The notes beneath the pieces were generated by a model, which was not told the origin of the DNA, ran no database searches, and saw only the letters and a list, made by a program, of their open reading frames with translations. This document shows positions 1-64,000 of a stretch of DNA of 64,000 nucleotides, piece by piece. Each line of letters opens with the position of its first letter. Within the stretch, counting starts at the first letter, position 1. This DNA is from Escherichia coli (GTDB taxonomy: Bacteria > Pseudomonadota > Gammaproteobacteria > Enterobacterales > Enterobacteriaceae): NCBI RefSeq assembly GCF_003018255.1, contig NZ_CP027440.1; one strand, given 5' to 3'. Both the position numbers and the translations under genes were made by a program.

Positions 1-1
1 G

Positions 2-460
2 TCACGCTCCTGGTATTCCCAGGCAGTAGAACTGCTTATGTGCCCTACGGCGACGTTATTGTCTGATGTTGAACCCATTGAGAATCTGGTCAAGACCGTA
101 CGTTCCGGCAATACGCACGCAGAGCGTATCAGCGCCATGCTGACCTCTCCGGCAATGACTGAAACTCATGATTTTAGCTATCGCTCCGTCATTCTCACTC
201 TTTCAGAGCGCAAGGTACTGCGGCTATTAGGTAAAGGATGGGGCATCAACCAGATAGCTTCATTGCTTAAGAAAAGTAATAAAACTATCAGCGCCCAAAA
301 AAACAGTGCGATGCGTCGACTGGCAATTCACAGCAACGCTGAAATGTATGCATGGATAAATAGCGCGCAGGGTGCAAGAGAACTTAACTTGCCTTCTGTT
401 TATGGAGATGCCGCAGAATGGAACACAGCCGAATTAAGAAGAGAAATGTCGCACTCATAG
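2..460 (+). CDS. yjjQ: LuxR-family HTH transcriptional regulator YjjQ, 3' portion (5' end lies upstream of the window)
   Basis: Open frame from position 2 to stop at 458-460; translation has a C-terminal LuxR-type HTH; lies immediately upstream of and overlaps bglJ as in E. coli. Confidence 0.7.
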
Positions 461-1095
461 AAAAATGCGTCATGAGCAGTATCGGTATTGAGAGTTTATT
501 CAGAAAGTTTGCGGGTAACCCTTATAAGCTCCATACCTATACCAGTCAGGAGTCATTTCAGGATGCCATGTCGCGGATCTCGTTTGCGGCGGTCATTTTT
601 TCTTTTTCTGCCATGAGAAGTGAGCGCAGAGAGGGATTATCTTGCCTGACTGAACTGGCGATTAAGTTTCCGCGTACCCGGCGTTTAGTTATTGCGGATG
701 ATGATATTGAAGCTCGGCTGATTGGTTCATTGTCGCCATCACCGTTGGACGGTGTATTAAGTAAAGCGTCAACGCTGGAGATTTTTCATCAGGAACTCTT
801 TTTGTCATTAAATGGTGTACGTCAGGCGACCGACCGACTGAACAATCAGTGGTACATTAATCAAAGCCGAACGCTAAGCCCGACGGAGAGAGAAATATTG
901 CGCTTTATGTCGCGTGGCTACTCAATGACACAAATTGCCGAGCAGCTTAAACGCAATATCAAAACGATCCGTGCACATAAATTTAATGTGATGTCGAAAC
1001 TGGGCGTCAGTTCTGATGCAGGGTTGTTGGAGGCCGCAGATATTCTGTTATGTATGCGGCATTGCGAAGCAAGTAATGTGTTGCATCCCTATTAA
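418..1095 (+). CDS. bglJ: LuxR-family transcriptional activator BglJ
   Basis: 225-aa ORF with C-terminal LuxR HTH; overlaps yjjQ 3' end; expected length and position. Confidence 0.85.
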
Positions 1096-1131
1096 TCCAC
1101 ATGATGCCGGGTTTACTTCCCCGGCAGTGCT

Positions 1132-1920
1132 TCATTTCAGCGTACAATCGCCACATTGCTGCACATCCGGTAAGCGATAACGCTGGCAGCAAGTGCGGCG
1201 CACCAGCAGGCCGTCGCGCAGTACCACGGTACGCCAGAGTGGATTATCTTCACCGTTCGTGAGCATTTTCTCAAAAAAGAGGGCATGGCGCAGCGATTCA
1301 ACCGTCGCCTCGCCAAGCAGCTGTTTCATCTCAGTCAGATACCAGTTGATCAAATAACCGGTATTGCTCCAGATAAGTTTGCCGTTGATCTCTCCCGTCG
1401 CTTCTAATGCCTGCACTACCGGAACAAGCGCCTGGCTGATTAACGTTTCCATTCGCTGCTGCGGCGAATGTAGTGTTGCGTTTTTATCTTCACACACATC
1501 GACCCAGAAACAGGCGGCGCGTCCGGTTTCGTGAAACTCAACGTGGAAATGTTCCGGCGACACATCTAATGCTTTTTCCTGCGTCAGCAGCGCCAACATT
1601 AATGGTGGCACCATCAGGCCGATATACCATTGTGCCCATAGTGAGATCAGCGGTTTGTTCTCGCGGATCATCAAGGGTTGGTTGCGGTAGATATGATCGG
1701 AATAGACCGCCAGTTGAGAACTTAGCGTATTCGGTGATGACCATTGCGCCAGCGTCATGGCACGGAGCGGTGCGGGTTCATCCAGACGGATAAACTCCAG
1801 CAAATGTTCACGATGTTCGGCGATCGTCGCCCGTACGGCTTGTGCAAGCCCAGCATCCTGCGGCTGGAGATGCGTTCGCCAGATAACATCTTCATAGAGC
1901 GGTGCGGAACGATAGGCCAT
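1132..1920 (-). CDS. fhuF: Ferric-siderophore reductase FhuF (2Fe-2S)
   Basis: 262-aa ORF, C-terminal Cys cluster (C-C-x-Y...C-x-x-C); expected length and synteny. Confidence 0.9.
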   Translation of the reverse strand: MAYRSAPLYEDVIWRTHLQPQDAGLAQAVRATIAEHREHLLEFIRLDEPAPLRAMTLAQWSSPNTLSSQLAVYSDHIYRNQPLMIRENKPLISLWAQWYIGLMVPPLMLALLTQEKALDVSPEHFHVEFHETGRAACFWVDVCEDKNATLHSPQQRMETLISQALVPVVQALEATGEINGKLIWSNTGYLINWYLTEMKQLLGEATVESLRHALFFEKMLTNGEDNPLWRTVVLRDGLLVRRTCCQRYRLPDVQQCGDCTLK

Positions 1921-1932
1921 AATCGTGATAGT

Positions 1933-1956
1933 AATCTAAATGATAATGATTGCTAA
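1933..1956. promoter_or_regulatory. Candidate Fur box upstream of fhuF
   Basis: aaatgataatgattgc matches the GATAATGATAATCATTATC Fur consensus core, directly upstream of the fhuF start. Confidence 0.45.
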
Positions 1957-2060
1957 TCCTAGCGATAGGTTTACCCGATAGCAAGGGATTTCTCTGGCTT
2001 GCAAATGATAAAGATTATCATATGATATTGGTTATCATTATCAATGAAAGAGATGAAACC

Positions 2061-2297
2061 ATGTTGCAACGTACGCTGGGCAGTGGCTGGGGAGTGTTGC
2101 TGCCGGGATTGCTGATTGCAGGGCTGATGTATGCGGATTTATCGCCGGATCAATGGCGGATTATCATTCTGATGGGATTAGTATTGACGCCGGCGATGCT
2201 GTATCACAAACAGTTGCGGCATTACGTTTTGCTGCCATCGTGCCTGGCGCTTATTGCTGGCATCATGCTGATGATAATGAATTTGAAGCAGGGATGA
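2061..2297 (+). CDS. yjjZ: Small hydrophobic membrane protein YjjZ
   Basis: 78-aa ORF from internal ATG of the 115-aa track ORF; expected position between fhuF and the tRNA-Leu cluster. Confidence 0.55.
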   Translation: MLQRTLGSGWGVLLPGLLIAGLMYADLSPDQWRIIILMGLVLTPAMLYHKQLRHYVLLPSCLALIAGIMLMIMNLKQG

Positions 2298-2336
2298 TAA
2301 AACAGGGAAGAAACAAGAAAGGAAGTAAAGATAATT

Positions 2337-2423
2337 GGTGCGAGGGGGGGGACTTGAACCCCCACGTCCGTAAGGACACTAACACCTGAAGCTAGCGCGT
2401 CTACCAATTCCGCCACCTTCGCA
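2337..2423 (-). tRNA. leuQ: tRNA-Leu (CAG), copy 1 of 3
   Basis: 87-nt reverse complement of the E. coli tRNA-Leu1 sequence including encoded CCA; anticodon CAG. Confidence 0.93.
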
Positions 2424-2457
2424 CAGTCATCTTACTTTTTTTGATATTGCCTCGTTT

Positions 2458-2544
2458 GGTGCGAGGGGGGGGACTTGAACCCCCACGTCCGTAAGAACAC
2501 TAACACCTGAAGCTAGCGCGTCTACCAATTCCGCCACCTTCGCC
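2458..2544 (-). tRNA. leuP: tRNA-Leu (CAG), copy 2 of 3, one substitution in the variable arm relative to copies 1 and 3
   Basis: Same 87-nt tRNA sequence; differs at position 2497 (a instead of g on the + strand). Confidence 0.9.
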
Positions 2545-2572
2545 CAGTGCGAGCAATATCAACGTGGTTTTT

Positions 2573-2659
2573 GGTGCGAGGGGGGGGACTTGAACCCCCA
2601 CGTCCGTAAGGACACTAACACCTGAAGCTAGCGCGTCTACCAATTCCGCCACCTTCGCA
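2573..2659 (-). tRNA. leuV: tRNA-Leu (CAG), copy 3 of 3
   Basis: Identical to copy 1; tandem array with short spacers. Confidence 0.93.
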
Positions 2660-2857
2660 TACCGTCAATTCTTAAAAAGAATTGCTACCACGGAGGCGCA
2701 TTCTAGTGGTTTTCAGCTTTTCGTCAATAGTTAATTATCGACAGAGGTGTAATTGCTGGAAAAATGTCCATCAGCGGATTGTGGATAATTCGTTTGTCGG
2801 TCAGATAAGGCGTGTACGCCGCATCCGACACGGTATGCGGCGATATATATCAGATAC

Positions 2858-3889
2858 TCAACCTTTCTTCGCCTGGCGGGTCATAATGGCGCGATACACC
2901 TTGAAGCGCCCGGTTTGCGCGATCACTTCGTGGAAGCCAAATGTCTCATCCAGCACGTCCGGATAAGGCAGGAAGGCGTTCGCTACAATTCGCAGCTCGC
3001 CGCCGCTATTAAGATGACGCACCGCGCCGCGAATCAGCGTTTGCGCGGCATCCAGGCTGGTTTGCATCCCATCGTGGAACGGCGGGTTGGAGATGATCAT
3101 ATCAAAACGACCTTTCACCTCGGAAAAGACGTTACTGGCAAAGACTTCACCTTCAACACCGTTGGCCGCAAGTGTTGCGCGGCTGGCTTCTACCGCTGGT
3201 GCAGAGACATCGCACAGAGTGAGACGAATTTTCGGCGAATGGCGCGCAAAGGCAACCGAAAGTACGCCCGCGCCACAGCCGACATCCAGCACTTTACCTT
3301 TCGTGTGCGGGGTTAACGTCGAGAGCAGCAACTGGCTACCGACATCCAGACCGTCGCGGCTAAACACGCCAGGCAGCGTTTTGACCGTCAGGCCATCGAC
3401 GCTGTATTCGCCCCAGAATTTATCGGCATCAAATACTGGCTGTTTTTCCAGACGACCAAAATAGAGGCCACAGCGACGAGCGCTGTCCATTTTATTCAAC
3501 GGCGCATAATCTGACAGCATCTGCTCGGCGCTGCGCACGCCGCTGCGGTTCTCGCCAACGACAAAAATATCCGTGCCCACTGGCAGCAGAGAAAGTAAAT
3601 TCATCAACTGGAACTGGGCTTCCGGTTTGTTCTTCGGCCAGTAGTAAATCAGCGTATCGCAATCTGCGACATCATCCGCCGTGGCGACCAGACTAAAACG
3701 GGCGTTATCCCCCATCTGGCGGCTTAACACCTGCCAGTGGTGGAATTGCTGGGTATGAGCACGGCTGGCCGCGGTATCTAAACGCGCGGGCAGGTCATCC
3801 TGTAAGTCTCCGGCAAAAAGAATACGGCTTTGTTCGAAATCATCACTGTGACGCAGCAAGACTTCACTTGCCGGGGTAAATGCAGACAT
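2858..3889 (-). CDS. rsmC: 16S rRNA (guanine1207-N2)-methyltransferase RsmC
   Basis: 343-aa ORF with SAM-binding motif ([11 protein letters not shown]) and NPPFH catalytic motif; synteny. Confidence 0.9.
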
Positions 3890-3991
3890 GGAATGCTCCT
3901 CAATTAATACTGGCGGCGATTATAGCCATATGTTGGCGCGGTATCGACGAATTTGCTATATTTGCGCCCCTGACAACAGGAGCGATTCGCT

Positions 3992-4405
3992 ATGACATCC
4001 CGACGAGACTGGCAGTTACAGCAACTGGGCATTACCCAGTGGTCGCTGCGTCGCCCTGGCGCGTTGCAGGGGGAGATTGCCATTGCGATCCCGGCACACG
4101 TCCGTCTGGTGATGGTGGCAAACGATCTTCCCGCCCTGACCGATCCTATAGTGAGCGATGTTCTGCGCGCGTTAACCGTCAGCCCCGATCAAGTGCTGCA
4201 ACTGACGCCAGAAAAAATCGCGATGCTGCCGCAAGGCAGTCGCTGCAACAGCTGGCGGTTGGGTACTGACGAACCGCTATCACTGGAAGGCGCTCAGGTG
4301 GCATCACCGGCGCTCACCGAATTACGGGCAAACCCAACGGCACGCGCCGCGTTATGGCAACAAATTTGCACATATGAACACGATTTCTTCCCTCGAAACG
4401 ACTGA
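3992..4405 (+). CDS. holD: DNA polymerase III subunit psi
   Basis: 137-aa ORF, expected length; 3' end overlaps rimI as in E. coli. Confidence 0.88.
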   Translation: MTSRRDWQLQQLGITQWSLRRPGALQGEIAIAIPAHVRLVMVANDLPALTDPIVSDVLRALTVSPDQVLQLTPEKIAMLPQGSRCNSWRLGTDEPLSLEGAQVASPALTELRANPTARAALWQQICTYEHDFFPRND

Positions 4406-4820
4406 TTTACCAGCGGCTTACCACATTGAACAACGCGCCCACGCCTTTCCGTGGAGTGAAAAAACCTTTGCCAGCAACCAGGGCGAGCGTTATCTCAACT
4501 TTCAGTTAACGCAAAACGGCAAAATGGCGGCGTTTGCGATTACGCAAGTGGTGCTGGATGAAGCTACATTGTTCAATATTGCGGTCGATCCTGACTATCA
4601 GCGTCAGGGATTGGGAAGGGCGCTGCTGGAACATCTGATCGACGAACTGGAAAAACGCGGCGTGGCGACGCTATGGCTGGAAGTCCGTGCTTCAAACGCT
4701 GCCGCCATTGCCCTGTACGAAAGTTTAGGCTTTAACGAGGCGACAATTCGCCGCAATTACTACCCCACCACGGACGGTCGCGAAGACGCCATCATCATGG
4801 CGTTGCCAATCAGTATGTAA
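4374..4820 (+). CDS. rimI: Ribosomal protein S18 alanine N-acetyltransferase (GNAT)
   Basis: 148-aa ORF with GNAT acetyl-CoA motif ([10 protein letters not shown]); overlaps holD. Confidence 0.9.
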
Positions 4821-4834
4821 GACAAGGTGGAATA

Positions 4835-5512
4835 ATGAAGTGGGACTGGATTTTCTTTGATGCCGATGAAACGCTGTTTACCTTTGACTCATTCACCGGC
4901 TTGCAGCGGATGTTTCTTGATTACAGCGTCACCTTTACCGCTGAAGATTTTCAGGACTATCAGGCCGTTAACAAGCCACTGTGGGTGGATTATCAAAACG
5001 GCGCGATCACTTCATTACAGCTTCAGCACGGGCGGTTTGAGAGCTGGGCCGAACGGCTGAACGTCGAGCCGGGTAAACTCAACGAAGCCTTTATTAATGC
5101 GATGGCGGAAATCTGTACGCCACTGCCGGGCGCGGTTTCTCTGCTTAACGCCATTCGTGGCAACGCTAAAATTGGCATCATCACCAACGGCTTTAGCGCC
5201 TTGCAGCAAGTGCGTCTGGAACGCACGGGCCTGCGTGATTATTTCGATTTGCTGGTGATTTCCGAAGAAGTTGGCGTTGCCAAACCGAATAAGAAAATTT
5301 TCGATTATGCGCTGGAACAGGCAGGCAATCCTGACCGTTCACGTGTGCTGATGGTTGGCGACACAGCTGAGTCCGATATTCTCGGTGGCATCAACGCCGG
5401 GCTTGCGACCTGCTGGCTGAATGCGCACAATCGCGAGCAACCAGAAGGCATCGCGCCCACCTGGACCGTTTCTTCGTTGCACGAACTGGAGCAGCTCCTG
5501 TGTAAACACTGA
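4835..5512 (+). CDS. yjjG: HAD-family pyrimidine 5'-nucleotidase YjjG
   Basis: 225-aa ORF starting with the HAD motif I (FFDADETL). Confidence 0.88.
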
Positions 5513-5602
5513 TTGCCTCCCCCCCGTTGATGGGTAAAATAGCCGCAATTTTTCGTTTTCAACAAGCGCGGCGCGATGCCGCTTACTCAAGAAGAAAGAA
5601 TT

Positions 5603-7192
5603 ATGACGTTGTCTCCTTATTTGCAAGAGGTGGCGAAGCGCCGCACTTTTGCCATTATTTCTCACCCGGACGCCGGTAAGACTACCATCACCGAGAAGGT
5701 GCTGCTGTTCGGACAGGCCATTCAGACCGCCGGTACAGTAAAAGGCCGTGGTTCCAACCAGCACGCTAAGTCGGACTGGATGGAGATGGAAAAGCAGCGT
5801 GGGATCTCCATTACTACGTCTGTGATGCAGTTTCCGTATCACGATTGCCTGGTTAACCTGCTCGACACCCCGGGGCACGAAGACTTCTCGGAAGATACCT
5901 ATCGTACCCTGACGGCGGTGGACTGCTGCCTGATGGTTATCGACGCCGCAAAAGGTGTTGAAGATCGTACCCGTAAGCTGATGGAAGTTACCCGTCTGCG
6001 CGACACGCCGATCCTCACCTTTATGAACAAACTTGACCGTGATATCCGCGACCCGATGGAGCTGCTCGATGAAGTTGAGAACGAGCTGAAAATCGGCTGC
6101 GCACCGATCACCTGGCCGATTGGCTGCGGCAAGCTGTTTAAAGGCGTTTACCACCTTTATAAAGATGAAACCTATCTCTATCAGAGCGGTAAAGGCCACA
6201 CGATTCAGGAAGTCCGCATTGTTAAAGGGCTGAATAACCCGGATCTCGACGCTGCGGTTGGTGAAGATCTGGCACAGCAGCTACGTGACGAACTGGAGCT
6301 GGTGAAAGGCGCGTCTAACGAGTTCGACAAAGAGCTGTTCCTTGCGGGCGAAATCACTCCGGTATTCTTCGGTACTGCGCTGGGTAACTTCGGCGTTGAT
6401 CATATGCTGGATGGCCTGGTGGAGTGGGCTCCTGCGCCGATGCCGCGTCAGACTGATACCCGTACCGTAGAGGCGAGCGAAGACAAATTTACCGGCTTCG
6501 TATTTAAAATTCAGGCCAACATGGACCCGAAACACCGCGACCGCGTGGCGTTTATGCGTGTGGTGTCCGGTAAATATGAAAAAGGCATGAAGCTGCGCCA
6601 GGTGCGTACTGCGAAAGATGTGGTGATCTCCGACGCGCTGACCTTTATGGCGGGTGACCGTTCGCACGTTGAAGAAGCGTATCCTGGCGATATCCTTGGT
6701 CTGCACAACCACGGCACCATTCAGATCGGCGACACCTTTACCCAGGGTGAGATGATGAAGTTCACCGGTATTCCGAACTTCGCGCCAGAACTGTTCCGTC
6801 GTATCCGCCTGAAAGATCCGCTGAAGCAAAAACAGCTGCTTAAAGGGCTGGTACAGCTTTCCGAAGAGGGCGCGGTGCAGGTGTTCCGTCCGATCTCCAA
6901 CAACGATCTGATCGTTGGTGCGGTTGGTGTGCTGCAGTTTGATGTGGTGGTAGCGCGTCTGAAGAGCGAATACAACGTTGAAGCAGTGTATGAGTCAGTC
7001 AACGTTGCCACTGCCCGCTGGGTAGAATGTGCGGACGCGAAGAAATTCGAAGAGTTCAAGCGTAAGAACGAAAGCCAACTGGCGCTTGATGGCGGCGATA
7101 ACCTCGCTTACATCGCTACCAGCATGGTCAACCTGCGCCTGGCGCAGGAACGTTATCCAGACGTTCAGTTCCACCAGACCCGCGAGCATTAA
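5603..7192 (+). CDS. prfC: Peptide chain release factor 3 (GTPase)
   Basis: 529-aa product from ATG 5603 with RBS; G1 P-loop [12 protein letters not shown] and DTPGHEDF motifs. Confidence 0.93.
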
Positions 7193-7202
7193 TTCTTGCC
7201 TC

Positions 7203-7235
7203 CAGGGCGCGGTAGCCGCTGCGCCCTGTCAATTT
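7203..7235 (+). terminator. Putative terminator after prfC
   Basis: GC-rich inverted repeat cagggcgcggtagccgctgcgccctg directly after the prfC stop. Confidence 0.5.
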
Positions 7236-7584
7236 CCCTTCCTTATTAGCCGCTTACGGAATGTTCTTAAAACATTCACTTTTGCTTATGTTTTCGCTGA
7301 TATCCCGAGCGGTTTCAAAATTGTGATCTATATTTAACAAAGTAATGACATTTCTGACGGCGTTAAATACCGTTCAATGCGTAGATATCAGTATCTAAAG
7401 CCGTCGATTGTCATTCTACCGATATTAATAACTGATTCAGAGGCTGTAATGGTCGTTATTCATCACCCATCGCTTTTGTGATGGCGGCCATTGACTTCTG
7501 TAGAGGGTGAAGTCTCTCCCTATTCAGCAATGCAACCTCGTGTTGCCAGGCTCAAATTACGAGCAAACATACAGGAATAAATCG

Positions 7585-8191
7585 ATGACTATGACAAGAC
7601 TGAAGATTTCGAAAACTCTGCTGGCTGTAATGTTGACCTCTGCCGTCGCGACCGGCTCTGCCTACGCGGAAAACAACGCACAGACTACCAATGAAAGCGC
7701 AGGGCAAAAAGTCGATAGCTCTATGAATAAAGTCGGTAATTTCATGGATGACAGCGCCATCACCGCGAAAGTGAAGGCGGCGCTGGTGGATCATGACAAC
7801 ATCAAGAGCACCGATATCTCTGTCAAAACCGATCAAAAAGTCGTGACCCTGAGCGGTTTCGTTGAAAGCCAGGCTCAGGCCGAAGAGGCAGTGAAAGTGG
7901 CGAAAGGCGTTGAAGGGGTGACCTCTGTCAGCGACAAACTGCACGTTCGCGACGCTAAAGAAGGCTCGGTGAAGGGCTACGCGGGTGACACCGCCACCAC
8001 CAGTGAAATCAAAGCCAAACATGCTGGCGGACGATATCGTCCCTTCCCGTCATGTGAAAGTTGAAACCACCGACGGCGTGGTTCAGCTCTCCGGTACCGT
8101 CGATTCCCAGGCACAGAGCGACCGTGCTGAAAGTATCGCCAAAGCGGTAGATGGTGTGAAAAGCGTTAAAAATGATCTGAAAACTAAGTAA
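7585..8191 (+). pseudogene. osmY: osmY (periplasmic BON-domain osmotic stress protein) interrupted by a +1 frameshift near 8019-8021
   Basis: N-terminal 145 residues are in frame 1 (ORF ending 8064), the second BON domain is in frame 2 (ORF 7985..8191); span is 607 nt, one more than the 606 nt needed for 201 aa plus stop. Confidence 0.8.
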
Positions 8192-8317
8192 TTCGTCGTA
8201 ATTCGTCCTCCCGAACTTTGTCGGGAGGCGCGATGTGCACCACACTAAAAATATCGCATTGAGTGATTTTCACGCTCATATCAAGCGGTGACATTAACTA
8301 TGGTAAAGGAGACGCTT

Positions 8318-8479
8318 ATGTTTCGTTGGGGCATCATATTTCTGGTTATCGCGTTAATCGCCGCCGCACTTGGGTTTGGTGGTCTGGCCGGTACCGCTGC
8401 AGGCGCAGCTAAAATTGTCTTTGTCGTCGGGATTATTCTGTTCCTGGTGAGTTTGTTCATGGGCCGAAAACGACCCTAG
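8318..8479 (+). CDS. ytjA: Small membrane protein YtjA (DUF1328 family)
   Basis: 53-aa hydrophobic ORF from internal ATG; followed by a hairpin terminator. Confidence 0.6.
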
Positions 8480-8510
8480 ATTTCAGACCATTAAGAAAAT
8501 TTTATCCAAA

Positions 8511-8534
8511 GCCAGTCCAGCGGACTGGCTTTTG
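8511..8534 (+). terminator. Rho-independent terminator after ytjA
   Basis: gccagtccagcggactggc hairpin followed by tttt. Confidence 0.6.
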
Positions 8535-8600
8535 CGGTTTTAGCGAATAATAAATTGCGTTACTTTGTCATTCTTTCACAACAAAAACAGGAAGGCAGAG

Positions 8601-9674
8601 GTGGGGCAGCGAATACCTGTAACGCTTGGTAATATTGCGCCGTTGTCGCTAAGGCCGTTCCAGCCTGGACGAATAGCTCTGGTGTGCGAAGGCGGCGGAC
8701 AGCGTGGAATTTTCACGGCTGGCGTGCTGGATGAGTTTATGCGCGCGCAGTTTAATCCTTTCGATCTTTATCTCGGCACATCTGCCGGGGCGCAGAACCT
8801 CTCGGCGTATATCTGCAATCAGCCCGGTTACGCGCGCAAAGTCATCATGCGCTATACCACAAAACGCGAATTTTTCGATCCATTGCGCTTTGTCCGTGGA
8901 GGAAATCTTATCGATCTCGACTGGCTGGTGGAGGCCACTGCAAGCCAGATGCCGTTGCAAATGGATACCGCCGCGCGGTTGTTTGACAGCGGCAAATCGT
9001 TTTATATGTGCGCCTGTCGTCAGGATGACTATGCGCCGAATTACTTTTTACCAACCAAACAAAACTGGCTGGATGTGATTCGCGCCTCCAGTGCGATACC
9101 TGGCTTTTATCGTAGCGGAGTGTCGCTGGAAGGCATTAACTACCTGGATGGCGGGATCAGTGATGCGATTCCGGTTAAAGAGGCGGCAAGGCAGGGAGCA
9201 AAAACCTTGGTCGTCATCCGCACCGTGCCGTCGCAAATGTACTACACGCCGCAGTGGTTCAAACGCATGGAACGCTGGCTGGGTGACAGTAGCCTGCAGC
9301 CGCTGGTCAATCTGGTGCAGCATCATGAAACCAGCTATCGTGACATTCAGCAATTTATTGAGAAACCACCGGGCCAGCTGCGGATATTCGAAATTTATCC
9401 GCCGAAGCCGTTGCATAGTATCGCGCTTGGCAGTCGGATTCCGGCGCTGCGTGAAGACTATAAACTTGGGCGTTTATGCGGTCGTTATTTTCTGGCAACG
9501 GTCGGTAAGTTATTGACTGAAAAAGCGCCGCTTACCCGCCATCTGGTGCCGGTGGTGACGCCGGAATCGATTGTCATTCCGCCTGCGCCAGTCGCCAACG
9601 ATACGCTGGTTGCCGAAGTGATCGACGCTCCGCAGGCGAACGACCCGACATTTAACAATGAGGATCTGGCTTGA
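8601..9674 (+). CDS. yjjU: Patatin-like phospholipase family protein YjjU
   Basis: 357-aa product from GTG 8601; patatin motifs GGGQRG and GTSAG. Confidence 0.8.
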   Translation: MGQRIPVTLGNIAPLSLRPFQPGRIALVCEGGGQRGIFTAGVLDEFMRAQFNPFDLYLGTSAGAQNLSAYICNQPGYARKVIMRYTTKREFFDPLRFVRGGNLIDLDWLVEATASQMPLQMDTAARLFDSGKSFYMCACRQDDYAPNYFLPTKQNWLDVIRASSAIPGFYRSGVSLEGINYLDGGISDAIPVKEAARQGAKTLVVIRTVPSQMYYTPQWFKRMERWLGDSSLQPLVNLVQHHETSYRDIQQFIEKPPGQLRIFEIYPPKPLHSIALGSRIPALREDYKLGRLCGRYFLATVGKLLTEKAPLTRHLVPVVTPESIVIPPAPVANDTLVAEVIDAPQANDPTFNNEDLA

Positions 9675-10450
9675 TTTGCCGTTTTATCGACACCCACTGC
9701 CATTTTGATTTCCCGCCTTTTAGTGGTGATGAAGAGGCCAGCCTGCAACGCGCGGCACAAGCGGGCGTAGGCAAGATCATTGTTCCGGCGACAGAGGCGG
9801 AAAATTTTGCCCGCGTGCAGGCGTTAGCGGAAAAATATCAACCGCTGTATGCCGCATTGGGCTTGCATCCTGGTATGTTGAAAAAACATAGCGATGTGTC
9901 TCTTGATCAGCTACAGCAGGCGCTGGAAAGGCGTCCGGCGAAGGTGGTGGCGGTGGGGGAGATCGGTCTGGATCTCTTCGGCGACGATCCGCAATTTGAG
10001 AGGCAGCAGTGGTTACTCGACGAACAACTGAAACTGGCGAAACGCTACGATCTGCCGGTGATCCTGCATTCACGGCGCACACACGACAAACTGGCGATGC
10101 ATCTTAAACGCCACGATTTGCCACGCACTGGCGTGGTTCACGGTTTTTCCGGCAGCCTGCAACAGGCCGAAAGGTTTGTACTGCTGGGCTACAAAATCGG
10201 CGTAGGCGGTACTATCACCTATCCACGCGCCAGTAAAACCCGCGATGTCATCGCAAAATTACCGCTGGCATCGTTGTTGCTGGAAACCGACGCGCCGGAT
10301 ATGCCGCTCAACGGCTTTCAGGGGCAGCCTAACCGCCCGGAACAGGCTGCGCGGGTGTTTGACGTACTTTGCGAGTTACGCCCGGAACCAGAAGATGAGA
10401 TTGCCGAAGTGTTGCTAAATAATACGTATACGTTGTTTAACGTGCCGTAG
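9671..10450 (+). CDS. yjjV: TatD-family metal-dependent hydrolase/DNase YjjV
   Basis: 259-aa ORF; N-terminal DTHCH metal-binding motif typical of the TatD family; start overlaps yjjU stop. Confidence 0.85.
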   Translation: MICRFIDTHCHFDFPPFSGDEEASLQRAAQAGVGKIIVPATEAENFARVQALAEKYQPLYAALGLHPGMLKKHSDVSLDQLQQALERRPAKVVAVGEIGLDLFGDDPQFERQQWLLDEQLKLAKRYDLPVILHSRRTHDKLAMHLKRHDLPRTGVVHGFSGSLQQAERFVLLGYKIGVGGTITYPRASKTRDVIAKLPLASLLLETDAPDMPLNGFQGQPNRPEQAARVFDVLCELRPEPEDEIAEVLLNNTYTLFNVP

Positions 10451-10670
10451 GCCGGATAAGGCGTTCACGCCGCATCCGGCAGTTGGCGCACAATGCCTGA
10501 TGCGACGCTTGACGCGTCTTATCATGCCTACAAGTCTGTGCCGAACCGTAGGCCGGATAAGGCGTTCACGCCGCATCCGGCAGCTGGCGCACAATGCCTG
10601 ATGCGACGCTTGACGCATCTTATCATGCCTACAGGTCTGTGCCGATCCGTAGGCCGTATCCGGCATGTCA
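10448..10670. repeat. BIME/REP-type intergenic repeat: about 101-bp unit in two tandem copies plus a partial third
   Basis: Unit taggccggataaggcgttcacgccgcatccggcag...gtctgtgccgaaccg recurs at about 10448 and 10549, with a partial copy at about 10649; contains the REP palindrome gccggataaggcgttcacgccgcatccggc. Confidence 0.75.
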
Positions 10671-11531
10671 CAAATATAGCGCCGGAAATATTAACCGGCT
10701 CACCCCGCGCTCCCATAACGCATCAGCCAGTTGTTCCACATCCTCCGGCGTGGCGCTCGGCCAGCTTTGCGCCTCGCCATACACGCCGTGGGCATGAAAC
10801 GCGTTCAGGCGTACCGGAACATCGCCAAGTCCCTTGATTAACGCCGCCAGTTCTTCGATGTGTTGCAAATAATCCACCTGGCCAGGGATTACCAGCAAAC
10901 GCAGTTCCGCCAGCTTACCGCGCTCTGCCAGCAAACAGATGCTGCGCTTGATCTGCTGATTATCGCGTCCGGTTAATTGCTGATGACATTCGCTCCCCCA
11001 CGCTTTGAGATCGAGCATTGCGCCGTCGCACACCGGAAGCAATTTTTCCCAGCCGGTTTCGCTCAACATGCCATTACTGTCCACCAGACAGGTGAGGTGG
11101 CGCAGTTGCGGATCGTTTTTGATAGCAGTAAACAGCGCCACCACAAACGGTAGCTGGGTCGTGGCTTCGCCGCCGCTTACCGTTATCCCTTCGATAAACA
11201 GCACTGCTTTGCGGATATGGCTAAGCACCTCATCCACGCTCATGGACTGCGCCATTGGCGTGGCATGTTGCGGACACATCTTCAGGCAGGTATCACATTG
11301 CTCGCAGACCACAGCGTTCCACACCACTTTGCCGTCGACAATCTGCAACGCCTGATGCGGACACTGCGGCACGCACTCTCCGCAATCATTACAGCGCCCC
11401 ATCGTCCACGGATTGTGACAGTTTTTGCAGCGCAGATTGCAGCCCTGCAAAAACAGAGCCAGACGACTGCCTGGCCCGTCAACGCAGGAGAAGGGGATAA
11501 TCTTACTGACTAAAGCGCATCTGCTGTTCAT
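10668..11531 (-). CDS. yjjW: Glycyl-radical enzyme activating protein (radical SAM, with ferredoxin-like Cys clusters) YjjW
   Basis: 287-aa ORF; several CxxCxxC-type cysteine clusters; co-directional with and overlapping yjjI. Confidence 0.85.
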
Positions 11532-13053
11532 GGCTTATCACGCGCGGCTGGCGTTCCAGAATACGAGTGTTGCGTGCGGCTTCTTCTCCCAGCCAGGTGG
11601 TGTTGGTGCGTGAACCTTCGGCGCGATATTTTTCTAAATCCGACAAACGCACCATATAACCGGTAACGCGAACCAGATCGTTACCGCTGACATTGGCGGT
11701 AAATTCACGCATTCCGGCTTTAAAGGCACCGAGGCAAAGCTGTACCAGCGCCTGCGGATTACGTTTGATGGTTTCGTCGAGCGTCAGAATGTCGCTGATG
11801 CCGGAATAATAATAAGCATGATGCGGGGCGACAGTTTGCAGATGGGTAATCGGATCTGGCTCATCACCATACGGCAAGCGTGCGCCAGGCGTGGTGCCGA
11901 TATCGGAACTGATCCCCGACTGTGCGTGTAGCATGGCGCGTTTTTGCCAGCCATATTTCACGGGGGTATTGGCGACAAACTCCGCCAGTTGTGCGCTGAT
12001 GCGATAACCCACTTCATTTGCGGCGGCTTCTTTACCGTAGCGCGCGGCAATCCCTTCTTTCTCACACAGCAAGTTAACTGCTTCCGCCAATCCGTACATG
12101 CCAAACATTGGCACAAAACGTTCAGGGTTAATCAGCCCTTCTTTCACCAGGAAGCTATTCTCAAAGAAGTGTGATTGTTGATAGAGGAATTCACACCGCG
12201 CATCGATGATGGCGATCTGCTGCTGGCAGTAGTGCGGTAGAGTGCGTGTAAAGAAGTCATCCAGCGATTCACTGCGCTCGGCAATGGCTTTCAGGTTAAG
12301 GCGTACCAGCGTGCTGCCACCACCCGCCAGCGGCAGTGAGTTGTAACAGCTCACAATCCCGTAGCCCCCTTTTGTGAAAATTTTATCATGCACCGGACCG
12401 TTGGCGATGTGCGGTTTGCTACATTCACAGAGGTTCTTCGCCACTTCCAGCAGTAGGTCATCAGGGGTGATTTCAGGATCGTAGATAAAGGTCAGGTTCG
12501 GTGAAACCTGCTTCAACTCTGCGTCTGCACGTAAGATCGCGCGGGTAATGGGCGAATCAGACGGGCCGATATTGGCGTGCATAAAGGCGTCTGGCAGGGT
12601 TCTGTCGAGGTAACGCCAGAAACGTTTTATTCGAATATCGATCTCGTCTTGTGTTAGAATTCTAACATACGGTTGCAACAACGCATCCAGTTGCCCCAGG
12701 TAGACCGGCATCGATGTGACCGATGGTACGTGGTGGTAAAGAATGGTCAGCAGAGAGAGTGCATCATCAAGATCTTTCGCGCCTTCCAGCTCCAGCCATT
12801 CGGAACCGTTCGCCAGAAAACGGGCGTAATCGGGTAAGACATAGCGCGGTTTGTACGGCGCATGACCTTCAAACATATCGCAGATTACACCTTCATCCAG
12901 CGCGCGGCGGGCTTCGGCAGGAAGCTGTGGGTAAGGCAGATTGTTTTCTGCTTCCAGTGCCAGAAAATGGCGCTTCTGCTCCGGGCTAAGTACCGGGCTG
13001 GTGACAATTTGCTGGCAACGTTGTTGCAGTGCATTTTCATGAGAAGTGGGCAT
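11503..13053 (-). CDS. yjjI: Uncharacterised glycyl-radical-enzyme-like protein YjjI
   Basis: 516-aa ORF at the expected position upstream of deoC; family assignment from memory of the E. coli yjjI-yjjW pair. Confidence 0.8.
12373..12388. promoter_or_regulatory. Candidate DeoR operator OE (imperfect palindrome)
   Basis: tgtgaaaattttatca lies 279 bp upstream of the O1 palindrome, matching the known deo operator spacing. Confidence 0.4.
12652..12667. promoter_or_regulatory. DeoR operator O1 (deo P1), embedded in the yjjI coding sequence
   Basis: Perfect 16-bp palindrome tgttagaattctaaca; 599 bp upstream of the second palindrome. Confidence 0.7.
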
Positions 13054-13250
13054 CTTCTTTTCCTTTTATGCCGAAGGTGATGCGCCATTGTAAGAAGTTT
13101 CGTGATGTTCACTTTGATCCTGATGCGTTTGCCACCACTGACGCATTCATTTGAAAGTGAATTATTTGAACCAGATCGCATTACAGTGATGCAAACTTGT
13201 AAGTAGATTTCCTTAATTGTGATGTATATCGAAGTGTGTTGCGGAGTAGA

Positions 13251-13266
13251 TGTTAGAATACTAACA
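13251..13266. promoter_or_regulatory. DeoR operator O2 (deo P2)
   Basis: tgttagaatactaaca 45 bp upstream of the deoC start; preceded by CRP/CytR-like tgtga motifs. Confidence 0.7.
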
Positions 13267-13310
13267 AACTCGCAAGGTGAATTTTATTGGCGACAAGCCA
13301 GGAGAATGAA

Positions 13311-14090
13311 ATGACTGATCTGAAAGCAAGCAGCCTGCGTGCACTGAAATTGATGGACCTGACCACCCTGAATGACGACGACACCGACGAGAAAGTAATT
13401 GCTCTGTGTCATCAGGCCAAAACTCCGGTCGGCAATACCGCCGCTATCTGTATCTATCCTCGCTTTATCCCAATTGCTCGCAAAACGCTGAAAGAGCAGG
13501 GTACCCCGGAAATCCGTATCGCTACGGTAACCAACTTCCCACACGGTAACGACGACATCGAAATCGCGCTGGCAGAAACCCGTGCGGCAATCGCCTACGG
13601 TGCTGATGAAGTTGACGTTGTGTTCCCGTACCGCGCGCTGATGGCGGGTAACGAGCAGGTTGGTTTTGACCTGGTGAAAGCCTGTAAAGAGGCTTGCGCG
13701 GCAGCGAATGTACTGCTGAAAGTGATCATCGAAACCGGCGAACTAAAAGACGAAGCGCTGATCCGTAAAGCGTCTGAAATCTCCATCAAAGCGGGTGCGG
13801 ACTTCATCAAAACCTCTACCGGTAAAGTGGCTGTGAACGCGACGCCGGAAAGCGCGCGCATCATGATGGAAGTGATCCGTGATATGGGCGTAGAAAAAAC
13901 CGTTGGTTTCAAACCGGCGGGCGGCGTGCGTACTGCGGAAGATGCGCAGAAATATCTCGCCATCGCCGATGAACTGTTCGGTGCTGACTGGGCTGATGCG
14001 CGTCACTACCGCTTTGGTGCTTCCAGCCTGCTGGCAAGCCTGCTGAAAGCTCTGGGCCACGGCGACGGTAAGAGCGCCAGCAGCTACTAA
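13311..14090 (+). CDS. deoC: Deoxyribose-phosphate aldolase
   Basis: 259-aa product ([24 protein letters not shown]...) from internal ATG of the 267-aa track ORF. Confidence 0.93.
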
Positions 14091-14167
14091 GGCTTGATTT
14101 GCCGGATGATGCAGCGATGCTCATCCGGTTCCCCGATTACCTCGTCTCTTTTCCACGGGAGGTTACC

Positions 14168-15490
14168 TTGTTTCTCGCACAAGAAATTATTCGTAAAAAA
14201 CGTGATGGTCATGCGCTGAGCGATGAAGAAATTCGTTTCTTTATCAACGGTATTCGCGACAACACTATCTCCGAAGGGCAGATTGCCGCCCTCGCGATGA
14301 CCATTTTCTTCCACGATATGACAATGCCTGAGCGTGTCTCGCTGACCATGGCTATGCGAGATTCAGGAACCGTTCTCGACTGGAAAAGCCTGCATCTGAA
14401 TGGCCCGATTGTTGATAAACACTCGACCGGCGGCGTCGGCGATGTCACTTCGCTGATGTTGGGGCCGATGGTCGCAGCCTGCGGCGGCTATATTCCGATG
14501 ATCTCCGGTCGCGGCCTCGGTCATACTGGCGGTACGCTCGACAAACTGGAATCCATCCCTGGCTTCGACATTTTCCCGGATGACAACCGTTTCCGCGAAA
14601 TTATTAAAGACGTCGGCGTGGCGATTATCGGCCAGACCAGCTCACTGGCTCCGGCGGATAAACGTTTCTACGCGACCCGTGATATTACCGCAACCGTGGA
14701 CTCCATCCCGCTGATCACTGCCTCTATTCTGGCGAAGAAACTGGCGGAAGGTCTGGACGCGCTGGTGATGGACGTGAAAGTAGGTAGCGGCGCGTTTATG
14801 CCGACCTACGAACTCTCTGAAGCCCTTGCCGAAGCGATTGTTGGCGTGGCTAACGGCGCTGGCGTGCGCACCACCGCGCTGCTCACCGATATGAATCAGG
14901 TACTGGCCTCCAGTGCAGGTAACGCGGTTGAAGTTCGTGAAGCGGTGCAGTTCCTGACGGGTGAATATCGTAACCCGCGTCTGTTTGATGTCACGATGGC
15001 ACTGTGCGTGGAGATGCTGATCTCCGGCAAACTGGCGAAAAATGACGCCGAAGCGCGCGCGAAATTGCAGGCGGTGCTGGACAACGGTAAAGCGGCAGAA
15101 GTCTTTGGTCGTATGGTCGCGGCACAAAAAGGCCCGACCGACTTCGTTGAGAACTACGCGAAGTATCTGCCGACAGCGATGCTGACGAAAGCAGTCTATG
15201 CTGATACCGAAGGGTTTGTCAGTGAAATGGATACCCGCGCACTGGGGATGGCAGTGGTTGCAATGGGCGGCGGACGCCGTCAGGCATCTGACACCATCGA
15301 TTACAGCGTCGGCTTTACTGATATGGCGCGTCTGGGCGACCAGGTAGACGGTCAGCGTCCGCTGGCAGTTATCCACGCGAAAGACGAAAACAGCTGGCAG
15401 GAAGCGGCGAAAGCGGTGAAAGCGGCAATTAAACTTGCCGATAAAGCACCGGAAAGCACACCAACTGTCTATCGCCGTATCAGCGAATAA
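14168..15490 (+). CDS. deoA: Thymidine phosphorylase
   Basis: 440-aa product if initiated at TTG 14168 ([15 protein letters not shown]...), which is the start I recall for E. coli deoA; the track ORF extends upstream. Confidence 0.88.
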
Positions 15491-15520
15491 CGGTATACTG
15501 ATCTGATCATTTAAATTTGA

Positions 15521-16765
<1,245 letters not shown>

Positions 16766-16821
16766 TGGATTTGGGCGGAGCAGTGACTCCGCCTTTAATA
16801 TGTCACAAAAAGGATAAAACG

Positions 16822-17541
16822 ATGGCTACTCCACACATTAATGCAGAAATGGGCGATTTTGCTGACGTAGTTTTGATGCCAGGCGACCCGCTGCGTGCGA
16901 AGTATATTGCTGAAACTTTCCTTGAAGATGCCCGTGAAGTGAACAACGTTCGCGGTATGCTGGGCTTCACCGGTACTTATAAAGGCCGCAAAATTTCCGT
17001 AATGGGTCACGGTATGGGTATCCCGTCCTGCTCCATCTACACCAAAGAACTGATCACCGATTTCGGCGTGAAGAAAATTATCCGCGTAGGTTCCTGTGGT
17101 GCTGTTCTGCCGCACGTAAAACTGCGTGACGTCGTTATCGGTATGGGTGCCTGCACCGATTCCAAAGTTAACCGCATCCGTTTTAAAGACCATGACTTTG
17201 CCGCTATCGCTGACTTCGACATGGTGCGTAACGCGGTAGACGCGGCAAAAGCACTGGGCGTTGATGCTCGCGTTGGTAACCTGTTCTCCGCTGACCTGTT
17301 CTACTCTCCGGACGGCGAAATGTTCGACGTGATGGAAAAATACGGCATCCTCGGCGTGGAAATGGAAGCGGCTGGTATCTACGGCGTCGCTGCAGAATTT
17401 GGCGCGAAAGCCCTGACCATCTGCACCGTGTCTGACCACATCCGCACTCACGAGCAGACCACTGCCGCTGAGCGTCAGACCACCTTCAACGACATGATCA
17501 AAATCGCGCTGGAATCCGTTCTGCTGGGCGATAAAGAGTAA
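16822..17541 (+). CDS. deoD: Purine nucleoside phosphorylase DeoD-type
   Basis: 239-aa product ([28 protein letters not shown]...) from internal ATG. Confidence 0.93.
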
Positions 17542-17572
17542 TTGTGTTTTGCTGAAAGGCGATTGTCGTGTG

Positions 17573-17603
17573 AAGCCGGAGTGGGAGACTGCTCCGGCTT
17601 TTT
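17573..17603 (+). terminator. Rho-independent terminator of the deo operon
   Basis: agccggagtgggagactgctccggct hairpin followed by ttttt. Confidence 0.8.
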
Positions 17604-17701
17604 AGTATTTATTCATCAATAGCAACTGATTTATAGATTTACTATTATTTTTCATATGGATAGAAAATAAAATCCATTCAAGTATCTATTCACGAATCTA
17701 T

Positions 17702-17965
17702 TCATTTATGTTCAGCCGTCATCCAGGAAGGGCATATCAGCAACTCTGGTGGACAACCATAAATTCCTGCCATTTTGCTTTTGATGTTTGAACTAAGCCG
17801 TTCCGTCTTTTCGATCTGTTTTAGAGAATTAATGGAGATACCTAACATTTTACTTACTTCAGCAAGTGATAGTTTATGCCTGATACGCACGGCGGTTAGC
17901 CAGGATATACCCTGGCTGAACATTAAATTGATAATCTCCCGTTCCTGGTTTTCCAGATCGATCAT
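17702..17965 (-). CDS. Hypothetical 87-aa XRE/Cro-type HTH protein, strain-specific (occupies the position of yjjJ in K-12)
   Basis: ORF with RBS-like agggaagga upstream of its ATG; HTH-like segment LSLAEVSKMLGISINSLKQIE; sits in an AT-rich segment between the deoD terminator and lplA. Confidence 0.45.
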   Translation of the reverse strand: MIDLENQEREIINLMFSQGISWLTAVRIRHKLSLAEVSKMLGISINSLKQIEKTERLSSNIKSKMAGIYGCPPELLICPSWMTAEHK

Positions 17966-17996
17966 ATTTCCTTCCCTGGATATTTTAATCAGCGAG

Positions 17997-19013
17997 TTAC
18001 CTTACCGCCCCTGCCATCCACGCTGACAACTCCCGTAGCTCTTTTTCCTGTTCCGGGAAGTCAACCAGCAGCGCTTCGCACTCCTGTTGCAGCATATCCG
18101 CGCGGTACAGACAGCCTTGCAGTCGCCCGGCGAGGGCTTCCAGCGGCGCGGGGTTGAGACTGTCGGTAAACACCTGGGCGCGGGTGATATGGCCTTTTTC
18201 AACGTCGAAATGCAGTTCCACGCCGCCCCAGGTAAAGCGTTCATCCAGCAGATGCGAGAATGCCGGAGCCTGACCGAAGTTCCATTCCCAGCTACTCTGG
18301 CGGGCAAAGGTTTCGGCGAAGTTTGGCAAGTCTGGCGTTTTGTCCGGGGAGATGATTTCCGCTTCCACGCGCTCGCCATAATGGGCGAAAAAGGCCTCGG
18401 TTATGGCCTCGCAAACCTGCTCATGGGTGATCCCCGGTAGCAATTCGGTCAGATTGGTCACGCGGGAACGCACTGAGGTAATGCCTTTCGCCGCCAGTTT
18501 CTTTTTATCCGGATTGAGATAGTTTGCCAGGCGGCTAAGGTCGGAATTGAGCAGCAAAGTGCCGTGGTGGAAGCCACGATCTTTGGTTTCGCGATAGGCC
18601 GAGCCTGAGACTTTGCGATCGCCTTCGGCGGTTTTCACCACCAGATCGTTACGCCCGGAAGCTTCGGCGCTGACGCCGAGCGCGTTCAGCGCATTGAGCA
18701 CAATCGACGTGGAGATGGTTTTATCGTACTCCGGCTTGCCAGCCATAAAGGTAAAACAGGTATTGCCGAGATCGTGGAACACTGCGCCGCCACCGCTACT
18801 GCGCCGCGCCAGGCGGACGTTATCTTCTTCCATCCGCCGGGTATTACACTCTTTCCACGGGTTCTGCGCGCGACCAATCACTACCGTGTCGGCATTGCGC
18901 CAGAGAAACAGAACGCGCTGCGTAGCCGGCATCTGGCGAAAAATACACTCCTCTACCGCCAGGTTAAACCACGGGTCGTAAGAGTCAGAGATGAGCAGGC
19001 GTAATGTGGACAT
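17997..19013 (-). CDS. lplA: Lipoate-protein ligase A
   Basis: 338-aa ORF ([25 protein letters not shown]...), expected length. Confidence 0.93.
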
Positions 19014-19040
19014 AACGATTTCCTTTCTTGTAGTAATGGG

Positions 19041-19685
19041 TCACTCTTTTTTCTCGCTTTCTTCCTCTTCCGGCACCGGTTTACTGGCGGTTAACAGGAA
19101 GGGCGATTGCTGCCAGCGGGTGCGTTTACCCTGTAGCAGCGTGCGGGTCAGCACTACGCCGATTGCCAGTGAGAGCAGCAACATCAGGCGTAAAATGTTA
19201 GTGGTGTTATCCACCTGTTGGGCTTCGGTGGCGAGCGTATGGGTGTCGAGCGTAAGGCGCAGATAGCCGAGCGGTCCGTTTTTCCCGGCAATAGGTTCGA
19301 CAATCTGCTGGTTAAAATAGCCGCCCGCTTTTTTGCCGTCGAGCGCCAACCGGTCGCGCACTTCGACGCTTTCGCCAGAACGGGCGATAAGATCGCCTTG
19401 TTCGTCATACACGCCCGCGTCGAGGATACGGCCTTCATCCGTTAACTGATCAAGGATCGCCTGAATGCGTTTTTCATCCGGTGAGTCGGTACGCATCAGC
19501 GGTGCAACGTTCAGCGTCACCTGACGCGCCAGGGTGCGGGCCAGTTCTTCCAGCTGTGGATTACGCTGTCGCTGGTGGTTTTGACTAAACCATGACGCTC
19601 CCTGCATCAGCGCCACTAACAAGGCAAGACAGAACAGGACAATCACTGCCCGATGCAGCCGGAATTTCAGTTTTGTGCGAGCCAT
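19041..19685 (-). CDS. ytjB: Inner membrane protein YtjB (Smp)
   Basis: 214-aa ORF with N-terminal TM segment; divergent from serB. Confidence 0.8.
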   Translation of the reverse strand: MARTKLKFRLHRAVIVLFCLALLVALMQGASWFSQNHQRQRNPQLEELARTLARQVTLNVAPLMRTDSPDEKRIQAILDQLTDEGRILDAGVYDEQGDLIARSGESVEVRDRLALDGKKAGGYFNQQIVEPIAGKNGPLGYLRLTLDTHTLATEAQQVDNTTNILRLMLLLSLAIGVVLTRTLLQGKRTRWQQSPFLLTASKPVPEEEESEKKE

Positions 19686-19790
19686 CTTCCACCCTTTGAA
19701 AATTTGAGACTTAATGTTGCCAGAAGCAATGGATACAAGGTAGCCTCATGCGTTATTTTCCCTGCTTCGAACGATTTTACAGGAGCCTTA

Positions 19791-20759
19791 ATGCCTAACA
19801 TTACCTGGTGCGACCTGCCTGAAGATGTCTCTTTATGGCCGGGTCTGCCTCTTTCATTAAGTGGTGATGAAGTGATGCCACTGGATTACCACGCAGGTCG
19901 TAGCGGCTGGCTGCTGTATGGTCGTGGACTGGATAAACAACGTCTGACCCAATACCAGAGCAAACTGGGCGCGGCGATGGTGATTGTTGCCGCCTGGTGC
20001 GTGGAAGATTATCAGGTGATTCGTCTGGCAGGTTCACTCACCGCGCGGGCTACGCGCCTGGCCCACGAAGCGCAGCTGGATGTCGCGCCGCTGGGGAAAA
20101 TCCCGCACCTGCGCACGCCGGGTTTGCTGGTGATGGACATGGATTCCACCGCCATCCAGATTGAATGTATTGATGAAATTGCCAAACTGGCCGGAACGGG
20201 CGAGAGGGTGGCGGAGGTAACCGAACGGGCGATGCGCGGCGAACTCGATTTTACCGCCAGCCTGCGCAGCCGCGTGGCGACGCTGAAAGGCGCTGACGCC
20301 AATATTCTGCAACAGGTGCGTGAAAATCTGCCGCTGATGCCAGGCTTAACGCAGCTGGTACTCAAGCTGGAAACGCTGGGCTGGAAAGTGGCGATTGCCT
20401 CCGGCGGCTTTACTTTCTTTGCTGAATACCTGCGCGACAAGCTGCGCCTGACAGCAGTGGTAGCCAATGAACTGGAGATCATGGACGGTAAATTTACCGG
20501 CAATGTGATCGGCGACATCGTTGACGCGCAATATAAAGCGAAAACCCTGACCCGCCTCGCGCAGGAGTATGAAATCCCGCTGGCGCAGACCGTGGCGATT
20601 GGCGATGGAGCCAATGACCTGCCGATGATCAAAGCGGCAGGGCTGGGGATTGCCTACCATGCCAAGCCAAAAGTGAATGAAAAGACGGAAGTCACCATCC
20701 GTCACGCTGACCTGATGGGGGTATTCTGCATCCTCTCTGGCAGCCTGAATCAGAAGTAA
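19791..20759 (+). CDS. serB: Phosphoserine phosphatase (HAD family)
   Basis: 322-aa product from ATG 19791; HAD motif I LLVMDMDSTAI and motif GDGANDL. Confidence 0.9.
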   Translation: MPNITWCDLPEDVSLWPGLPLSLSGDEVMPLDYHAGRSGWLLYGRGLDKQRLTQYQSKLGAAMVIVAAWCVEDYQVIRLAGSLTARATRLAHEAQLDVAPLGKIPHLRTPGLLVMDMDSTAIQIECIDEIAKLAGTGERVAEVTERAMRGELDFTASLRSRVATLKGADANILQQVRENLPLMPGLTQLVLKLETLGWKVAIASGGFTFFAEYLRDKLRLTAVVANELEIMDGKFTGNVIGDIVDAQYKAKTLTRLAQEYEIPLAQTVAIGDGANDLPMIKAAGLGIAYHAKPKVNEKTEVTIRHADLMGVFCILSGSLNQK

Positions 20760-20807
20760 TTGCCTGCCCGTCATCCTGCGGGCGGCACAGCATTAACGAG
20801 GTACACC

Positions 20808-22190
20808 GTGGCAAAAGCTCCAAAACGCGCCTTTGTTTGTAATGAATGCGGGGCCGATTATCCGCGCTGGCAGGGGCAGTGCAGCGCCTGTCATGCCTGG
20901 AACACCATCACCGAGGTGCGTCTTGCTGCGTCGCCAACGGTGGCGCGTAACGAGCGTCTCAGTGGCTATGCCGGTAGCGCCGGAGTGGCAAAAGTCCAGA
21001 AACTTTCCGACATCAGCCTTGAGGAGCTGCCGCGTTTTTCCACCGGATTTAAAGAGTTCGACCGCGTATTAGGCGGCGGGGTGGTGCCGGGAAGCGCCAT
21101 TCTGATTGGCGGTAACCCAGGTGCGGGGAAATCCACGCTGTTGCTGCAAACGCTGTGCAAACTGGCGCAGCAGATGAAAACGCTGTATGTCACTGGCGAA
21201 GAGTCGCTGCAACAGGTGGCAATGCGCGCTCATCGCCTTGGCCTGCCGACTGACAATCTTAATATGCTGTCGGAAACCAGCATCGAGCAGATCTGCCTGA
21301 TTGCCGAAGAAGAGCAACCGAAGCTGATGGTAATTGACTCCATCCAGGTGATGCATATGGCGGATGTTCAGTCATCGCCTGGCAGCGTGGCGCAGGTGCG
21401 TGAAACGGCGGCTTATCTGACGCGCTTCGCCAAAACGCGCGGCGTGGCGATTGTCATGGTTGGGCACGTAACCAAAGATGGCTCGCTGGCTGGCCCTAAA
21501 GTGCTGGAACACTGTATCGACTGTTCGGTGCTTCTGGATGGCGATGCCGACTCTCGTTTTCGCACCTTACGCAGCCATAAAAACCGCTTCGGCGCGGTGA
21601 ATGAGCTGGGCGTCTTCGCGATGACCGAACAGGGGCTGCGTGAAGTTAGCAACCCTTCCGCCATCTTTTTAAGCCGCGGTGATGAAGTGACCTCCGGTAG
21701 CTCAGTGATGGTAGTGTGGGAAGGAACGCGTCCACTGTTGGTGGAGATCCAGGCGCTGGTCGATCACTCGATGATGGCGAACCCACGCCGCGTCGCAGTA
21801 GGGCTGGAGCAAAACCGTCTGGCAATCCTGCTGGCGGTGCTGCACCGTCACGGTGGGTTGCAAATGGCCGATCAGGATGTATTTGTTAACGTGGTCGGCG
21901 GCGTGAAGGTAACGGAAACCAGCGCCGACTTAGCGTTACTGCTGGCGATGGTTTCCAGCCTGCGCGACAGACCGCTGCCGCAGGATCTGGTGGTGTTTGG
22001 TGAAGTCGGGCTGGCAGGGGAGATCCGCCCGGTGCCCAGCGGCCAGGAACGAATTTCTGAAGCGGCGAAACACGGTTTTCGCCGGGCGATTGTTCCGGCG
22101 GCTAACGTGCCGAAAAAAGCGCCGGAAGGGATGCAGATTTTTGGCGTTAAAAAACTCTCCGACGCGCTTAGCGTGTTCGACGACTTATAA
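20808..22190 (+). CDS. radA: DNA repair protein RadA (Sms)
   Basis: 460-aa product from GTG 20808; N-terminal C4 zinc finger (CNECG...CSAC), Walker A GNPGAGKST, Lon-like C-terminal domain. Confidence 0.92.
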   Translation: MAKAPKRAFVCNECGADYPRWQGQCSACHAWNTITEVRLAASPTVARNERLSGYAGSAGVAKVQKLSDISLEELPRFSTGFKEFDRVLGGGVVPGSAILIGGNPGAGKSTLLLQTLCKLAQQMKTLYVTGEESLQQVAMRAHRLGLPTDNLNMLSETSIEQICLIAEEEQPKLMVIDSIQVMHMADVQSSPGSVAQVRETAAYLTRFAKTRGVAIVMVGHVTKDGSLAGPKVLEHCIDCSVLLDGDADSRFRTLRSHKNRFGAVNELGVFAMTEQGLREVSNPSAIFLSRGDEVTSGSSVMVVWEGTRPLLVEIQALVDHSMMANPRRVAVGLEQNRLAILLAVLHRHGGLQMADQDVFVNVVGGVKVTETSADLALLLAMVSSLRDRPLPQDLVVFGEVGLAGEIRPVPSGQERISEAAKHGFRRAIVPAANVPKKAPEGMQIFGVKKLSDALSVFDDL

Positions 22191-22210
22191 TGAGAGATAC
22201 GGAGGGAGAT

Positions 22211-23443
22211 ATGTCGTCATTTGATTACCTGAAAACTGCCATCAAGCAACAGGGCTGCACGCTACAGCAGGTCGCTGATGCCAGCGGTATGACCAAAGGG
22301 TATTTAAGCCAGTTACTGAATGCCAAAATTAAAAGCCCCAGCGCGCAAAAGCTGGAGGCGTTGCACCGTTTTTTGGGGCTTGAATTTCCCCGACAGAAGA
22401 AAACCATTGGTGTCGTATTCGGTAAGTTCTACCCGCTGCATACCGGACATATCTACCTTATCCAGCGCGCCTGTAGCCAGGTTGACGAGCTGCATATCAT
22501 TATGGGCTTTGACGATACCCGCGACCGCGCGTTGTTCGAAGACAGCGCCATGTCGCAGCAGCCCACGGTGCCGGATCGTCTGCGCTGGTTATTGCAAACC
22601 TTTAAATATCAGAAAAATATCCGTATTCATGCTTTCAATGAAGAGGGCATGGAGCCATATCCGCACGGCTGGGATGTATGGAGCAACGGCATCAAAAAGT
22701 TTATGGCTGAAAAGGGGATCCAGCCGGACCTGATCTACACCTCGGAAGAAGCCGATGCGCCACAGTATATGGAACATCTGGGGATCGAAACGGTGCTGGT
22801 CGATCCGAAACGCACCTTTATGAGTATCAGCGGTGCGCAGATCCGCGAAAACCCGTTCCGCTACTGGGAATATATCCCCACTGAAGTGAAGCCGTTTTTT
22901 GTGCGTACCGTGGCGATCCTTGGCGGCGAGTCGAGCGGTAAATCCACCCTGGTAAACAAACTTGCCAATATCTTCAATACCACCAGTGCGTGGGAATATG
23001 GTCGCGATTATGTCTTTTCACACCTCGGCGGTGATGAGATCGCATTGCAGTATTCCGACTACGATAAAATCGCGCTGGGACACGCACAATACATTGATTT
23101 TGCAGTGAAATATGCCAATAAAGTGGCGTTTATCGACACTGATTTTGTCACTACCCAGGCGTTCTGCAAAAAGTACGAAGGGCGGGAGCATCCGTTCGTG
23201 CAGGCGCTGATCGATGAATACCGTTTTGATCTGGTTATCTTGCTGGAGAACAACACCCCTTGGGTGGCGGATGGTTTACGCAGCCTCGGCAGTTCGGTGG
23301 ATCGCAAAGAGTTCCAGAACTTGCTGGTGGAGATGCTGGAAGAGAACAATATCGAATTTGTGCGGGTTGAAGAAGACGATTATGACAGCCGTTTCCTGCG
23401 CTGCGTGGAGCTGGTGCGGGAGATGATGGGGGAGCAAAGATAA
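22211..23443 (+). CDS. nadR: Trifunctional NadR (HTH repressor / NMN adenylyltransferase / ribosylnicotinamide kinase)
   Basis: 410-aa product; N-terminal HTH, HxGH-type nucleotidyltransferase motif (HTGHIYLI), Walker A GGESSGKST. Confidence 0.92.
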   Translation: MSSFDYLKTAIKQQGCTLQQVADASGMTKGYLSQLLNAKIKSPSAQKLEALHRFLGLEFPRQKKTIGVVFGKFYPLHTGHIYLIQRACSQVDELHIIMGFDDTRDRALFEDSAMSQQPTVPDRLRWLLQTFKYQKNIRIHAFNEEGMEPYPHGWDVWSNGIKKFMAEKGIQPDLIYTSEEADAPQYMEHLGIETVLVDPKRTFMSISGAQIRENPFRYWEYIPTEVKPFFVRTVAILGGESSGKSTLVNKLANIFNTTSAWEYGRDYVFSHLGGDEIALQYSDYDKIALGHAQYIDFAVKYANKVAFIDTDFVTTQAFCKKYEGREHPFVQALIDEYRFDLVILLENNTPWVADGLRSLGSSVDRKEFQNLLVEMLEENNIEFVRVEEDDYDSRFLRCVELVREMMGEQR

Positions 23444-23534
23444 TCATCTTTATAAGATGTTGAGTGGGATTACTGATTCAAAAGTGTACTTAGTACTCCA
23501 TTTTGGTGTACAATGTACCTTCCAGGGAGGGGTA

Positions 23535-23867
23535 ATGGGTAAGGCGATAATATTTATAGAGACGCCAATGTTTACGCGTCAGATCAAGCAGATTGCAACC
23601 GATGATGAATTAAAGGAATTACAAAAAGAACTCATCGGAACTCCCGATAAAGGTGATCTCATTCAGCAGACTGGTGGATTGCGTAAAGTCCGAATGGCTG
23701 CGGGTTCACAGGGAAAAAGTGGCAGTGTCAGAATAATTTACTTTCTGGCGACGGAAGAGATTATTTATTTGATTATGGCCTATCCGAAAAATGCCAAAGA
23801 TAGTCTGACAGATACGGAAAAAGCTCAACTAAAGAAGTTGACGAAACTGCTCAAAGGCGAGATATAA
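23535..23867 (+). CDS. Type II toxin, RelE/ParE superfamily, HigB-2-like (strain-specific insertion)
   Basis: 110-aa ORF with strong RBS gggagggg; core GDLIQQTGGLRKVRMA...GSVRIIYFL...YLIMAYPKNAKDSL resembles HigB-2-type toxins as I recall them; toxin-first order with an adjacent HTH antitoxin. Confidence 0.7.
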   Translation: MGKAIIFIETPMFTRQIKQIATDDELKELQKELIGTPDKGDLIQQTGGLRKVRMAAGSQGKSGSVRIIYFLATEEIIYLIMAYPKNAKDSLTDTEKAQLKKLTKLLKGEI

Positions 23868-23868
23868 A

Positions 23869-24153
23869 ATGAGTTTTTTTGATGAGTTGAAAACCTCTCT
23901 GGAAGAGGCTGTCGAGATTAAACAAGGTTTAAAAGAACCTGCACGGGTGACCCGCTACGAAATTGCGGATGTTAAAGCTATTCGTGAGCAACTCAACGTT
24001 TCGCAAAGTGAGATGGCAAAAGCTCTGGGAACCAGTGTGGATACCATTAAAAGCTGGGAATCGAAGCGAAGAAATCCTACGGGATTGGCTGCAAAAGTAC
24101 TTGCCACAATTAAAGAAAATCCTGACTTTTTCCGGGAACTTGCCTCCCATTAA
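23869..24153 (+). CDS. Type II antitoxin, XRE-type HTH, HigA-2-like
   Basis: 94-aa ORF starting 1 nt after the toxin stop; HTH segment SQSEMAKALGTSVDTIKSWE. Confidence 0.7.
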   Translation: MSFFDELKTSLEEAVEIKQGLKEPARVTRYEIADVKAIREQLNVSQSEMAKALGTSVDTIKSWESKRRNPTGLAAKVLATIKENPDFFRELASH

Positions 24154-24167
24154 TCATTTAACTAATA

Positions 24168-24197
24168 CCGGATGCGATGCTGGCGCGCCGCATCCGG
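24168..24197. repeat. REP-like palindrome between the TA pair and ettA
   Basis: ccggatgcgatgctggcgcgccgcatccgg inverted repeat. Confidence 0.5.
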
Positions 24198-24208
24198 CAT
24201 TTTACGCA

Positions 24209-25876
24209 TTACTTCGCAATACGCTTGTACTTGATACGCTTCGGCTCCAGCGCGTCTGCGCCCAGCGTGCGTTTCTTGTACTCTTCGTACTCGGTAAAGT
24301 TACCTTCGAAGAACTCAACTTTACCCTCATCCTGGTAATCCAGGATGTGCGTGGCGATACGGTCGAGGAACCAACGGTCGTGCGAGATAACCATCGCGCA
24401 GCCCGGGAACTCCAGCAGGGCGTTTTCCAGCGCGCGCAGGGTTTCGATATCCAGGTCGTTGGTTGGTTCGTCGAGCAGCAGCATGTTGCCGCCAACTTGC
24501 AGCAACTTCGCCAGATGCAGACGACCGCGCTCACCGCCGGAGAGTTCGCCAACGCGTTTACCCTGATCAACCCCTTTAAAGTTAAAGCGGCCAACGTAGG
24601 CGCGGCTTGGCATCTCGGTGTTGCCGATTTTCATGATATCCAGCCCGCCGGAAACTTCTTCCCAAACGGTTTTGCTGTTATCCATTGAGTCACGGAACTG
24701 ATCAACCGATGCCAGTTTCACCGTTTCACCCAAAGTGATGGTGCCGCTGTCCGGCTGTTCCTGACCAGAGATCATACGGAACAGCGTCGATTTACCCGCA
24801 CCGTTCGGACCGATGATCCCGACGATCGCCCCTTTCGGGATCGAGAAACTCAGGGAGTCAATCAGCAGACGATCGCCATAGGATTTACGCAGATTGCTGA
24901 CTTCCAGCACTTTGTCGCCCAGACGCGGTCCAGGTGGAATAAACAGTTCGTTGGTTTCGTTACGTTTCTGATATTCGGTGCTGTTCAGTTCTTCAAAGCG
25001 CGCCAGACGTGCTTTACCTTTCGACTGACGGCCTTTAGTACCTTGACGTACCCACTCCAGCTCTTTCTCAATCGACTTACGACGCGCAGCTTCTTGTGAA
25101 GCTTCCTGCGCCAGACGCTGATCTTTCTGCTCCAGCCAGGAGGAGTAGTTACCTTCCCACGGAATACCTTCACCGCGGTCCAGTTCGAGGATCCAGCCCG
25201 CAACGTTATCGAGGAAGTAACGGTCGTGGGTAATCGCCACAACGGTGCCTTCGAAGTCGTGCAGGAAGCGTTCCAGCCAGGCCACGGATTCGGCATCCAG
25301 GTGGTTGGTCGGTTCGTCGAGCAGCAGCATGTCTGGTTTTTCCAGCAGCAGGCGGCACAACGCCACGCGACGACGCTCACCACCGGAGAGGTTAGCGATT
25401 TTCGCGTCCCAATCCGGCAGACGCAGCGCATCCGCCGCACGCTCCAGCTGAACGTTCAGGTTGTGACCGTCGTGAGCCTGAATGATCTCTTCCAGACGGC
25501 CCTGTTCAGCGGCCAGTTTGTCAAAATCGGCATCCGGATCGGCGTACAGTGCATACACTTCATCCAGGCGTTTCAGGGCGTTAACCACTTCAGAAACCGC
25601 TTCTTCAATGGACTCACGCACGGTGTGTTCCGGGTTCAACTGCGGTTCCTGCGGCAGATAACCAATCTTGATATCCGGTTGCGGACGCGCTTCGCCTTCG
25701 ATGTCTTTATCAATGCCCGCCATAATGCGCAGCAGGGTGGACTTACCCGCGCCGTTCAGACCCAGGACACCAATTTTTGCCCCAGGGAAGAAACTCAGAG
25801 AGATGTTTTTCAAAATATGACGTTTCGGCGGAACAACTTTGCCGACACGATGCATGGTATAAACGAATTGAGCCAC
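24209..25876 (-). CDS. ettA: Energy-dependent translational throttle protein EttA (ABC-F ATPase, YjjK)
   Basis: 555-aa ORF with two ABC cassettes (Walker A GLNGAGKST and GPNGAGKST, signature LSGGE twice). Confidence 0.93.
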   Translation of the reverse strand: MAQFVYTMHRVGKVVPPKRHILKNISLSFFPGAKIGVLGLNGAGKSTLLRIMAGIDKDIEGEARPQPDIKIGYLPQEPQLNPEHTVRESIEEAVSEVVNALKRLDEVYALYADPDADFDKLAAEQGRLEEIIQAHDGHNLNVQLERAADALRLPDWDAKIANLSGGERRRVALCRLLLEKPDMLLLDEPTNHLDAESVAWLERFLHDFEGTVVAITHDRYFLDNVAGWILELDRGEGIPWEGNYSSWLEQKDQRLAQEASQEAARRKSIEKELEWVRQGTKGRQSKGKARLARFEELNSTEYQKRNETNELFIPPGPRLGDKVLEVSNLRKSYGDRLLIDSLSFSIPKGAIVGIIGPNGAGKSTLFRMISGQEQPDSGTITLGETVKLASVDQFRDSMDNSKTVWEEVSGGLDIMKIGNTEMPSRAYVGRFNFKGVDQGKRVGELSGGERGRLHLAKLLQVGGNMLLLDEPTNDLDIETLRALENALLEFPGCAMVISHDRWFLDRIATHILDYQDEGKVEFFEGNFTEYEEYKKRTLGADALEPKRIKYKRIAK

Positions 25877-26211
25877 GTTGGACTTCGCCTCTATGTTTAT
25901 CGTGATGATGAGTTTTCAAAGGCGAAGTGTAGCCTGTTTCCTTATCTAATCCCAGCCGGTCGATCACCCTCGCAGTATACTCGTCATACTTCAAGTTGCA
26001 TGTGCTGCGCTTACGCTCGCTCACCCCAGTCACTTACTTCTGTAAGCTCCTGGGGACTCACTCACTTATCGCCTTCCTGCAACTCGAATTATTTAGAGTA
26101 TAAAAGTAAAAAAGTGTCCGTAACGTGGCGTAAACGGCAATGACTGGTTAGCATAAATCTATTACGCGGCATGACGCTGCATTGATGTATTTACACTTAG
26201 AGGATGCGCTT

Positions 26212-28149
26212 GTGGAAAAAGCCAAACAAGTTACCTGGCGGCTGTTGGCTGCCGGTGTCTGTCTGCTGACGGTCAGCAGCGTGGCGCGAGCCGACTCACT
26301 GGATGAGCAGCGTAGCCGCTACGCCCAAATCAAGCAGGCCTGGGATAATCGACAAATGGATGTGGTCGAACAAATGATGCCTGGACTGAAAGATTATCCG
26401 CTTTATCCCTACCTGGAATACCGTCAGATCACCGATGACCTGATGAATCAACCGGCGGTGACGGTCACTAACTTTGTTCGCGCTAACCCCACGCTTCCTC
26501 CCGCTCGCACGCTGCAATCTCGTTTCGTCAATGAACTGGCGCGGCGTGAAGACTGGCGTGGCTTGTTAGCCTTTAGCCCGGAAAAGCCCGGAACTACCGA
26601 AGCGCAATGTAATTACTACTATGCGAAATGGAACACCGGGCAGAGTGAAGAAGCCTGGCAAGGGGCGAAAGAGCTGTGGCTAACCGGCAAGAGCCAGCCT
26701 AACGCCTGTGACAAGTTATTTAGCGTCTGGCGTGCGTCAGGTAAACAAGATCCGCTGGCGTATTTAGAGCGTATCCGTCTGGCGATGAAAGCGGGTAACA
26801 CTGGACTCGTAACAGTGCTGGCAGGGCAGATGCCTGCCGATTACCAGACTATCGCCTCGGCAATCATTTCACTGGCGAACAACCCTAATACGGTACTGAC
26901 CTTCGCGCGTACAACCGGAGCGACCGATTTTACCCGTCAAATGGCGGCGGTGGCGTTTGCCAGTGTGGCGCGGCAGGATGCTGAAAATGCACGGCTGATG
27001 ATCCCGTCGCTTGCCCAGGCGCAGCAGCTTAATGAAGATCAGATTCAGGAGCTGCGCGATATCGTCGCCTGGCGTTTGATGGGCAATGATGTCACCGATG
27101 AGCAGGCGAAATGGCGCGATGACGCCATTATGCGTTCGCAATCTACTTCGCTTATTGAACGGCGCGTGCGAATGGCGCTTGGCACCGGCGATCGTCGCGG
27201 CCTGAATACCTGGCTGGCGCGTTTGCCGATGGAGGCGAAAGAGAAAGATGAATGGCGTTACTGGCAGGCGGATTTACTGCTGGAACGCGGACGTGAAGCT
27301 GAAGCAAAAGAGATTTTGCATCAACTCATGCAACAGCGTGGTTTCTACCCGATGGTTGCAGCACAACGCATCGGTGAAGAGTATGAGCTGAAGATTGATA
27401 AAGCGCCGCAGAATGTTGACAGCGCCCTGACTCAGGGGCCGGAGATGGCGCGCGTGCGCGAGTTGATGTACTGGAATCTCGATAATACCGCGCGTAGCGA
27501 GTGGGCCAATCTGGTGAAGAGCAAGTCAAAAACAGAGCAGGCGCAACTGGCTCGGTATGCTTTCAATAACCAATGGTGGGAACTTAGCGTTCAGGCAACG
27601 ATCGCCGGGAAGCTTTGGGATCATCTGGAAGAGAGATTCCCGCTGGCCTACAACGATCTTTTCAAACGTTACACCAGTGGGAAGGAGATCCCGCAAAGCT
27701 ATGCGATGGCGATTGCCCGTCAGGAGAGCGCCTGGAATCCGAAAGTGAAATCACCGGTAGGGGCCAGCGGCCTGATGCAGATTATGCCGGGCACGGCGAC
27801 CCATACGGTGAAGATGTTCTCTATTCCTGGTTATAGCAGCCCTGGGCAATTGCTGGATCCGGAAACGAACATCAACATTGGCACCAGTTACCTGCAATAT
27901 GTTTATCAGCAGTTTGGCAATAACCGTATTTTCTCCTCAGCAGCTTATAACGCCGGACCTGGACGGGTGCGAACCTGGCTTGGCAACAGCGCCGGGCGTA
28001 TCGACGCTGTGGCATTTGTCGAGAGTATTCCGTTCTCCGAGACGCGCGGTTATGTGAAGAACGTGCTGGCTTATGACGCTTACTACCGCTATTTCATGGG
28101 GGATAAACCGACGTTGATGAGCGCCACGGAATGGGGACGTCGTTACTGA
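26212..28149 (+). CDS. slt: Soluble lytic murein transglycosylase Slt70
   Basis: 645-aa product if initiated at GTG 26212 (RBS agagga upstream); signal peptide then superhelical domain and C-terminal lysozyme-like domain (ESAWNP...GLMQIMP); alternative ATG at 26182. Confidence 0.88.
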   Translation: MEKAKQVTWRLLAAGVCLLTVSSVARADSLDEQRSRYAQIKQAWDNRQMDVVEQMMPGLKDYPLYPYLEYRQITDDLMNQPAVTVTNFVRANPTLPPARTLQSRFVNELARREDWRGLLAFSPEKPGTTEAQCNYYYAKWNTGQSEEAWQGAKELWLTGKSQPNACDKLFSVWRASGKQDPLAYLERIRLAMKAGNTGLVTVLAGQMPADYQTIASAIISLANNPNTVLTFARTTGATDFTRQMAAVAFASVARQDAENARLMIPSLAQAQQLNEDQIQELRDIVAWRLMGNDVTDEQAKWRDDAIMRSQSTSLIERRVRMALGTGDRRGLNTWLARLPMEAKEKDEWRYWQADLLLERGREAEAKEILHQLMQQRGFYPMVAAQRIGEEYELKIDKAPQNVDSALTQGPEMARVRELMYWNLDNTARSEWANLVKSKSKTEQAQLARYAFNNQWWELSVQATIAGKLWDHLEERFPLAYNDLFKRYTSGKEIPQSYAMAIARQESAWNPKVKSPVGASGLMQIMPGTATHTVKMFSIPGYSSPGQLLDPETNINIGTSYLQYVYQQFGNNRIFSSAAYNAGPGRVRTWLGNSAGRIDAVAFVESIPFSETRGYVKNVLAYDAYYRYFMGDKPTLMSATEWGRRY

Positions 28150-28223
28150 TCCGCACGTTTATGATATGCTATCGTACTCTTTAGCGAGTACAACCGGGGG
28201 AGGCATTTTGCTTCCCCCGCTAA

Positions 28224-28565
<342 letters not shown>

Positions 28566-28570
28566 TTTTG

Positions 28571-29177
<607 letters not shown>

Positions 29178-29216
29178 TCAGAAAATTAACGTTACAGCAG
29201 TATACGGAAAAAAAGC

Positions 29217-29864
29217 ATGTTACAGGTATACCTAGTCCGCCACGGTGAAACGCAGTGGAACGCCGAGCGACGTATTCAGGGCCAGTCTGACAGCCCGCTG
29301 ACAGCCAAAGGTGAGCAACAGGCGATGCAGGTGGCAACCCGTGCCAAAGAGCTTGGCATTACGCATATCATCAGTAGCGATTTAGGACGGACCCGGCGCA
29401 CGGCGGAAATCATCGCCCAGGCCTGCGGCTGTGACATCATCTTTGATTCTCGCCTGCGTGAATTAAATATGGGTGTACTGGAAACAAGAAATATCGATTC
29501 ACTCACCGAAGAAGAAGAGAACTGGCGTCGGCAACTGGTCAATGGCACCGTTGACGGGCGTATTCCTGAAGGCGAGTCAATGCAGGAGCTCAGCGATCGC
29601 GTTAATGCGGCACTGGAATCTTGCCGGGACTTACCGCAGGGAAGCCGACCGCTACTGGTGAGCCATGGTATTGCACTGGGATGCCTGGTGAGTACGATTC
29701 TCGGATTACCAGCATGGGCAGAGCGCCGCTTACGTCTGCGTAACTGTTCTATTTCGCGCGTGGATTATCAGGAAAGCTTGTGGCTGGCGTCTGGCTGGGT
29801 GGTTGAAACCGCAGGGGACATCTCGCATCTGGACGCCCCTGCATTAGATGAGCTGCAGCGTTAA
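29217..29864 (+). CDS. gpmB: Histidine-phosphatase family protein GpmB (probable phosphoglycerate mutase)
   Basis: 215-aa ORF with N-terminal RHGETQWN catalytic-His motif. Confidence 0.88.
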   Translation: MLQVYLVRHGETQWNAERRIQGQSDSPLTAKGEQQAMQVATRAKELGITHIISSDLGRTRRTAEIIAQACGCDIIFDSRLRELNMGVLETRNIDSLTEEEENWRRQLVNGTVDGRIPEGESMQELSDRVNAALESCRDLPQGSRPLLVSHGIALGCLVSTILGLPAWAERRLRLRNCSISRVDYQESLWLASGWVVETAGDISHLDAPALDELQR

Positions 29865-30730
29865 CGACGGATCGGAATCAGCAGTTCACAGCGCAGATTA
29901 ATTGGGCGATCTCCCGCTTTGGCATCTTCTGCCGGGTAGTATCGCTCAATATCCTGACCTTTACGGCGCGTCAAGTTAAGCATTGGCATGCACGTTCCGT
30001 ATACCGTCAGGATAAACTCCTGCACGCCGGTTCCCAGACCTTCATAGGTAAACATCACATATTCGCCGCCCTGCAACATCACCGGATGCCCAGTCAGTAC
30101 ATAGCCATCTGCCTGATCCTGAGCTAACGCGGTGGTGTAGAACACCTCTTGTTCGTCGTCTTTATCCTGGCTCGGACGTGTTTCGTTCAAACCGTAAAGC
30201 ACTGGTGGAATGGTTGGCGAGTTGCCGAGAAAATCGTGCCAGAACTGGTAGCGCATTTCATGGCGGAAATCAGAGATTTGCTCCAGCGAACAGGAGTAGC
30301 TCTGGGTAACACCAATCAGCGGCGTATCTTCCAGGGTGACAAATTTGTGCTCTGGCATAGTGAATTCACCCAGACGCAGCGGCGGGCGAATACCAAAGGC
30401 GCTCCATTCAGGAGAACGGCGGTAAAGTGCAGGAGTCTGGGCAAACTGCTTCTTGAAAGCGCGGGTAAATGTCTGTTGAGAGTCGAAGCGGTATTGCAGC
30501 GCGATGTCCAGAATCGGACGCGCAGTCAGGCGTAGTGCGACCGCCGATTTCGACAAACGACGAGCACGAATATACGCGCCAATAGCATGGCCAGTGACAT
30601 CTTTAAACATTCTCTGTAAGTGCCACTTGGAATAACCTGCTTTCGCCGCTACATTGTCGAGCGACAGGGGCTGATCCAGATGACCTTCCAGCCAGATTAA
30701 AAGGTCGCGAATAATGCCGGCCTGATCCAT
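29861..30730 (-). CDS. rob: AraC/XylS-family transcriptional regulator Rob (right origin-binding protein)
   Basis: 289-aa ORF; N-terminal dual-HTH AraC domain, GyrI-like C-terminal domain; overlaps gpmB stop. Confidence 0.9.
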   Translation of the reverse strand: MDQAGIIRDLLIWLEGHLDQPLSLDNVAAKAGYSKWHLQRMFKDVTGHAIGAYIRARRLSKSAVALRLTARPILDIALQYRFDSQQTFTRAFKKQFAQTPALYRRSPEWSAFGIRPPLRLGEFTMPEHKFVTLEDTPLIGVTQSYSCSLEQISDFRHEMRYQFWHDFLGNSPTIPPVLYGLNETRPSQDKDDEQEVFYTTALAQDQADGYVLTGHPVMLQGGEYVMFTYEGLGTGVQEFILTVYGTCMPMLNLTRRKGQDIERYYPAEDAKAGDRPINLRCELLIPIRR

Positions 30731-30940
30731 AAAATATCCTCATCCTTTCAACAACGAGCACCTGACATCAGGTAATTGGATAATAGCATTTTTTGCTGTT
30801 TTAGCATTCAGTGTTTTTTTCTTAGTAGAGTATGTTTTAGGGCTTGACGGAAATAAAAGTATTGAGATTTTGTTCTTAATCAATATGTTATTTACCGTGA
30901 CGAACTAATTGCTCGTGTAATAGATAAAAATGGTAACAAT

Positions 30941-31414
30941 ATGAAATACAAGCATTTGATCCTGTCTTTAAGCCTGATAATGCTGGGGCCATTGGCTCAT
31001 GCAGAAGAGATTGGTTCGGTCGACACCGTATTTAAAATGATCGGCCCGGATCACAAAATTGTTGTGGAAGCCTTTGACGATCCCGATGTGAAAAATGTCA
31101 CCTGTTATGTGAGTCGGGCGAAAACCGGTGGTATTAAAGGGGGATTGGGCCTGGCAGAAGATACCTCCGATGCGGCCATTTCTTGTCAACAAGTCGGGCC
31201 GATTGAACTGTCGGATCGTATTAAAAACGGCAAAGCTCAGGGCGAGGTAGTATTCAAAAAACGCACGTCCCTGGTCTTTAAGTCGTTACAGGTCGTGCGC
31301 TTTTATGACGCTAAACGCAACGCGCTCGCTTATCTGGCTTACTCCGACAAAGTTGTAGAAGGTTCGCCGAAAAACGCGATTAGCGCGGTTCCTGTCATGC
31401 CGTGGCGGCAATAA
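30941..31414 (+). CDS. creA: Periplasmic protein CreA
   Basis: 157-aa ORF with signal peptide; directly upstream of creBC. Confidence 0.85.
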
Positions 31415-31426
31415 CAGAGGCGATTT

Positions 31427-32116
31427 ATGCAACGGGAAACGGTCTGGTTAGTCGAAGACGAGCAAGGGATAGCCGATACGCTGGTCTACATGTTGCAACA
31501 GGAAGGTTTTGACGTCGAGGTCTTTGAGCGAGGCTTGCCAGTGCTGGATAAAGCTCGCCAGCAGGTTCCCGATGTCATGATTCTCGATGTTGGTTTGCCT
31601 GATATCAGCGGCTTTGAATTGTGCCGCCAGTTACTGGCGCTCCATCCGGCGTTACCTGTACTGTTCCTGACGGCCCGAAGTGAAGAGGTCGATCGCCTGC
31701 TTGGGCTGGAAATTGGCGCTGACGACTACGTGGCTAAACCGTTTTCACCTCGCGAAGTGTGCGCCAGAGTGCGCACCTTACTGCGTCGGGTGAAGAAGTT
31801 CTCGACGCCGTCTCCCGTTATCCGTATTGGTCATTTTGAATTGAATGAACCTGCGGCGCAGATCAGCTGGTTTGACACGCCATTAACGCTGACGCGGTAT
31901 GAGTTTTTATTGCTGAAGACGTTACTCAAGTCGCCGGGCCGCGTCTGGTCCCGCCAGCAACTGATGGATAGCGTGTGGGAAGATGCGCAGGACACCTACG
32001 ATCGCACCGTCGATACCCACATTAAAACGCTGCGTGCCAAGCTGCGCGCCATCAACCCCGATCTTTCACCGATTAATACTCATCGCGGCATGGGATATAG
32101 CCTGAGGGGCCTGTAA
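31427..32116 (+). CDS. creB: Two-component response regulator CreB (OmpR family)
   Basis: 229-aa ORF with receiver domain and winged-helix output domain. Confidence 0.9.
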   Translation: MQRETVWLVEDEQGIADTLVYMLQQEGFDVEVFERGLPVLDKARQQVPDVMILDVGLPDISGFELCRQLLALHPALPVLFLTARSEEVDRLLGLEIGADDYVAKPFSPREVCARVRTLLRRVKKFSTPSPVIRIGHFELNEPAAQISWFDTPLTLTRYEFLLLKTLLKSPGRVWSRQQLMDSVWEDAQDTYDRTVDTHIKTLRAKLRAINPDLSPINTHRGMGYSLRGL

Positions 32117-33540
32117 TGCGTATCGGCATGCGGTTGTTGCTGGGCTATTTTTTACTGGTGGCGGTGGCGGCCTGGTTCGTACTGGCTATTTTTGTCAAAG
32201 AAGTTAAACCGGGCGTGCGAAGAGCAACCGAGGGGACGTTAATCGACACCGCAACGTTGCTGGCGGAGCTGGCGCGTCCCGATTTGCTCTCTGGGGACCC
32301 AACGCATGGGCAACTGGCGCAGGCGTTTAATCAGCTACAACATCGCCCGTTTCGCGCCAATATCGGTGGCATTAACAAAGTGCGCAACGAATATCATGTC
32401 TATATGACCGATGCGCAGGGCAAAGTATTGTTCGATTCGGCAAATAAAGCCGTTGGACAGGATTATTCGCGCTGGAATGACGTCTGGCTAACGTTGCGTG
32501 GTCAGTATGGTGCGCGCAGCACGTTGCAAAATCCTGCCGATCCCGAAAGTTCTGTGATGTATGTTGCCGCGCCGATTATGGACGGCTCGCGGCTTATTGG
32601 CGTTTTGAGCGTAGGCAAACCGAACGCGGCGATGGCTCCGGTCATTAAGCGTAGCGAGCGGCGAATTTTATGGGCCAGCGCCATTTTGTTGGGGATTGCA
32701 CTGGTGATTGGCGCAGGCATGGTTTGGTGGATCAACCGCTCTATTGCCCGGCTCACTCGCTATGCTGATTCCGTCACTGACAATAAGCCCGTTCCTCTCC
32801 CCGATCTCGGTAGTAGCGAGTTGCGTAAACTCGCGCAGGCGCTGGAAAGTATGCGCGTGAAGCTGGAAGGGAAAAACTATATTGAGCAGTATGTTTATGC
32901 GTTAACTCATGAGCTAAAAAGCCCACTGGCGGCGATTCGTGGCGCGGCGGAAATTTTACGCGAAGGTCCGCCGCCGGAAGTGGTGGCTCGTTTTACCGAC
33001 AACATTCTGACGCAAAATGCGCGAATGCAGGCACTGGTGGAAACGTTACTACGCCAGGCAAGACTGGAGAATCGTCAGGAAGTCGTTCTGACTGCTGTTG
33101 ATGTGGCGGCATTATTTCGCCGCGTCAGCGAAGCGCGCACCGTGCAGTTGGCAGAAAAAAACATCACTTTGCATGTTATGCCTACTGAGATTAACGTTGC
33201 TGCTGAACCGGCGTTACTGGAGCAGGCGCTGGGGAATTTACTGGATAACGCCATCGATTTTACTCCCGAGAGCGGTCGCATAACGCTAAGCGCCGAAGTG
33301 GATCAGGAATACGTCACCCTTAAGGTGCTGGATACCGGTAGTGGGATTCCTGACTACGCGCTGTCACGTATTTTTGAACGCTTTTACTCTTTGCCGCGTG
33401 CAAATGGGCAAAAAAGCAGCGGTCTGGGGTTGGCGTTTGTCAGTGAGGTCGCCCGTTTGTTTAACGGCGAAGTCACGCTGCGCAACGTGCAGGAAGGTGG
33501 CGTGCTGGCCTCGCTTCGACTTCACCGTCACTTCACATAG
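32116..33540 (+). CDS. creC: Sensor histidine kinase CreC
   Basis: 474-aa ORF with two TM segments, H-box (LTHELKSPLAAIRG) and ATPase G-box motifs. Confidence 0.9.
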   Translation: MRIGMRLLLGYFLLVAVAAWFVLAIFVKEVKPGVRRATEGTLIDTATLLAELARPDLLSGDPTHGQLAQAFNQLQHRPFRANIGGINKVRNEYHVYMTDAQGKVLFDSANKAVGQDYSRWNDVWLTLRGQYGARSTLQNPADPESSVMYVAAPIMDGSRLIGVLSVGKPNAAMAPVIKRSERRILWASAILLGIALVIGAGMVWWINRSIARLTRYADSVTDNKPVPLPDLGSSELRKLAQALESMRVKLEGKNYIEQYVYALTHELKSPLAAIRGAAEILREGPPPEVVARFTDNILTQNARMQALVETLLRQARLENRQEVVLTAVDVAALFRRVSEARTVQLAEKNITLHVMPTEINVAAEPALLEQALGNLLDNAIDFTPESGRITLSAEVDQEYVTLKVLDTGSGIPDYALSRIFERFYSLPRANGQKSSGLGLAFVSEVARLFNGEVTLRNVQEGGVLASLRLHRHFT

Positions 33541-33597
33541 CTTCAAATTCTTCCCACATAGCCTTCGTATCCTGCTGCCATTGCAAAGGAGAAGACT

Positions 33598-34950
33598 ATG
33601 TTGAAATCCCCCCTGTTCTGGAAAATGACCACCTTGTTTGGTGCAGTATTGCTGTTGTTGATTCCGATAATGCTGATTCGGCAGGTGATTGTCGAACGTG
33701 CCGATTACCGTAGCGATGTGGAAGATGTGATTCGCCAAAGTACCAGCGGGCCGCAAAAACTCGTTGGGCCGCTCATCGCTATTCCTGTGACCGAGCTTTA
33801 TACGGTGCAGGAAGACGATAAAACCGTGGAGCGGAAACGAAGTTTTATTCATTTTTGGTTACCTGAGTCATTGATGGTTGATGGCAATCAGAACGTGGAA
33901 GAACGCAAGATAGGCATCTATACCGGTCAGGTCTGGCACAGTGATTTAACGCTAAAAGCCGATTTCGATGTTTCGCGTCTTAGCGAACTCGACGCGCCAA
34001 ATATCACCTTAGGCAAGCCATTTATTGTGATTAGCGTCGGGGATGCGCGTGGTATTGGTGTGGTGAAAGCGCCTGAAGTTAACGGTACGGCGCTGACCAT
34101 TGAACCCGGCACCGGGTTAGAGCAAGGCGGGCAGGGCGTGCATATCCCTTTACCCGAAGGGGACTGGCGCAAGCAGAACCTGAAGCTGAATGTGGCGCTG
34201 AATTTAAGCGGTACCGGCGATCTTTCTGTGGTGCCTGGCGGGCGTAATAGCGAAATGACCTTAACCAGCAACTGGCCGCATCCCAGTTTTTTAGGTGATT
34301 TTCTACCAGCCAAACGGGAAGTTAGCGAGTCAGGTTTTCAGGCGCAATGGCAAAGTAGTTGGTTTGCTAATAATCTCGGTGAGCGTTTTGCTTCAGGCAA
34401 TGATACCGGCTGGGAAAACTTCCCCGCGTTTAGCGTCGCAGTGACGACGCCAGCCGATCAATACCAATTAACGGACCGGGCGACTAAGTACGCCATTCTG
34501 CTGATTGCGCTGACTTTTATGGCATTCTTTGTTTTTGAAACGCTCACCGCGCAACGTTTACACCCAATGCAATATTTGCTGGTGGGGCTGTCATTGGTGA
34601 TGTTTTATTTGCTCTTGCTGGCGCTTTCTGAACATACCGGTTTTACTGTGGCATGGATAATCGCCAGTCTGATTGGGGCGTTAATGAACGGTATTTATTT
34701 GCAGGCGGTATTGAAAGGCTGGCGTAATAGCATGTTGTTTACCCTCGCGCTGTTGTTGCTGGATGGTGTGATGTGGGGACTGCTCAACTCTGCCGATAGC
34801 GCGCTGTTGTTGGGAACCAGTGTGCTGGTGGTGGCGCTGGCCGGCATGATGTTTGTGACCCGTAATATCGACTGGTATGCGTTTTCACTGCCGAAAATGA
34901 AAGCCAGTAAAGAAGTTACAACGGACGATGAATTACGTATCTGGAAATAA
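33598..34950 (+). CDS. creD: Inner membrane protein CreD
   Basis: 450-aa ORF, multi-pass membrane protein; synteny. Confidence 0.88.
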   Translation: MLKSPLFWKMTTLFGAVLLLLIPIMLIRQVIVERADYRSDVEDVIRQSTSGPQKLVGPLIAIPVTELYTVQEDDKTVERKRSFIHFWLPESLMVDGNQNVEERKIGIYTGQVWHSDLTLKADFDVSRLSELDAPNITLGKPFIVISVGDARGIGVVKAPEVNGTALTIEPGTGLEQGGQGVHIPLPEGDWRKQNLKLNVALNLSGTGDLSVVPGGRNSEMTLTSNWPHPSFLGDFLPAKREVSESGFQAQWQSSWFANNLGERFASGNDTGWENFPAFSVAVTTPADQYQLTDRATKYAILLIALTFMAFFVFETLTAQRLHPMQYLLVGLSLVMFYLLLLALSEHTGFTVAWIIASLIGALMNGIYLQAVLKGWRNSMLFTLALLLLDGVMWGLLNSADSALLLGTSVLVVALAGMMFVTRNIDWYAFSLPKMKASKEVTTDDELRIWK

Positions 34951-34963
34951 GGTTGAAAAATAA

Positions 34964-34991
34964 AAACGGCGCTAAAAAGCGCCGTTTTTTT
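34964..34991. terminator. Bidirectional rho-independent terminator between creD and arcA
   Basis: aaaaacggcgctaaaaagcgccgttttttt: hairpin flanked by A-run and T-run. Confidence 0.8.
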
Positions 34992-35008
34992 GACGGTGGT
35001 AAAGCCGA

Positions 35009-35725
35009 TTAATCTTCCAGATCACCGCAGAAGCGATAACCTTCACCGTGAATGGTGGCGATGATTTCCGGCGTATCCGGCGTAGATTCGAAATGTTTAC
35101 GAATACGGCGGATCGTCACGTCTACAGTACGGTCGTGCGGTTTCAGCTCACGGCCGGTCATTTTCTTCAGCAGTTCAGCACGGGACTGAATTTTGCCTGG
35201 GTTTTCACAGAAGTGAAGCATGGCGCGGAACTCACTGCGCGGCAGCTTGTACTGCTCGCCATCAGGGCCGATCAAAGAACGGCTGTTGATGTCCAGTTCC
35301 CAACCATTGAACTTGTAGCTTTCAACGCTACGACGTTCTTCGCTGACAGTACCCAGATTCATGGTACGGGACAGCAGGTTGCGTGCACGAATAGTCAGTT
35401 CACGCGGGTTGAACGGTTTGGTGATGTAGTCATCTGCACCGATTTCGAGGCCGAGAATTTTATCGACTTCGTTGTCACGGCCAGTCAGGAACATCAACGC
35501 AACATTCGCCTGCTCGCGCAGTTCACGCGCTAACAGAAGACCGTTTTTACCCGGCAGATTGATATCCATGATCACCAGGTTGATGTCATATTCAGAGAGG
35601 ATCTGATGCATTTCCGCGCCATCTGTCGCTTCGAAAACATCATAGCCTTCCGCTTCGAAAATACTTTTCAACGTGTTGCGTGTTACCAACTCGTCTTCAA
35701 CGATAAGAATGTGCGGGGTCTGCAT
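35009..35725 (-). CDS. arcA: Aerobic respiration control response regulator ArcA
   Basis: 238-aa ORF ([28 protein letters not shown]...), OmpR-family. Confidence 0.95.
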
Positions 35726-35820
35726 GTTTGCTACCTAAATTGCCAACTAAATCGAAACAGGAAGTACAAAAGTCCCTGACCTGCCTGATGCATGCTGCAA
35801 ATTAACATGATCGGCGTAAC

Positions 35821-35961
35821 ATGACTAAAGTACGTAATTGCGTTCTTGATGCACTTTCCATCAACGTCAACAACATCATTAGCTTGGTCGTGGGTACTTT
35901 CCCTCAGGACCCGACAGTGTCAAAAACGGCTGTCATCCTAACCATTTTAACAGCAACATAA
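35821..35961 (+). CDS. yjjY: Small protein YjjY
   Basis: 46-aa ORF (MTKVRNCVLDALSINVNNIISLVVGTFPQDPTVSKTAVILTILTAT) at the expected position upstream of arcA. Confidence 0.45.
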   Translation: MTKVRNCVLDALSINVNNIISLVVGTFPQDPTVSKTAVILTILTAT

Positions 35962-36360
35962 CAGGCTAAGAGGGGCCGGACACCCAATAAAACTACGCTT
36001 CGTTGACATATATCAAGTTCAATTGTAGCACGTTAACAGTTTGATGAAATCATCGTATCTAAATGCTAGCTTCCGTCACATTATTTTAATAATCCAACTA
36101 GTTGCATCATACAACTAATAAACGTGGTGAATCCAATTGTCGAGATTTATTTTTTATAAAATTATCCTAAGTAAACAGAAGGATATATAGCATTTTTTAA
36201 CAATTCAACCGTTAGTACAGTCAGGAAATAGTTTAGCCTTTTTTAAGCTAAGTAAAGGGCTTTTTCTGCGACTTACGTTAAGAGTTTGTAAATTTGCACC
36301 GCGTAATAAGTTGACAGTGATCACCCGGTTCGCGGTTATTTGATCAAGAAGAGTGGCAAT

Positions 36361-37047
36361 ATGCGTATAACGATTATTCTGGTCGCACCCGCCAGAGCAG
36401 AAAATATTGGGGCAGCGGCGCGGGCAATGAAAACGATGGGGTTTAGCGAGCTGCGGATTGTCGATAGTCAGGCACACCTGGAGCCAGCCACCCGCTGGGT
36501 CGCACATGGATCTGGTGATATTATTGATAATATTAAAGTTTTCCCGACACTGGCTGAATCGTTACACGATGTCGATTTCACTGTCGCCACCACTGCGCGC
36601 AGTCGGGCGAAATATCATTACTACGCCACGCCAGTAGAACTGGTGCCGCTGTTAGAGGAAAAATCTTCATGGATGAGCCATGCCGCGCTGGTGTTTGGTC
36701 GCGAAGATTCCGGGCTGACTAACGAAGAGTTAGCGTTGGCTGACGTTCTTACTGGTGTGCCGATGGTGGCGGATTATCCTTCGCTCAATCTGGGGCAGGC
36801 GGTGATGGTCTATTGCTATCAATTAGCAACATTAATACAACAACCGGCGAAAAGTGACACAACGGCAGACCAACATCAACTGCAAGCTTTACGCGAACGA
36901 GCCATGGCACTGCTGACGACTCTGGCAGTGGCAGATGACATAAAACTGGTCGACTGGTTACAACAACGCCTGGGGCTTTTAGAGCAACGAGACACGGCAA
37001 TGTTGCACCGTTTGCTGCATGATATTGAAAAAAATATCACCAAATAA
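36361..37047 (+). CDS. yjtD: SpoU/TrmH-family RNA methyltransferase YjtD (LasT)
   Basis: 228-aa product from MRITIILVAPARAENIGAAARAMKTMGF; SPOUT fold motifs. Confidence 0.85.
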   Translation: MRITIILVAPARAENIGAAARAMKTMGFSELRIVDSQAHLEPATRWVAHGSGDIIDNIKVFPTLAESLHDVDFTVATTARSRAKYHYYATPVELVPLLEEKSSWMSHAALVFGREDSGLTNEELALADVLTGVPMVADYPSLNLGQAVMVYCYQLATLIQQPAKSDTTADQHQLQALRERAMALLTTLAVADDIKLVDWLQQRLGLLEQRDTAMLHRLLHDIEKNITK

Positions 37048-37257
37048 AAAACGCCTTAGTAAGTATTTTTCAGCTTTTCATTCTGACTGCAACGGGCAAT
37101 ATGTCTCTGTGTGGATTAAAAAAAGAGTGTCTGATAGCAGCTTCTGAAATGGTTACCTGCCGTGAGTAAATTAAAATTTTATTGACTTAGGTCACTAAAT
37201 ACTTTAACCAATATAGGCATAGCGCACAGACAGATAAAAATTACAGAGTACACAACA

Positions 37258-37326
<69 letters not shown>

Positions 37327-37337
37327 CGCGTACAGGA

Positions 37338-37380
37338 AACACAGAAAAAAGCCCGCACCTGACAGTGCGGGCTTTTTTTT
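37338..37380 (+). terminator. thr attenuator (leader terminator)
   Basis: aaaagcccgcacctgacagtgcgggc hairpin followed by tttttttt, between thrL and thrA. Confidence 0.85.
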
Positions 37381-37406
37381 CGACCAAAGGTAACGAGGTA
37401 ACAACC

Positions 37407-39869
37407 ATGCGAGTGTTGAAGTTCGGCGGTACATCAGTGGCAAATGCAGAACGTTTTCTGCGGGTTGCCGATATTCTGGAAAGCAATGCCAGGCAGGGGC
37501 AGGTGGCCACCGTCCTCTCTGCCCCCGCCAAAATCACCAACCACCTGGTGGCGATGATTGAAAAAACCATTAGCTGCCAGGATGCTTTACCCAATATCAG
37601 CGATGCCGAACGTATTTTTGCCGAACTTTTGACGGGACTCGCCGCCGCCCAGCCGGGGTTCCCGCTGGCGCAATTGAAAACTTTCGTCGATCAGGAATTT
37701 GCCCAAATAAAACATGTCCTGCATGGCATTAGTTTGTTGGGGCAGTGCCCGGATAGCATCAACGCTGCGCTGATTTGCCGTGGCGAGAAAATGTCGATCG
37801 CCATTATGGCCGGCGTATTAGAAGCGCGCGGTCACAACGTTACCGTTATCGATCCGGTCGAAAAACTGCTGGCAGTGGGGCATTACCTCGAATCTACCGT
37901 CGATATTGCTGAGTCCACCCGCCGTATTGCGGCAAGTCGTATTCCGGCTGATCACATGGTGTTGATGGCAGGTTTCACCGCCGGTAATGAAAAAGGCGAA
38001 CTGGTGGTGCTTGGACGTAACGGTTCCGACTACTCCGCGGCGGTGCTGGCTGCCTGTTTACGCGCCGATTGTTGCGAGATTTGGACGGACGTTGACGGGG
38101 TCTATACCTGCGACCCGCGTCAGGTGCCCGATGCGAGGTTGTTGAAGTCGATGTCCTACCAGGAAGCGATGGAGCTTTCCTACTTCGGCGCTAAAGTTCT
38201 TCACCCCCGCACAATTACCCCCATCGCCCAGTTCCAGATCCCTTGCCTGATTAAAAATACCGGAAATCCTCAAGCACCAGGTACGCTCATTGGTGCCAGC
38301 CGTGATGAAGACGAATTACCGGTCAAGGGCATTTCCAATCTGAATAACATGGCAATGTTCAGCGTTTCTGGTCCGGGGATGAAAGGGATGGTCGGCATGG
38401 CGGCGCGCGTCTTTGCAGCGATGTCACGCGCCCGTATTTCCGTGGTGCTGATTACGCAATCATCTTCCGAATACAGTATCAGTTTCTGCGTTCCACAAAG
38501 CGACTGTGTGCGAGCTGAACGGGCAATGCAGGAAGAGTTCTACCTGGAACTGAAAGAAGGCTTACTGGAGCCGCTGGCGGTGACGGAACGGCTGGCCATT
38601 ATCTCGGTGGTAGGTGATGGTATGCGCACCTTGCGTGGGATCTCGGCGAAATTCTTTGCCGCGCTGGCCCGCGCCAATATCAACATTGTCGCCATTGCTC
38701 AGGGATCTTCTGAACGCTCAATCTCTGTCGTGGTAAATAACGATGATGCGACCACTGGCGTGCGCGTTACTCATCAGATGCTGTTCAATACCGATCAGGT
38801 TATCGAAGTGTTTGTGATTGGCGTCGGTGGCGTTGGCGGTGCGCTGCTGGAGCAACTGAAGCGTCAGCAAAGCTGGTTGAAGAATAAACATATCGACTTA
38901 CGTGTCTGCGGCGTTGCCAACTCGAAGGCTCTGCTCACCAATGTACATGGCCTTAATCTGGAAAACTGGCAGGAAGAACTGGCGCAAGCCAAAGAGCCGT
39001 TTAATCTCGGGCGCTTAATTCGCCTCGTGAAAGAATATCATCTGCTGAACCCGGTCATTGTTGACTGCACCTCCAGCCAGGCAGTGGCGGATCAATATGC
39101 CGACTTCCTGCGCGAAGGTTTCCACGTCGTCACGCCGAACAAAAAGGCTAACACCTCGTCGATGGATTACTACCATCTGTTGCGTCATGCGGCGGAAAAA
39201 TCGCGGCGTAAATTCCTCTATGACACCAACGTTGGGGCTGGATTACCGGTTATTGAGAACCTGCAAAATCTGCTCAATGCAGGTGATGAATTGATGAAGT
39301 TCTCCGGCATTCTTTCTGGTTCGCTTTCTTATATCTTCGGCAAGTTAGACGAAGGCATGAGTTTCTCCGAGGCGACCACGTTGGCGCGGGAAATGGGTTA
39401 TACCGAACCGGATCCGCGAGATGATCTTTCTGGTATGGATGTGGCGCGTAAACTATTGATTCTCGCTCGTGAAACGGGACGTGAACTGGAGCTGGCGGAT
39501 ATTGAAATTGAACCTGTGCTACCCGCTGAGTTTAACGCCGAGGGTGATGTTGCCGCTTTTATGGCGAATCTGTCACAGCTCGATGATCTCTTTGCCGCTC
39601 GTGTGGCGAAGGCCCGTGATGAAGGAAAAGTTTTGCGCTATGTTGGCAATATTGATGAAGATGGCGTCTGCCGCGTGAAGATTGCTGAAGTGGATGGCAA
39701 CGATCCGCTGTTCAAAGTGAAAAACGGCGAAAACGCCCTGGCCTTCTATAGCCACTATTATCAGCCGCTGCCGTTGGTGCTGCGCGGATATGGTGCGGGC
39801 AATGACGTTACAGCTGCCGGTGTCTTTGCCGATCTGCTACGTACCCTCTCATGGAAGTTAGGAGTCTGA
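37407..39869 (+). CDS. thrA: Bifunctional aspartokinase I / homoserine dehydrogenase I
   Basis: 820-aa product from [17 protein letters not shown]; track ORF extends 14 codons upstream. Confidence 0.95.
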
Positions 39870-39870
39870 C

Positions 39871-40803
39871 ATGGTTAAAGTTTATGCCCCGGCTTCCAGT
39901 GCCAATATGAGCGTCGGGTTCGATGTGCTCGGGGCGGCGGTGACACCCGTTGATGGTGCATTGCTCGGAGATGTAGTCACGGTTGAGGCGGCAGAGACAT
40001 TCAGTCTCAATAACCTCGGACGCTTTGCCGATAAGCTGCCGTCAGAACCTCGGGAAAATATCGTTTATCAGTGTTGGGAGCGTTTTTGCCAGGAGCTGGG
40101 TAAGCAAATTCCAGTGGCGATGACCCTGGAAAAGAATATGCCGATCGGCTCGGGCTTAGGCTCCAGCGCCTGCTCAGTGGTCGCGGCGCTGATGGCGATG
40201 AATGAACACTGCGGCAAGCCGCTTAATGACACCCGTTTGCTGGCTTTGATGGGCGAGCTGGAAGGGCGTATCTCCGGCAGCATTCATTACGACAACGTGG
40301 CACCGTGTTTTCTCGGTGGTATGCAGTTGATGATCGAAGAAAACGACATCATCAGCCAGCAAGTGCCAGGGTTTGATGAGTGGCTGTGGGTGCTGGCGTA
40401 TCCGGGGATTAAAGTCTCGACGGCAGAAGCCAGGGCTATTTTACCGGCGCAGTATCGCCGCCAGGATTGCATTGCGCACGGGCGACATCTGGCAGGCTTT
40501 ATTCACGCCTGCTATTCCCGTCAGCCTGAGCTTGCCGCGAAGCTGATGAAAGATGTTATCGCTGAACCCTACCGTGAACGGTTACTGCCAGGCTTCCGGC
40601 AGGCGCGGCAGGCGGTCGCGGAAATCGGCGCGGTAGCGAGCGGTATCTCCGGCTCCGGCCCGACTTTGTTCGCTCTGTGTGACAAGCCGGATACCGCCCA
40701 GCGCGTTGCCGACTGGTTGGGTAAGAACTACCTGCAAAATCAGGAAGGTTTTGTTCATATTTGCCGGCTGGATACGGCGGGCGCACGAGTACTGGAAAAC
40801 TAA
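39871..40803 (+). CDS. thrB: Homoserine kinase
   Basis: 310-aa ORF, GHMP kinase motif [10 protein letters not shown]. Confidence 0.95.
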
Positions 40804-42090
40804 ATGAAACTCTACAATCTGAAAGATCACAATGAGCAGGTCAGCTTTGCGCAAGCCGTAACCCAGGGGTTGGGCAAAAATCAGGGGCTGTTTTTCCCGC
40901 ACGACCTGCCGGAATTCAGCCTGACTGAAATTGATGAGATGCTGAAGCTGGATTTTGTCACCCGCAGTGCGAAGATCCTCTCGGCGTTTATTGGTGATGA
41001 AATCCCGCAGGAAATCCTGGAAGAGCGCGTACGCGCGGCGTTTGTCTTCCCGGCTCCGGTCGCCAATGTTGAAAGCGATGTCGGTTGTCTGGAATTGTTC
41101 CACGGGCCAACGCTGGCATTTAAAGATTTCGGCGGTCGCTTTATGGCACAAATGCTGACCCATATTGCGGGCGATAAGCCAGTGACCATTCTGACCGCGA
41201 CCTCCGGTGATACCGGAGCGGCAGTGGCTCATGCTTTCTACGGTTTGCCGAATGTGAAAGTGGTTATCCTCTATCCACGAGGCAAAATCAGTCCACTGCA
41301 AGAAAAACTGTTCTGTACATTGGGCGGCAATATTGAAACTGTTGCCATCGACGGCGATTTCGATGCCTGTCAGGCGCTGGTGAAGCAGGCGTTTGATGAT
41401 GAAGAACTGAAAGTGGCGCTGGGGCTAAACTCAGCTAACTCGATTAACATCAGCCGTTTGCTGGCGCAGATTTGCTACTACTTTGAAGCTGTTGCGCAGC
41501 TGCCGCAGGAGGCGCGCAACCAGCTGGTTGTCTCGGTGCCAAGCGGAAACTTCGGCGATTTGACGGCGGGTCTGCTGGCGAAGTCACTCGGTCTGCCGGT
41601 GAAACGTTTTATTGCTGCGACCAACGTGAACGATACCGTGCCACGTTTCCTGCACGACGGTCAGTGGTCACCCAAAGCGACTCAGGCGACGTTATCCAAC
41701 GCGATGGACGTGAGTCAGCCGAACAACTGGCCGCGTGTGGAAGAGTTGTTCCGCCGCAAAATCTGGCAACTGAAAGAGCTGGGTTATGCAGCCGTGGATG
41801 ATGAAACCACGCAACAGACAATGCGTGAGTTAAAAGAACTGGGCTACACTTCGGAGCCGCACGCTGCCGTAGCGTATCGTGCACTGCGTGACCAGTTGCA
41901 TCCAGGCGAATATGGCTTGTTCCTCGGCACCGCGCATCCGGCGAAATTTAAAGAGAGCGTGGAAGCGATTCTCGGTGAAACGTTGGATCTGCCAAAAGAG
42001 CTGGCAGAACGTGCCGATTTACCCTTGCTTTCACATAATCTGCCCGCCGATTTTGCTGCGTTGCGTAAATTGATGATGAATCATCAGTAA
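40804..42090 (+). CDS. thrC: Threonine synthase
   Basis: 428-aa ORF, PLP-lysine motif region TLAFKDFG. Confidence 0.95.
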   Translation: MKLYNLKDHNEQVSFAQAVTQGLGKNQGLFFPHDLPEFSLTEIDEMLKLDFVTRSAKILSAFIGDEIPQEILEERVRAAFVFPAPVANVESDVGCLELFHGPTLAFKDFGGRFMAQMLTHIAGDKPVTILTATSGDTGAAVAHAFYGLPNVKVVILYPRGKISPLQEKLFCTLGGNIETVAIDGDFDACQALVKQAFDDEELKVALGLNSANSINISRLLAQICYYFEAVAQLPQEARNQLVVSVPSGNFGDLTAGLLAKSLGLPVKRFIAATNVNDTVPRFLHDGQWSPKATQATLSNAMDVSQPNNWPRVEELFRRKIWQLKELGYAAVDDETTQQTMRELKELGYTSEPHAAVAYRALRDQLHPGEYGLFLGTAHPAKFKESVEAILGETLDLPKELAERADLPLLSHNLPADFAALRKLMMNHQ

Positions 42091-42111
42091 TATCTATTCA
42101 TTATCTCAATC

Positions 42112-42146
42112 AGGCCGGGTTTGCTTTTATGCAGCCCGGCTTTTTT
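42112..42146 (+). terminator. thr operon terminator
   Basis: aggccgggtttgcttttatgcagcccggc hairpin followed by tttttt. Confidence 0.75.
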
Positions 42147-42303
42147 ATGAAGAAATTATGGAGAAAAACGACAGGGAAAAAGGAGAAATGCTCAATAAAT
42201 GCGGTAACTTAGAGATTAGGATTGCGGAGAATAACAACTGCCGTTCTCATCGCGTAATCTCCGGATATCGACCCATAACGGGCAATGATAAAAGGAGTAA
42301 CCT

Positions 42304-42600
42304 GTGAAAAAGATGCAATCTATCGTACTCGCACTTTCCCTGGTTCTGGTCGCTCCCATGGCTGCGCAGGCTGCGGAAATGACGTTAGTCCCGTCAGTAA
42401 AATTACAGATAGGCGATCGTGATAATCGTGGCTATTACTGGGATGGCGGTCACTGGCGCGACCACGGCTGGTGGAAACAACATTATGAATGGCGAGGCAA
42501 TCGCTGGCACCCATATGGACCGCCGCCATCGCCGCGCCATAACAAGCACAATGATCATCGTGGCGATCATCGTCCGGGGCCTGACAAACATCATCGCTAA
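42304..42600 (+). CDS. yaaX: DUF2502 periplasmic protein YaaX (His/Arg/Trp-rich)
   Basis: 98-aa ORF with signal peptide and RBS aaaggag; low-complexity [14 protein letters not shown] tail. Confidence 0.7.
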
Positions 42601-42639
42601 ATATCAATGCCGGATTGCCATCCGGCATTGACTGCAAAC

Positions 42640-43416
42640 TTAACGCTGCTCGTAGCGTTTAAACACCAGTTCGCCGTTGCTGGAGGAAGCTTCATCAAAG
42701 AAGTAACCTTCGCTATTAAAACCAGTCAGTTGCTCTGGTTTGGTCAGCCGATTTTCAATAATGAAACGACTCATCAGACCGCGTGCTTTCTTAGCGTAGA
42801 AGCTGATGATCTTAAATTTGCCGTTCTTCTCATCGAGGAACACCGGCTTGATAATCTCGGCATTCAATTTCTTCGGCTTCACCGATTTAAAATACTCATC
42901 TGACGCCAGATTAATCACCACATTATCGCCTTGTGCTGCGAGCGCCTCGTTCAGCTTGTTGGTGATGATATCTCCCCAGAATTGATACAGATCTTTCCCT
43001 CGGGCATTCTCAAGACGGATCCCCATTTCCAGACGATAAGGCTGCATTAAATCGAGCGGGCGCAGTACGCCATACAAGCCGGAAAGCATTCGCAAATGCT
43101 GTTGGGCAAAATCGAAATCGTCTTCGCTGAAGGTTTCGGCCTGCAAGCCGGTGTAGACATCACCTTTGAATGCCAGAATCGCCTGGCGGGCATTCTCCGG
43201 CGTGAAATCTGGCTGCCAGTCATGAAAGCGAGCGGCGTTGATACCCGCCAGTTTGTCGCTGATGCGCATCAGCGTGCTAATCTGCGGAGGCGTCAGTTTC
43301 CGCGCTTCATGGATCAACTGCTGGGAATTGTCTAACAGCTCCGGCAGCGTATAGCGCGTGGTGGGCAACGGGCTTTGGTAATCGAGCGTTTTCGCAGGTG
43401 AAATAAGAATCAGCAT
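42640..43416 (-). CDS. yaaA: Peroxide stress protein YaaA (DUF328)
   Basis: 258-aa ORF ([17 protein letters not shown]...), expected length. Confidence 0.88.
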
Positions 43417-43485
43417 ATCCAGTCCTTGCAGGAAATTTATGCCGACTTTAGCAAAAAAAGAGAATGAGTTGATCGATAGTTGTGA

Positions 43486-44916
43486 TTACTCCTGCGAAAC
43501 ATCATCCCACGCGTCCGGAGAAAGCTGGCGACCGATATCCGGATAACGCAACGGATCAAACACCGGGCGCACGCCGAGTTTACGCTGGCGTAGATAATCA
43601 CTGGCAATGGTATGAACCACAGGCGAGAGCAGTAATATGGCGGTCAAATTGGTAATAGCCATGCAGGCCATTATGATATCTGCCAGTTGCCACATCAGCG
43701 GAAGACTTAGCAAGGTGCCGCCGATGACCGTTGCGAAGGTGCAGATCCGCAGACACCAGATCGCTTTAGGGTTGTTCAGGCGTAAGAAGAAGAGATTGTT
43801 TTCGGCATAAATGTAGTTGGCAACGATGGAGCTGAAGGCAAACAGAATAACCACGAGGGTAACAAACTCAGCACCCCAGGAACCCATGAGTACCCGCATC
43901 GCCTTCTGGATAAGCTGAATACCTTCCAGCGGCATGTAGGTTGTGCCGTTACCCGCCAGTAATATCAGCATGGCGCTTGCCGTACAGATGACCAGGGTGT
44001 CGATAAAAATGCCAATCATCTGGACAATTCCTTGCGCTGCGGGATGCGGAGGCCAGGACGCAGCCGCCGCTGCCGCGTTTGGCGTCGACCCCATTCCCGC
44101 CTCATTGGAAAACATACTGCGCTGAAAACCGTTAGTAATCGCCTGGCTTAAGGTATATCCCGCCGCGCCGCCTGCCGCTTCCTGCCAGCCAAAAGCACTC
44201 TCAAAAATAGACCAAATGACGTGGGGAAGTTGCCCGATATTCATTACGCATATTACCAGGCTGGTCAGTACCCAGATTATCGCCATCAACGGGACAAACC
44301 CCTGCATGAGCCGGGCGACGCCATGAAGACCGCGAGTGATTGCCAGCAGAGCAAAGACAGCAAGAATAATGCCTGTCACCAGCGGGGGAAAATCAAAAGA
44401 AAAACTCAGGGCTCGGGCAACGGCGTTCGCCTGAACTCCGCTGAAAATTATGCCGTAGGCGATGAGCAAAAAGAGGGCGAACAGAACGCCCATCCAGCGC
44501 ATCCCCAGCCCGCGCGCCATATACCATGCCGGTCCGCCACGAAACTGCCCATTAACGTCACGTTCTTTATAAAGTTGTGCAAGGGAACATTCGGCAAACG
44601 AGGTCGCCATGCCGATAAACGCGGCAACCCACATCCAGAAGACGGCACCTGGTCCACCGGTGGTAATAGCCAGCGCAACGCCAGCCAGGTTGCCGCTACC
44701 CACGCGCGCCGCAAGACTGGTACACAATGACTGAAATGAGGTTAAACCGCCTGGCTGTGGATGAATGCTATTTTTAAGACTTTTGCCAAACTGGCGGATG
44801 TAGCGAAACTGCACAAATCCGGTGCGAAAAGTGAACCAACAACCTGCGCCGAAGAGCAGGTAAATCATTACCGATCCCCAAAGGACGCTGTTAATAAAGG
44901 AGAAAAAATCTGGCAT
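43486..44916 (-). CDS. yaaJ: Alanine/glycine:cation symporter family transporter YaaJ
   Basis: 476-aa polytopic membrane ORF; synteny. Confidence 0.88.
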   Translation of the reverse strand: MPDFFSFINSVLWGSVMIYLLFGAGCWFTFRTGFVQFRYIRQFGKSLKNSIHPQPGGLTSFQSLCTSLAARVGSGNLAGVALAITTGGPGAVFWMWVAAFIGMATSFAECSLAQLYKERDVNGQFRGGPAWYMARGLGMRWMGVLFALFLLIAYGIIFSGVQANAVARALSFSFDFPPLVTGIILAVFALLAITRGLHGVARLMQGFVPLMAIIWVLTSLVICVMNIGQLPHVIWSIFESAFGWQEAAGGAAGYTLSQAITNGFQRSMFSNEAGMGSTPNAAAAAASWPPHPAAQGIVQMIGIFIDTLVICTASAMLILLAGNGTTYMPLEGIQLIQKAMRVLMGSWGAEFVTLVVILFAFSSIVANYIYAENNLFFLRLNNPKAIWCLRICTFATVIGGTLLSLPLMWQLADIIMACMAITNLTAILLLSPVVHTIASDYLRQRKLGVRPVFDPLRYPDIGRQLSPDAWDDVSQE

Positions 44917-45194
44917 GCATATCCCTCTTATTGCCGGTCGCGATGACTTTCCTGTGTAAACGTTACCAATTGTTTAAGAAGTATATACGCTACGAGGTAC
45001 TTGATAACTTCTGCGTAGCATACATGAGGTTTTGTATAAAAATGGCGGGCGATATCAACGCAGTGTCAGAAATCCGAAACAGTCTCGCCTGGCGATAACC
45101 GTCTTGTCGGCGGTTGCGCTGACGTTGCGTCGTGATATCATCAGGGCAGACCGGTTACATCCCCCTAACAAGCTGTTTAAAGAGAAATACTATC

Positions 45195-46148
45195 ATGACG
45201 GACAAATTGACCTCCCTTCGTCAGTACACCACCGTAGTGGCCGACACTGGGGACATCGCGGCAATGAAGCTGTATCAACCGCAGGATGCCACAACCAACC
45301 CTTCTCTCATTCTTAACGCAGCGCAGATTCCGGAATACCGTAAGTTGATTGATGATGCTGTCGCCTGGGCGAAACAGCAGAGCAACGATCGCGCGCAGCA
45401 GATCGTGGACGCGACCGACAAACTGGCAGTAAATATTGGTCTGGAAATCCTGAAACTGGTTCCGGGCCGTATCTCAACTGAAGTTGATGCGCGTCTTTCC
45501 TATGACACCGAAGCGTCAATTGCGAAAGCAAAACGCCTGATCAAACTCTACAACGATGCAGGGATTAGCAACGATCGTATTCTGATCAAACTGGCTTCTA
45601 CCTGGCAGGGTATCCGTGCTGCAGAACAGCTGGAAAAAGAAGGTATTAACTGTAACCTGACCCTGCTGTTCTCCTTCGCTCAGGCTCGTGCTTGTGCGGA
45701 AGCGGGCGTGTTCCTGATCTCGCCGTTTGTTGGCCGTATTCTTGACTGGTACAAAGCGAATACCGACAAGAAAGAGTACGCTCCGGCAGAAGATCCGGGC
45801 GTGGTTTCTGTATCTGAAATCTACCAGTACTACAAAGAGCACGGTTATGAAACCGTGGTGATGGGCGCAAGCTTCCGTAACATCGGCGAAATTCTGGAAC
45901 TGGCAGGCTGCGACCGTCTGACCATCGCACCGGCGCTGCTGAAAGAGCTGGCTGAGAGCGAAGGGGCTATCGAACGTAAACTGTCTTACACCGGCGAAGT
46001 GAAAGCGCGTCCGGCGCGTATCACTGAGTCCGAGTTCCTGTGGCAGCATAACCAGGATCCAATGGCAGTAGATAAACTGGCGGAAGGTATCCGTAAGTTT
46101 GCTGTTGACCAGGAAAAACTGGAAAAAATGATCGGCGATCTGCTGTAA
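45195..46148 (+). CDS. talB: Transaldolase B
   Basis: 317-aa product from [21 protein letters not shown]. Confidence 0.95.
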
Positions 46149-46155
46149 TCATTCT

Positions 46156-46190
46156 TAGCGTGACCGGGAAGTCGGTCACGCTACCTTTTC
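46156..46190 (+). terminator. Putative terminator after talB
   Basis: agcgtgaccgggaagtcggtcacgct hairpin followed by a T-rich tract. Confidence 0.6.
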
Positions 46191-46262
46191 TGAAGCCTGT
46201 CTGTCACTCCCTTCGCAGTGTATCATTCTGTTTAACGAGACTGTTTAAACGGAAAAATCTTG

Positions 46263-46850
46263 ATGAATACTTTACGTATTGGCTTAGTTTCCATCTCTGA
46301 TCGCGCATCCAGCGGCGTTTATCAGGATAAAGGCATCCCTGCGCTGGAAGAATGGCTGACATCGGCGCTAACCACGCCGTTTGAACTGGAAACCCGCTTA
46401 ATCCCCGATGAGCAGGCGATCATCGAGCAAACGTTGTGTGAGCTGGTGGATGAAATGAGTTGCCATCTGGTGCTCACCACGGGCGGAACTGGCCCGGCGC
46501 GTCGTGACGTAACGCCCGATGCGACGCTGGCAGTAGCGGACCGCGAGATGCCTGGCTTTGGTGAACAGATGCGCCAGATCAGCCTGCATTTTGTACCAAC
46601 TGCGATCCTTTCGCGTCAGGTGGGCGTGATTCGCAAACAGGCGCTGATCCTTAACTTACCCGGTCAGCCGAAGTCGATTAAAGAGACGCTGGAAGGCGTG
46701 AAGGACGCTGCGGGTAACGTTGTGGTGCATGGTATTTTTGCCAGCGTACCGTACTGCATTCAGTTGCTGGAAGGGCCATACATTGAAACGGCACCGGAAG
46801 TGGTTGCAGCATTCAGACCGAAGAGTGCAAGACGCGACGTTAGCGAATAA
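46263..46850 (+). CDS. mog: Molybdopterin adenylyltransferase Mog
   Basis: 195-aa product from MNTLRIGLVSISDRA...; GGTG motif. Confidence 0.9.
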   Translation: MNTLRIGLVSISDRASSGVYQDKGIPALEEWLTSALTTPFELETRLIPDEQAIIEQTLCELVDEMSCHLVLTTGGTGPARRDVTPDATLAVADREMPGFGEQMRQISLHFVPTAILSRQVGVIRKQALILNLPGQPKSIKETLEGVKDAAGNVVVHGIFASVPYCIQLLEGPYIETAPEVVAAFRPKSARRDVSE

Positions 46851-46877
46851 AAAAATCCCCCCGAGCGGGGGGATCTC
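46849..46877. terminator. Bidirectional terminator between mog and satP
   Basis: aaaaaaatccccccgagcgggggga hairpin flanked by A-run. Confidence 0.7.
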
Positions 46878-46884
46878 AAAACAA

Positions 46885-47451
46885 TTAATGGGATTCACCA
46901 ATCGGCAGAACGGTGCGACCAAACTGCTCGTTCAGTACTTCACCCATCGCCAGATAGATTGCGCTGGCACCGCAGATCAGACCAATCCAGCCGGCAAAGT
47001 GGATGATTGCGGCGTTACCGGCAATGTTACCGATCGCCAGCAGGGCAAACAGCACGGTCAGGCTAAAGAAAACGAATTGCAGAACGCGTGCGCCTTTCAG
47101 CGTGCCGAAGAACATAAACAGCGTAAATACGCCCCACAGACCCAGGTAGACACCAAGGAACTGTGCATTTGGCGCATCGGTCAGACCCAGTTTCGGCATC
47201 AGCAGAATCGCAACCAGCGTCAGCCAGAAAGAACCGTAAGAGGTGAATGCGGTTAAACCGAAAGTGTTGCCTTTTTTGTACTCCAGCAGACCAGCAAAAA
47301 TTTGCGCGATGCCGCCGTAGAAAATGCCCATGGCAAGAATAATACCGTCCAGAGCAAAATAACCCACGTTGTGCAGGTTAAGCAGAATGGTGGTCATGCC
47401 GAAGCCCATCAGGCCCAGCGGTGCCGGATTAGCCAACTTAGTGTTGCCCAT
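46885..47451 (-). CDS. satP: Succinate-acetate/proton symporter SatP (YaaH)
   Basis: 188-aa membrane ORF with NPAPLGL motif. Confidence 0.88.
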   Translation of the reverse strand: MGNTKLANPAPLGLMGFGMTTILLNLHNVGYFALDGIILAMGIFYGGIAQIFAGLLEYKKGNTFGLTAFTSYGSFWLTLVAILLMPKLGLTDAPNAQFLGVYLGLWGVFTLFMFFGTLKGARVLQFVFFSLTVLFALLAIGNIAGNAAIIHFAGWIGLICGASAIYLAMGEVLNEQFGRTVLPIGESH

Positions 47452-47599
47452 AATTCCTCAAAAATCATCATCGAATGAATGGTGAAATAATTTCCCTGAA
47501 TAACTGTAGTGTTTTCAGGGCGCGGCATAATAATCAGCCAGTGGGGCAGTGTCTACGATCTTTTGAGGGGAAAATGAAAATTTTCCCCGGTTTCCGGTA

Positions 47600-48313
47600 T
47601 CAGACCTGAGTGGCACTAACCATCCGGCGCAGGCAGGCGATTTGCAGTACGGCTGGAATTGTCACGCGATAGGCACTGCCGCTGACCGCTTTAACCCCAT
47701 TTAGTGCCGCGCCTACAGGGCCTCCCAGCCCCGCGCCGCGAAGCAAACCATGCCCAAGTACGCTCATTGCTGCGTGGGTGCGTAAAATGCGGGTCAATTG
47801 GCTGGAAAGCAAATGCGACACGCCTTTTGCCAATAATTTGTCTTTCATCAGCAGCGGCAGCAGCTCTTCCAGCTCATTCACCCTGGCATCGACCGCGTGC
47901 AGAAACTCCTGCTTATGTTCCTCGTCCATTTTCTTCCAGGTATTACGCAGAAATTGTTCCAGTAACTGTTGCTCAATTTCAAACGTAGACATCTCTTTGT
48001 CGGCTTTCAGCTTCAATCGTTTTGAAACATCGAGCAAAATGGCCCGATACAATTTACCGTGTCCGCGCAGTTTGTTGGCGATACTATCGCCACCAAAATG
48101 TTGTAATTCTCCGGCAATCAGCTGCCAGTTGCGGCGGTGTTGCTCGGGATGTCCTTCCATCGATTTAAACAGTTCGTTGCGCATCAGTACGCTGGAGAGG
48201 CGAGTTTTGCCTTTTTCATTATGGGTGAGCAGCCGGGCGAAATTTGCCAGTTGTTCCTCACTACAATGCTGGAGAAAATCCAGATCTGAATCATTCAGGT
48301 AATTAACATTCAT
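47600..48313 (-). CDS. yaaW: UPF0174 family protein YaaW
   Basis: 237-aa ORF; synteny. Confidence 0.8.
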   Translation of the reverse strand: MNVNYLNDSDLDFLQHCSEEQLANFARLLTHNEKGKTRLSSVLMRNELFKSMEGHPEQHRRNWQLIAGELQHFGGDSIANKLRGHGKLYRAILLDVSKRLKLKADKEMSTFEIEQQLLEQFLRNTWKKMDEEHKQEFLHAVDARVNELEELLPLLMKDKLLAKGVSHLLSSQLTRILRTHAAMSVLGHGLLRGAGLGGPVGAALNGVKAVSGSAYRVTIPAVLQIACLRRMVSATQV

Positions 48314-48338
48314 TTTTTGTGGCTTCTATATTCTGGCG

Positions 48339-48743
48339 TTAGTCGTCGCCGATAATTTTCAGCGTGGCCATATCCGATGAGTTCACCGTATGACCAGAAA
48401 AGGTGATTTTTGAGACGCAGCGTTTATTGTCGTTATCGCTGTTAATGTTGATCCAGTCAGTGGTTTGCCCTTCTTTTATTTCTGAAGGAATATTCAGGGT
48501 CTGACTGGCGCTACGGGCGGCTTTGAAATAAACCGATGCACCGCTTAACTGTAAATCGCCATGGTCGGCTGAGAGTTGTATGCGTTTAACAATTCGGCAA
48601 ACAGGAAGTTTCAGCGCCAGATCGTTGGTTTCGTTACGTGGCATTGCAATGACGCCGAGGATTTTATGGTCGTTTGCCTGCGCCGTGCAGCACAGCAGCA
48701 GGCTAATCGCCAGGCTGGCGGAAAGCGTAAAAACGGATTTCAT
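48339..48743 (-). CDS. yaaI: DUF2541 periplasmic protein YaaI
   Basis: 134-aa product from [23 protein letters not shown] (signal peptide). Confidence 0.7.
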
Positions 48744-48964
48744 AAGGATTCTCTTAGTGGGGAGAGGTAGGGGATGAATACCCACTAGTTTACTGCTGAT
48801 AAAGAGAAGATTCAGGTACGTAATATTTTCTTTTTATTACAATTTTTCTATGAATGTCTTGTCTGCTATTCATTCTCTATATGAATAAAATTGCTGTCAG
48901 TTTCATGTCTTGTTCTGGCATATCGCGAAATTTCTGCGCAAAAGCACAAAAAATTTTTGCATCT

Positions 48965-48996
48965 CCCCCTTGATGACGTGGGTTACGACCCCATTT
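48965..48996 (+). promoter_or_regulatory. dnaK P1 heat-shock (sigma-32) promoter
   Basis: -35 cccttgatg and -10 ccccatttag match the sigma-32 consensus CTTGAAA / CCCCATnT with appropriate spacing. Confidence 0.65.
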
Positions 48997-49044
48997 AGTA
49001 GTCAACCGCAGTGAGTGAGTCTGCAAAAAAATGAAATTGGGCAG

Positions 49045-49071
49045 TTGAAACCAGACGTTTCGCCCCTATTA
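49045..49071 (+). promoter_or_regulatory. dnaK P2 heat-shock (sigma-32) promoter
   Basis: -35 ttgaaa and -10 cccctatta. Confidence 0.6.
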
Positions 49072-49118
49072 CAGACTCACAACCACATGATGACCGAATA
49101 TATAGTGGAGACGTTTAG

Positions 49119-51035
49119 ATGGGTAAAATAATTGGTATCGACCTGGGTACTACCAACTCTTGTGTAGCGATTATGGATGGCACCACTCCTCGTGTACTGG
49201 AGAACGCCGAAGGCGATCGCACCACGCCTTCTATCATTGCCTATACCCAGGATGGTGAAACTCTGGTTGGTCAGCCGGCTAAACGTCAGGCAGTGACGAA
49301 CCCGCAAAACACCCTGTTTGCGATTAAACGCCTGATTGGCCGCCGCTTCCAGGACGAAGAAGTACAGCGTGATGTTTCCATCATGCCGTTCAAAATTATT
49401 GCTGCTGATAACGGCGACGCATGGGTCGAAGTTAAAGGCCAGAAAATGGCACCGCCGCAGATCTCTGCTGAAGTGCTGAAAAAAATGAAGAAAACCGCTG
49501 AAGATTACCTGGGTGAACCGGTAACTGAAGCTGTTATCACCGTACCGGCATACTTTAACGATGCTCAGCGTCAGGCAACCAAAGACGCAGGCCGTATCGC
49601 TGGTCTGGAAGTAAAACGTATCATCAACGAACCGACCGCAGCTGCGCTGGCTTACGGTCTGGACAAAGGTACTGGCAACCGTACTATCGCGGTTTATGAC
49701 CTGGGTGGTGGTACTTTCGATATTTCTATTATCGAAATCGACGAAGTTGACGGCGAAAAAACCTTCGAAGTTCTGGCAACCAACGGTGATACCCACCTGG
49801 GTGGTGAAGACTTCGACAGCCGTCTGATCAACTACCTGGTTGAAGAATTCAAGAAAGATCAGGGCATTGACCTGCGCAACGATCCGCTGGCAATGCAGCG
49901 CCTGAAAGAAGCGGCAGAAAAAGCGAAAATCGAACTGTCTTCCGCTCAGCAGACCGACGTTAACCTGCCGTACATCACTGCAGACGCGACCGGTCCGAAA
50001 CACATGAACATCAAAGTGACTCGTGCGAAACTGGAAAGCCTGGTTGAAGATCTGGTAAACCGTTCCATTGAGCCGCTGAAAGTTGCACTGCAGGACGCTG
50101 GCCTGTCCGTATCTGATATCGACGACGTTATCCTCGTTGGTGGTCAGACTCGTATGCCAATGGTTCAGAAGAAAGTTGCTGAGTTCTTTGGTAAAGAGCC
50201 GCGTAAAGACGTTAACCCGGACGAAGCTGTAGCAATCGGTGCTGCTGTTCAGGGTGGTGTTCTGACTGGTGACGTAAAAGACGTACTGCTGCTGGACGTT
50301 ACCCCGCTGTCTCTGGGTATCGAAACCATGGGCGGTGTGATGACGACGCTGATCGCGAAAAACACCACTATCCCGACCAAGCACAGCCAGGTGTTCTCTA
50401 CCGCTGAAGACAACCAGTCTGCGGTAACCATCCATGTGCTGCAGGGTGAACGTAAACGTGCAGCTGATAACAAATCTCTGGGTCAGTTCAACCTGGATGG
50501 TATCAACCCGGCACCGCGCGGCATGCCGCAGATCGAAGTTACCTTCGATATCGATGCTGACGGTATCCTGCACGTTTCCGCGAAAGATAAAAACAGCGGT
50601 AAAGAGCAGAAGATCACCATCAAGGCTTCTTCTGGTCTGAACGAAGATGAAATCCAGAAAATGGTACGCGACGCAGAAGCTAACGCCGAAGCTGACCGTA
50701 AGTTTGAAGAGCTGGTACAGACTCGCAACCAGGGCGACCATCTGCTGCACAGCACCCGTAAGCAGGTTGAAGAAGTGGGCGACAAACTGCCGGCTGACGA
50801 CAAAACTGCTATCGAGTCTGCACTGACTGCACTGGAAACTGCTCTGAAAGGTGAAGACAAAGCCGCTATCGAAGCGAAAATGCAGGAACTGGCACAGGTT
50901 TCCCAGAAACTGATGGAAATCGCCCAGCAGCAACATGCCCAGCAGCAGACTGCCGGTGCTGATGCTTCTGCAAACAACGCGAAAGATGACGATGTTGTCG
51001 ACGCTGAATTTGAAGAAGTCAAAGACAAAAAATAA
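49119..51035 (+). CDS. dnaK: Molecular chaperone DnaK (Hsp70)
   Basis: 638-aa ORF, Hsp70 signatures IDLGTTNS and DLGGGTFD. Confidence 0.97.
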
Positions 51036-51123
51036 TCGCCCTATAAACGGGTAATTATACTGACACGGGCGAAGGGGAATTTCCTCTCCGCCCGTGCATT
51101 CATCTAGGGGCAATTTAAAAAAG
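51036..51123 (+). ncRNA. tpke11: Possible tpke11 small RNA (dnaK-dnaJ intergenic region)
   Basis: Positional analogy only: K-12 annotates a small RNA filling the dnaK-dnaJ spacer; region contains a hairpin cgggcgaaggggaatttcctctccgcccg. Confidence 0.3.
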
Positions 51124-52254
51124 ATGGCTAAGCAAGATTATTACGAGATTTTAGGCGTTTCCAAAACAGCGGAAGAGCGTGAAATCAAAAAGGCCTACAA
51201 ACGCCTGGCCATGAAATACCACCCGGACCGTAACCAGGGTGACAAAGAGGCCGAGGCGAAATTTAAAGAGATCAAGGAAGCTTATGAAGTTCTGACCGAC
51301 TCGCAAAAACGTGCGGCATACGATCAGTATGGTCATGCTGCGTTTGAGCAAGGTGGCATGGGAGGCGGCGGTTTCGGCGGCGGCGCAGACTTCAGCGATA
51401 TTTTTGGTGACGTTTTCGGCGATATTTTTGGCGGCGGACGTGGTCGTCAACGTGCGGCGCGCGGTGCTGATTTACGCTATAACATGGAGCTCACCCTCGA
51501 AGAAGCTGTACGTGGCGTGACCAAAGAGATCCGCATTCCGACTCTGGAAGAGTGTGACGTTTGCCACGGTAGCGGTGCAAAACCAGGTACACAGCCGCAG
51601 ACCTGTCCGACCTGTCATGGTTCTGGTCAGGTGCAGATGCGCCAGGGTTTCTTTGCCGTGCAGCAGACCTGTCCACACTGTCAGGGCCGCGGTACGCTGA
51701 TCAAAGATCCGTGCAACAAATGTCATGGTCATGGTCGTGTTGAGCGCAGCAAAACGCTGTCCGTTAAAATCCCGGCAGGGGTGGACACTGGAGACCGCAT
51801 CCGTCTTGCGGGCGAAGGTGAAGCGGGCGAGCATGGCGCACCGGCAGGCGATCTGTACGTTCAGGTTCAGGTTAAACAGCACCCGATTTTCGAGCGTGAA
51901 GGCAACAACCTCTATTGCGAAGTCCCGATCAACTTCGCTATGGCGGCGCTGGGTGGCGAAATCGAAGTACCGACCCTTGATGGTCGCGTCAAACTGAAAG
52001 TGCCTGGCGAAACCCAGACCGGTAAGCTGTTCCGTATGCGCGGTAAAGGCGTCAAGTCTGTCCGCGGTGGCGCACAGGGTGATTTGCTGTGCCGCGTTGT
52101 CGTCGAAACACCGGTAGGCCTGAACGAGAAGCAGAAACAGCTGCTGCAAGAGCTGCAAGAAAGCTTCGGTGGCCCAACCGGCGAGCACAACAGCCCGCGC
52201 TCAAAGAGCTTCTTTGATGGTGTGAAGAAGTTTTTTGACGACCTGACCCGCTAA
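51124..52254 (+). CDS. dnaJ: Co-chaperone DnaJ (Hsp40)
   Basis: 376-aa product; J-domain HPD motif, Gly/Phe-rich region, four CxxCxGxG zinc-finger repeats. Confidence 0.95.
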
Positions 52255-52265
52255 TCTCCCCAAAA

Positions 52266-52289
52266 GCCTGCCCGTGGGCAGGCCTGGGT
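52266..52289 (+). terminator. Putative terminator after dnaJ
   Basis: gcctgcccgtgggcaggc hairpin just after the stop. Confidence 0.55.
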
Positions 52290-52357
52290 AAAAATAGGGT
52301 GCGTTGAAGATATGCGAGCACCTGAAAAGTGGCGGGGATCACTCCCCGCCGTTGCTC

Positions 52358-52510
52358 TTACTCGGATTCGTAAGCCGTGAAAACAGCAACCTCCGTCTGG
52401 CCAGTTCGGATGTGAACCTCACAGAGGTCTTTTCTCGTTACCAGCGCCGCCACTACGGCGGTGATACAGATGACGATCAGGGCGACAATCATCGCCTTAG
52501 GCTGCTTCAT
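52358..52510 (-). CDS. hokC: Type I toxin HokC (Gef), Hok/Gef family membrane toxin
   Basis: 50-aa ORF MKQPKAMIVALIVICITAVVAALVTRKDLCEVHIRTGQTEVAVFTAYESE. Confidence 0.85.
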   Translation of the reverse strand: MKQPKAMIVALIVICITAVVAALVTRKDLCEVHIRTGQTEVAVFTAYESE

Positions 52511-52567
52511 TGCTCTCTTCTCCTTGACCTTACGGTCAGTAAGAGGCACTCTACATGTGTTCTGCAT
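52358..52567 (-). CDS. mokC: Overlapping regulatory ORF MokC (same frame as hokC, N-terminally extended)
   Basis: 69-codon in-frame extension upstream of hokC, as in hok/mok/sok loci. Confidence 0.6.
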   Translation of the reverse strand: MQNTCRVPLTDRKVKEKRAMKQPKAMIVALIVICITAVVAALVTRKDLCEVHIRTGQTEVAVFTAYESE

Positions 52568-52613
52568 ATAGGGGGCCTCGGGTTGATAGTAAAATATCAC
52601 TCGGGGCTTTTCT
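52559..52613 (+). ncRNA. sokC: Possible SokC antisense RNA (antitoxin of hokC)
   Basis: Positional inference from the K-12 arrangement, where sokC overlaps the mokC start in antisense; no independent sequence signal checked. Confidence 0.3.
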
Positions 52614-53095
52614 CTATCTGCCGTTCAGCTAATGCCTGAGACAGACAGCCTCAAGCACCCGCCGCTATTATATCGCTCTCTTTAACCCATTCTGTTTTAT
52701 CGATTCTAATCCTGAAGACGCCTCGCATTTTTATGGCGTAATTTTTTAATGATTTAATTATTTAACTTTAATTTATCTCTTCATCGCAATTATTGACGAC
52801 AAACTGGATTATTTTTGAAGTATTGGCCTAACAAACATCGCCGACTGACAACAAATTAATTATTACTTTTCCTAATTAATCCCTCAGAAATCCTGACCTT
52901 AAGCTATGATTATCAGGGCTTAGGGTCACACGTCAGCGCTTACAGCCGTCAAAAACTCATCTCATCACTGATGACGCAAATCCTTCAATGCCTCGTAAAA
53001 AGCGAATTATTCCTACACTATAATCTGATTTTAACGATGATTCGTGCGGGGTAAGATAGTAAAAACGATCTATTCACCTGAAAGAGAAATAAAAA

Positions 53096-54262
53096 GTGAA
53101 ACATCTGCATCGATTCTTTAGCAGTGATGCCTCGGGAGGCATTATTCTTATCATTGCCGCTATCCTGGCGATGATTATGGCCAACAGCGGCGCAACCAGT
53201 GGATGGTATCACGACTTTCTGGAGACGCCGGTTCAGCTCCGGGTTGGTTCACTCGAAATCAACAAAAACATGCTGTTATGGATAAATGACGCGCTGATGG
53301 CGGTATTTTTCCTGTTAGTCGGTCTGGAAGTTAAACGTGAACTGATGCAAGGATCGCTAGCCAGCTTACGCCAGGCTGCATTTCCAGTTATCGCCGCTAT
53401 TGGTGGGATGATTGTGCCGGCATTACTCTATCTGGCCTTTAACCATGCCGATCCGATTACCCGCGAAGGGTGGGCGATCCCGGCGGCTACTGACATTGCT
53501 TTTGCACTTGGTGTGCTGGCGCTGTTGGGAAGTCGTGTTCCGTTAGCCCTGAAGATCTTTTTGATGGCTCTGGCTATTATCGACGATCTTGGGGCCATCA
53601 TTATCATCGCATTGTTCTACACTAATGACTTATCGATGGCCTCTCTTGGCGTCGCGGCTGTAGCAATTGCGGTACTCGCGGTATTGAATCTGTGTGGTGT
53701 ACGCCGCACGGGCGTCTATATTCTGGTTGGCGTGGTGTTGTGGACTGCGGTGTTGAAATCGGGGGTTCACGCAACCCTGGCGGGGGTAATTGTCGGCTTC
53801 TTTATTCCTTTGAAAGAGAAGCATGGGCGTTCTCCAGCGAAGCGACTGGAGCATGTGTTGCACCCGTGGGTGGCGTATCTGATTTTACCGCTGTTTGCAT
53901 TTGCTAATGCTGGCGTTTCACTGCAAGGCGTCACGCTGGATGGCTTGACCTCCATTCTGCCATTGGGGATCATCGCTGGCTTGCTGATTGGCAAACCGCT
54001 GGGGATTAGTCTGTTCTGCTGGTTGGCGCTGCGTTTGAAACTGGCGCATCTGCCTGAGGGAACGACTTATCAGCAAATTATGGCGGTGGGGATCCTGTGC
54101 GGTATCGGTTTTACTATGTCTATCTTTATTGCCAGCCTGGCCTTTGGTAGCGTAGATCCAGAACTGATTAACTGGGCGAAACTCGGTATCCTGGTCGGTT
54201 CTATCTCTTCGGCGGTAATTGGATACAGCTGGTTACGCGTTCGTTTGCGTCCATCAGTTTGA
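53096..54262 (+). CDS. nhaA: Na+/H+ antiporter NhaA
   Basis: 388-aa polytopic membrane ORF ([19 protein letters not shown]...). Confidence 0.93.
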
Positions 54263-54321
54263 CAGGACGGTTTACCGGGGAGCCATAAACGGCTCCCTTT
54301 TCATTGTTATCAGGGAGAGAA

Positions 54322-55227
54322 ATGAGCATGTCTCATATCAATTACAACCACTTGTATTACTTCTGGCATGTCTATAAAGAAGGTTCCGTGGTTGGCGCAG
54401 CGGAGGCGCTTTATTTAACACCACAAACCATTACCGGACAGATTCGGGCGCTGGAAGAGCGCCTGCAAGGCAAATTATTTAAGCGCAAGGGACGTGGCCT
54501 CGAGCCCAGCGAGCTGGGAGAGCTGGTCTATCGCTATGCCGATAAAATGTTCACCTTAAGCCAGGAAATGCTGGATATCGTCAACTATCGCAAAGAGTCC
54601 AACTTATTGTTTGATGTTGGTGTGGCAGATGCACTTTCCAAACGTCTGGTCAGCAGTGTTCTGGATGCCGCAGTTGTGGAAGACGAGCAGATCCATCTAC
54701 GCTGTTTCGAATCGACGCACGAGATGCTTTTAGAGCAGTTGAGTCAGCATAAACTGGATATGATCATCTCTGACTGTCCGATCGATTCCACTCAGCAGGA
54801 AGGGCTGTTTTCCATGAAAATTGGCGAATGTGGTGTCAGTTTCTGGTGCACTAACCCACTACCAGAAAAGCCGTTTCCTGCCTGTCTTGAAGAGCGTCGT
54901 TTACTTATTCCGGGGCGTCGCTCAATGTTGGGGCGTAAGCTATTAAACTGGTTTAACTCCCAGGGCTTGAACGTCGAAATTTTGGGTGAGTTTGATGATG
55001 CTGCGTTGATGAAAGCCTTTGGGGCGACGCATAACGCTATTTTCGTTGCACCTTCGCTTTACGCTAATGATTTCTATAACGATGACTCGGTTGTGGAGAT
55101 AGGCCGTGTTGAGAACGTGATGGAAGAGTACCACGCGATTTTTGCCGAAAGGATGATTCAGCACCCTGCAGTACAGCGTATCTGCAATACAGACTATTCT
55201 GCGCTGTTTACTCCAGCTTCAAAATAA
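54322..55227 (+). CDS. nhaR: LysR-family transcriptional activator NhaR
   Basis: 301-aa product from [41 protein letters not shown] (LysR HTH). Confidence 0.9.
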
Positions 55228-55271
55228 ACATTTGTACTTTGCAGGCCGAATTTTGGCCTGCAGATGGATAT

Positions 55272-55299
55272 AAAAAAACCCGCCAGAGCGGGTTTTTTT
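55272..55299. terminator. Bidirectional terminator between nhaR and rpsT
   Basis: aaaaaaacccgccagagcgggttttttt: hairpin flanked by A- and T-runs. Confidence 0.8.
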
Positions 55300-55322
55300 A
55301 CAAAGCTGACAACAACAGGCAA

Positions 55323-55607
<285 letters not shown>

Positions 55608-55688
55608 CTATATGGACAATTCAAAGGCCGAGGAATATGCCCTTTTAGCCTTCTTTTGTCAATGGATTTGTGCAAATAAGCGCCGTTA

Positions 55689-55907
55689 ATGTGCCGGCAC
55701 TCGTTACGTAGTGATGGCGCAGGATTCTACCAGCTTGCGGGGTGTGAATACAGCTTTTCCGCGAGAAAAATTGCAGCAGGCGGTCAGTTTCTTCCCATGA
55801 TTTGCGCCATAGCAATGAAAAGCCACTTCTTTCTGATTTCGGTACTCAATCGCCGGTTAACCTTGACCGCTGTACAAGGTATACTCGGACGATTTTCACT
55901 GTTTTGA
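55689..55907 (+). CDS. yaaY: Uncharacterised small protein YaaY
   Basis: 72-aa ORF at the position K-12 annotates as yaaY between rpsT and ribF; no recognisable motif. Confidence 0.35.
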   Translation: MCRHSLRSDGAGFYQLAGCEYSFSARKIAAGGQFLPMICAIAMKSHFFLISVLNRRLTLTAVQGILGRFSLF

Positions 55908-55914
55908 GCCAGAC

Positions 55915-56856
55915 ATGAAGCTGATACGCGGCATACATAATCTCAGCCAGGCCCCGCAAGAAGGGTGTGTGCTGACTATTGGTAATTTCGACGGCGTGCA
56001 TCGCGGTCATCGCGCGCTGTTACAGGGCTTGCAGGAAGAAGGGCGCAAGCGCAACTTACCGGTGATGGTGATGCTTTTTGAACCTCAACCACTGGAACTG
56101 TTTGCTACTGATAAAGCCCCGGCACGGCTCACCCGGCTGCGGGAAAAACTGCGTTATCTTGCAGAGTGTGGTGTTGATTACGTGCTGTGCGTGCGTTTTG
56201 ACAGGCGTTTTGCGGCGTTAACCGCGCAAAACTTCATCAGTGATCTTCTGGTGAAGCACTTGCGGGTAAAATTTCTTGCCGTAGGTGACGATTTCCGCTT
56301 TGGCGCTGGTCGTGAAGGCGATTTCTTGTTATTACAGAAAGCGGGCATGGAATACGGCTTCGATATCACCAGCACGCAAACTTTTTGCGAAGGTGGCGTG
56401 CGTATCAGCAGCACCGCCGTGCGTCAGGCGCTTGCGGATGACAATCTGGCTCTGGCAGAAAGTTTACTGGGGCACCCGTTTGCTATCTCCGGGCGTGTAG
56501 TCCACGGTGATGAATTAGGGCGCACTATAGGTTTCCCGACGGCGAATGTACCGCTACGCCGTCAGGTTTCCCCGGTGAAAGGGGTTTATGCGGTAGAAGT
56601 GTTGGGCCTTGGCGAAAAGCCGTTACCCGGCGTTGCAAACATCGGAACACGCCCAACGGTTGCCGGTATTCGCCAGCAACTGGAAGTGCATTTGTTAGAT
56701 GTTGCAATGGACCTTTATGGTCGCCATATACAAGTAGTGCTGCGTAAAAAAATACGCAATGAGCAGCGATTTGCATCGCTGGACGAACTGAAAGCGCAGA
56801 TTGCGCGTGATGAATTAACCGCCCGCGAATTTTTTGGGCTAACAAAACCGGCTTAA
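55915..56856 (+). CDS. ribF: Bifunctional riboflavin kinase / FMN adenylyltransferase
   Basis: 313-aa ORF (MKLIRGIHNLSQAPQEGCVLTIGNFDGVHRGH...). Confidence 0.93.
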   Translation: MKLIRGIHNLSQAPQEGCVLTIGNFDGVHRGHRALLQGLQEEGRKRNLPVMVMLFEPQPLELFATDKAPARLTRLREKLRYLAECGVDYVLCVRFDRRFAALTAQNFISDLLVKHLRVKFLAVGDDFRFGAGREGDFLLLQKAGMEYGFDITSTQTFCEGGVRISSTAVRQALADDNLALAESLLGHPFAISGRVVHGDELGRTIGFPTANVPLRRQVSPVKGVYAVEVLGLGEKPLPGVANIGTRPTVAGIRQQLEVHLLDVAMDLYGRHIQVVLRKKIRNEQRFASLDELKAQIARDELTAREFFGLTKPA

Positions 56857-56898
56857 GCCTGTTATGTAATCAAACCGAAATACGGAACCGAGAATCTG

Positions 56899-59715
56899 AT
56901 GAGTGACTATAAATCAACCCTGAATTTGCCGGAAACAGGGTTCCCGATGCGTGGCGATCTCGCCAAGCGCGAACCGGGAATGCTGGCGCGTTGGACTGAT
57001 GATGATCTGTACGGCATCATTCGTGCAGCTAAAAAAGGCAAAAAAACCTTCATTCTGCATGATGGCCCTCCTTATGCGAATGGCAGTATTCATATTGGTC
57101 ACTCGGTTAACAAGATTCTGAAAGACATTATCATTAAGTCCAAAGGGCTTTCTGGATATGACTCGCCGTATGTGCCTGGCTGGGACTGTCATGGTCTGCC
57201 AATCGAGCTGAAAGTAGAGCAAGAATACGGTAAGCCGGGGGAGAAATTCACCGCCGCTGAGTTCCGCGCCAAGTGCCGCGAATACGCTGCGACCCAGGTT
57301 GACGGTCAGCGCAAAGACTTTATCCGTCTGGGCGTGCTGGGCGACTGGTCGCACCCGTACCTGACCATGGACTTCAAAACTGAAGCCAACATCATCCGCG
57401 CGCTGGGCAAAATCATCGGCAACGGTCACCTGCACAAAGGCGCGAAGCCGGTGCACTGGTGCGTTGACTGCCGTTCTGCACTGGCAGAAGCGGAAGTTGA
57501 GTATTACGACAAAACTTCTCCGTCCATCGACGTCGCTTTCCAGGCGGTCGATCAGGATGCGCTTAAAACGAAATTTGGCGTAAGCAATGTTAACGGCCCA
57601 ATTTCGCTGGTTATATGGACCACCACGCCGTGGACGCTGCCTGCTAACCGCGCAATCTCCATCGCACCTGATTTTGATTATGCGCTGGTGCAAATCGACG
57701 GTCAGGCCGTGATCCTCGCGAAAGATCTGGTTGAAAGCGTAATGCAGCGTATCGGCGTTAGCGATTACACCATTCTTGGCACGGTGAAAGGTGCCGAGCT
57801 GGAACTGTTGCGCTTTACCCATCCGTTTATGGACTTCGATGTTCCGGCAATTCTCGGCGACCACGTTACGCTGGATGCCGGTACCGGTGCCGTTCATACC
57901 GCGCCAGGCCACGGTCCGGACGACTATGTGATCGGTCAAAAATATGGTCTGGAAACCGCTAACCCGGTTGGCCCGGACGGCACTTATCTGCCGGGTACTT
58001 ACCCGACTCTGGATGGCGTTAACGTCTTCAAAGCGAACGATATTGTCATTGCGTTGTTGCAGGAAAAAGGCGCACTGTTGCACGTTGAGAAAATGCAACA
58101 CAGCTATCCGTGCTGCTGGCGTCATAAAACGCCGATCATCTTCCGCGCGACGCCGCAGTGGTTCGTCAGCATGGATCAGAAAGGTCTGCGTGCGCAGTCA
58201 CTGAAAGAGATCAAAGGCGTGCAGTGGATCCCTGACTGGGGCCAGGCGCGTATCGAGTCGATGGTTGCTAACCGTCCTGACTGGTGTATCTCTCGTCAGC
58301 GTACCTGGGGCGTGCCGATGTCACTGTTCGTGCACAAAGACACAGAAGAACTGCATCCGCGTACTCTCGAACTGATGGAAGAAGTGGCAAAACGCGTTGA
58401 AGTTGACGGCATTCAGGCGTGGTGGGATCTCGATGCGAAAGAGATCCTCGGCGACGAAGCTGACCAGTATGTGAAAGTACCGGATACGCTGGATGTATGG
58501 TTTGACTCCGGATCTACCCACTCTTCCGTTGTTGATGTGCGTCCGGAATTTGCCGGTCACGCAGCGGACATGTATCTGGAAGGTTCTGACCAACACCGTG
58601 GCTGGTTCATGTCTTCCCTGATGATCTCTACCGCGATGAAGGGCAAAGCGCCATATCGTCAGGTACTGACTCACGGCTTTACCGTGGATGGTCAGGGGCG
58701 CAAGATGTCTAAATCCATCGGTAACACCGTTTCGCCGCAGGATGTGATGAACAAACTGGGTGCGGATATTCTGCGTCTGTGGGTGGCATCAACCGACTAC
58801 ACTGGCGAAATGGCCGTTTCTGACGAGATCCTGAAACGTGCTGCCGACAGCTATCGTCGTATCCGTAACACCGCGCGCTTCCTGCTGGCAAACCTGAACG
58901 GTTTTGATCCGGCAAAAGATATGGTGAAACCGGAAGAGATGGTGGTACTGGATCGCTGGGCCGTAGGTTGTGCGAAAGCGGCACAGGAAGACATCCTCAA
59001 AGCGTACGAAGCATACGATTTCCACGAAGTGGTACAGCGTCTGATGCGCTTCTGCTCCGTTGAGATGGGGTCCTTCTACCTCGACATCATCAAAGACCGT
59101 CAGTATACCGCCAAAGCGGACAGCGTGGCGCGTCGTAGCTGCCAGACTGCGCTGTATCACATCGCAGAAGCGCTGGTTCGCTGGATGGCACCAATCCTCT
59201 CCTTCACCGCTGATGAAGTGTGGGGTTACCTGCCGGGCGAACGTGAAAAATACGTCTTCACCGGTGAGTGGTACGAAGGCCTGTTTGGTCTGGCAGACAG
59301 TGAAGCAATGAACGATGCGTTCTGGGACGAGCTGTTGAAAGTGCGTGGCGAAGTGAACAAAGTCATTGAGCAAGCGCGTGCCGATAAGAAAGTGGGCGGC
59401 TCGCTGGAAGCGGCAGTAACCTTGTATGCAGAACCGGAACTGGCGGCGAAACTGACCGCGCTGGGCGATGAATTACGATTTGTCCTGTTGACCTCCGGCG
59501 CTACCGTTGCAGACTATAACGACGCACCTGCTGACGCCCAGCAGAGCGAAGTCCTCAAAGGGCTGAAAGTCGCGTTGAGTAAAGCCGAAGGTGAGAAGTG
59601 CCCACGCTGCTGGCACTACACCCAGGATGTCGGCAAGGTGGCGGAACACGCAGAAATCTGCGGCCGCTGTGTCAGCAACGTCGCCGGTGACGGTGAAAAA
59701 CGTAAGTTTGCCTGA
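56899..59715 (+). CDS. ileS: Isoleucine--tRNA ligase
   Basis: 938-aa ORF; class I HIGH ([11 protein letters not shown]) and KMSKS motifs; C-terminal zinc-binding Cys cluster. Confidence 0.97.
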
Positions 59716-60209
59716 TGAGTCAATCGATCTGTTCAACAGGGCTACGCTGGCTGTGGCTGGTGGTAGTCGTGCTGATTATCGATCTGGGCAGCAAATACCT
59801 GATCCTCCAGAACTTTGCTCTGGGGGATACGGTCCCGCTGTTCCCGTCGCTTAATCTGCATTATGCGCGTAACTATGGCGCGGCGTTTAGTTTCCTTGCC
59901 GATAGTGGCGGCTGGCAGCGTTGGTTTTTTGCCGGTATTGCGATTGGTATTAGCGTGATCCTGGCAGTGATGATGTATCGCTCGAAGGCCACGCAGAAGC
60001 TAAACAATATCGCTTACGCGCTGATTATTGGCGGCGCGCTGGGCAACCTGTTCGACCGCCTGTGGCACGGCTTCGTTGTCGATATGATCGACTTCTATGT
60101 CGGCGACTGGCACTTCGCCACCTTCAACCTTGCCGATACTGCCATTTGTGTCGGTGCGGCACTGATTGTGCTGGAAGGTTTTTTACCTTCTAAAGCGAAA
60201 AAACAATAA
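59715..60209 (+). CDS. lspA: Lipoprotein signal peptidase (signal peptidase II)
   Basis: 164-aa membrane ORF; its ATG overlaps the ileS TGA by one nucleotide. Confidence 0.93.
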
Positions 60210-60215
60210 TAAACC

Positions 60216-60286
60216 CTGCCGGATGCGATGCTGACGCATCTTATCCGGCCTACAGATTGCTGCGAAATCGTAGGCCGCATCCGGCA
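60216..60286. repeat. REP elements between lspA and fkpB
   Basis: gccggatgcgatgctgacgcatcttatccggcctaca followed by taggccgcatccggca. Confidence 0.55.
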
Positions 60287-60316
60287 AAAATCCTCAAAAT
60301 ATAAGAGCAAACCTGC

Positions 60317-60766
60317 ATGTCTGAATCTGTACAGAGCAATAGCGCCGTCCTGGTGCACTTCACGCTGAAACTCGATGATGGCACCACCGCTGAGTCTACC
60401 CGCAACAACGGTAAACCGGCGCTGTTCCGCCTGGGTGATGCTTCTCTTTCTGAAGGGCTGGAGCAACACCTGCTGGGGCTGAAAGTGGGCGATAAAACCA
60501 CCTTCTCGCTGGAGCCTGATGCGGCGTTTGGCGTGCCGTCACCGGACCTGATTCAGTACTTCTCCCGCCGTGAATTTATGGATGCAGGCGAGCCAGAAAT
60601 TGGCGCAATCATGCTTTTTACCGCAATGGATGGCAGTGAGATGCCTGGCGTGATCCGCGAAATTAACGGCGACTCCATTACCGTTGATTTCAACCATCCG
60701 CTGGCCGGGCAGACCGTTCATTTTGATATTGAAGTGCTGGAAATCGATCCGGCACTGGAGGCGTAA
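60317..60766 (+). CDS. fkpB: FKBP-type peptidyl-prolyl cis-trans isomerase FkpB (SlpA)
   Basis: 149-aa ORF, FKBP domain. Confidence 0.9.
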
Positions 60767-60767
60767 C

Positions 60768-61718
60768 ATGCAGATCCTGTTGGCCAACCCGCGTGGTTTT
60801 TGTGCCGGGGTAGACCGCGCTATCAGCATTGTTGAAAACGCGCTGGCCATTTACGGCGCACCGATATATGTCCGTCACGAAGTGGTGCATAACCGCTACG
60901 TGGTCGATAGCTTGCGCGAGCGTGGGGCTATCTTTATTGAGCAGATTAGCGAAGTACCGGACGGCGCGATCCTGATTTTCTCCGCACACGGTGTTTCTCA
61001 GGCAGTACGTAACGAAGCGAAAAGCCGCGATTTGACGGTGTTTGATGCCACCTGTCCGCTGGTGACCAAAGTGCATATGGAAGTCGCCCGCGCCAGCCGT
61101 CGTGGTGAAGAATCTATTCTCATCGGTCACGCCGGGCACCCGGAAGTGGAAGGGACGATGGGCCAGTACAGCAACCCGGAAGGGGGAATGTATCTGGTCG
61201 AATCGCCAGACGATGTGTGGAAACTGACGGTCAAAAACGAAGAGAAGCTCTCCTTTATGACCCAAACCACGCTGTCGGTGGATGACACGTCTGATGTGAT
61301 CGACGCGCTGCGTAAACGCTTCCCGAAAATTGTCGGTCCGCGCAAAGATGACATCTGCTACGCCACGACTAACCGTCAGGAGGCGGTACGCGCCCTGGCA
61401 GAGCAGGCGGAAGTAGTACTGGTGGTTGGTTCGAAAAACTCCTCCAACTCCAACCGTCTGGCGGAACTGGCCCAGCGTATGGGCAAACGCGCATTTTTGA
61501 TTGACGATGCGAAAGATATCCAGGAAGAGTGGGTAAAAGGCGTGAACTGCGTTGGCGTGACTGCGGGCGCATCGGCTCCGGATATTCTGGTGCAGAATGT
61601 GGTGGCACGTTTGCAACAGCTGGGCGGTGGTGAAGCCATTCCGCTGGAAGGTCGTGAAGAAAACATTGTTTTCGAAGTGCCGAAAGAGCTGCGTGTCGAT
61701 ATTCGTGAAGTCGATTAA
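60768..61718 (+). CDS. ispH: 4-hydroxy-3-methylbut-2-enyl diphosphate reductase
   Basis: 316-aa product from [19 protein letters not shown]; track ORF extends upstream across fkpB. Confidence 0.93.
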
Positions 61719-61745
61719 GTCATTAGCAGCCTAAGTTATGCGAAA

Positions 61746-61774
61746 ATGCCGGTCTTGTTACCGGCATTTTTTAT
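61746..61774 (+). terminator. Rho-independent terminator after ispH
   Basis: atgccggtcttgttaccggcat hairpin followed by tttttt. Confidence 0.75.
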
Positions 61775-61783
61775 GGAGAAAAC

Positions 61784-62698
61784 ATGCGTTTACCTATCTT
61801 CCTCGATACAGACCCCGGCATTGACGATGCCGTTGCCATTGCCGCCGCGATTTTTACCCCCGAACTCGATCTGCAACTGATGACCACTGTCGCGGGTAAT
61901 GTTTCGGTAGAGAAAACGACCCGCAACGCCCTGCAACTGCTGCATTTCTGGAATGCGGAGATTCCGCTTGCCCAGGGCGCTGCCGTACCACTGGTTCGTG
62001 CGCCGCGCGATGCGGCATCTGTACACGGTGAATCGGGAATGGCTGGCTATGACTTTGTTGAACACAACCGTCAGCCACTGGGTATACCGGCGTTTCTGGC
62101 AATTCGTGATGCCCTGATGCGTGCGCCAGAGCCCGTTACCCTGGTGGCCATCGGCCCGTTAACCAATATTGCGCTGTTACTTTCACAATGCCCGGAATGT
62201 AAGCCGTATATTCGCCGTCTGGTGATCATGGGCGGTTCTGCTGGTCGCGGCAACTGCACACCAAACGCCGAGTTTAATATCGCTGCCGATCCAGAAGCGG
62301 CAGCCTGTGTCTTCCGTAGCGGCATCGAAATCGTCATGTGCGGTCTGGATGTCACCAATCAGGCAATATTAACCCCTGACTATCTCGCTACCTTGCCGGA
62401 GTTGAATCGCACCGGAAAAATGCTCCACGCCCTGTTTAGTCACTACCGTAGCGGCAGTATGCAAAGTGGACTGCGAATGCACGATCTCTGCGCCATCGCC
62501 TGGCTGGTGCGCCCGGACCTGTTCACTCTCAAGCCGTGTTTTGTGGCAGTGGAAACGCAGGGCGAATTTACCTCTGGCACGACGGTGGTTGATATCGACG
62601 GTTGCCTGGGCAAACCAGCCAATGTACAGGTGGCATTGGATCTGAATGTAAAAGGCTTCCAGCAGTGGGTAGCTGAGGTGCTGGCTCTGGTGCCGTAA
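61784..62698 (+). CDS. rihC: Non-specific ribonucleoside hydrolase RihC
   Basis: 304-aa ORF with N-terminal DTDPGIDDA nucleoside-hydrolase motif. Confidence 0.9.
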
Positions 62699-62849
62699 CC
62701 TGTCACATGTTATCGGCATGCAGTCATTCATCGACTCATGCCTTTCACTGATATCCCTCCCTGTTTATCATTAATTTCTAATTATCAGCGTTTTTGGCTG
62801 GCGGCGTAGCGATGCGCTGGTTACTCTGAAAACGGTCTATGCAAATTAA

Positions 62850-63686
<837 letters not shown>

Positions 63687-63740
63687 CCACAAAATATTTA
63701 TAGTGATGCAAAAATAACACATTTAATGCATTGAATATAA

Positions 63741-63772
63741 AGGGCTTTAATTTTTAGCCCTTTTATTTTTGG
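63741..63772 (+). terminator. Putative terminator after dapB
   Basis: aaagggctttaatttttagccctttt hairpin followed by a T-tract. Confidence 0.6.
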
Positions 63773-63779
63773 TGTTATG

Positions 63780-64000
63780 CTTTTAAATTTAATGCAAGTG
63801 CTGAAAATTACATGTTTTGTATTCTGTTTTTGTTGTTTTAATGTAAATTTTGACCATTTGGTCCACTTTTTTCTGCTCATTTTGATTTCATGCAATCTTC
63901 TTGCTGCGCAAGCGTTTTCCAGAACATGTTATATGATCTTTTTGTCGCTTAATGCCTGTAAAACATGCATGAGCCACAAAATAATATAAAAAATCCCGCC
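63780..64000 (+). promoter_or_regulatory. carAB upstream control region (5' part; carA lies beyond the window end)
   Basis: AT-rich tract matching the known carAB P1 region (ttgaccatttggtccacttttttctgctcattttgatttcatgcaatcttcttgctgcgcaagcg...) as I recall it. Confidence 0.5.

Follow-up and report, generated by a model that had tools for sequence, protein, structure and literature searches.

Close to the 5' end of the window (the whole 64-kb stretch of E. coli DNA that was analysed), three tandem tRNA-Leu(CAG) genes are identical but for one base in the middle copy, which raises the question whether that base marks a real isodecoder or an error in a repeated region. ARAGORN found exactly three tRNA genes in the window, all of them tRNA-Leu(CAG) on the minus strand, and the Rfam tRNA model (RF00005, gathering score 29) matched each of the three copies with 48.5 bits over the full model (positions 1-71). 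The genes form a co-oriented tandem between rsmC and yjjZ/fhuF and are transcribed away from rsmC. The features of the locus are:

2858..3889, minus strand: rsmC, the upstream neighbour and the marker of the orthologous locus in other genera (ORF; annotation of a 100%-identical strain; tblastn synteny)
2700..2727, minus strand: sigma-70 promoter-like site, TTGACG, 16 nt, TAGAAT, followed by the G+C-rich GCGCCTCC (consensus scan)
2572..2658, minus strand: leuQ orthologue, promoter-proximal tRNA-Leu(CAG), canonical C48 form (ARAGORN; Rfam; identical to K-12 leuQ)
2457..2543, minus strand: leuP orthologue, middle tRNA-Leu(CAG), U48 isodecoder (ARAGORN; identical to K-12 leuP, b4369)
2496..2496, minus strand: the variant base, A on the plus strand and U48 in the tRNA, where it forms a U·G wobble with G55
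2336..2422, minus strand: leuV orthologue, distal tRNA-Leu(CAG), canonical C48 form (ARAGORN; identical to K-12 leuV)
2061..2297, plus strand: yjjZ (DUF1435), the convergent downstream neighbour (annotation transferred from the matching strain locus)

Each tRNA gene is 87 nt long. A sequence-only reading of the locus had claimed that the first and third copies are identical over 87 nt and that the second carries one difference, and this was confirmed by an 87-column alignment, in which the outer genes (2336-2422 and 2572-2658) are the same throughout and the middle gene departs from them in a single column, tRNA nucleotide 48, as a C to U change (linear tRNA numbering is used throughout for the variable-arm base, not Sprinzl e-numbers). 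The plus-strand strings had been quoted correctly, gtaagAaca in the middle copy versus gtaagGaca in the outer ones, but the base had been placed at 2497 and the array at 2337-2659, both shifted by +1; the variant A is at window position 2496, and the equivalent positions 2375 and 2611 are G. Upstream of leuQ, the promoter-like site at 2700-2727 matches the sigma-70 consensus at 10 of 12 positions. Judging from its position and from the literature on the leuV promoter, this site is a candidate for the promoter of the operon. Further Rfam matches in the window were the threonine operon leader (37262-37381, plus strand), the sok antitoxin RNA (52508-52660, minus strand), tpke11 (51046-51123, plus strand) and two adjacent copies of naRNA4 (10450-10629, plus strand). 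In the K-12 record the threonine leader presumably comes right at the beginning, and its presence suggests that the window runs across the point where the E. coli chromosome map conventionally starts.

A 511-bp query around the array matched 5425 of 5426 complete E. coli genomes, one strain being 100% identical, and the features annotated under the matches were three tRNA-Leu genes and yjjZ. In the annotation of K-12 MG1655, leuV, leuP and leuQ are located between yjjZ and rsmC, and all three equal the genes in the window one for one. As orthologues of annotated genes, the window copies are no chance resemblance. The middle gene is identical to K-12 leuP (b4369) in 87 of 87 nt, including U48, and has the same middle position, with rsmC upstream and yjjZ and fhuF downstream. 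Of the two spacers, that between leuQ and leuP is the same in both strains and that between leuP and leuV has a 1-nt difference. Six substitutions separate the strains over the 511 bp; they lie in the leuP-leuV spacer, the flanks and the end of yjjZ, and the tRNA genes have none. The comparison with leuQPV of related strains, proposed earlier as a check, thus gives U48 in K-12 leuP and C48 in K-12 leuQ and leuV. The fourth tRNA-Leu1 gene of K-12, leuT in argX-hisR-leuT-proM, also has C48. The one-base variant of leuP is already known and ordinary. The papers that first gave the sequence of the operon, in the early 1980s, reportedly list it already, and GtRNAdb presumably does so too. The difference has been stated in two papers, one of them a tRNA-seq preprint in which (leuP) is listed apart from the identical set (leuQ leuT leuV) (10.1101/2020.02.21.958157).

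An exact match to the 87-nt U form was present in 4536 of the 5429 records of complete E. coli genomes, and the canonical form was found in 5375. With a 60-nt variant query covering nucleotides 28-87, U48 was found in 4845 of 5426 genomes (~89%), with one place in the median genome; no canonical copies came up with this query, probably because its C8 run was masked and the remaining 28-mer seed had to span position 48, and the count is therefore taken as the presence of U48 and not as a comparison of C with U. Extra U copies are uncommon (4970 places in the 4845 genomes). The leuQ-leuP junction was detected in 4964 genomes and the leuP-leuV junction in 4978, so that the full array is missing in about 8.5% of the genomes, and U48 is present in about 97.6% of those with the leuQ-leuP junction.

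Most genomes without U48 have the array collapsed to one gene. In the U-less genomes sampled, two O157:H7-type strains and one unrelated river isolate, a single canonical tRNA-Leu(CAG) lies between rsmC and yjjZ (E. coli O157:H7 ECP19-798, AVS0578 and strain 111; loci L124, L126 and L127, equivalent to 2336-2658 in the window). The single gene of O157:H7 combines the upstream flank of leuQ with the downstream flank of leuV and looks like what a deletion between direct repeats would leave. Differing RsmC and YjjZ protein accessions place the collapse in at least two backgrounds. In two other strains, MRE162 (L129, 874-1195) and Z1323HEC0016 (L130, 874-1196), leuQ also has U48, giving U-U-C arrays, which are consistent with gene conversion from leuP or with parallel mutation. 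Furthermore, leuP showed an additional C-to-U change, located in the 3' strand of its D stem, in an O111:H8 strain (C26U; L123, 508-594), where U48 is kept, and in an E. albertii strain (C24U; L004, about 12791-12877). Each of these changes turns a G-C pair into G·U, and neither was seen in the flanking leuQ and leuV of the O111:H8 and E. albertii strains. In strain CY34 (L128, 1201-1520), all three genes are 86 nt long and have a C7 run for the C8 run that is found at 2343-2350, 2464-2471 and 2579-2586 in the window, and several matches to the U48 query were 59 or 61 nt long. The 8-bp G·C run has been reported as a hotspot of indels (PMC8510543); a change in its length is also a likely homopolymer error in long-read assemblies.

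The U form extends well beyond E. coli. A scan of species-representative genomes with a U-form 34-mer gave at least 120 loci, and as these were selected for U, the frequency and loss of the U form among species are not countable from them. Among the matches listed, the U form occurs in more than 25 genera of Enterobacterales and in two classes of loci. The first is a tandem array adjoining rsmC and holD (tblastn synteny), in which the identity of RsmC to that of the window is 82-98% in Enterobacteriaceae and 54-58% in Morganellaceae. In transcription order, the array is C-U-C in Escherichia (coli, albertii and one further species), Salmonella enterica subsp. arizonae, Citrobacter, Klebsiella and Raoultella, as well as in Kosakonia, Phytobacter, Pseudocitrobacter, Pseudenterobacter and Intestinirhabdus, again among the matches listed. 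Among the genera listed, Lelliottia, Huaxiibacter, Trabulsiella and Pluralibacter have the U in the last gene, and the array of Kosakonia arachidis is U-U-C. Two-gene arrays are found in Morganellaceae, U-C in Xenorhabdus and Photorhabdus and C-U in Proteus and Morganella. The other class of loci is argX-hisR-leuT-proM; here, among the matches listed, leuT has the U form in many genera, including Enterobacter, Citrobacter, Klebsiella, Raoultella, Pantoea, Escherichia whittamii, Morganella and Xenorhabdus (L005, L019, L031, L043, L053, L077 and others). Several species in this U-selected sample consequently have a gene tally of 2C:2U, versus 3C:1U in E. coli, where K-12 leuT (L125, 607-693) is C. 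The spread of both forms across genera indicates that both are old and that U in the middle gene is the inherited state in the E. coli lineage.

The change had been assigned to the variable-arm region, and both the Rfam alignment and a written-out cloverleaf bear this out. Nucleotide 48 lies within a 12-nt insertion between Rfam model positions 45 and 46, which corresponds to the long variable arm of a class II tRNA. This arm consists of a 4-bp stem (G46-C57, U47-A56, C48-G55 and C49-G54) and a UUAC loop. Nucleotide 48 is in the 5' strand, and C48U converts the third stem pair, C48-G55, into a U48·G55 wobble, so that the stem reads GUUC/GGAC in leuP versus GUCC/GGAC in the canonical copies. 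The sequence-only reading would have taken as refutation a change that was common across strains and in an unpaired position without structural consequence; common it is, but nucleotide 48 is paired and stays so. Unconstrained minimum free energy folding recovered the cloverleaf for neither 87-mer (z-scores of -1.4 and -0.6), and the effect of C48U was therefore judged on the fixed cloverleaf and on the isolated hairpin. Nearest-neighbour energies changed from -3.7 (C48) to -0.8 kcal/mol (U48) for the isolated variable-arm hairpin, and from -33.2 to -30.3 kcal/mol for the whole fixed cloverleaf. By these predictions, C48U leaves the variable arm paired but weaker.

Pair counts over the 20 distinct tRNA-Leu(CAG) sequences of Enterobacterales obtained from the loci fetched show how this stem varies. 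The helix 46-49/54-57 is paired in 100% of the cells. Pair 48:55 is C-G in 12 of the 20 sequences and U-G in the other eight, unpaired in none, and G55 is invariant; pair 49:54 is C-G in 16 and U-G in four, while pair 47:56 shows one compensatory change, from U-A to C-G. A different variation was flagged by cmscan in the acceptor stem, whose fifth pair (tRNA nucleotides 5 and 79) is an A·C mismatch in the E. coli copies and G·U, A-U or C·C in other Enterobacterales versions (unpaired in 9 of the 20 distinct sequences).

Several published results bear on what such a change may do to the tRNA. LeuRS of E. coli does not use the long variable arm as an identity element, the sequence and folding of this arm are uncorrelated with leucylation, and tRNA-Leu variants without the long variable arm stay active (PMC9976931). 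The leucine identity elements are A73, the D/T-loop tertiary pairs with G18 and G19, and A15-U48 in standard numbering (PMC9976931). As far as the gene sequence tells, all of these are intact in the leuP variant, which differs only in linear nucleotide 48. In K-12, leuQPV has been shown experimentally to give one precursor transcript that is separated by RNase P (PMC2190699).

We therefore consider it very probable that leuP is a long-established isodecoder of tRNA-Leu1(CAG) in which C48U is a tolerated, near-neutral difference and, jointly with this, that the locus is the normal E. coli leuQ-leuP-leuV operon with leuP as its middle gene. Identity to leuP, the structural position of C48U and its frequency in E. 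coli and across genera were observed directly, and beyond them we infer that leuP U48 is functionally equivalent to the other copies and near-neutral. The U48 tRNA would be transcribed from the shared promoter, released by RNase P from the polycistronic precursor and charged with leucine, and it would read CUG like the other copies. Because the anticodon, A73 and the D/T-loop elements are unchanged, leuP is expected to work like the other copies, and it is because the variable arm is unread by E. coli LeuRS that a near-neutral isodecoder is most likely. C48U would have been inherited from an ancestor of the Enterobacteriaceae, and may since have been erased in some lineages by collapse of the array and spread in others to a neighbouring gene by gene conversion. 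Two observations speak against near-neutrality: U48 is in the same middle gene across genera whose RsmC is only 82-92% identical, and among the matches listed it is also found at leuT in many genera. A strictly neutral site might be expected to change more often, and some selection for keeping the wobble is thus conceivable.

A stronger form of this argument would be that U48·G55 is held by selection, with leuP a functionally distinct isodecoder and cells gaining from having both forms; the basis may be stability or turnover, precursor folding and RNase P processing, modification, or tRNA fragments. As part of this proposal, the C-U-C order and the coexistence of C48 and U48 would seem older than the split between Enterobacteriaceae and Morganellaceae. 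The retention of C-U-C by position in at least 10 named genera, the co-occurrence of both forms in Morganellaceae with their two-gene arrays, the presence of U at leuT in many genera, the restriction of position 48 to C or U with an invariant G55, and the ~97.6% of E. coli with the Q-P junction that have U48 all point in this direction. Nevertheless, collapse of the array has removed leuP from ~8.5% of E. coli genomes, the successful O157:H7 lineage among them, and the arrangement is not fixed, as seen from the U-U-C strains and the C-C-U or U-U-C genera. Moreover, the variable arm is dispensable for E. coli LeuRS (PMC9976931), the cross-genus sample was selected for U, and purifying selection on the stem alone accounts for the kept pair. 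We consequently regard selection for two distinct forms as unlikely.

It is far less probable still that leuP is a slowly decaying copy under relaxed constraint, in which U48 was the earliest in a series of slightly deleterious C-to-U changes. The second C-to-U changes in the D stem, C26U in O111:H8 and C24U in E. albertii, and a variable-arm hairpin predicted to be 2.9 kcal/mol weaker would fit such decay, but every one of the changes keeps base pairing, the exact U-form sequence occurs 72 times among the loci fetched, and in most E. coli and in many genera leuP equals the other copies apart from position 48. A sequencing or assembly error, the other explanation offered by the sequence-only reading besides a real isodecoder, has practically no likelihood left and is ruled out by reference genome, population counts, other genera and literature: near-identical triple repeats are prone to misassembly, and the C7 run in all copies of CY34 and the 59- and 61-nt query matches show the kind of variation that could arise in this way, but the same base is in the same gene of K-12 MG1655 and of 4845 of 5426 complete genomes, U is found in the orthologous arrays of many independently sequenced genera, two papers state it, and an independent complete genome matches the 511-bp region with 100% identity.

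With leuP read as a tolerated isodecoder, the observation comes down to something already documented for the E. coli reference genome: one base of the variable arm sets leuP apart from leuQ, leuV and leuT. For practical work, this base should not be 'corrected' during assembly polishing, and it allows tRNA-seq reads to be assigned to leuP. The evolutionary angle is that the same difference is found in the same array gene across many enterobacterial genera, although the collapsed and U-U-C arrays indicate that the copies can recombine. Should selection after all maintain U48, the two isodecoders would differ in function, perhaps in how stable they are, in how the precursor folds and is processed by RNase P, or in the fragments that they yield, and the locus would be a small bacterial example of functional isodecoders.

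Compared with canonical tRNA-Leu1(CAG), as encoded by leuQ, leuV and leuT, leuP shares 86 of 87 nt, including the anticodon, the acceptor stem, the D, anticodon and T arms, the discriminator A73 and the encoded CCA. The canonical form has C48-G55 in place of U48·G55, and the predicted stability of its variable-arm hairpin is higher by 2.9 kcal/mol. Like other isodecoder tRNA genes, leuP and the canonical copies have the same anticodon and differing bodies, here with both bodies in one operon. The difference in leuP is minimal, a single pair-keeping transition in an arm left unread by the cognate synthetase of E. coli.

Follow-up and report, generated by a model that had tools for sequence, protein, structure and literature searches.

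The window analysed here, a 64,000 nt stretch of Escherichia coli chromosome, extends from yjjQ/bglJ through prfC, osmY and the deo and thr operons to dnaK and finally dapB. Within it, the gene order prfC - osmY - ytjA - yjjU matches that of annotated E. coli records. The osmY gene is non-essential and induced by osmotic stress. Its product, a periplasmic protein with two BON domains, differs from DolP and Kbp (PMC7806268) and is represented in E. coli by a 201 aa polypeptide (WP_001295748.1; NCBIfam NF007858, 'molecular chaperone OsmY'; PDB 8rjx) encoded at this same prfC-osmY-ytjA-yjjU locus; in DNA sequence, the window gene matches the osmY of many E. coli genomes at 606 of 607 positions.

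Structure of the osmY locus

In the window, osmY occupies 7585..8191 on the + strand, a length of 607 nt with two open reading frames (ORFs), which confirms an earlier sequence-only reading that the gene is one nucleotide longer than 201 codons require. That reading also placed a single inserted base near 8019..8021, and alignment to intact osmY locates exactly one extra base, an A at 8021 in the context gccaaac[A]tgctggc, the gene being otherwise unchanged. This A is the only gap in alignments with the osmY genes of E. coli both near-identical and further removed (21F61, JNE23-011, JNE112863 and GCA_031299525.2), and the window gene is identical to osmY of many E. coli genomes save for one gap (606/607); because the 607 nt are otherwise identical to so many copies, the pattern is not attributable to chance. 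There is no homopolymer at the inserted A, and neither a Dam (GATC) nor a Dcm (CCWGG) site.

The insertion alters codon 146, starting at 8020, from CTG to CAT, with a stop 14 codons further on (Table 1). Frame 1, starting at the ATG at 7585, consequently encodes 159 aa, of which 145 are native and 14 aberrant, rather than the six aberrant residues previously counted. In frame 2, the ORF called mechanically spans 7985..8191 and comprises 68 aa from a GTG start; a shorter reading of 56 aa begins at the ATG at 8021..8023, a codon that is itself created by the inserted A. The premature stop and the second ORF in another frame were thus both correctly described at the outset. Judged from these alignments, osmY as written is a frameshift pseudogene, generated by a 1 nt insertion relative to every intact orthologue aligned.

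Table 1. Positions of the osmY fragments, the lesion and flanking features in the window
Feature	Position	Strand	Description and basis
prfC-osmY intergenic region	7193..7584	+	Unchanged relative to relatives with intact osmY
osmY 5' fragment	7585..8064	+	Frame 1, 159 codons and stop; ORF list, translation, Pfam BON, NCBIfam NF007858
Inserted A	8021..8021	+	Between C and T, frameshift at codon 146; sole alignment gap
osmY 3' fragment	8021..8191	+	Frame 2, native residues 146-201 (most of BON2) and native TAA; translation, Pfam, NCBIfam
Premature TGA, frame 1	8062..8064	+	ORF list, translation
Perfect 8 bp inverted repeat cctcccga / tcgggagg	8207..8228	+	Just 3' of the osmY stop; read from sequence

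The expression signals of osmY, including its promoter, presumably lie in the prfC-osmY intergenic region. On the other side of the gene, the inverted repeat following the native stop could form a hairpin that is the likely end of the osmY transcript, even though a scan for terminators made no call at this position, where a T-run is absent after the hairpin. A polar effect of the lesion on ytjA was considered and appears unlikely, as osmY is followed directly after its native stop by this hairpin of its own and ytjA lies 126 nt downstream.

Domain content of the two fragments

The 5' fragment comprises the signal peptide (residues 1-28), a complete first BON domain (BON1), the linker, the first residues of the second BON domain (BON2) and the 14 out-of-frame residues. 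Its match to Pfam BON (E = 6.2e-21) covers residues 55-122 and profile positions 1-68, such that BON1 is complete and does not end at the premature stop, as had been suggested; instead, the shift falls around 12 Pfam profile positions into BON2. The remainder of BON2 is found in the 3' fragment, which matches profile positions 13-67 (E = 7.6e-18) and is without a signal peptide. All BON2 codons are therefore present in the window, although the extra A at codon 146 places this domain out of frame with the 159 aa product, in contrast to the 201 aa dual-BON protein of other E. coli, with which the signal peptide and BON1 are shared. Codons 1-145, among them those for the N-terminal Sec signal peptide, do not differ in DNA sequence from relatives whose OsmY is intact, and the first residue of the OsmY construct in PDB 8rjx, residue 29, following the sequence ...SAYA, fits with cleavage of the signal peptide after that motif.

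When compared with the OsmY model NF007858, for which the equivalog cut-off is 174 bits, the 5' fragment scores 248 bits, with residues 1-145 aligned to model positions 1-149, and hence qualifies as a member of the family. The 56 aa 3' piece scores 109 bits over model positions 150-205, and the intact OsmY of a relative 367 bits. The two pieces abut exactly on the model, at positions 149 and 150, meaning that nothing is missing from the window osmY and that the two ORFs are fragments of one split gene, as first proposed. The intact OsmY of the relative carries both BON stretches in one 201 aa protein, as had been anticipated for this gene; in the window, by comparison, no single Sec-exported polypeptide of approximately 201 aa contains the two domains, BON1 and BON2 being in separate frames.

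Distribution of the insertion

A megablast search with osmY was made against 5,426 complete RefSeq genomes of E. coli, 5,423 of which contain the gene. None of these 5,423 carries the same insertion, the best match being 606/607 and never 607/607. Similarly, a 27-mer across the insertion had no exact match in collections of genome or metagenome contigs, and every contig retrieved by way of the adjacent YjjU, using short flanks, had an osmY intact at 201 aa. Nor was the insertion found among the loci that were fetched, with the wild-type 23-mer being present in all eight that have the site in common flanking sequence. By these searches, the osmY insertion is private to this assembly. The exact 159 aa and 56 aa products do occur in a collection of 15 billion proteins, where their sources are given as 'NCBI, Logan' and the record lists only one contig, of 4,892,666 bp.

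Other truncated forms of OsmY are nonetheless found in public data, and these resemble the window allele in ending in short out-of-frame tails. The variant P0003 is 124 aa long, ends ...KLHVSRR* and is present on 45 contigs, including a 5.35 Mb chromosome; P0015 is likewise 124 aa and P0002 is 181 aa. By codon reading, P0003 and P0015 would represent +1 insertions in a TT run and a GGGG run that lead to a common out-of-frame TAA. The lesions of these three alleles map to approximately codons 111-122 and codon 174, as opposed to codon 146 in the window, and at least two fall within short homopolymers, whereas the window allele does not and is found in one genome only.

Comparison with near-identical relatives

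The comparison with closely related strains that had been proposed as a check on the lesion reveals an intact osmY of 201 codons, without the extra A, in GCA_031299525.2, JNE23-011 and JNE112863. The contig of GCA_031299525.2 (L007) aligns to 1502..23041 of the window, and over these 21.5 kb the two sequences differ at just three places, namely the A at 8021, a SNP at 16435 and one 12 bp repeat unit at 17686. Against JNE23-011 and JNE112863, the extra A is the sole difference within 5626..12431 of the window, and from 38 to 64 kb only four SNPs and no indels separate the window from these two strains.

The difference at 17686 is intergenic, just 3' of a small HTH gene on the - strand (17705..17965), and consists of a change in the copy number of a small repeat, with one unit of CATTCAAGTATC in the window and two tandem copies in GCA_031299525.2. 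Repeats of other kinds are also found in the window. A REP-like element of approximately 96 bp at 28557..28652 separates trpR from yjjX, and is absent from JNE23-011 and JNE112863, in which the two genes overlap; the trpR of the window is intact and ends ...LLKSD*. Two REP-derived naRNA4 copies lie between yjjV and yjjW, at 10450..10528 and 10551..10629, and the first of these contains a 1 bp T difference from 21F61 at 10509, where the near-identical relatives match the window. Searches with Rfam additionally identified RNAs that are expected here: the Thr leader (37262..37381), tpke11 (51046..51123) and, on the - strand, sokC (52508..52660), whose neighbour mokC is intact. Three tRNA genes were also identified on the - strand at 2339..2658, and in the matching region of 21F61 these are annotated as tRNA-Leu. 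The dnaJ-nhaA region is uninterrupted by IS elements, and JNE23-011 is identical there, likewise without an IS.

Relative to the JNE strains, SNPs are concentrated in two dense tracts, one at approximately 14.1-17.9 kb, from deoA to the HTH gene, and the other at approximately 28.6-38 kb, from yjjX to yjtD, outside which there are almost no differences. GCA_031299525.2 shares the window alleles in the first tract, and from the sequence comparison the tracts look like a mosaic produced by recombination. In JNE23-011 and JNE112863, the end of a prophage, with tail fibre, DUF1653 and DinI-like genes, adjoins the start of prfC (L003 1..6200; L005 1..13260), and the homology of these strains with the window starts at 5626, the 5' end of prfC; the yjjG-prfC junction is uninterrupted in the window and in GCA_031299525.2. 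The two recombination tracts, together with the prophage beside prfC in the closest complete genomes, account for the identity of only 98.7% to E. coli obtained for the first 25 kb of the window at first comparison. An origin in Shigella, or in a degraded or error-rich genome, was considered and rejected, given this explanation of the low identity, the 64 other genes found intact and the lack of IS elements.

Local quality of the assembly

When 65 reference genes were checked by tblastn in the window, osmY alone was split and the other 64 were intact. Across the approximately 58 kb aligned to near-identical relatives, no other 1 bp indel was found. The part of the window spanning the aligned stretch, 1502..64000, includes 254 homopolymers of at least 5 nt, 68 of which are of at least 6 nt, and wherever relatives aligned there were no 1 bp differences in homopolymer length. 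From these comparisons, the assembly looks accurate in the window rather than error-prone.

A real mutation or an artefact

The sequence-only reading left undecided whether osmY had undergone real pseudogenisation or reflected an error of assembly, and the context described above leans modestly towards the former. We infer that the insertion is present in the cells, and the slightly favoured view is that a non-essential stress/chaperone gene has here lost its function through a real mutation of very recent origin. The clean local assembly, in which 64 of the 65 genes are intact, no other 1 bp indel is present and homopolymers are concordant, supports this interpretation, and the strain itself belongs to a separate lineage, set apart from its relatives by scattered SNPs of its own, leaving time for real mutations to have arisen. 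The occurrence of other, independent osmY frameshift alleles in public data indicates that loss of the gene is tolerated. Furthermore, since Logan assembles public read sets independently, the 'Logan' label on the 159 aa and 56 aa products hints at read-level support for the insertion. Weighing against a real mutation, the insertion is found in one assembly only, the record with the 'Logan' label lists a single contig, and GCA_031299525.2 is near-identical yet intact; at so small a distance (a single SNP over 21.5 kb), a true 1 bp indel is beforehand about as improbable as a stray error.

An artefact is accordingly a serious competitor, albeit one given somewhat less than an even chance and placed behind a real mutation. 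In this case the osmY of the strain would be intact, with 201 codons, and the A at 8021 would be a consensus or polishing error of a long-read-based chromosome. The source contig is a closed chromosome of 4.89 Mb, which implies long-read assembly, and the errors left over in such assemblies are most commonly single-base indels. More than 5,400 genomes yield no second instance of the insertion, and it accounts for one of just three differences over 21.5 kb that separate the window from a near-identical draft genome in which osmY is intact. There is precedent in the work of Cooley and Wright (2024), where pseudogene differences between nearly identical genomes were often assembly artefacts, many of the frameshift pseudogenes separating such genomes being shown to be artefactual (PMC11017572). 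However, errors in long-read consensus sequences concentrate in homopolymers, and the extra base lies outside these as well as outside Dam and Dcm sites. Other indel noise is also absent from the window, including from its 254 longer homopolymers where these could be aligned, and the frameshifted products are credited to Logan read-set assemblies too.

A further interpretation, that the split osmY is still functional, either through a +1 ribosomal slip generating near-native OsmY or through the production of two separate single-BON proteins, is highly improbable. A +1 slip at CGU CCC UUC (CCC-U, 8041..8044) would return the ribosome to the native frame at Pro153, and the resulting product would be of native length with seven substituted residues at the start of BON2; low-level production of protein from frameshifted bacterial pseudogenes has been reported for Salmonella (PMC9122581). 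The insertion also creates an in-frame ATG from which the BON2 piece could be translated. Nevertheless, as the insertion is in none of the 5,423 genomes and conserved in no relative, no signal for recoding can have been selected, and the folding of the RNA in this region is unexceptional (z = -1.9). No Shine-Dalgarno-like (SD-like) motif is present in the 20 nt before the ATG at 8021, cagtgaaatcaaagccaaac, and the product initiated at this codon would lack a signal peptide, putting the periplasm out of its reach. A likeness to the +1 frameshifting of prfB extends to the direction of the shift only: unlike prfB, the window osmY has neither conservation of the shift nor an internal SD stimulator, nor a slippery codon and stop at the shift site. 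Over the codons at positions 8020 to 8064, a search for a prfB-like stimulator found neither an SD-like element nor a slippery codon with a stop after it, nor was there a shift-prone codon that has a stop or rare codon beside it and an SD-like stimulator upstream. Programmed frameshifting or recoding was thus rejected, the shift not being conserved and the signals being absent. It would be similarly far-fetched to regard osmY as a 'pseudo-pseudogene', whether through a slip at CCC-U giving a low level of full-length OsmY or through a BON1-only product that keeps chaperone activity as a natural domain-dissection allele.

Consequences for OsmY

If the favoured reading of a real mutation holds, transcription and Sec export would be expected to proceed, the upstream region and first 145 codons being unchanged. 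The exported product would be 159 aa long, or 131 aa following cleavage of the signal peptide, and would consist of an intact BON1, the linker and a nonsense tail of 14 residues. The BON2 piece, having neither a ribosome-binding site nor a signal peptide, would probably be made poorly or effectively not at all, and any that was produced would not be exported and would stay in the cytoplasm. These fates of the products are predicted from the reading frames and the signals retained in each fragment.

Whichever reading holds, a singleton frameshift of this type needs confirmation at the level of reads before a pseudogene is called. Should the A prove to be an artefact, the outcome is a one-base correction to a genome record; the lesion is an ordinary single-base frameshift in a well-known gene, in one assembly, with little import beyond the strain. 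Should it be real, the strain would be without full-length OsmY, a protein that, according to a review (PMC8151025, citing Yan et al. 2019), has been reported to assist in the biogenesis of autotransporters that self-associate, Ag43 among them. Aggregation or biofilm formation might then be modestly impaired, as might tolerance of osmotic stress, and the strain would offer a natural BON1-only allele of osmY.

Follow-up and report, generated by a model that had tools for sequence, protein, structure and literature searches.

The spacer between yjjV and yjjW in this Escherichia coli genome is very probably filled by a BIME-2 array, in which 101-bp units, each formed by a Y REP and an inverted Z2 REP, follow one another head to tail as a 3'-end element of two convergent genes; the same locus is the VNTR ms32. 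The array lies in the window, by which we mean the whole 64,000-nt stretch of contig NZ_CP027440.1 (RefSeq assembly GCF_003018255.1) that was analysed, and it occupies the entire 217-bp spacer of the convergent pair (Table 1). It is extragenic, running between the yjjV and yjjW stop codons with the TAG of its first GTAG as the sole overlap. A preliminary description, made from the letters alone, had given its span as 10448–10670, from one stop codon to the other, and this is exact according to the ORF ends (10450 and 10668) and the stop positions. The feature is a textbook BIME-2 array and a known VNTR, and as such it is already known. REP and BIME-2 arrays have been in the literature since about 1990, and the K-12 record NC_000913.3 has no REP features annotated at the yjjV–yjjW locus.

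Table 1. Genes, repeat elements and primer sites at the yjjV–yjjW locus, with positions in the window
Feature	Position	Strand	Evidence and remarks
yjjV CDS	9671..10450	+	TatD-family metal-dependent hydrolase; ORF list; NCBIfam NF008522, 572 bits
ms32 forward primer site	10396..10415	+	Exact match; primer from Table 1 of PMC8215070
BIME-2 unit 1, 101 bp	10445..10545	+	Tandem Repeats Finder; Rfam naRNA4, 76.6 bits at 10450-10528
Y REP, unit 1	10447..10480	+	Exact pattern match; fold; aligns with naRNA4 hairpin 1
yjjV stop codon TAG	10448-10450	+	Inside the repeat unit; is the TAG of the REP GTAG tetranucleotide
S-type Y–Z2 linker, unit 1, AGTTGGCGCACAAT, 14 nt	10481..10494		Sequence reading; linker region of the Rfam alignment
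Z2 REP, unit 1, inverted, ends CTAC on the + strand	10495..10531	-	1-mismatch pattern match; naRNA4 hairpin 2; fold
Outer linker from CTAC to the next GTAG, AAGTCTGTGCCGAACC, 16 nt	10532..10547		Apparently private to the locus
BIME-2 unit 2, 101 bp	10546..10646	+	4 substitutions relative to unit 1, one weakening the Z2 stem; naRNA4, 70.9 bits at 10551-10629
Y REP, unit 2	10548..10581	+	Exact pattern match; fold
Y–Z2 linker, unit 2, 14 nt	10582-10595		Sequence reading
Z2 REP, unit 2, inverted	10596..10632	-	2-mismatch pattern match; fold
Remnant Y REP, GTAGGCCG-TA-TCCGGC	10649..10664	+	Repeat search; comparison with L004; fold
yjjW CDS	10668..11531	-	Glycyl-radical enzyme activase; ORF list; NCBIfam TIGR04041 and TIGR04040
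yjjW stop codon	10668-10670	-	3 nt away from the remnant Y REP
ms32 reverse primer site	10833..10852	-	1 mismatch; primer from Table 1 of PMC8215070
yjjI, partner gene of yjjW	11503-13053		Upstream of yjjW

Tandem Repeats Finder delimited the array at 10445–10656, with a period of 101, 2.1 copies, 96% matches, no indels and a score of 396. An independent repeat search placed the two copies end to end at 10445–10545 and 10546–10646, differing by 4 substitutions (96% identical), followed by a third head at 10647–10664 (18 nt, 83% identity). The initial claim that a unit of about 101 bp is present twice in direct tandem is thereby borne out. The repeat pattern does not arise by chance, since the Y REP (35 nt) and the Z2 REP (38 nt) each had no match in 100 shuffles of the window. 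Among tandem repeats scoring at least 80 in the 64-kb window there were two, this array and a tRNA-Leu array. The latter, at 2336–2658 on the - strand, comprises three tandem tRNA-Leu(CAG) genes with a 121-bp period and is consistent with the leuQPV operon.

Beyond the array, one lone Y-like REP was detected at 28613–28647 on the - strand, with 3 mismatches to the array Y REP; at that stringency the window held no other copy. At the scale of whole genomes, a 521-bp query that includes the array matched a median of at least 30 places per genome, as expected of a REP sequence that is highly repeated genome-wide.

Short reads can mis-assemble tandem repeats of about 100 bp, and a collapsed or expanded repeat was named from the outset as something that might undo the duplication. 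The probability that the duplication is such an assembly artefact is, in our judgement, practically nil. Three complete assemblies made independently contain the 521-bp stretch at 100% identity and a fourth has it at 99.8%, which excludes an artefact, and the four positions at which the two copies differ make collapse or expansion unlikely. The sampled complete genomes moreover carry discrete alleles of 0–5 units, and PCR-based ms32 typing yields the same size ladder.

Read along the + strand, each unit consists of CC, a Y REP, the 14-nt linker AGTTGGCGCACAAT, an inverted Z2 REP and the 16-nt linker AAGTCTGTGCCGAACC, after which the next GTAG begins. The Y REP is GTAG followed by a 30-nt imperfect palindrome, and the Z2 REP is a 33-nt palindrome followed by CTAC. 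Pattern matches give the strand order across the array as Y(+), Z2(-), Y(+), Z2(-) and a Y remnant(+). The unit had been described as one REP with about 65 bp of flanking sequence, which is incorrect: according to the pattern matches and the Rfam alignment, it contains two REPs, Y and inverted Z2, with linkers of 14 nt and 16 nt. By reading of the sequence, the last codon and stop of yjjV (CCG TAG, 10445–10450) fall within unit 1, and every unit contains TGCC|TGAT and TGCC|TACA, the motifs at which TnpA-REP cleaves. In both units the base of the Z2 stem carries a G-to-T change (CATGCC vs the consensus CAGGCC), and the Z2 of unit 2 has a further G-to-A change (GCGTCT to GCATCT).

The partial third REP head reported earlier is present on the + strand, and comparison with another genome specifies what it is. 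The 0-unit allele L004 carries an intact Y REP, GTAGGCCGGACAAGGCGTTTACGCCACATCCGGCATGTCAC, at the position of the remnant, so the third head is a Y REP from which the inner stem-loop has been deleted. The 3' half of the L004 REP matches the remnant REP of the array alleles, which suggests that the remnant may derive from an L004-like REP by deletion of the hairpin core. At 314–346 of L004 (NZ_AP022159.1), the yjjV–yjjW spacer measures 33 bp in all and is mostly one intact Y REP.

BIME-2 elements are defined by z2 and y REPs in inverse orientation, a short S linker, multiple tandem copies and a strain-variable copy number (Ton-Hoang 2012, PMC3333891; Chiapello 2005, PMC1187871), and copies within one locus are well conserved (Ton-Hoang 2012, PMC3333891). 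Each of these sequence-level features was found here, with alternating Y and Z2 REPs, a 14-nt S linker, a tandem arrangement and variation between strains. The elements are also REPs in the general sense, each being an imperfect palindrome of 30–40 nt with a GTAG/CTAC foot that is repeated genome-wide and sits at an extragenic site. The composite REP/BIME reading proposed at the start was thus substantiated as BIME-2 by the Y and Z2 pattern matches together with a full-length Rfam alignment.

Another class, BIME-1, combines Y and Z1 REPs with a long L linker, often with an IHF site, in single copy (PMC3333891). The preliminary description had raised IHF sites among the functions of such arrays, and the frequent presence of an IHF site in the L linkers of BIME-1 elements (PMC3333891) would give this a basis if the array were a BIME-1 or RIB-type element acting as an IHF binding site. 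We regard this as extremely improbable. The second REP is Z2 and not Z1, the linker has 14 nt and is not the long L motif, and the array is tandem whereas BIME-1 is single-copy. The IHF consensus WATCAANNNNTTR had no match in 10448–10670; three matches occurred in the window, all elsewhere and no more than expected by chance. The IHF suggestion therefore fails, IHF belonging to BIME-1 and its consensus being absent from the array.

Both units align over their full length with the Rfam model RF02564 (naRNA4), scoring 76.6 and 70.9 bits on the + strand against a gathering cutoff of 59.5; the - strand of the same units scored 54.2 and 48.2 bits, below the cutoff. naRNA4 is the Y and Z2 hairpin pair of REP325 (Qian 2015, PMC4550694), which in K-12 has a period of 100 and 5.8 copies, and whose units reach 95–111 bits with this model. 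These scores, together with an orientation to yjjV that equals that of naRNA4 to its upstream gene yjdM and with the condensation role proposed by Qian 2015 (PMC4550694), could be read to mean that the array encodes small RNAs of the naRNA4 kind, which would act in trans by binding HU and condensing the nucleoid. This is very unlikely. The model is in effect generic: in K-12 (L012) it also exceeds the gathering cutoff at 5250–5330, in a phnE–phnD BIME-2 unit (69 bits, well short of true REP325 units), and because this unrelated unit matches too, an RF02564 hit denotes a generic BIME-2 unit and not a nucleoid RNA gene. Our scan found no promoter-like site within or adjoining the array, and natural 0-unit alleles exist. 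In the same line of research, moreover, deletion or overexpression of REP325 leaves nucleoid volume unchanged, and REP–REP contacts are not enriched (Harris et al. 2026 preprint, 10.64898/2026.03.23.713779).

Intragenic sigma-54 binding motifs have been reported in K-12 yjjV and yjjW (PMC4591121), and both are kept in the window, at 10265–10281 (+, 1 mismatch) and 11446–11462 (-, 0 mismatches). The yjjV motif, some 165 nt upstream, points towards the array and, if active, might send transcription across the repeats in a naRNA4-like orientation. Other RNA features of the window are Rfam matches above the gathering cutoff to the sok antitoxin RNA of a hok/sok-type locus (52508–52660, -) and to the tpke11 sRNA (51046–51123, +), and a Thr operon leader (37262–37381, +).

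Returning to the BIME-2 array itself, we folded its elements separately and together. As isolated elements, the Y hairpins have energies of about -21 kcal/mol whichever strand is folded, and the Z2 hairpins have -9 to -15 kcal/mol. The Z2 hairpins are weaker owing to the G-to-T change at the stem base of both units and the additional G-to-A change in unit 2, whose Z2 hairpin has -8.9 kcal/mol on the + strand and -13.4 on the - strand, with about -15 kcal/mol for unit 1. The remnant Y REP keeps a 4-bp mini-hairpin of about -6 kcal/mol. A Y+Z2 unit is predicted to be slightly more stable as a single long hairpin (-40 kcal/mol) than as two hairpins (about -36 kcal/mol), and whole-region folds gave z-scores of -5.3 and -7.2 relative to shuffled sequences. 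In the minimum free energy folds of the whole array, unit 1 pairs with unit 2 in one giant hairpin, which we take to follow thermodynamically from the inverted REPs and not to be a likely co-transcriptional structure. A search for intrinsic terminators, defined as a G+C-rich hairpin followed by a T-run, found none on the two strands of the spacer; its one hit lay within yjjV, at 10239–10257.

Open reading frames called mechanically across the array (62–114 aa) include 10415–10666 (-), 10493–10837 (+), 10528–10716 (-) and 10594–10797 (+), and they might be taken to indicate a small protein. We rejected them as coding, and the chance that the region encodes a protein is negligible. These frames consist of REP sequence, and the unit length of 101 is not divisible by 3, so that the frame shifts with each unit gained or lost while alleles of 0–5 units are common. 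The NCBI annotation pipeline, for its part, makes no gene call here in any of the records examined.

Copy number was determined across strains with a repeat-free spacer query that fuses the final 297 nt of yjjV with the final 300 nt of yjjW; the span between the two matched halves gives the array length. This query matched 5423 of 5426 complete E. coli genomes, from which 59 were taken in even steps down the match ranking of the 5426. The sampled genomes ranged from 0 to 5 units, with 0 units in 2 genomes, 1 in 13, 2 in 12, 3 in 6, 4 in 7 and 5 in 19, in agreement with the suggestion that copy number at this locus varies between strains. K-12 and BL21 have 4 units (4.1 copies in K-12 by Tandem Repeats Finder), and the sampled O157:H7 genomes have 2. 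The examined alleles differ by whole 101-bp units in register; the 5-unit allele L010, for example, looks like the 3-unit allele L009 with two more units in its interior. The units sort into recognisable sub-types that recombine.

A 41-nt query over the unit junction, with places counted genome-wide, had matches in 3687 of 5426 genomes, at 1–6 places in each (median 2). K-12 derivatives gave 2 places, corresponding to two such junctions in the K-12 array. The small number of places per genome is consistent with a 16-nt linker private to this locus. Among 100 044 species representatives, the junction occurred only in Escherichia sp. E1V33 and MOD1-EC7003, in both cases at the same locus. The E. 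coli representative genome gave no match to the unit-junction pattern in that scan, presumably through a variant junction or an allele with zero or few units.

Because healthy lineages range from a lone REP (L004, 33-bp spacer) to five or more units, individual units are probably dispensable, with a copy number close to neutral. Units would be gained and lost when the 101-bp repeats recombine or slip in register. The TnpA-REP protein (RAYT) may assist: its cleavage motifs are known (TGCC|TGAT and TGCC|TACA; PMC3333891), and their presence in each unit makes RAYT-mediated amplification possible.

The ms32 primers flank exactly this array, whose polymorphism is therefore established and already exploited for typing. 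The predicted amplicon on the present allele brackets the array and measures 457 bp, and the ms32 tandem repeat has a size of 101 bp (Table 2 of PMC8215070, citing Gorge et al. 2008). In an E. coli/Shigella MLVA panel, ms32 amplicons span 355–810 bp and alleles 1–5.5 repeats (PMC8215070), a size range that fits 1 to 5.5 units given that two units yield 457 bp here. The primers do not map elsewhere, and the alignment of the second hairpin as Z2 held as well. According to the citation of Gorge et al. 2008 in PMC8215070, ms32 has been in typing use since 2008. The value of the present analysis is modest and consists in part in linking the ms32 VNTR to the BIME-2 array between yjjV and yjjW.

The yjjV stop codon is where the array meets a coding sequence, and this junction is itself polymorphic. 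In the present allele yjjV ends in AAC GTG CCG TAG, and K-12 and two other Escherichia species share the REP-supplied stop. The corresponding protein ends in ..N V P(or S)* at 259 aa in the window, K-12 and the same two species. In other lineages (L005 and L007–L011, at about 300–330), yjjV ends in AAC GTT CGT GGG TAG, giving ..N V R G* and 260 aa, and the stop is followed by TTTGCCCT and then by a Y REP that is intact or internally deleted. We attribute this polymorphism of the YjjV C-terminus to the REP array.

The distance from stop codon to hairpin varies along with it. In the window and K-12 the distance is 0 nt, the first REP stem (-21 kcal/mol) starting at 10451, the base right after the stop; in O104:H4 (L008) it is 14 nt, followed by an intact REP; and in O157:H7, L005, L009, L010 and L011 the proximal hairpin is missing, the first Y REP being internally deleted. 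REPs no more than 15 nt from a stop codon have been associated with ribosome stalling and lower translation (Liang, Rudd and Deutscher 2015, in the account given in PMC12306157), and on the strength of that account YjjV output is predicted to depend on the allele.

It is possible, although we lean against it, that the main effect of the array is translational, with the REP hairpin right after the yjjV stop causing ribosome stalling, mRNA cleavage and trans-translation and thereby reducing YjjV. The placement of the stop TAG within the REP GTAG, the strong stem directly behind it and the natural variation in spacing (0 nt, 14 nt or no proximal hairpin) all point in this direction, and the junction conforms to the 15-nt rule as cited in PMC12306157. 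Such an effect would nevertheless complement a role at the 3' ends and not replace it, as it involves the first REP only and leaves the tandem array unexplained.

For the array as a whole, the most likely role, by analogy with other REP arrays, is a two-way 3'-end function for yjjV and yjjW. The REP hairpins would form the 3' ends of both converging transcripts, since the spacer holds nothing else. Acting in both directions, they may serve as partial, non-intrinsic and partly Rho-dependent attenuators of transcription and as barriers to 3' exonucleases. REP325 has been assigned a dual role as terminator and stabiliser, convergent gene pairs with a REP show higher expression, and about 40% of the REPs in convergent pairs coincide with mapped bidirectional terminators (Harris et al. 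2026, 10.64898/2026.03.23.713779). The same study detected no influence of terminal REPs on mRNA half-lives across the genome, so the effect at yjjV–yjjW could be small or absent. BIME-2 elements are also targets of DNA gyrase, which binds and cleaves them (Espeli and Boccard 1997, as cited in PMC4550694), and by family analogy the array DNA could be a site of gyrase binding and cleavage.

A bolder reading, which we consider unlikely, is that the ms32 polymorphism is not neutral and that unit number and stop-codon junction together form a heritable, strain-specific dial of YjjV output and of the insulation between yjjV and yjjW–yjjI. If true, YjjV level would be set through REP-induced ribosome stalling, and the mutual insulation of the converging yjjV and yjjW–yjjI (glycyl-radical enzyme) transcripts would be set as well. 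Apart from this reading, the naturally occurring alleles, with 0–5 units and three types of junction at the stop codon, offer a ready set on which the current model of REP arrays as regulators acting in both directions from the 3' UTR could be examined.

Compared with known systems, the yjjV–yjjW array agrees with the BIME-2 family (Gilson/Bachellier; Ton-Hoang 2012) in its alternating Y and Z2 REPs, short linker, tandem arrangement, position between convergent genes and strain-variable number, and also in having nearly identical units and locus-specific linkers. Its differences from the family are minor: a REP GTAG supplies the yjjV stop, and the terminal Y REP is internally deleted. REP325 with naRNA1-6, between yjdM and yjdN (Qian 2015; Harris 2026 preprint), shares the Y+Z2 unit, a similar period (100 vs 101 bp), the RF02564 match and the orientation to the upstream gene. 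The genes on either side of REP325 nevertheless stand in tandem within one operon, and K-12 carries 6 of its units, whereas the ms32 array lies between convergent genes and therefore provides the 3' UTR on both strands. The linkers also differ, REP325 having an S linker resembling GTCGGCACCGT and a 17-nt outer linker, GGAGGGTGCGGGAATTT, and its Rfam scores are higher (95–111 bits vs about 70–80 bits for the ms32 array). With REPINs and RAYT-associated REP doublets (Bertels and Rainey; Nunvar 2010) the array has in common an inverted pair that can be folded as one long hairpin and the presence of TnpA-REP motifs; its in-register changes of whole units, however, are equally explained by homologous recombination or slippage. 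With ms32 (Gorge et al. 2008; primers in PMC8215070) the correspondence is one of identity, in locus, 101-bp repeat and allele range alike. Gorge et al. 2008 itself apart, the later typing papers examined give only the primers, repeat size and allele sizes of ms32, with neither a BIME-2 label nor the flanking genes.

Follow-up and report, generated by a model that had tools for sequence, protein, structure and literature searches.

DeoR operator sites and a deo promoter inside the coding sequence of yjjI, a putative glycyl radical enzyme gene of Escherichia coli

Introduction

How can one stretch of DNA encode a protein and at the same time hold the control region of a neighbouring operon that is read in the opposite direction? 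The question is raised by a window of Escherichia coli DNA (the whole stretch analysed, 64,000 nucleotides of contig NZ_CP027440.1), in which a first-pass annotation described yjjI (516 aa) and yjjW (287 aa) as an overlapping two-gene unit divergent from deoCABD and placed two sites for the deo repressor DeoR, operator O1 and a candidate operator OE, within the yjjI reading frame. DNA looping between three operators at deo was reportedly described by Valentin-Hansen in 1986, Dandanell in 1987 and Amouyal in 1989. In the searchable literature that mentions yjjI I found no discussion of O1, promoter deoP1 or OE being in a reading frame.

The answer developed here is that two known systems, an anaerobic yjjI-yjjW module and the deoCABD control region, very probably share this DNA. 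The observation as a whole is confirmed, and every component of it was already known.

Results and discussion

The open reading frames of yjjI and yjjW have exactly the coordinates first given for them, overlap in different frames and diverge from deoC, which starts at 13311 on the plus strand (Table 1). The RefSeq annotation has these genes too in 5,422 of 5,426 complete E. coli genomes, and in K-12 it lists them as b4379, b4380 and b4381. Across 80 species loci yjjI is always full-length and intact (protein identity 71-99%), and it is paired with yjjW in 79, the exception (L023) being a locus that ends inside yjjI. An overlapping pair of this type is also found in three distant homologues. 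Both there and in Proteus the enzyme pair occurs without a deo neighbour; the activase is the sole conserved neighbour in the distant homologues, so that gene context offers no clue to the substrate.

Table 1. Genes, catalytic codons and regulatory sites of the yjjW-yjjI-deoC region (window coordinates).
Feature	Position	Strand	Description and basis
yjjW	10668..11531	minus	287 aa; radical-SAM glycyl-radical-enzyme activase (predicted); ORF, family and domain matches, RefSeq
YjjW radical-SAM cluster codons C31-N-L-R-C35-K-N-C38	11418..11441	minus	translation; Fer4_12 and Radical_SAM matches start here
yjjI 3' end / yjjW 5' end overlap	11503..11531	minus	29 nt, different frames; ORF coordinates
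yjjI	11503..13053	minus	516 aa; YjjI-family glycyl radical enzyme (putative); ORF, PF11230 and TIGR04040, fold model
Glycyl radical motif codons R462-V-T-G465-Y466 (RVTGY)	11656..11670	minus	alignment and sequence
Cys236 codon	12346..12348	minus	candidate thiyl-radical cysteine; invariant in family alignment; profile alignment
Candidate DeoR operator OE TGTGAAAATTTTATCA	12373..12388	+	yjjI codons 222-227; fixed spacing, conservation, third site in literature
A+T-rich conserved stretch upstream of deoP1 -10	12614..12637	+	likely -35/UP region (inferred); yjjI codons 139-147
DeoR operator O1 TGTTAGAATTCTAACA	12652..12667	+	perfect 16-bp palindrome; published sequence; yjjI codons 129-134
Predicted yjjI -10 hexamer TACAAT	13087..13092	minus	conserved block in 76 aligned intergenic regions; promoter role inferred
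Predicted FNR site TTGATCCTGATGCG	13114..13127		strand not assigned; ~41 bp upstream of predicted yjjI start
CRP site 2 of deoP2 TTATTTGAACCAGATCGCATTA	13162..13183	+	partly conserved
CRP site 1 of deoP2 (core TGTGATGTATATCGAA)	13215..13236	+	conserved; CRP ChIP-seq match
DeoR operator O2 TGTTAGAATACTAACA at deoP2	13251..13266	+	one mismatch to O1; published sequence; intergenic

Two of the three DeoR sites and one deo promoter, deoP1, lie inside yjjI, as coordinates and codons confirm for O1 and the candidate OE. The O1 footprint takes in the third base of Y129 followed by V130, R131, I132, L133 and T134, and that of OE the third base of H222 followed by D223, K224, I225, F226 and T227. The palindrome TGTTAGAA-T(T/A)CTAACA overlaps the -10 elements of both deoP1 and deoP2, with 599 bp between O1 and O2; the two sequences equal those quoted for the DeoR operators, TGTTAGAA-TTCTAACA and TGTTAGAA-TACTAACA (PMC5326754), and the distance agrees with the 599 bp in the literature (PMC3334521). 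Matches to O1 with at most three mismatches number two, against 0.18 in shuffled sequences. A third DeoR site is described ~300 bp further upstream (PMC8053113), and the candidate OE lies 279 bp upstream of O1, where an operator about 280-300 bp away would be looked for.

OE differs from O1 by four mismatches and is an imperfect palindrome, and by sequence alone it does not rise above chance, the 64,000-nt window holding five such matches against ~1.7 in shuffles. I take it as real because its spacing to O1 is exactly 279 bp in 75 of 75 species and because it is frozen at the nucleotide level. The O1-O2 distances fall across species into classes of 567-568, 589-592, 596-604 and 612 bp that hint at helical phasing, but the main class has a 9-bp spread and there are outliers at 626 and 675 bp. 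Operator sequences, spacings and gene identities are observations of this analysis, as is the dual constraint described next; DeoR binding and loop formation at deo come from the literature (PMC8053113 among the sources).

That the same DNA is under coding and regulatory constraint, as the first-pass annotation claimed, is supported directly by a codon-level comparison of species in which yjjI adjoins deoC (75-78, depending on the measure). Ranked by third-position entropy (column entropies over 78 related sequences, taken without a tree; gene mean 1.15, sd 0.28), O1 has the lowest value (0.045) of the 511 six-codon windows in yjjI and OE the second lowest (0.109). The third lowest is the overlap with yjjW (codons 508-513, 0.22), and the fourth is the region upstream of deoP1, where nucleotide conservation is continuous, third positions included. 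Only ten of the 268 yjjI codons that are at least threefold degenerate are written the same way in 97% or more of the species, and they sit in O1 (five), OE (two), the deoP1 upstream region (one) and the yjjI/yjjW overlap (two). O1 contains the rare codons AGA (2 of 33 Arg codons) and CTA (4 of 57 Leu codons). O1 and OE, inside the gene, are more conserved than the intergenic O2, with five variants of OE against 15 of O2 across 75 species. In Proteus, a control lineage of three loci only in which deoC is not adjacent, both O1 and OE are replaced by other codons and other residues.

The extended -10 element of deoP1 (TGTTAGAAT) is contained in O1, and since deoP1 is embedded in yjjI its transcript runs antisense to the opening ~390 nt of that reading frame, as well as to the predicted 5' leader. 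On the opposite strand, sequence conservation suggests an FNR-dependent class II promoter for yjjI (13087-13127), which would face deoP1 across ~410 bp. Within its predicted FNR site TTTGATCC is at least 95% conserved among 76 intergenic regions, but the site as a whole has three mismatches to the consensus and only one good conserved half-site; a search of the intergenic region for the full FNR consensus with at most two mismatches returned nothing other than CRP site 1. An FNR ChIP peak and direct activation by FNR have been reported for yjjI, and the peak falls at ~13146, ~25 bp from the predicted site, if its coordinates are those of MG1655 version 2. Anaerobic induction of yjjI is likewise on record. 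To call the pair cryptic, as had been done, is therefore an overstatement, as it is FNR-activated and induced anaerobically.

On the deo side, a CRP ChIP-seq site in the yjjI/deoC intergenic region has exactly the sequence of CRP site 1. CRP site 2 lies at position -93.5 of deoP2. Another reported CRP ChIP site, inside yjjI at 12714-12729, falls where third positions vary in the ordinary way and thus bears no sign of extra constraint. A generic promoter and terminator scan did no better than on shuffled sequences and missed deoP1, deoP2 and the predicted yjjI promoter alike.

This geometry invites the thought that the embedded sites work both ways, looped DeoR at O1 and OE forming a roadblock in yjjI while deoP1 fires head-on at the yjjI promoter ~410 bp away, so that deoxyribose-5-phosphate would control yjjI-yjjW alongside FNR and the orphan enzyme would belong, unrecognised, to the DeoR regulon. 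Counted from the predicted yjjI start (near 13080), O1 is indeed ~413 nt and OE ~692 nt downstream, deoP1 and the promoter predicted for yjjI point at each other, and the divergent yjjI-deoC arrangement with its 279-bp spacing is constant in the 75 of 75 loci measured. The greater conservation of O1 and OE than of O2 would fit as well, but it is equally explained by coding constraint added to binding constraint. The literature mentioning yjjI holds no expression data that tie it to DeoR or to nucleosides, its anaerobic induction occurs without added nucleosides, and the existence of the pair without a deo neighbour in distant homologues and Proteus implies that a functional link between yjjI and deo is not ancestral. 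I regard such two-way action as possible though doubtful.

A bolder version, that the overlap is itself functional, I hold to be improbable: DeoR loops over O1, OE and O2 would enclose the yjjI promoter and set two roadblocks in the frame, derepressed deoP1 would fire head-on, and YjjI, with its resemblance in fold to a ribonucleotide reductase, would help to process some compound derived from a nucleoside or pentose under anaerobic conditions. If this were true, loops, roadblocks and the head-on promoter would make YjjI answer to deoxyribose-5-phosphate as well as to oxygen.

It is highly improbable that what freezes the synonymous sites is not DeoR binding but some need of the yjjI mRNA itself, such as hairpins, pausing at rare codons or an internal promoter. 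A perfect palindrome such as O1 could fold in the message, AGA and CTA are rare codons, and OE read on the yjjI strand (TGATAAAAT) resembles an extended -10 element, a simple scan giving a promoter-like site at 12407-12380. Against this, the sequences that are frozen coincide with the DeoR operators of the literature, spacings included, and are missing exactly where deoC is not adjacent, and the OE palindrome is imperfect. Even the amino acids have shifted to fit the operator: the site encodes Gly-x in Proteus and Gly-Asp in a distant homologue (P0001) but Arg/Lys-Ile where the operator is present.

What, then, is the protein whose frame holds these sites? Profile searches assign YjjI, an uncharacterised and putatively oxygen-sensitive radical enzyme, to its own family both in TIGR04040 (786.8 bits, cut-off 498.3) and in PF11230 (731.3 bits, cut-off 23). 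A conserved glycyl radical motif, which the annotation had presumed, is borne out by alignment: among 21 family members of 29-57% identity R462, G465, C236 and E305 are invariant, the fingerprint RVxG[FWY] is present as R462-V-T-G465-Y, and C236 is the sole invariant cysteine. A single-sequence search of the PDB with YjjI gave nothing meaningful (E about 1), and the relationship to enzymes of known structure appeared only when a family profile was used and folds were compared. The family profile aligns its 'ivSCyns', the segment of C236, to 'IACCVSS' of pyruvate formate-lyase (PFL; 'ACCVS') and to 'IGCIET' of YbiW ('GCIET') with E values of 2e-4 to 4e-4 against PDB sequences. The predicted model (pLDDT 91, pTM 0.91) has a glycyl-radical-enzyme fold; the best 50 PDB fold matches listed for it are glycyl radical enzymes without exception (E 3e-17 to 2e-11), headed by the class III ribonucleotide reductase (NrdD) 8p2s_B (E 3e-17, TMq 0.77). 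The classes among these 50 are NrdD, PFL, dehydratases and benzylsuccinate synthase. As modelled, YjjI would thus have the ten-stranded alpha/beta barrel of glycyl radical enzymes.

YjjW was expected to carry the radical-SAM motif CxxxCxxC, and it is there as C31-x3-C35-x2-C38 (CX3CX2C). The protein matches TIGR04041 with 399.5 bits (cut-off 250.2) and contains PF04055 (Radical_SAM), Fer4_12 and an Fer4 dicluster (Fer4_9/Fer4_7, residues 46-90); beyond its own family it is nearest to dicluster activases (T4HPD activase 141 bits, PFLE_PFLC 133 bits). These domains predict a radical-SAM activase of YjjI with two ferredoxin-like clusters.

Like NrdD, YjjI has its glycyl radical loop at the C terminus, a Cys loop in the centre and a radical-SAM activase of its own, but the sequence identity of the two is 13-16%, and YjjI lacks the ATP-cone and the C-terminal CxxC...CxxC zinc site of NrdD (there is no CxxC pair in its last 100 residues). 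The second active-site cysteine of NrdD has no invariant counterpart in YjjI, and YjjW has two extra Fe-S clusters that the NrdD activase NrdG is not known to have. I reject the assignment of YjjI as a class III ribonucleotide reductase: no NrdD model matched at E <= 0.001, and only the fold is alike. With PFL-type enzymes and their activases (PflB/PflA, PflD/PflC, YbiW/YbiY, HypD, CutC/CutD) YjjI shares RVxG[YF], and its Cys loop aligns to PFL C419 and to GCIET of YbiW. However, it is ~250-300 residues shorter, scores below the PF02901 and PF01228 thresholds, has Ser-Cys where PFL has Cys-Cys and does not contain the dehydratase motif GCxE.

A protein with no known function or phenotype and no sequence relative in the PDB, from a small family (1.84 billion proteins yield 541 clusters of it at 50% identity), might be a decaying or non-functional remnant retained solely to carry the regulatory DNA of deo, yet this idea deserves next to no credence, being already contradicted by the intact frame in 80 species loci and by codon-position entropies of 0.31, 0.21 and 1.15 (positions 1, 2 and 3), which point to strong purifying selection on the protein, and also by the invariant catalytic Gly and Cys, the FNR regulation and the presence of the pair without deo in other lineages.

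Two known systems sharing one stretch of DNA, the explanation that I prefer, would work as follows. The pair yjjI-yjjW would be a self-contained module expressed anaerobically, in which YjjW, through its radical-SAM cluster and two extra Fe-S clusters, would take a hydrogen off YjjI at Gly465; the putative glycyl radical would then pass to Cys236 and act on the substrate. The deoCABD control region reaches ~940 bp upstream of deoC and so runs into yjjI, which places deoP1 and O1 on codons 129-134 and the auxiliary OE on codons 222-227, while O2 and deoP2 are intergenic. Multimeric DeoR would bridge O1, O2 and OE by DNA looping until released by deoxyribose-5-phosphate. Each of these intragenic sites has to serve as a DeoR target and to specify YjjI residues, and for that reason its synonymous positions are frozen; rare codons are tolerated, and the residues encoded by the operators would fall in variable surface loops of YjjI.

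Conclusions

In its elements the arrangement is identical to the E. coli three-operator looping system (O1, O2, OE) of deoCABD, with nothing different. Auxiliary operators in coding sequence are familiar from lac O2 in lacZ, lac O3 at the end of lacI and gal OI in galE, where, as at deo, a multimeric repressor loops a promoter-proximal operator to weaker auxiliary operators in a reading frame. In lac, gal and deo alike, such a position superimposes coding and binding constraints. The deo case differs in that the host gene, yjjI, belongs to a different, divergent and functionally unrelated operon, and in that a whole promoter, deoP1, is embedded besides the operators.

The locus is a clean natural case of dual-purpose DNA, with 16-base repressor sites and a promoter inside a protein-coding frame, and the outcome of the dual use can be read in synonymous sites that are frozen, rare codons that are tolerated and amino-acid changes that fall in protein loops. 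In practice, anyone who recodes, codon-optimises or deletes yjjI would upset the regulation of deo, and anyone who deletes the control region of deo would cut yjjI short. Finally, for an orphan enzyme pair, this geometry is one of the few concrete handles, as it makes cross-talk of DeoR and deoP1 with yjjI-yjjW possible.

Second layer of constraint on yjjI

The yjjI codons that carry the deo operators have the least variable third positions in the gene (table), in agreement with the first-pass proposal that this DNA is under both coding and regulatory constraint. I compared 80 species-level orthologous loci, Escherichia through Proteus. In 75, Hafnia and Edwardsiella included, deoC is the divergent upstream neighbour of yjjI; upstream sequence is too short to score in two (L012 and L062), and in the three Proteus loci yjjI adjoins smp, serB and radA and is without neighbouring deoC. 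In deoC-adjacent lineages the O1 codons are almost invariant, third base included, while the proline codon alongside uses all four synonyms; the OE codons are likewise almost invariant despite hypervariable flanking residues. A single codon occupies at least 97% of species at only 10 of the 268 yjjI codons that are at least three-fold degenerate; O1 holds five of these, OE and the yjjI/yjjW overlap two apiece, and the deoP1 upstream region the remaining one. The O1 codons AGA and CTA, both rare, account for 2 of 33 arginine and 4 of 57 leucine codons.

Intragenic O1 and OE are more conserved than intergenic O2 and keep a constant separation of 279 bp in all 75 loci where it can be measured. 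Both sit at helix-to-loop junctions, adjoining indel-prone columns, in the family alignment and AlphaFold model. Proteus has Y-V-G-(E/N/S)-L-T at O1 and Q-D-A-V-F-G at OE, with different codons, and the E. coli AGA of O1 is GGA in Hafnia and Edwardsiella. Judging from these sequences, the operator was evidently written into a pre-existing loop, partly through amino-acid replacements.

The O1-O2 distance (L001-L077, the loci outside Proteus) is 596-604 bp in most species, with further classes at 589-592, 567-568, 612, 626 and 675 bp. Several steps are near whole helical turns, a pattern at most suggestive of loop phasing, but the main class itself spans 9 bp.

Features of the yjjI-deoC region, with third-position entropy across species and operator variants
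Feature	Coordinates	Strand	Description	Entropy (rank of 511 windows)	Distinct variants (commonest)
yjjW	10668-11531	minus	287 aa; follows yjjI		
yjjI	11503-13053	minus	516 aa; first gene of pair	gene mean 1.15 (sd 0.28)	
yjjI/yjjW overlap				0.22 (3)	
OE candidate	12373-12388		TGTGAAAATTTTATCA; 279 bp upstream of O1	0.109 (2)	5 (84%)
O1	12652-12667		perfect palindrome TGTTAGAATTCTAACA	0.045 (1)	7 (71%)
yjjI codons 141-146			upstream of deoP1 -10	0.283 (4)	
Conserved block	13087-13092		ATTGTA; TACAAT on yjjI strand		
Conserved block	13111-13118		TTTGATCC		
O2	13251-13266		TGTTAGAATACTAACA		15 (32%)
deoC start	13311	plus			

Operators and promoters of deo

The O1 and O2 sequences are the two DeoR palindromes given in PMC5326754, and their separation of 599 bp is the published deoP1-deoP2 distance, so the earlier identification of these palindromes as DeoR operators stands. 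Four mismatches separate OE from O1, and the OE sequence on its own does not reach significance; the OE spacing fits the third DeoR site that the literature places '~300 bp further upstream'. As first proposed, two operators fall within the yjjI frame: O1 as TAT GTT AGA ATT CTA ACA (Y129-T134, operator from the third base of TAT) and OE as CAT GAT AAA ATT TTC ACA (H222-T227, operator from the third base of CAT). Every operator half, TGTTAGAAT, can be read as an extended -10 element. The deoP2 CRP sites, which I take to be at -40.5 and -93.5, place the deoP2 start at ~13266; by analogy, deoP1 would start at ~12667.

On the yjjI strand OE reads TGATAAAAT, which is extended -10-like, and a simple promoter scan returned TCGCCA-16-TAAAAT with TG (12380-12407, minus) as the sole promoter-like match in the region. 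The match may mark a cryptic promoter within the gene, or be no more than a by-product of the -10 likeness of the DeoR half-site. Within yjjI, TGTGACCGATGGTACG (12714-12729), which lies ~50 bp past the deoP1 start in the downstream direction, corresponds to the CRP ChIP-seq site reported in ETEC H10407; codon third positions there show ordinary variation among species, giving no hint that the site is selected.

Expression and a predicted yjjI promoter

The pair had been called cryptic, which does not hold as to silence. An FNR ChIP peak and direct activation are reported for yjjI, an HU regulon study lists the pair among FNR-activated genes, anaerobic induction in Yersinia intermedia is 4.3-fold for yjjI and 2.1-fold for yjjW, and in expression data the pair groups with nitrate-respiration genes. 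In an alignment of 76 yjjI-deoC intergenic regions, O2 and both CRP sites appear as expected conserved blocks, and two other blocks (table) are predicted to form a class II FNR-type yjjI promoter. The predicted FNR site TTGATCCTGATGCG (13114-13127), of which only the promoter-proximal half-site is conserved, is centred ~41 bp upstream of a predicted start near 13080. The published peak lies at ~13146 if its coordinates are those of MG1655 version 2, near this site and not on it. The left half of the distal deoP2 CRP site (13162-13183), TTTGA, is an FNR-type half-site (TTGA, not GTGA); because of this and its closeness to the peak, FNR might use it instead of or besides the predicted site. If the predicted promoter is right, it and deoP1 would be convergent, ~410 bp apart, with O1 at ~+413 and OE at ~+692 of the yjjI transcript.

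The locus in E. coli

The 3-kb region (10400-13400) is present in 5,422 of 5,426 complete E. coli genomes, always annotated yjjV, yjjW, yjjI, deoC (b4378-b4381 in K-12). The two genes form the overlapping unit originally described (29 nt, in different frames), divergent from deo; since deoC begins at 13311 on the plus strand, the yjjI-deoC intergenic space is 257 bp. Among matching records, only 11 of 5,463 are at least 99% identical and 5,418 fall at 95-99%, therefore either the window represents a less commonly sequenced lineage or identity is reduced by a variable REP spacer. The yjjV-yjjW spacer (10445-10664) holds two tandem 101-nt REP-type units, matched by Rfam naRNA4 (RF02564; 10450-10528, 76.6 bits; 10551-10629, 70.9 bits), and the beginning of a third. 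It is 217 bp here versus 419 bp in K-12, so REP-unit copy number differs among strains.

YjjI and its activase

YjjI matches are limited to its own curated families (PF11230, 731 bits; TIGR04040, 787 bits), and a search of 1.84 billion representative proteins brought up only 541 relatives, of which many are fragments. Across 21 members (29-57% identity), G83, G120, D123, L174, C236, E305, G418, R462 and G465 are invariant; thus the anticipated glycyl-radical fingerprint (R462-V-T-G465-Y) is conserved, along with a single cysteine. C236 is likely the thiyl-radical residue, because the family profile lines up 'ivSCyns' with the cysteine loops of PFL ('IACCVSS') and YbiW ('IGCIET').

A PDB sequence search found no chain resembling YjjI. 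The AlphaFold model from the 21-member alignment is confident (pLDDT 91, pTM 0.91), and class III ribonucleotide reductases give its best structural matches (8p2s_B, E 3e-17, TMq 0.77), ahead of PFL-type enzymes. NrdD is thus nearest to the modelled fold; YjjI as an NrdD itself is ruled out, since no NrdD model matches and it lacks both zinc-binding cysteines at the C terminus and a second conserved cysteine. A distant metagenomic homologue (P0010; L085, 942-2441) has precomputed Pfam matches to NRDD (PF13597) and YjjI-like, and a faint one to PFL-like (PF02901), which supports this placement at the sequence level.

YjjW matches TIGR04041 (399 bits) and, more weakly, the activases of other enzymes, hydroxyproline dehydratase, PFL and choline lyase among them. 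The expected radical-SAM motif (C31-x3-C35-x2-C38) is present in YjjW, as is a ferredoxin insert with two clusters. Distant YjjI homologues retain the enzyme with an overlapping activase, and their neighbourhoods have no other gene in common; therefore the module is self-contained. In Proteus (L078-L080, positions 500-4000) the pair adjoins smp (SMP_2), a serB-like HAD phosphatase gene and radA, which in E. coli lie just past the deo operon; thus in Proteus the operon is absent from between them.

Outlook

All the components have been described before: TIGRFAM and Pfam hold curated models of the YjjI and YjjW families, DeoR operators have been known since the 1980s, and FNR control comes from genome-wide studies. 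The deo-yjjI overlap is implicit in genome annotation and is not discussed in searchable papers mentioning yjjI. What is added here is quantitative comparative evidence that yjjI is visibly under a second layer of selection, from the operators and deoP1, together with a predicted yjjI promoter and a model-based placement of YjjI nearest NrdD. Auxiliary operators within genes are a known kind, e.g. lac O2 and gal OI. That DeoR or deoP1 also controls yjjI-yjjW seems to me rather unlikely, and that such cross-talk goes together with a YjjI function in nucleoside or pentose metabolism is more doubtful still.

What the first reader, a model, noticed from the sequence alone, without database searches (positions are those of the whole stretch)
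17542..17996. yjjJ position is occupied by a short AT-rich segment with an orphan 87-aa HTH ORF
Between the deoD terminator and lplA there is only about 455 bp, whereas K-12 (as I recall) carries the roughly 1.3-kb HipA-like kinase gene yjjJ here. The segment holds an 87-aa ORF on the lplA strand (17702..17965) with a plausible RBS and an XRE/Cro-like HTH. It is preceded by an AT-rich tract with reiterated tattcat / ctattca motifs (about 17610..17710). It could be a stand-alone regulator, a remnant of a larger module, or a strain-specific islet.
Basis: partly seen in the sequence, partly recalled or inferred. Interest (0 to 1): 0.45.

Follow-up and report, generated by a model that had tools for sequence, protein, structure and literature searches.

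The report
Orphan antitoxin-like regulator replacing hipH
Where laboratory E. coli K-12 carries the toxin-kinase gene hipH (yjjJ), this strain, like three quarters of sequenced E. coli, carries a small DNA-binding protein gene descended from a toxin-antitoxin module, next to the leftover hipH control region; it is real but an ordinary, already annotated gene polymorphism.

Summary
The deoD-lplA interval is 455 bp, AT-rich (22% GC at 17600-17699), and holds an intact 87-aa ORF (17702-17965, minus strand) with a ribosome-binding site 31 nt after lplA. It is not strain-specific. Of 5426 complete E. coli genomes, 4073 carry this segment and 1348 carry hipH, with almost no genome left over.

The interval has two parts.
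- **17602-17710** is the conserved hipH 5' region: one distal and three 12-bp-phased TCTATTCA sites, plus the relic hipH ATG. The same array precedes hipH in seven genera and is absent from empty deoD-lplA junctions.
- **The ORF** is a real gene. Orthologs of 86-87 aa sit at this same locus in Escherichia, Salmonella, Superficieibacter and others, with dN/dS of 0.14-0.38. Its fold is XRE/Cro-type.

Its nearest relatives (hhalign probability 99.2%) are the C-terminal DNA-binding domains of phage and plasmid antitoxins encoded after RelE/ParE toxins. The toxin-binding N-terminus and the toxin are both missing here.

A Q50* nonsense allele is present in 1690 E. coli genomes, so the gene is dispensable. 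Its target is unknown. Interest is modest.

The parts
16822..17541 (+). deoD (purine nucleoside phosphorylase), left flank
   Evidence: ORF list. 98-99% identical to K-12 deoD.
17572..17601 (+). deoD intrinsic terminator hairpin followed by a T run. Shared by HTH, hipH and E. whittamii empty alleles.
   Evidence: Terminator scan, inverted repeat I10, alignment A1, gap sequences.
17608..17615 (+). Distal TTTATTCA site of the hipH 5' region (TCTATTCA in K-12)
   Evidence: Present at the same position just after the deoD terminator in all 7 hipH alleles and in the full-array HTH alleles (window, L003, L015, L021).
17616..17672 (+). AT-rich spacer with a conserved TTTCA element and a weakened -35-like element (TATTAT here, where hipH alleles have TTTACA/TTGACA). 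This is the presumed hipH promoter core.
   Evidence: Cross-genus alignment. GC is 22%. Only about 44% identical to K-12 in this stretch. No sigma-70 consensus hit on the + strand.
17673..17704 (+). Three TC(C/T)ATTCA repeats at a 12-bp period (17673, 17685, 17697). They lie immediately 5' of the hipH start codon in hipH alleles.
   Evidence: Pattern search: 2 hits, 0 expected. The repeat block with the ATG (17669-17710) is about 95% identical to K-12. There are 3-4 motif copies in every intact hipH gap and 2-4 in the HTH gaps that keep the array, and none in the 43-100 bp empty gaps.
17708..17710 (+). Relic ATG at the position of the hipH start codon. Homology to the K-12 allele ends here.
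   Evidence: Alignment A1. No similarity beyond this point to hipH 5' coding sequence.
17702..17965 (-). 87-aa XRE-family HTH gene, a solo N-terminally truncated antitoxin homolog. Its stop codon TGA is the complement of TCA inside the last repeat.
   Evidence: ORF. Pfam HTH_3. AF2 pLDDT 89.5. Foldseek matches to CylR2, DdrO, SinR and 434 Cro. Orthologs at the same locus in other genera. dN/dS 0.14-0.38. hhalign probability 99.2% to RelE/ParE-linked antitoxins.
17966..17996 (-). 31-nt lplA-HTH spacer with a Shine-Dalgarno-like GGAAGGA at about 17969-17976. No terminator between lplA and the ORF.
   Evidence: Sequence. Terminator scan found none on the minus strand.
17997..19013 (-). lplA (lipoate-protein ligase A), right flank. 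The HTH gene lies directly downstream on the same strand.
   Evidence: ORF list and annotation of identical loci.
17711..17996 (.). The 286-bp segment that stands in place of the 1332-bp hipH coding sequence of K-12
   Evidence: Alignments A1 and A2. The segment is found in 4073 genomes and hipH in 1348 of 5426, and the two are mutually exclusive.

Best explanation
The interval is the common 'HTH allele' of a two-state locus and is a mosaic of two relics.

(1) 17602-17710 is the 5' control region of the toxin-kinase gene hipH. It comprises a distal TCTATTCA site, an AT-rich promoter-like stretch, three 12-bp-phased TCTATTCA sites and the start ATG. It was left behind when the hipH coding sequence was replaced.

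(2) The replacement, 17711-17996, carries an 87-aa gene on the lplA strand. The gene descends from the C-terminal XRE DNA-binding domain of an antitoxin from a toxin-first RelE/ParE type II toxin-antitoxin module of phage or plasmid origin. The toxin gene and the roughly 45-aa toxin-neutralising Phd/RelB-like N-terminus are gone.

Shown:
- The anatomy and the allele census.
- The homology to the antitoxins and the XRE fold.
- Purifying selection across genera.
- The strict lplA-HTH-deoD location of every family member found.

Inferred:
- The protein is made as the last cistron of the lplA transcript (31-nt gap, Shine-Dalgarno sequence, no terminator).
- It acts as a small dimeric sequence-specific DNA-binding repressor and cannot neutralise a toxin.
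- Its operator and regulon are unknown.
- It is non-essential, since a nonsense allele is widespread in E. coli.
For: Allele census:
- hipH is in 1348 and the 286-bp HTH segment in 4073 of 5426 complete E. coli genomes, summing to 5421.
- Homology between the two alleles is confined to the deoD terminator, the repeat block and lplA.

The repeat array belongs to hipH:
- In 80 enterobacterial lplA loci, all 6 intact hipH gaps carry 3-4 TCTATTCA-type motifs in one shared architecture, and the three hipH remnants keep 1-2.
- The 43-100 bp empty gaps carry none.

The ORF is a real gene:
- Orthologs of 86-87 aa lie directly after lplA in another Escherichia lineage, in Superficieibacter, Salmonella, two unnamed Enterobacteriaceae and an unidentified metagenome contig. 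Klebsiella has a truncated copy.
- dN/dS is 0.14-0.38, with Fisher p from 0.035 down to 5e-10.

Fold:
- AF2 pLDDT is 89.5. The model has a canonical five-helix XRE core plus an extra N-terminal helix.
- Foldseek matches CylR2, DdrO, SinR, P22 c2 and 434 Cro at 1.5-2 A.

Antitoxin origin:
- The best hits outside the locus are 102-133-aa phage and plasmid regulators.
- 5 of 6 inspected lie directly after a PF05016 RelE/ParE toxin gene.
- Profile-profile probability is 99.2%, E 3e-19, over 69 columns that map to the antitoxins' C-terminal half.
- No toxin homolog was found in any of the loci.
Against: - No expression data were available, so co-transcription with lplA and translation are inferred only.
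- 1690 E. coli genomes (about 41% of HTH-allele genomes) carry an exact Q50* nonsense allele, annotated as a pseudogene. Frameshifted and truncated products are also common in databases. Selection in E. coli is therefore weak or lineage-specific.
- The order of events (hipH first, then replacement) is inferred from the repeats' constant association with hipH and their loss in two HTH lineages. It was not shown by a dated phylogeny.
- No full toxin-antitoxin module was found at this locus in any genome, so the intermediate state is hypothetical.
- No operator could be identified. The related modules use ATAAG..CTTAT palindromes that are not present here.
Confidence: 0.7

Rival explanations
1. 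A decaying, functionless remnant. The ORF is a dead-end fragment of a destroyed toxin-antitoxin cassette that happens still to be open in this strain. It does nothing and is being lost.
For: - It lacks a toxin and a toxin-binding domain.
- The Q50* allele is in 1690 genomes and is annotated as a pseudogene.
- Many truncated or frameshifted versions exist.
- The Klebsiella copy is truncated next to an inserted mobile element.
- E. whittamii appears to have deleted the whole cassette.
- The Q50* allele carries two extra non-synonymous and no extra synonymous changes.
Against: - Full-length 86-87-aa ORFs persist between lineages only 40-50% identical, with saturated synonymous sites (dS 1-2) and dN/dS of 0.14-0.33. 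A neutral 264-nt AT-rich ORF would not stay open that long.
- 32 positions are invariant across the alignment, including the recognition-helix region.
- A start codon with a plausible ribosome-binding site is kept in the E. coli-type alleles.
Confidence: 0.2
2. A dedicated regulator of the leftover hipH promoter. The HTH protein binds the TCTATTCA array just beyond its own stop codon and silences or tunes the relic promoter. Unrepressed, that promoter would fire antisense through the HTH gene and lplA.
For: - The array and distal site survive in Escherichia, Superficieibacter and UBA3516 HTH alleles despite dS above 1 in the adjacent ORF.
- The stop codon lies inside the last repeat in every lineage.
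- hipH and lplA are convergent with abutting stop codons in K-12, so antisense overlap is built into the locus.
- c-di-GMP control of hipH acts at its promoter (PMC11452175).
Against: - XRE dimers normally bind palindromes, not 12-bp-phased direct repeats. The related antitoxin modules have ATAAG..CTTAT palindromes.
- Two HTH lineages (Salmonella L083 and L106) keep the gene although the array has collapsed to a single copy.
- The -35-like element is degraded in all HTH alleles.
- The array is constant with hipH, whose own N-terminal HTH is the more obvious binder (PMC8262856).
- The middle region shows no clear haplotype-specific conservation.
Confidence: 0.08
3. A chance ORF in an AT-rich spacer, with a spurious HTH resemblance.
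For: - The Pfam scores are only just above threshold (HTH_3 25.2 against 23; Sigma70_r4 25.3 against 24.1).
- The word-based homolog searches found relatives only within Enterobacteriaceae.
Against: - Orthologs occur in several genera with a conserved length.
- dN/dS is well below 1.
- The AF2 XRE fold is confident.
- hhalign probability to a defined antitoxin family is 99.2%.
Confidence: 0.01

Closest known systems
Antitoxins of toxin-first RelE/ParE (Pfam PF05016) type II toxin-antitoxin modules with a Phd/RelB-like N-terminus and an XRE HTH C-terminus. Examples: Pasteurella phage Pmp14 gp33, Enterobacteria phage PPyecE_EH1910 gene 290, Leclercia pZ96-1_2 WP_225988006.
   Same: - The DNA-binding domain is homologous, including the helix that precedes the canonical XRE core and the A-x-I-Y-x-C-x-P-x-x-L motif.
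- Identity is 30-38% and hhalign probability 99.2%.
   Different: - It lacks the roughly 45-residue toxin-neutralising N-terminus.
- No toxin gene is adjacent or anywhere in the locus.
- It has a unique 10-residue C-terminal tail (CPSWMTAEHK).
- It is chromosomal, fixed at one locus behind lplA, and has no promoter/operator of the ATAAG..CTTAT type.
hipH (yjjJ) locus of E. coli K-12: a monocistronic HipA-family Ser/Thr kinase toxin with its own N-terminal HTH (PMC8262856, PMC9948734, PMC11452175)
   Same: - Same chromosomal slot between deoD and lplA.
- Same deoD terminator.
- Same distal-plus-triple TCTATTCA array, ending at the same ATG.
   Different: - The kinase gene is entirely absent.
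- The 87-aa protein has no similarity to HipH, including its HTH.
- It is encoded on the opposite strand.
HipB, the XRE antitoxin of hipBA, which is reported to rescue YjjJ toxicity (PMC9948734)
   Same: A small (88 aa against 87 aa) XRE-type HTH protein linked by context to a Hip-family toxin locus.
   Different: - It does not match the HipB family model (no hit at E<=0.1).
- It has no adjacent hipA or hipH.
- Its nearest relatives pair with RelE/ParE toxins, not Hip kinases.
Small XRE repressors such as CylR2, 434 Cro, P22 c2, the SinR N-terminal domain and restriction-modification C-proteins
   Same: Same five-helix fold, 53-56 residues at 1.4-2.1 A. PDB sequence hit to CylR2 at E 0.008.
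   Different: It has an extra N-terminal helix and a C-terminal tail. Its operator and regulon are unknown, and it is not part of a phage immunity or restriction-modification unit.

Membership tests
XRE/Cro-C1 HTH (Pfam PF01381 HTH_3) | Profile match above the curated gathering score | tested here: met
   HTH_3 scores 25.2 bits against a cut-off of 23, over residues 25-76.
XRE/Cro-C1 HTH (Pfam PF01381 HTH_3) | Five-helix bundle with helix-turn-helix, superposable on solved members | tested here: met
   AF2 pLDDT 89.5. Foldseek matches to CylR2, DdrO, SinR, 434 Cro and P22 c2 at rmsd 1.4-2.1 A over 53-56 residues, probability 1.00.
XRE/Cro-C1 HTH (Pfam PF01381 HTH_3) | Sequence-specific DNA binding | not testable with these tools
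   Needs EMSA, ChIP or DAP-seq.
Type II toxin-antitoxin antitoxin (RelE/ParE-associated, Phd/RelB-like N-terminus plus XRE C-terminus) | DNA-binding domain homologous to family members | tested here: met
   hhalign A3 against A5: probability 99.2%, E 3.2e-19, 38% identity over 69 columns. tblastn E from 2e-6 to 1e-4. Exhaustive hmmsearch hits at 6e-10 and weaker with the same architecture.
Type II toxin-antitoxin antitoxin (RelE/ParE-associated, Phd/RelB-like N-terminus plus XRE C-terminus) | Adjacent cognate toxin gene in the same operon | tested here: not met
   Only 31 nt separate lplA and the ORF. tblastn with four toxins found nothing in the window or in any related locus. The relatives do have a PF05016 toxin upstream.
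Type II toxin-antitoxin antitoxin (RelE/ParE-associated, Phd/RelB-like N-terminus plus XRE C-terminus) | Toxin-neutralising N-terminal domain | tested here: not met
   Alignment A4 shows the 87-aa protein begins where the antitoxins' linker ends (residue about 46-50), so the Phd/RelB-like segment is absent.
Type II toxin-antitoxin antitoxin (RelE/ParE-associated, Phd/RelB-like N-terminus plus XRE C-terminus) | Autoregulatory palindromic operator upstream of the operon | tested here: not met
   The relatives carry ATAAG..CTTAT palindromes at their promoters. No comparable element lies upstream of the ORF here, where the upstream sequence is the end of lplA.
HipB (antitoxin of hipBA) | Match to the HipB family model NF007271 and an adjacent hipA-family kinase gene | tested here: not met
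   No NCBIfam HipB hit at E<=0.1. No hipA or hipH in this allele.
HipH/YjjJ kinase or a remnant of it | Sequence similarity to HipH (NF007297) on either strand | tested here: not met
   BLASTP E>=0.2. tblastn of HipH finds nothing in HTH alleles. The sequence right of the repeats is no more similar to the hipH 5' end than shuffles are.
hipH 5' regulatory region | Position directly after the deoD terminator, one distal plus two or three proximal TCTATTCA sites at a 12-bp period, ending at the hipH ATG | tested here: met
   Same order, spacing and sequence as K-12 and six other genera. The motif pair occurs only here in 64 kb.
hipH 5' regulatory region | Promoter activity or protein binding at the repeats | not testable with these tools
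   No sigma-70 consensus hit on the + strand. The only experimental datum is that c-di-GMP control of hipH maps to its promoter region (PMC11452175).
Sigma-70 region 4 (PF04545) | Region 4 as part of a sigma factor that also has region 2 | tested here: not met
   The Pfam score is nominally above cut-off (25.3 against 24.1). However, the protein is 87 aa with an XRE fold, and the NCBIfam sigma models score far below their cut-offs.

The most novel reading that the evidence does not exclude
hipH and the antitoxin-derived HTH gene are alternative cassettes of a long-lived either/or polymorphism. It spans several enterobacterial genera and is maintained by selection rather than drift. The HTH protein has been recruited to act on the shared TCTATTCA control region, or to counter HipH-type or RelE/ParE-type toxins arriving on mobile elements. 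Strains would then be either 'toxin-kinase' or 'repressor' types, with different persistence or phage-defence behaviour.
Probability: 0.1. Interest if true: 0.6.

Novelty: new member of a known kind. Interest (0 to 1): 0.33.

Why it matters
hipH (yjjJ) is studied in K-12 and in one uropathogenic strain as a persistence and c-di-GMP-linked toxin. The census here shows that only about 25% of complete E. coli genomes have it. About 75% carry this small regulator gene instead, and roughly 40% of those carry a nonsense version. Conclusions about hipH therefore do not transfer to most E. coli, including O157:H7, strain 536 and ATCC 25922.

The locus is also a clean natural example of three things:
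- A toxin gene swapped for an antitoxin-derived DNA-binding domain.
- A solo antitoxin fragment kept under purifying selection across genera.
- A conserved, uncharacterised operator-like array (TCTATTCA at a 12-bp period) that defines the hipH control region and could be tested directly.

None of this is surprising in kind. Orphan antitoxin homologs and hot-spot junctions between convergent genes are well known.

Tried and rejected
1. **HipH remnant or inverted copy of its HTH.** Rejected: no BLASTP or tblastn similarity, and the junction sequence is no better than shuffles.
2. **HipB-like protein.** Rejected: no match to the HipB model.
3. **Sigma-factor fragment** (Pfam Sigma70_r4 hit). Rejected on fold and length.
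4. **Known RNA element in the AT-rich tract.** No Rfam match at E<=1.
5. **Toxin gene hidden in the locus.** None found.
6. **TCTATTCA as the operator type of the related antitoxins.** Their promoters carry different palindromes.
7. **Whether the hipH control region co-diverges with the HTH gene** (haplotype-specific conservation). The identity matrix was too noisy to decide.
8. **Elevated flank divergence as a sign of ancient balanced haplotypes.** The last 150 nt of lplA are 93% identical between alleles, but another part of lplA is 94%, so there is no clear localised signal.
9. **Literature by guessed locus tags and WP accessions.** Nothing on this gene.
10. **AlphaFold-database fold search.** That library was unavailable.
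11. **The 27-codon + strand ORF starting at the relic ATG.** It is not conserved outside Escherichia, because other genera have no ATG there.

Full report
**Observation.** The window carries deoCABD on the + strand, with deoD ending at 17541. lplA lies on the - strand at 17997-19013. The 455 bp between them contain:
- the deoD terminator hairpin at 17572-17601;
- a very AT-rich tract, with GC of 22% at 17600-17699;
- one 87-codon ORF on the lplA strand at 17702-17965, whose ATG lies 31 nt after the lplA stop and is preceded by GGAAGGAAAT.

Pfam places the protein in HTH_3 at 25.2 bits against a cut-off of 23. The reiterated motif is real. TCYATTCA-N4-TCTATTCA occurs only at 17673 and 17685 in the 64-kb window, with 0 expected from shuffles. 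There is a further copy at 17608. K-12 MG1655 has the 1332-bp hipH (yjjJ) gene on the + strand in this slot, with its stop codon abutting the lplA stop codon.

**How common it is.** Megablast against 5426 complete E. coli genomes finds the whole 455 bp in 4036 of them. The 286-bp segment that replaces hipH (17711-17996) is in 4073 genomes, and hipH is in 1348. The two sum to 5421, so the states are mutually exclusive and nearly exhaustive.
- The hipH state includes the K-12 lineages and ST131 (EC958).
- The HTH state includes O157:H7, strain 536, ATCC 25922 and NCTC86.

RefSeq already annotates the ORF as a helix-turn-helix protein, WP_000566145.1. This is the majority allele, not a strain-specific islet.

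**Where the two alleles are homologous.** deoD is about 98% identical between the window and K-12. Identity in the intergenic region is only 80%. The alignment is mosaic:
- the terminator and first motif copy are conserved;
- about 52 bp (17617-17668) are scrambled;
- the block holding three motif copies and the hipH ATG (17669-17710) is about 95% identical;
- homology then stops, and it resumes at the lplA stop codon.

The sequence right of the repeats is no more similar to the 5' end of hipH than shuffled sequence is.

**Comparative survey.** One scan of species-representative genomes with LplA returned 80 enterobacterial loci. I located deoD, hipH and the HTH gene in each.
- **Empty.** In most genera (Citrobacter, Salmonella, Klebsiella, Enterobacter, Kluyvera and others) lplA and deoD converge across only 43-100 bp. 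This is the likely ancestral state.
- **hipH.** It fills the gap in E. albertii and in single species of Citrobacter, Kosakonia, Pseudocitrobacter, Leclercia and Silvania, at 60-95% amino-acid identity. Decayed hipH fragments remain in Phytobacter and two Kosakonia species, and in E. coli WB61.
- **HTH.** Homologs of the 87-aa protein fill the gap in another Escherichia lineage (86% identity), in Superficieibacter (50-51%) and in an unnamed Enterobacteriaceae genome (46-49%).
- **Other insertions.** A lipoprotein, a membrane protein, REP-associated transposases and fimbrial subunits occupy the gap elsewhere, so the junction is a general insertion hot spot.

**The motif tracks hipH.** The T[CT][TC]ATTCA motif occurs 3-4 times in every intact hipH gap, 2-4 times in the HTH gaps that keep the array, and never in the 43-100 bp empty gaps. 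In all of these the layout is the same:
- the deoD terminator;
- a distal site;
- about 50 AT-rich bp with a TTTACA-like element and a conserved TTTCA;
- two or three sites at a 12-bp period;
- then the hipH ATG.

I therefore read 17602-17710 as the hipH 5' control region. What binds the repeats is unknown. HipH's own N-terminal HTH is the obvious candidate (PMC8262856), and c-di-GMP control of hipH maps to its promoter (PMC11452175). In HTH alleles the -35-like element is consistently degraded.

**The ORF is a real gene.** All family members I could find lie in the same place, directly after lplA and before deoD:
- E. marmotae-type sequences;
- a rare Salmonella enterica allele;
- a metagenomic contig;
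- a Klebsiella copy truncated next to an inserted mobile element;
- a third subfamily only 40% identical to the window protein.

Length is conserved at 86-87 aa, with 32 invariant positions in the alignment. Nei-Gojobori dN/dS is 0.14-0.38 and synonymous sites are saturated between genera (dS 1-2). Fisher tests give p from 0.035 to 5e-10. In every lineage the stop codon TGA is the complement of the TCA in the last repeat. This points to a single origin of the junction. In two lineages (Salmonella and L106) the repeat array has collapsed to that one copy while the gene stays intact. The array is therefore not required for keeping the gene.

**What the protein is.** AlphaFold2 gives a confident model (pLDDT 89.5) with seven helices: an N-terminal helix (residues 4-18), the five-helix XRE core and a short, poorly predicted tail. 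Foldseek matches CylR2, DdrO, SinR, P22 c2, 434 Cro and restriction-modification C-proteins at 1.4-2.1 A. The PDB sequence search gives CylR2 at E 0.008.

An exhaustive profile search of 1.84 billion representative proteins finds only 76 hits at E<=1e-3. Apart from the family itself, the best are 95-133-aa proteins with the HTH at the C-terminus and a Phd/RelB-like 'LQYI.D..G.P.FV.LP' N-terminus.

tblastn against phage and plasmid collections finds the same kind of protein. In 5 of 6 inspected cases it lies directly downstream of a RelE/ParE toxin gene, Pfam PF05016 with E from 6e-10 to 5e-8. Profile-profile comparison of the two groups gives probability 99.2%, E 3e-19 and 38% identity over 69 columns. 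Those columns map to residues 54-122 of the antitoxins.

The 87-aa protein starts exactly where the antitoxins' linker ends, so it lacks the toxin-neutralising domain. No toxin homolog is present in the window or in any related locus. It is therefore a solo, N-terminally truncated antitoxin homolog. It has the DNA-binding half only, plus a 10-residue tail of its own.

**Mechanism.**
- Shown: the fold, the homology, the conservation and the position.
- Inferred: expression as the last cistron of the lplA transcript (31-nt spacer, Shine-Dalgarno sequence, no minus-strand terminator), and action as a small dimeric DNA-binding repressor-type protein that cannot neutralise a toxin.
- Unknown: its operator. 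The related modules use ATAAG..CTTAT palindromes that are absent here. 12-bp-phased direct repeats are not typical XRE targets.

**The gene is dispensable in E. coli.** An allele-specific 40-mer shows that 1690 genomes carry Q50* (TAG) and 2035 carry CAG; about 347 are undetermined. RefSeq flags the TAG allele as a pseudogene. The window's allele is intact.

**Evolutionary reading (inferred).** A hipH cassette with its repeat-bearing leader entered the empty deoD-lplA junction. In one lineage the hipH coding sequence was replaced by a RelE/ParE-antitoxin cassette, or by its remnant, in the opposite orientation. Deletion then left only the antitoxin's DNA-binding domain. Both haplotypes have since been gained, lost and probably exchanged through the conserved flanks. 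The E. whittamii 'empty' gap keeps ATTCATCAAT, the HTH-type version of the distal site, so it looks like a secondary deletion. No genome with the full toxin-antitoxin intermediate was found.

**Comparison with the known, and verdict.** It works like a small XRE repressor and meets the membership tests for that fold. It is homologous to RelE/ParE-linked antitoxins but fails three defining features of a toxin-antitoxin antitoxin: toxin partner, neutralising domain and upstream operator. It should therefore be called a solo antitoxin-derived regulator, not an antitoxin. It is not HipB-like, not a HipH remnant and not a sigma-factor fragment.

None of the three hipH papers read here mentions the alternative allele, and I found no paper on this gene. 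The finding is real and tidy, and it is useful context for hipH work, but it is ordinary in kind. Interest 0.33; novelty: new member of a known kind.

Noticed in passing
window 17148-17150 equivalent in other genomes; locus L090 392-655: A single nonsense allele (Q50*, CAG to TAG at codon 50 of the HTH gene) is present as an exact 40-mer in 1690 of 5426 complete E. coli genomes. RefSeq annotates it as a pseudogene. The window itself carries the intact allele.
   Followed up: yes
L001 3169-3266 (K-12) and L008, L009, L014, L022, L048, L066: The hipH gene of K-12 and of six other enterobacterial genera is preceded by a conserved array. It consists of one distal TCTATTCA and two or three more at a 12-bp period ending 3 nt before the ATG, with no obvious Shine-Dalgarno sequence. 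This looks like an undescribed operator or leader for hipH.
   Followed up: partly
L004 (E. whittamii), gap after lplA: The 76-bp 'empty' deoD-lplA gap keeps ATTCATCAAT, which matches the HTH-allele form of the distal site. This suggests a secondary deletion of the whole cassette rather than an ancestral empty site.
   Followed up: partly
L094 (E. coli WB61) 1501-1692; L028 Phytobacter; L041 and L019 Kosakonia: Independent decay products of hipH. In these, only the first 140 nt (the HTH-encoding end) or an internal kinase fragment survives between deoD and lplA.
   Followed up: partly
L089 (E. coli TB354) 3706-4164: An IS200C element is inserted between the deoD terminator and the hipH control region in one hipH-allele strain.
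   Followed up: no
L027, L032, L038, L053, L055, L065, L082, L011, L058-L060: The lplA-deoD junction is an insertion hot spot across Enterobacteriaceae. Different species hold a lipoprotein gene, a membrane protein, REP-associated tyrosine transposases, fimbrial subunit genes, a 406-aa secreted protein or 5-6 kb of other genes there.
   Followed up: partly
L087 (Klebsiella sp. RHBSTW-00484) 3001-6168: The Klebsiella copy of the HTH gene is cut off after 55 codons by an inserted block carrying a MerR regulator, a cation-efflux gene, signal peptidase II and an ISL3 transposase.
   Followed up: no
plasmid collection hits H160-H167 and 3 'plasmid' places: The HTH gene appears on records labelled as plasmids, but these are 0.4-4.9 Mb long. 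They are probably chromosome fragments or mislabelled replicons rather than true plasmid copies.
   Followed up: no
window 52508-52660 (-), 37262-37381 (+), 10450-10629 (+), 51046-51123 (+), 2339-2658 (-): Rfam gathering-level matches elsewhere in the window: a sok antitoxin RNA (hok/sok-type locus), the thr operon leader, two naRNA4 (REP-derived) copies, tpke11 and three tandem tRNA genes.
   Followed up: no
window 1-25000: The best match of the first 25 kb to any complete E. coli genome is only 98.7% identical, while the 455-bp interval has 100% matches. The source strain seems not to be in the collection, or the region is mosaic.
   Followed up: no
one search hits P0093, P0104, P0113, P0129, P0134: The exhaustive search also returned very long proteins (1366-5640 aa) with several weak HTH-like stretches. 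Their nature was not examined.
   Followed up: no

Follow-up and report, generated by a model that had tools for sequence, protein, structure and literature searches.

A predicted HigB2-type toxin-antitoxin operon between nadR and ettA of Escherichia coli and its remnants in K-12

The spacer between nadR and ettA of Escherichia coli raises a question of gain or loss. In the window (the whole 64-kb stretch of E. coli DNA that was analysed), it measures 765 bp (23444..24208), from the end of nadR at 23443 to the edge of ettA at 24209, as the first-pass annotation had stated, and exceeds that of K-12 by 458 bp. The K-12 spacer, put there at about 330 bp, is actually 307 bp (computed; also PMC7232551). 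Two genes occupy the longer spacer, so what do they encode, and did K-12 ever possess them? The cassette itself is already known, since the pair is annotated by PGAP and was described as TA30 in a 2020 paper (PMC7232551); as a discovery it matters little, and the finding is ordinary.

The nadR-ettA interval and its two genes

The features considered here are the following.
22211..23443, plus strand: nadR, left flank outside the cassette (ORF list and RefSeq annotation of the identical genome)
23444..23534, plus strand: promoter/operator region and 5' leader of the predicted toxin-antitoxin operon (sequence; 3 of 91 nt differ from the B2-type allele)
23446..23838, plus strand: segment missing in all toxin-less alleles, including K-12, comprising promoter, operator and the first ~101 toxin codons (alignments)
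23486..23496, no strand assigned: putative distal operator palindrome GTACTTAGTAC, overlying a weak -35 position (sequence)
23507..23519, no strand assigned: putative proximal operator palindrome GGTACAATGTACC, with its GTAC-N3-GTAC core at 23508..23518, spanning a -10-like TACAAT
23525..23532, plus strand: Shine-Dalgarno-like GGGAGGGG for the toxin gene (sequence)
23535..23867, plus strand: toxin gene, 110 aa, PF06296 (HigB2 / 'PF_RelE'), predicted ribosome-dependent mRNA endonuclease (PDB and Pfam matches, residue alignment)
23869..24153, plus strand: antitoxin gene nadS, 94 aa, with a predicted N-terminal helix (~3-18), linker and XRE-type HTH (~35-92) (NCBIfam, PDB, Pfam, low-confidence AF2)
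24168..24198, no strand assigned: REP hairpin where the 3' ends of nadS and ettA converge (sequence, folding, allele alignments)
24209..25876, minus strand: ettA, right flank outside the cassette (ORF list and RefSeq annotation of the identical genome)

The two ORFs lie 1 nt apart where the first-pass annotation had placed them, coupled in the layout TAA-A-ATG, and the same two CDS are annotated in RefSeq for the identical genome. The cassette is, as was also claimed, AT-rich relative to its surroundings (G+C 0.41-0.44 vs 0.50-0.57 in the flanks). The REP palindrome reported at its right edge was recovered as a hairpin at 24168..24197 (-20.9 kcal/mol, z = -3.0), which contains, on the minus strand, the REP head GCCGGATGCGGCG; this head occurs seven times in the window against 0.28 expected, and the right arm of the hairpin is common to all alleles at the locus. 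A search of Rfam over 23300..24400 returned zero RNA families at E values up to 0.1.

The toxin ORF begins with ATG at 23535. An upstream in-frame ATG at 23457, which would give a 136-aa ORF, was rejected as the start because translation from there would cross the operator, homologues start at the position of 23535, and RefSeq gives 110 aa. Protein search bore out the proposed resemblance to HigB-2, matching the V. cholerae HigB-2 structures over 97 residues (6-102) at E 8e-17 and 38% identity, and PF06296 (5.9e-10) was the sole significant Pfam family. Residues R53, R66, Y83 and K85 align with the catalytic R51, R64, Y82 and K84 of VcHigB2 and are invariant in 16 homologues; alanine at any of these four positions cripples VcHigB2 (PMC5416850). 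Activity of VcHigB2 also depends in part on its beta2-beta3 loop (PMC5416850), which is less basic in the toxin studied here. The ParE family PF05016 was absent from the toxin's Pfam results, and neither protein matched PF05015 or PF09907 / TIGR02607 (Rts1-type HigB/HigA) in the Pfam/NCBIfam results. The family label of PMC7232551 is thus corrected from ParE to HigB2/PF06296, a predicted mRNase. The AF2 model of the toxin (pLDDT 54.8), built from a shallow alignment of 15-16 sequences that are all at least 77% identical, has a strand, two helices, three strands and a C-terminal helix, and the order of elements in this low-confidence model is compatible with a BECR/RelE fold; Foldseek against PDB with it returned only noise (best E 0.69). 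The fold of the toxin is therefore taken from its similarity to solved structures, and no structural conclusion is drawn from the low-pLDDT AF2 models.

NadS matches the NCBIfam equivalog NF041265 along its full length (1.3e-54, 182.5 bits with a cut-off of 60, residues 1-94 on profile 1-94). Its description as an XRE-HTH antitoxin resembling HigA-2 also held, with a PDB match to HigA-2 at E 9e-7 and 33% identity over residues 33-92 and a Pfam HTH_3 match at 6e-10. Residues 1-32 gave no significant alignment to the neutralising segment of VcHigA2. The NadS N-terminus is strongly conserved among NadS proteins, and AF2 (pLDDT 62.5, shallow alignment of 15-16 sequences) predicts that residues 3-18 are helical and, at low confidence, that 26-32 form a linker. 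Cysteine is absent from the protein. As well, the name NadS is positional, and no link to NAD metabolism was seen here.

Promoter and putative operator

The first-pass annotation had described two GTAC-N3-GTAC palindromes, GTACTTAGTAC at 23486..23496 and GTACAATGTAC at 23508..23518, with a -10-like TACAAT under the second. All are present, the hexamer at 23509..23514. The two palindromes are the only GTAC-N3-GTAC matches in the window (0.28 expected from shuffles, among which two were reached in 4 of 100), and both are unchanged between the window and the B2-type allele. The corresponding -35 would be TGTACT at 23485..23490, which is weak and lies 18 nt upstream of the -10, and transcription would be expected to begin near 23521. 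Because of this weak -35, a generic sigma-70 promoter/terminator scan left the proposed promoter uncalled; the sites it called in total were no more than in shuffles.

The palindrome recurs well beyond E. coli. Among 80 relatives from other genera, collected by a scan of genome contigs, 71 have a toxin gene closely preceded by GTAC-N3-GTAC, and the motif has 77 matches in 8.8 kb of upstream regions vs 5 in 438 kb elsewhere, a ~770-fold enrichment that lends strong comparative support to the idea, raised in the first pass, of an autorepression operator. The consensus across homologous cassettes is gGT-GTAC-(t/a)AT-GTAC-aC, with the central triplet restricted to (T/A)AT so that a TAC(T/A)AT hexamer results, and in six related loci another site precedes the first by 19-22 bp. 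That the motif gGT-GTAC-wAT-GTAC-aC is shared by this cassette family across Gammaproteobacteria goes beyond the papers we read. Binding of the Vibrio operator is not simply transferable to NadS, since it differs from VcHigA2 at three of the four base-contacting residues and the GTAC cores are spaced by 3 nt here vs 9 nt in the VcHigA2 operator.

Remnants in K-12 and the history of the cassette

Pieces of both ORFs survive at this locus in K-12, which contradicts what the first-pass annotation implied, namely that the cassette was gained and had never been in K-12. The 307-bp spacer of K-12 contains ~30 nt from the 3' end of the toxin gene and ~125 nt from the 5' end of nadS (codons 1-~41), and the remnant is 94% identical to the window cassette over 144 nt. 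The same two ORFs in K-12-like genomes had been named as the observation that would speak against an insertion; K-12 bears this out by half, with remnants in place of intact ORFs. PGAP annotates the stump as a 55-aa NadS, in which ~38-41 codons from the start of nadS survive; it has no HTH domain and ends in REP-derived residues.

One deletion junction is common to all toxin-less alleles examined. It is also found in an intermediate allele, L088, which has lost the toxin and still encodes full-length nadS. The remnants in K-12, together with this allele, point to a deletion and a REP/BIME replacement in the K-12 lineage as the probable source of the difference. Among 5426 complete E. coli genomes, the intact pair occurs in 672 (the segment deleted in K-12 is present; both ORFs are unbroken where alleles were examined), nadS at full length but no toxin in ~57, and a K-12-type stump in 3764, which belong to several lineages including O157:H7. 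A conserved function for the K-12 stump was largely rejected: four alleles were sampled within the most frequent identity band of K-12-type spacers, and in each the ATG has become ATA and a 1-nt deletion shifts the frame.

Such a clean decay series at a single locus is beyond the papers we read. It would also identify the small protein 'nadS' of K-12, recently reported as expressed, as the truncated antitoxin of a lost toxin-antitoxin pair, and 'pathogen-specific' or 'inserted' would therefore be misleading words for the cassette. We considered, as a long shot, that the stump is more than debris and that the 55-aa NadS of K-12 could act as an anti-addiction factor against the ~80%-identical HigB2-type toxins of small mobilizable plasmids. 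What is left in this protein is precisely the N-terminal portion, to which neutralisation of the toxin would fall if NadS works like HigA2. The stump lies 34 nt downstream of nadR, and translation of the 55-aa protein has been reported. If the idea were true, this NadS would have a say in which plasmids E. coli can stably maintain.

Relatives of the cassette suggest where it came from. A NadS homologue lies downstream of the toxin in 79 of the 80 related loci, within 2 nt of the toxin stop in 75 and at 55-56 nt in four. None of the 80 has nadR or ettA as a flank, and none comes from another Escherichia species. Toxins of ~80% identity occur in Yersinia, Citrobacter, Hafnia, Shigella and Klebsiella, on mobilizable plasmids of 4-7 kb, while the window cassette is only chromosomal in the E. 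coli collection (673 places on chromosomes, 0 on plasmids). An older foreign origin is therefore likely, given the low G+C, the plasmid-borne relatives and the lack of any relative from another genus at nadR-ettA. The polarity and the age of the original insertion are what we infer from these comparisons. No member of the E. coli collection falls below 93.5% in nadR, and the one divergent member of the NadR cluster led to an enterobacterium in which nadR and ettA are separated by two unrelated genes. A NadS whose sources include a record named 'Escherichia fergusonii' was rejected as an outgroup, since its contig flanks are 94-96% identical to the window, a divergence no greater than that between E. 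coli lineages.

Proposed mechanism, alternative readings and known systems

The locus is most probably an intact chromosomal type II toxin-antitoxin operon, composed of a HigB2/PF06296 toxin and NadS (HigA2-like, YiaG-related), with the following mechanism and decay history. The observed family membership, conservation of residues and operator, allele series and allele frequencies stand beside a mechanism taken by homology to V. cholerae HigBA2, so toxicity, RNA cleavage and DNA binding are attributed to the cassette proteins by analogy; the literature searched yielded no toxicity, cleavage or DNA-binding experiments on the cassette. Both genes would be transcribed from one promoter, whose -10 TACAAT lies inside the proximal palindrome, and would be translationally coupled through TAA-A-ATG. 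The NadS HTH would dimerise and bind both palindromes, 22 bp or two helical turns apart, thereby repressing the operon, and the N-terminal segment of NadS would wrap and neutralise the toxin. Upon depletion of NadS, free toxin would enter the ribosomal A site and cleave mRNA via R53/R66/Y83/K85. The cassette, foreign and plasmid-like in origin, would have been at nadR-ettA before the split of the window's, B2-type and K-12 lineages and would now be decaying, from the intact pair through a single deletion of toxin and promoter to replacement of the 3' half of nadS by REP/BIME (K-12), and then, after loss of the start codon and a frameshift, to REPs only.

A recent insertion into a K-12-like empty site that had never held the cassette is scarcely credible. 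The 458 bp of extra spacer and the low G+C would suit it, and K-12 is described as without these genes also in PMC7232551; moreover, synonymous divergence between the window and the B2-type allele is much lower in the cassette (5/135 sites) than in nadR+ettA (122/658; Fisher p = 2e-6), which fits a later exchange between lineages. The remnants of both genes in K-12, the shared junction of the L088 intermediate and the stump alleles in several lineages speak against it. It is very improbable as well that the toxin is a ParE-type DNA gyrase poison instead of an mRNA endonuclease: the 'ParE_toxin superfamily (cl21503)' assignment and the name ParE-3 come from PMC7232551, and RelE and ParE do have one fold in common, but the one significant Pfam family is PF06296, to which HigB2 belongs, a characterised enzyme that cleaves mRNA on the ribosome, and the RelE-like catalytic tetrad is conserved.

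We also weighed whether the cassette is an inert relic, with intact ORFs, an inactive toxin and NadS serving only as an orphan regulator. In its favour are the clear decay of the locus in most E. coli, a beta2-beta3 loop less basic than that of VcHigB2, and the 2 non-synonymous and 0 synonymous changes by which nadS differs from the B2-type allele, counts that are tiny; however, the toxin segment deleted in K-12 persists in 672 genomes, with unbroken ORFs where alleles were examined, no catalytic residue has been lost, the operator is preserved too, and the toxin has 1 non-synonymous vs 5 synonymous differences. The decay of the antitoxin once the toxin is lost suggests, furthermore, that the toxin keeps nadS under selection, and on these grounds an inert relic is unlikely. 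A main role in anti-phage abortive infection or in exclusion of related plasmids, in place of stress-induced growth control, concerns the biological role and is compatible with the proposed mechanism; we regard it as rather doubtful. Toxins of the RelE/ParE superfamily have been discussed as defence toxins (PMC11980606), close relatives reside on small plasmids, and each of the two proteins has a match among PHROG families without an assigned function (phrog_5869 at 8e-29 and phrog_2104 at 3.5e-22), which places relatives of both in phage genomes. Against this, PADLOC gave no meaningful match (weak generic CARF and HTH only, E 1e-5 or weaker), and the neighbouring genes are nadR, ettA, radA and slt, with no defence gene adjacent.

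Turning to known systems, the intact operon favoured here is the same cassette as TA30 parE-3/yiaG-2 of AIEC NRG857c and UPEC CFT073, which was presented as a 'genomic islet' and 'pathogen-associated'; position between nadR and ettA, gene lengths (333 and 285 bp) and gene order agree (PMC7232551). The two accounts differ in that the toxin was labelled ParE and K-12 was taken to be without the genes (PMC7232551), whereas the toxin belongs to PF06296/HigB2 and K-12 keeps a stump of both. Within the NadS family NF041265, the window protein is a full-length, full-score member, unlike the 55-aa K-12 nadS without its HTH.

V. cholerae HigB2/HigA2 (PDB 5JA8, 5JAA, 8A0X) is similar in its toxin-first order, 38% toxin identity, all four catalytic residues and an XRE HTH at the C-terminus of HigA2 that is 33% identical to window NadS. 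That pair resides in the superintegron and not beside nadR. HigA2 combines an N-terminal neutralising segment with its C-terminal HTH, while the N-terminal segment of NadS cannot be aligned with it; three of four base-contacting residues differ, and the beta2-beta3 loop of the window toxin is less basic. The VcHigA2 operator TGTACGC-N5-GCGTACA likewise carries TGTAC and runs over the -10 (PMC11006873), yet it is single, in contrast to the two GTAC-N3-GTAC sites of the window.

MqsR/MqsA is also toxin-first, the NadS HTH matches TIGR03830 (8e-10) and PF15731 (1e-4), and the MqsA operator AACCT-N3-AGGTT resembles that of the window in being short, palindromic and centred on 3 nt. However, NadS lacks the zinc-binding CxxC N-terminal domain, the toxin is outside the MqsR family, and NadS scores 38.6 bits against a TIGR03830 membership cut-off of 61.8, with only the HTH part aligned. 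Rts1 HigB/HigA (PF05015, TIGR02607) resembles the pair in no more than its gene order (toxin first) and the fold of the RelE/ParE superfamily, and gene order alone does not define a toxin-antitoxin family (PMC5416850). Finally, the plasmid-borne HigBA2 systems of Acinetobacter baumannii and of small enterobacterial plasmids have a toxin of the same family, the window copy being chromosomal, and experiments on A. baumannii HigBA2 have established that the antitoxin represses its own operon and that the toxin acts as corepressor (PMC5906591).

The gene pair between nadR and ettA

The nadR-ettA spacer holds two tightly coupled genes, and the open reading frames, their coordinates and the length of the spacer are as described in the first-pass annotation:

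nadR: ends at 23443, plus strand, left flank of the spacer
nadR-ettA spacer: 765 bp, between 23443 and 24209
Toxin ORF: 23535..23867, plus strand, 110 codons, ATG start, GGGAGGGG just 5'
nadS (antitoxin) ORF: 23869..24153, plus strand, 94 codons, begins 1 base past the toxin stop codon
ettA: 24209..25876, minus strand, right flank of the spacer

G+C content is 0.41-0.44 in the cassette against 0.50-0.57 in its flanks, in agreement with the AT-richness noted at first sight, and the REP palindrome reported at the right edge of the spacer is also present, with a canonical head GCCGGATGCGGCG on the minus strand (found seven times in the window, where 0.28 would be expected) and a folding energy of -20.9 kcal/mol. 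An Rfam search around the cassette (23300..24400) gave no match, and a PADLOC search of the cassette proteins returned nothing of note. In E. coli JNE23-011, which is 100% identical to the window in the cassette region, RefSeq annotates the pair as 'type II toxin-antitoxin system RelE/ParE family toxin' and 'nadS: NadS family protein'.

The cassette is already known, as annotation, because Bustamante and Vidal listed it as TA30, 'parE-3/yiaG-2', in AIEC NRG857c and UPEC CFT073 (PMC7232551), with gene lengths and intergenic position equal to those in the window. What is new here is the refinement of the toxin family to HigB2/PF06296 instead of ParE, the recognition of K-12 nadS as a stump of the cassette antitoxin, an allele series with frequencies, and a conserved operator motif. 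No toxicity, cleavage or DNA-binding test of the E. coli cassette was found in the literature searched.

The proposed HigB-2 likeness of the 110-aa ORF is borne out, as its residues 6-102 match solved chains of the Vibrio cholerae HigB-2 toxin (VcHigB2) at E 8e-17 with 38% identity, and the protein matches Pfam PF06296 at 5.9e-10. According to a 2025 survey of the superfamily, in which naming is inconsistent, HigB-2 is assigned to PF06296 ('PF_RelE') (PMC11980606). Hadzi et al. showed that alanine at Arg51, Arg64, Tyr82 or Lys84 cripples VcHigB2 (PMC5416850); in the HMMER alignment these residues correspond to R53, R66, Y83 and K85 of the window toxin, which are invariant across 16 aligned toxin homologues. 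AF2 models of both proteins were poor, and a fold search with the toxin model was uninformative. The 94-aa ORF matches the NadS equivalog profile over its full length at 182.5 bits (cut-off 60), and its residues 33-92 match the HTH domain of HigA-2, the V. cholerae antitoxin (E 9e-7, 33% identity), as expected of the HigA-2-like antitoxin first suggested. It matches MqsA and YiaG-type profiles too, with scores under their cut-offs.

We therefore regard the cassette as very probably a HigB2/NadS type II toxin-antitoxin operon. The fuller reading, which is probable, is that the pair is active: the toxin would be a ribosome-dependent mRNase neutralised by NadS, and GTAC palindromes upstream would be the site of operon autorepression. 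This mechanism would not conflict with a putative role in defence or against plasmids. The toxin is very improbably a ParE-type gyrase poison, since its Pfam search did not return the ParE family, and an inert relic is an unlikely description of the cassette. The Rts1-HigB family was likewise not among the Pfam matches.

Alleles of the spacer in E. coli

Among 5426 complete E. coli genomes, the nadR/ettA flanks are present in 5424, and window 23446..23838, which spans the promoter and the larger part of the toxin gene, in only 672, chromosomal in every case and including ST131, O18:H1, 83972 and clone D i2. A K-12-type spacer at a coverage of at least 80% occurs in 3764. TA30 has been termed a genomic islet, and the 307-bp region of K-12 and HS was described as 'lacking' both genes (PMC7232551). 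In K-12 (C600), the 307-bp spacer runs from the nadR stop through three bases (CCG) into the equivalent of window 23839 onward, keeping ~30 nt from the 3' end of the toxin gene, the region that couples the two genes and ~125 nt from the start of nadS at 94% identity, and then turns into REP/BIME sequence. The 55-aa ORF labelled nadS by PGAP in this locus (L001, 1078..1245) is chimeric, its first ~38-41 residues being the antitoxin N-terminus and its tail REP/BIME read-through. A PIRT-seq study gave the first evidence of K-12 nadS expression and reported the small protein as translated, the nature of nadS not being stated (PMC12350097).

In the commonest identity band of K-12-type alleles, all four sampled (L091-L094) carry ATG->ATA and a 1-nt deletion in a T-run, so the stump is a pseudogene in those alleles. 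Another spacer allele, of 120 bp, contains REPs only. In a further allele, L088, the toxin and promoter are gone at K-12's left junction, and nadS is complete with a window-type right end:

L088 nadS: 2627..2911 (Logan assembly ERR14102498), 94 codons, TTG start, 34 nt past nadR

The nadS 3' half is present in 729 genomes, and a toxin-less allele with full nadS thus appears in about 57 complete genomes (729 minus 672). The junction is common to the toxin-less alleles, which points to one deletion that would have taken toxin and promoter, after which the orphan antitoxin would have decayed step by step. Judged from this series, K-12 has evidently lost the cassette, and the window strain made no gain relative to K-12. 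The earlier description of the cassette as inserted relative to K-12 accordingly does not stand, because the K-12 spacer holds remnants of both genes and has its deletion junction in common with L088; the same remnants make it extremely improbable that the cassette recently entered an empty site.

Origin and possible exchange of the cassette

Scanning one genome per species yielded 80 related loci in Serratia, Pantoea, Xenorhabdus, Aeromonas, Halomonas and other genera, whose toxins share 66-82% identity with that of the window, and none of these loci has nadR or ettA beside it. Toxins of ~80% identity lie on 4-7 kb mobilizable plasmids of Yersinia ruckeri, Citrobacter, Pectobacterium, Hafnia, Serratia, Shigella boydii, Enterobacter and Klebsiella, and contigs of 4-7 kb also bear many of the genome-scan matches. 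Given these plasmid-borne relatives, the missing nadR/ettA flanks and the low G+C, the cassette is likely to have come from a foreign source at an earlier stage. The spacer is variable among enterics, since genes for a zinc-type alcohol dehydrogenase and a LysR-family regulator lie between nadR and ettA at 5234..7431 of L089 (GCA_045796565.1, an enterobacterium with NadR 92% identical), and it seems to have gained genes repeatedly. A GC-rich palindromic element, CCCTCTCCC...GGGAGAGGG, recurs on either side of these two L089 genes.

Compared with L085, a locus with a B2-type intact allele, the two cassette genes differ at 5/135 synonymous sites against 122/658 in nadR+ettA (Fisher p = 2e-6), a ~5-fold lower synonymous divergence (window 22211..25876), and total divergence dips over ~1.4 kb with the cassette at the centre. 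This would fit recombinational exchange of the cassette between E. coli lineages that had already split; however, the window strain's nadR differs unusually strongly from all comparators (pS 0.11-0.25), and we therefore treat the low divergence of the cassette as an unexplained observation, not a conclusion.

In the ettA-slt spacer, ~125 bp (25977..26101) are missing from L085. The segment includes CGCTCACCCCAGTCACTTACTT at 26017..26038, which equals the ERIC2 primer in reverse complement, and so looks like an ERIC/IRU element polymorphic between strains.

Upstream palindromes and proposed operon regulation

Both GTAC-N3-GTAC palindromes were found where first placed, at 23486 and 23508, the second containing TACAAT (23509..23514). 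They are the sole matches in the 64-kb window, where shuffling gives 0.28 expected and reached two in 4/100 shuffles. The motif lies within 110 nt 5' of the toxin start in 71/80 related loci, with 77 occurrences in 8.8 kb of upstream regions versus 5 in the remaining 438 kb (~770-fold enriched), and the sequence around it permits no alignment between genera. Its consensus, gGT-GTAC-(t/a)AT-GTAC-aC, is a 15-bp palindrome whose constrained centre yields TAC(T/A)AT, a good -10 hexamer. Paired sites are 19-22 bp apart in six related loci and 22 bp apart in the window. Through this enrichment and conservation, the palindromes are well supported by comparison as the candidate autorepression operator that had been proposed. 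The proposed cassette promoter was not among the sites called by a generic promoter scan.

A NadS homologue is downstream of the toxin in 79/80 related loci, with a gap of <=2 nt in 75 and 55-56 nt in four. The Lelliottia / Enterobacter cloacae group loci L026, L029, L034 and L039, in which GTAC-N3-GTAC is absent upstream, the toxin gene starts with ATG and 55-56 nt separate the two genes, are presumably regulated by a different arrangement. Across the relatives (L005-L084) the toxin start codon is mostly GTG, with few TTG, and is ATG in E. coli; a weak start may help to set the toxin:antitoxin ratio in this toxin-first family. Window 23705..23734 on the plus strand, internal to the toxin gene, resembles a promoter (TTCACA-18-CAGAAT, TG upstream) and could drive toxin-independent nadS transcription, the scan that found it yielding no more sites than in shuffles. 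In E. coli Z1323HEC0355 (NZ_CP148363.1), the cassette match begins only from base 35 of the query, equivalent to window ~23479/23480, and falls in two separate places, with an 'integrase core domain-containing protein' annotated. The pattern resembles insertion of an IS immediately 5' of the operator.

The footprinted operator of V. cholerae HigA-2 (VcHigA2), TGTACGC-N5-GCGTACA, reaches over the -10 (PMC11006873); it has the TGTAC core in common with the palindrome of this family and differs in spacing. The VcHigA2 base contacts R68, E71 and N72 correspond to D58, K61 and S62 of NadS, so that three of four contacts differ, and the fourth, R77, corresponds to the conserved R67. The MqsA site is AACCT-N3-AGGTT (PMC4894380), and the 4/5-N3-4/5 geometry of the site matches MqsA rather than VcHigA2.
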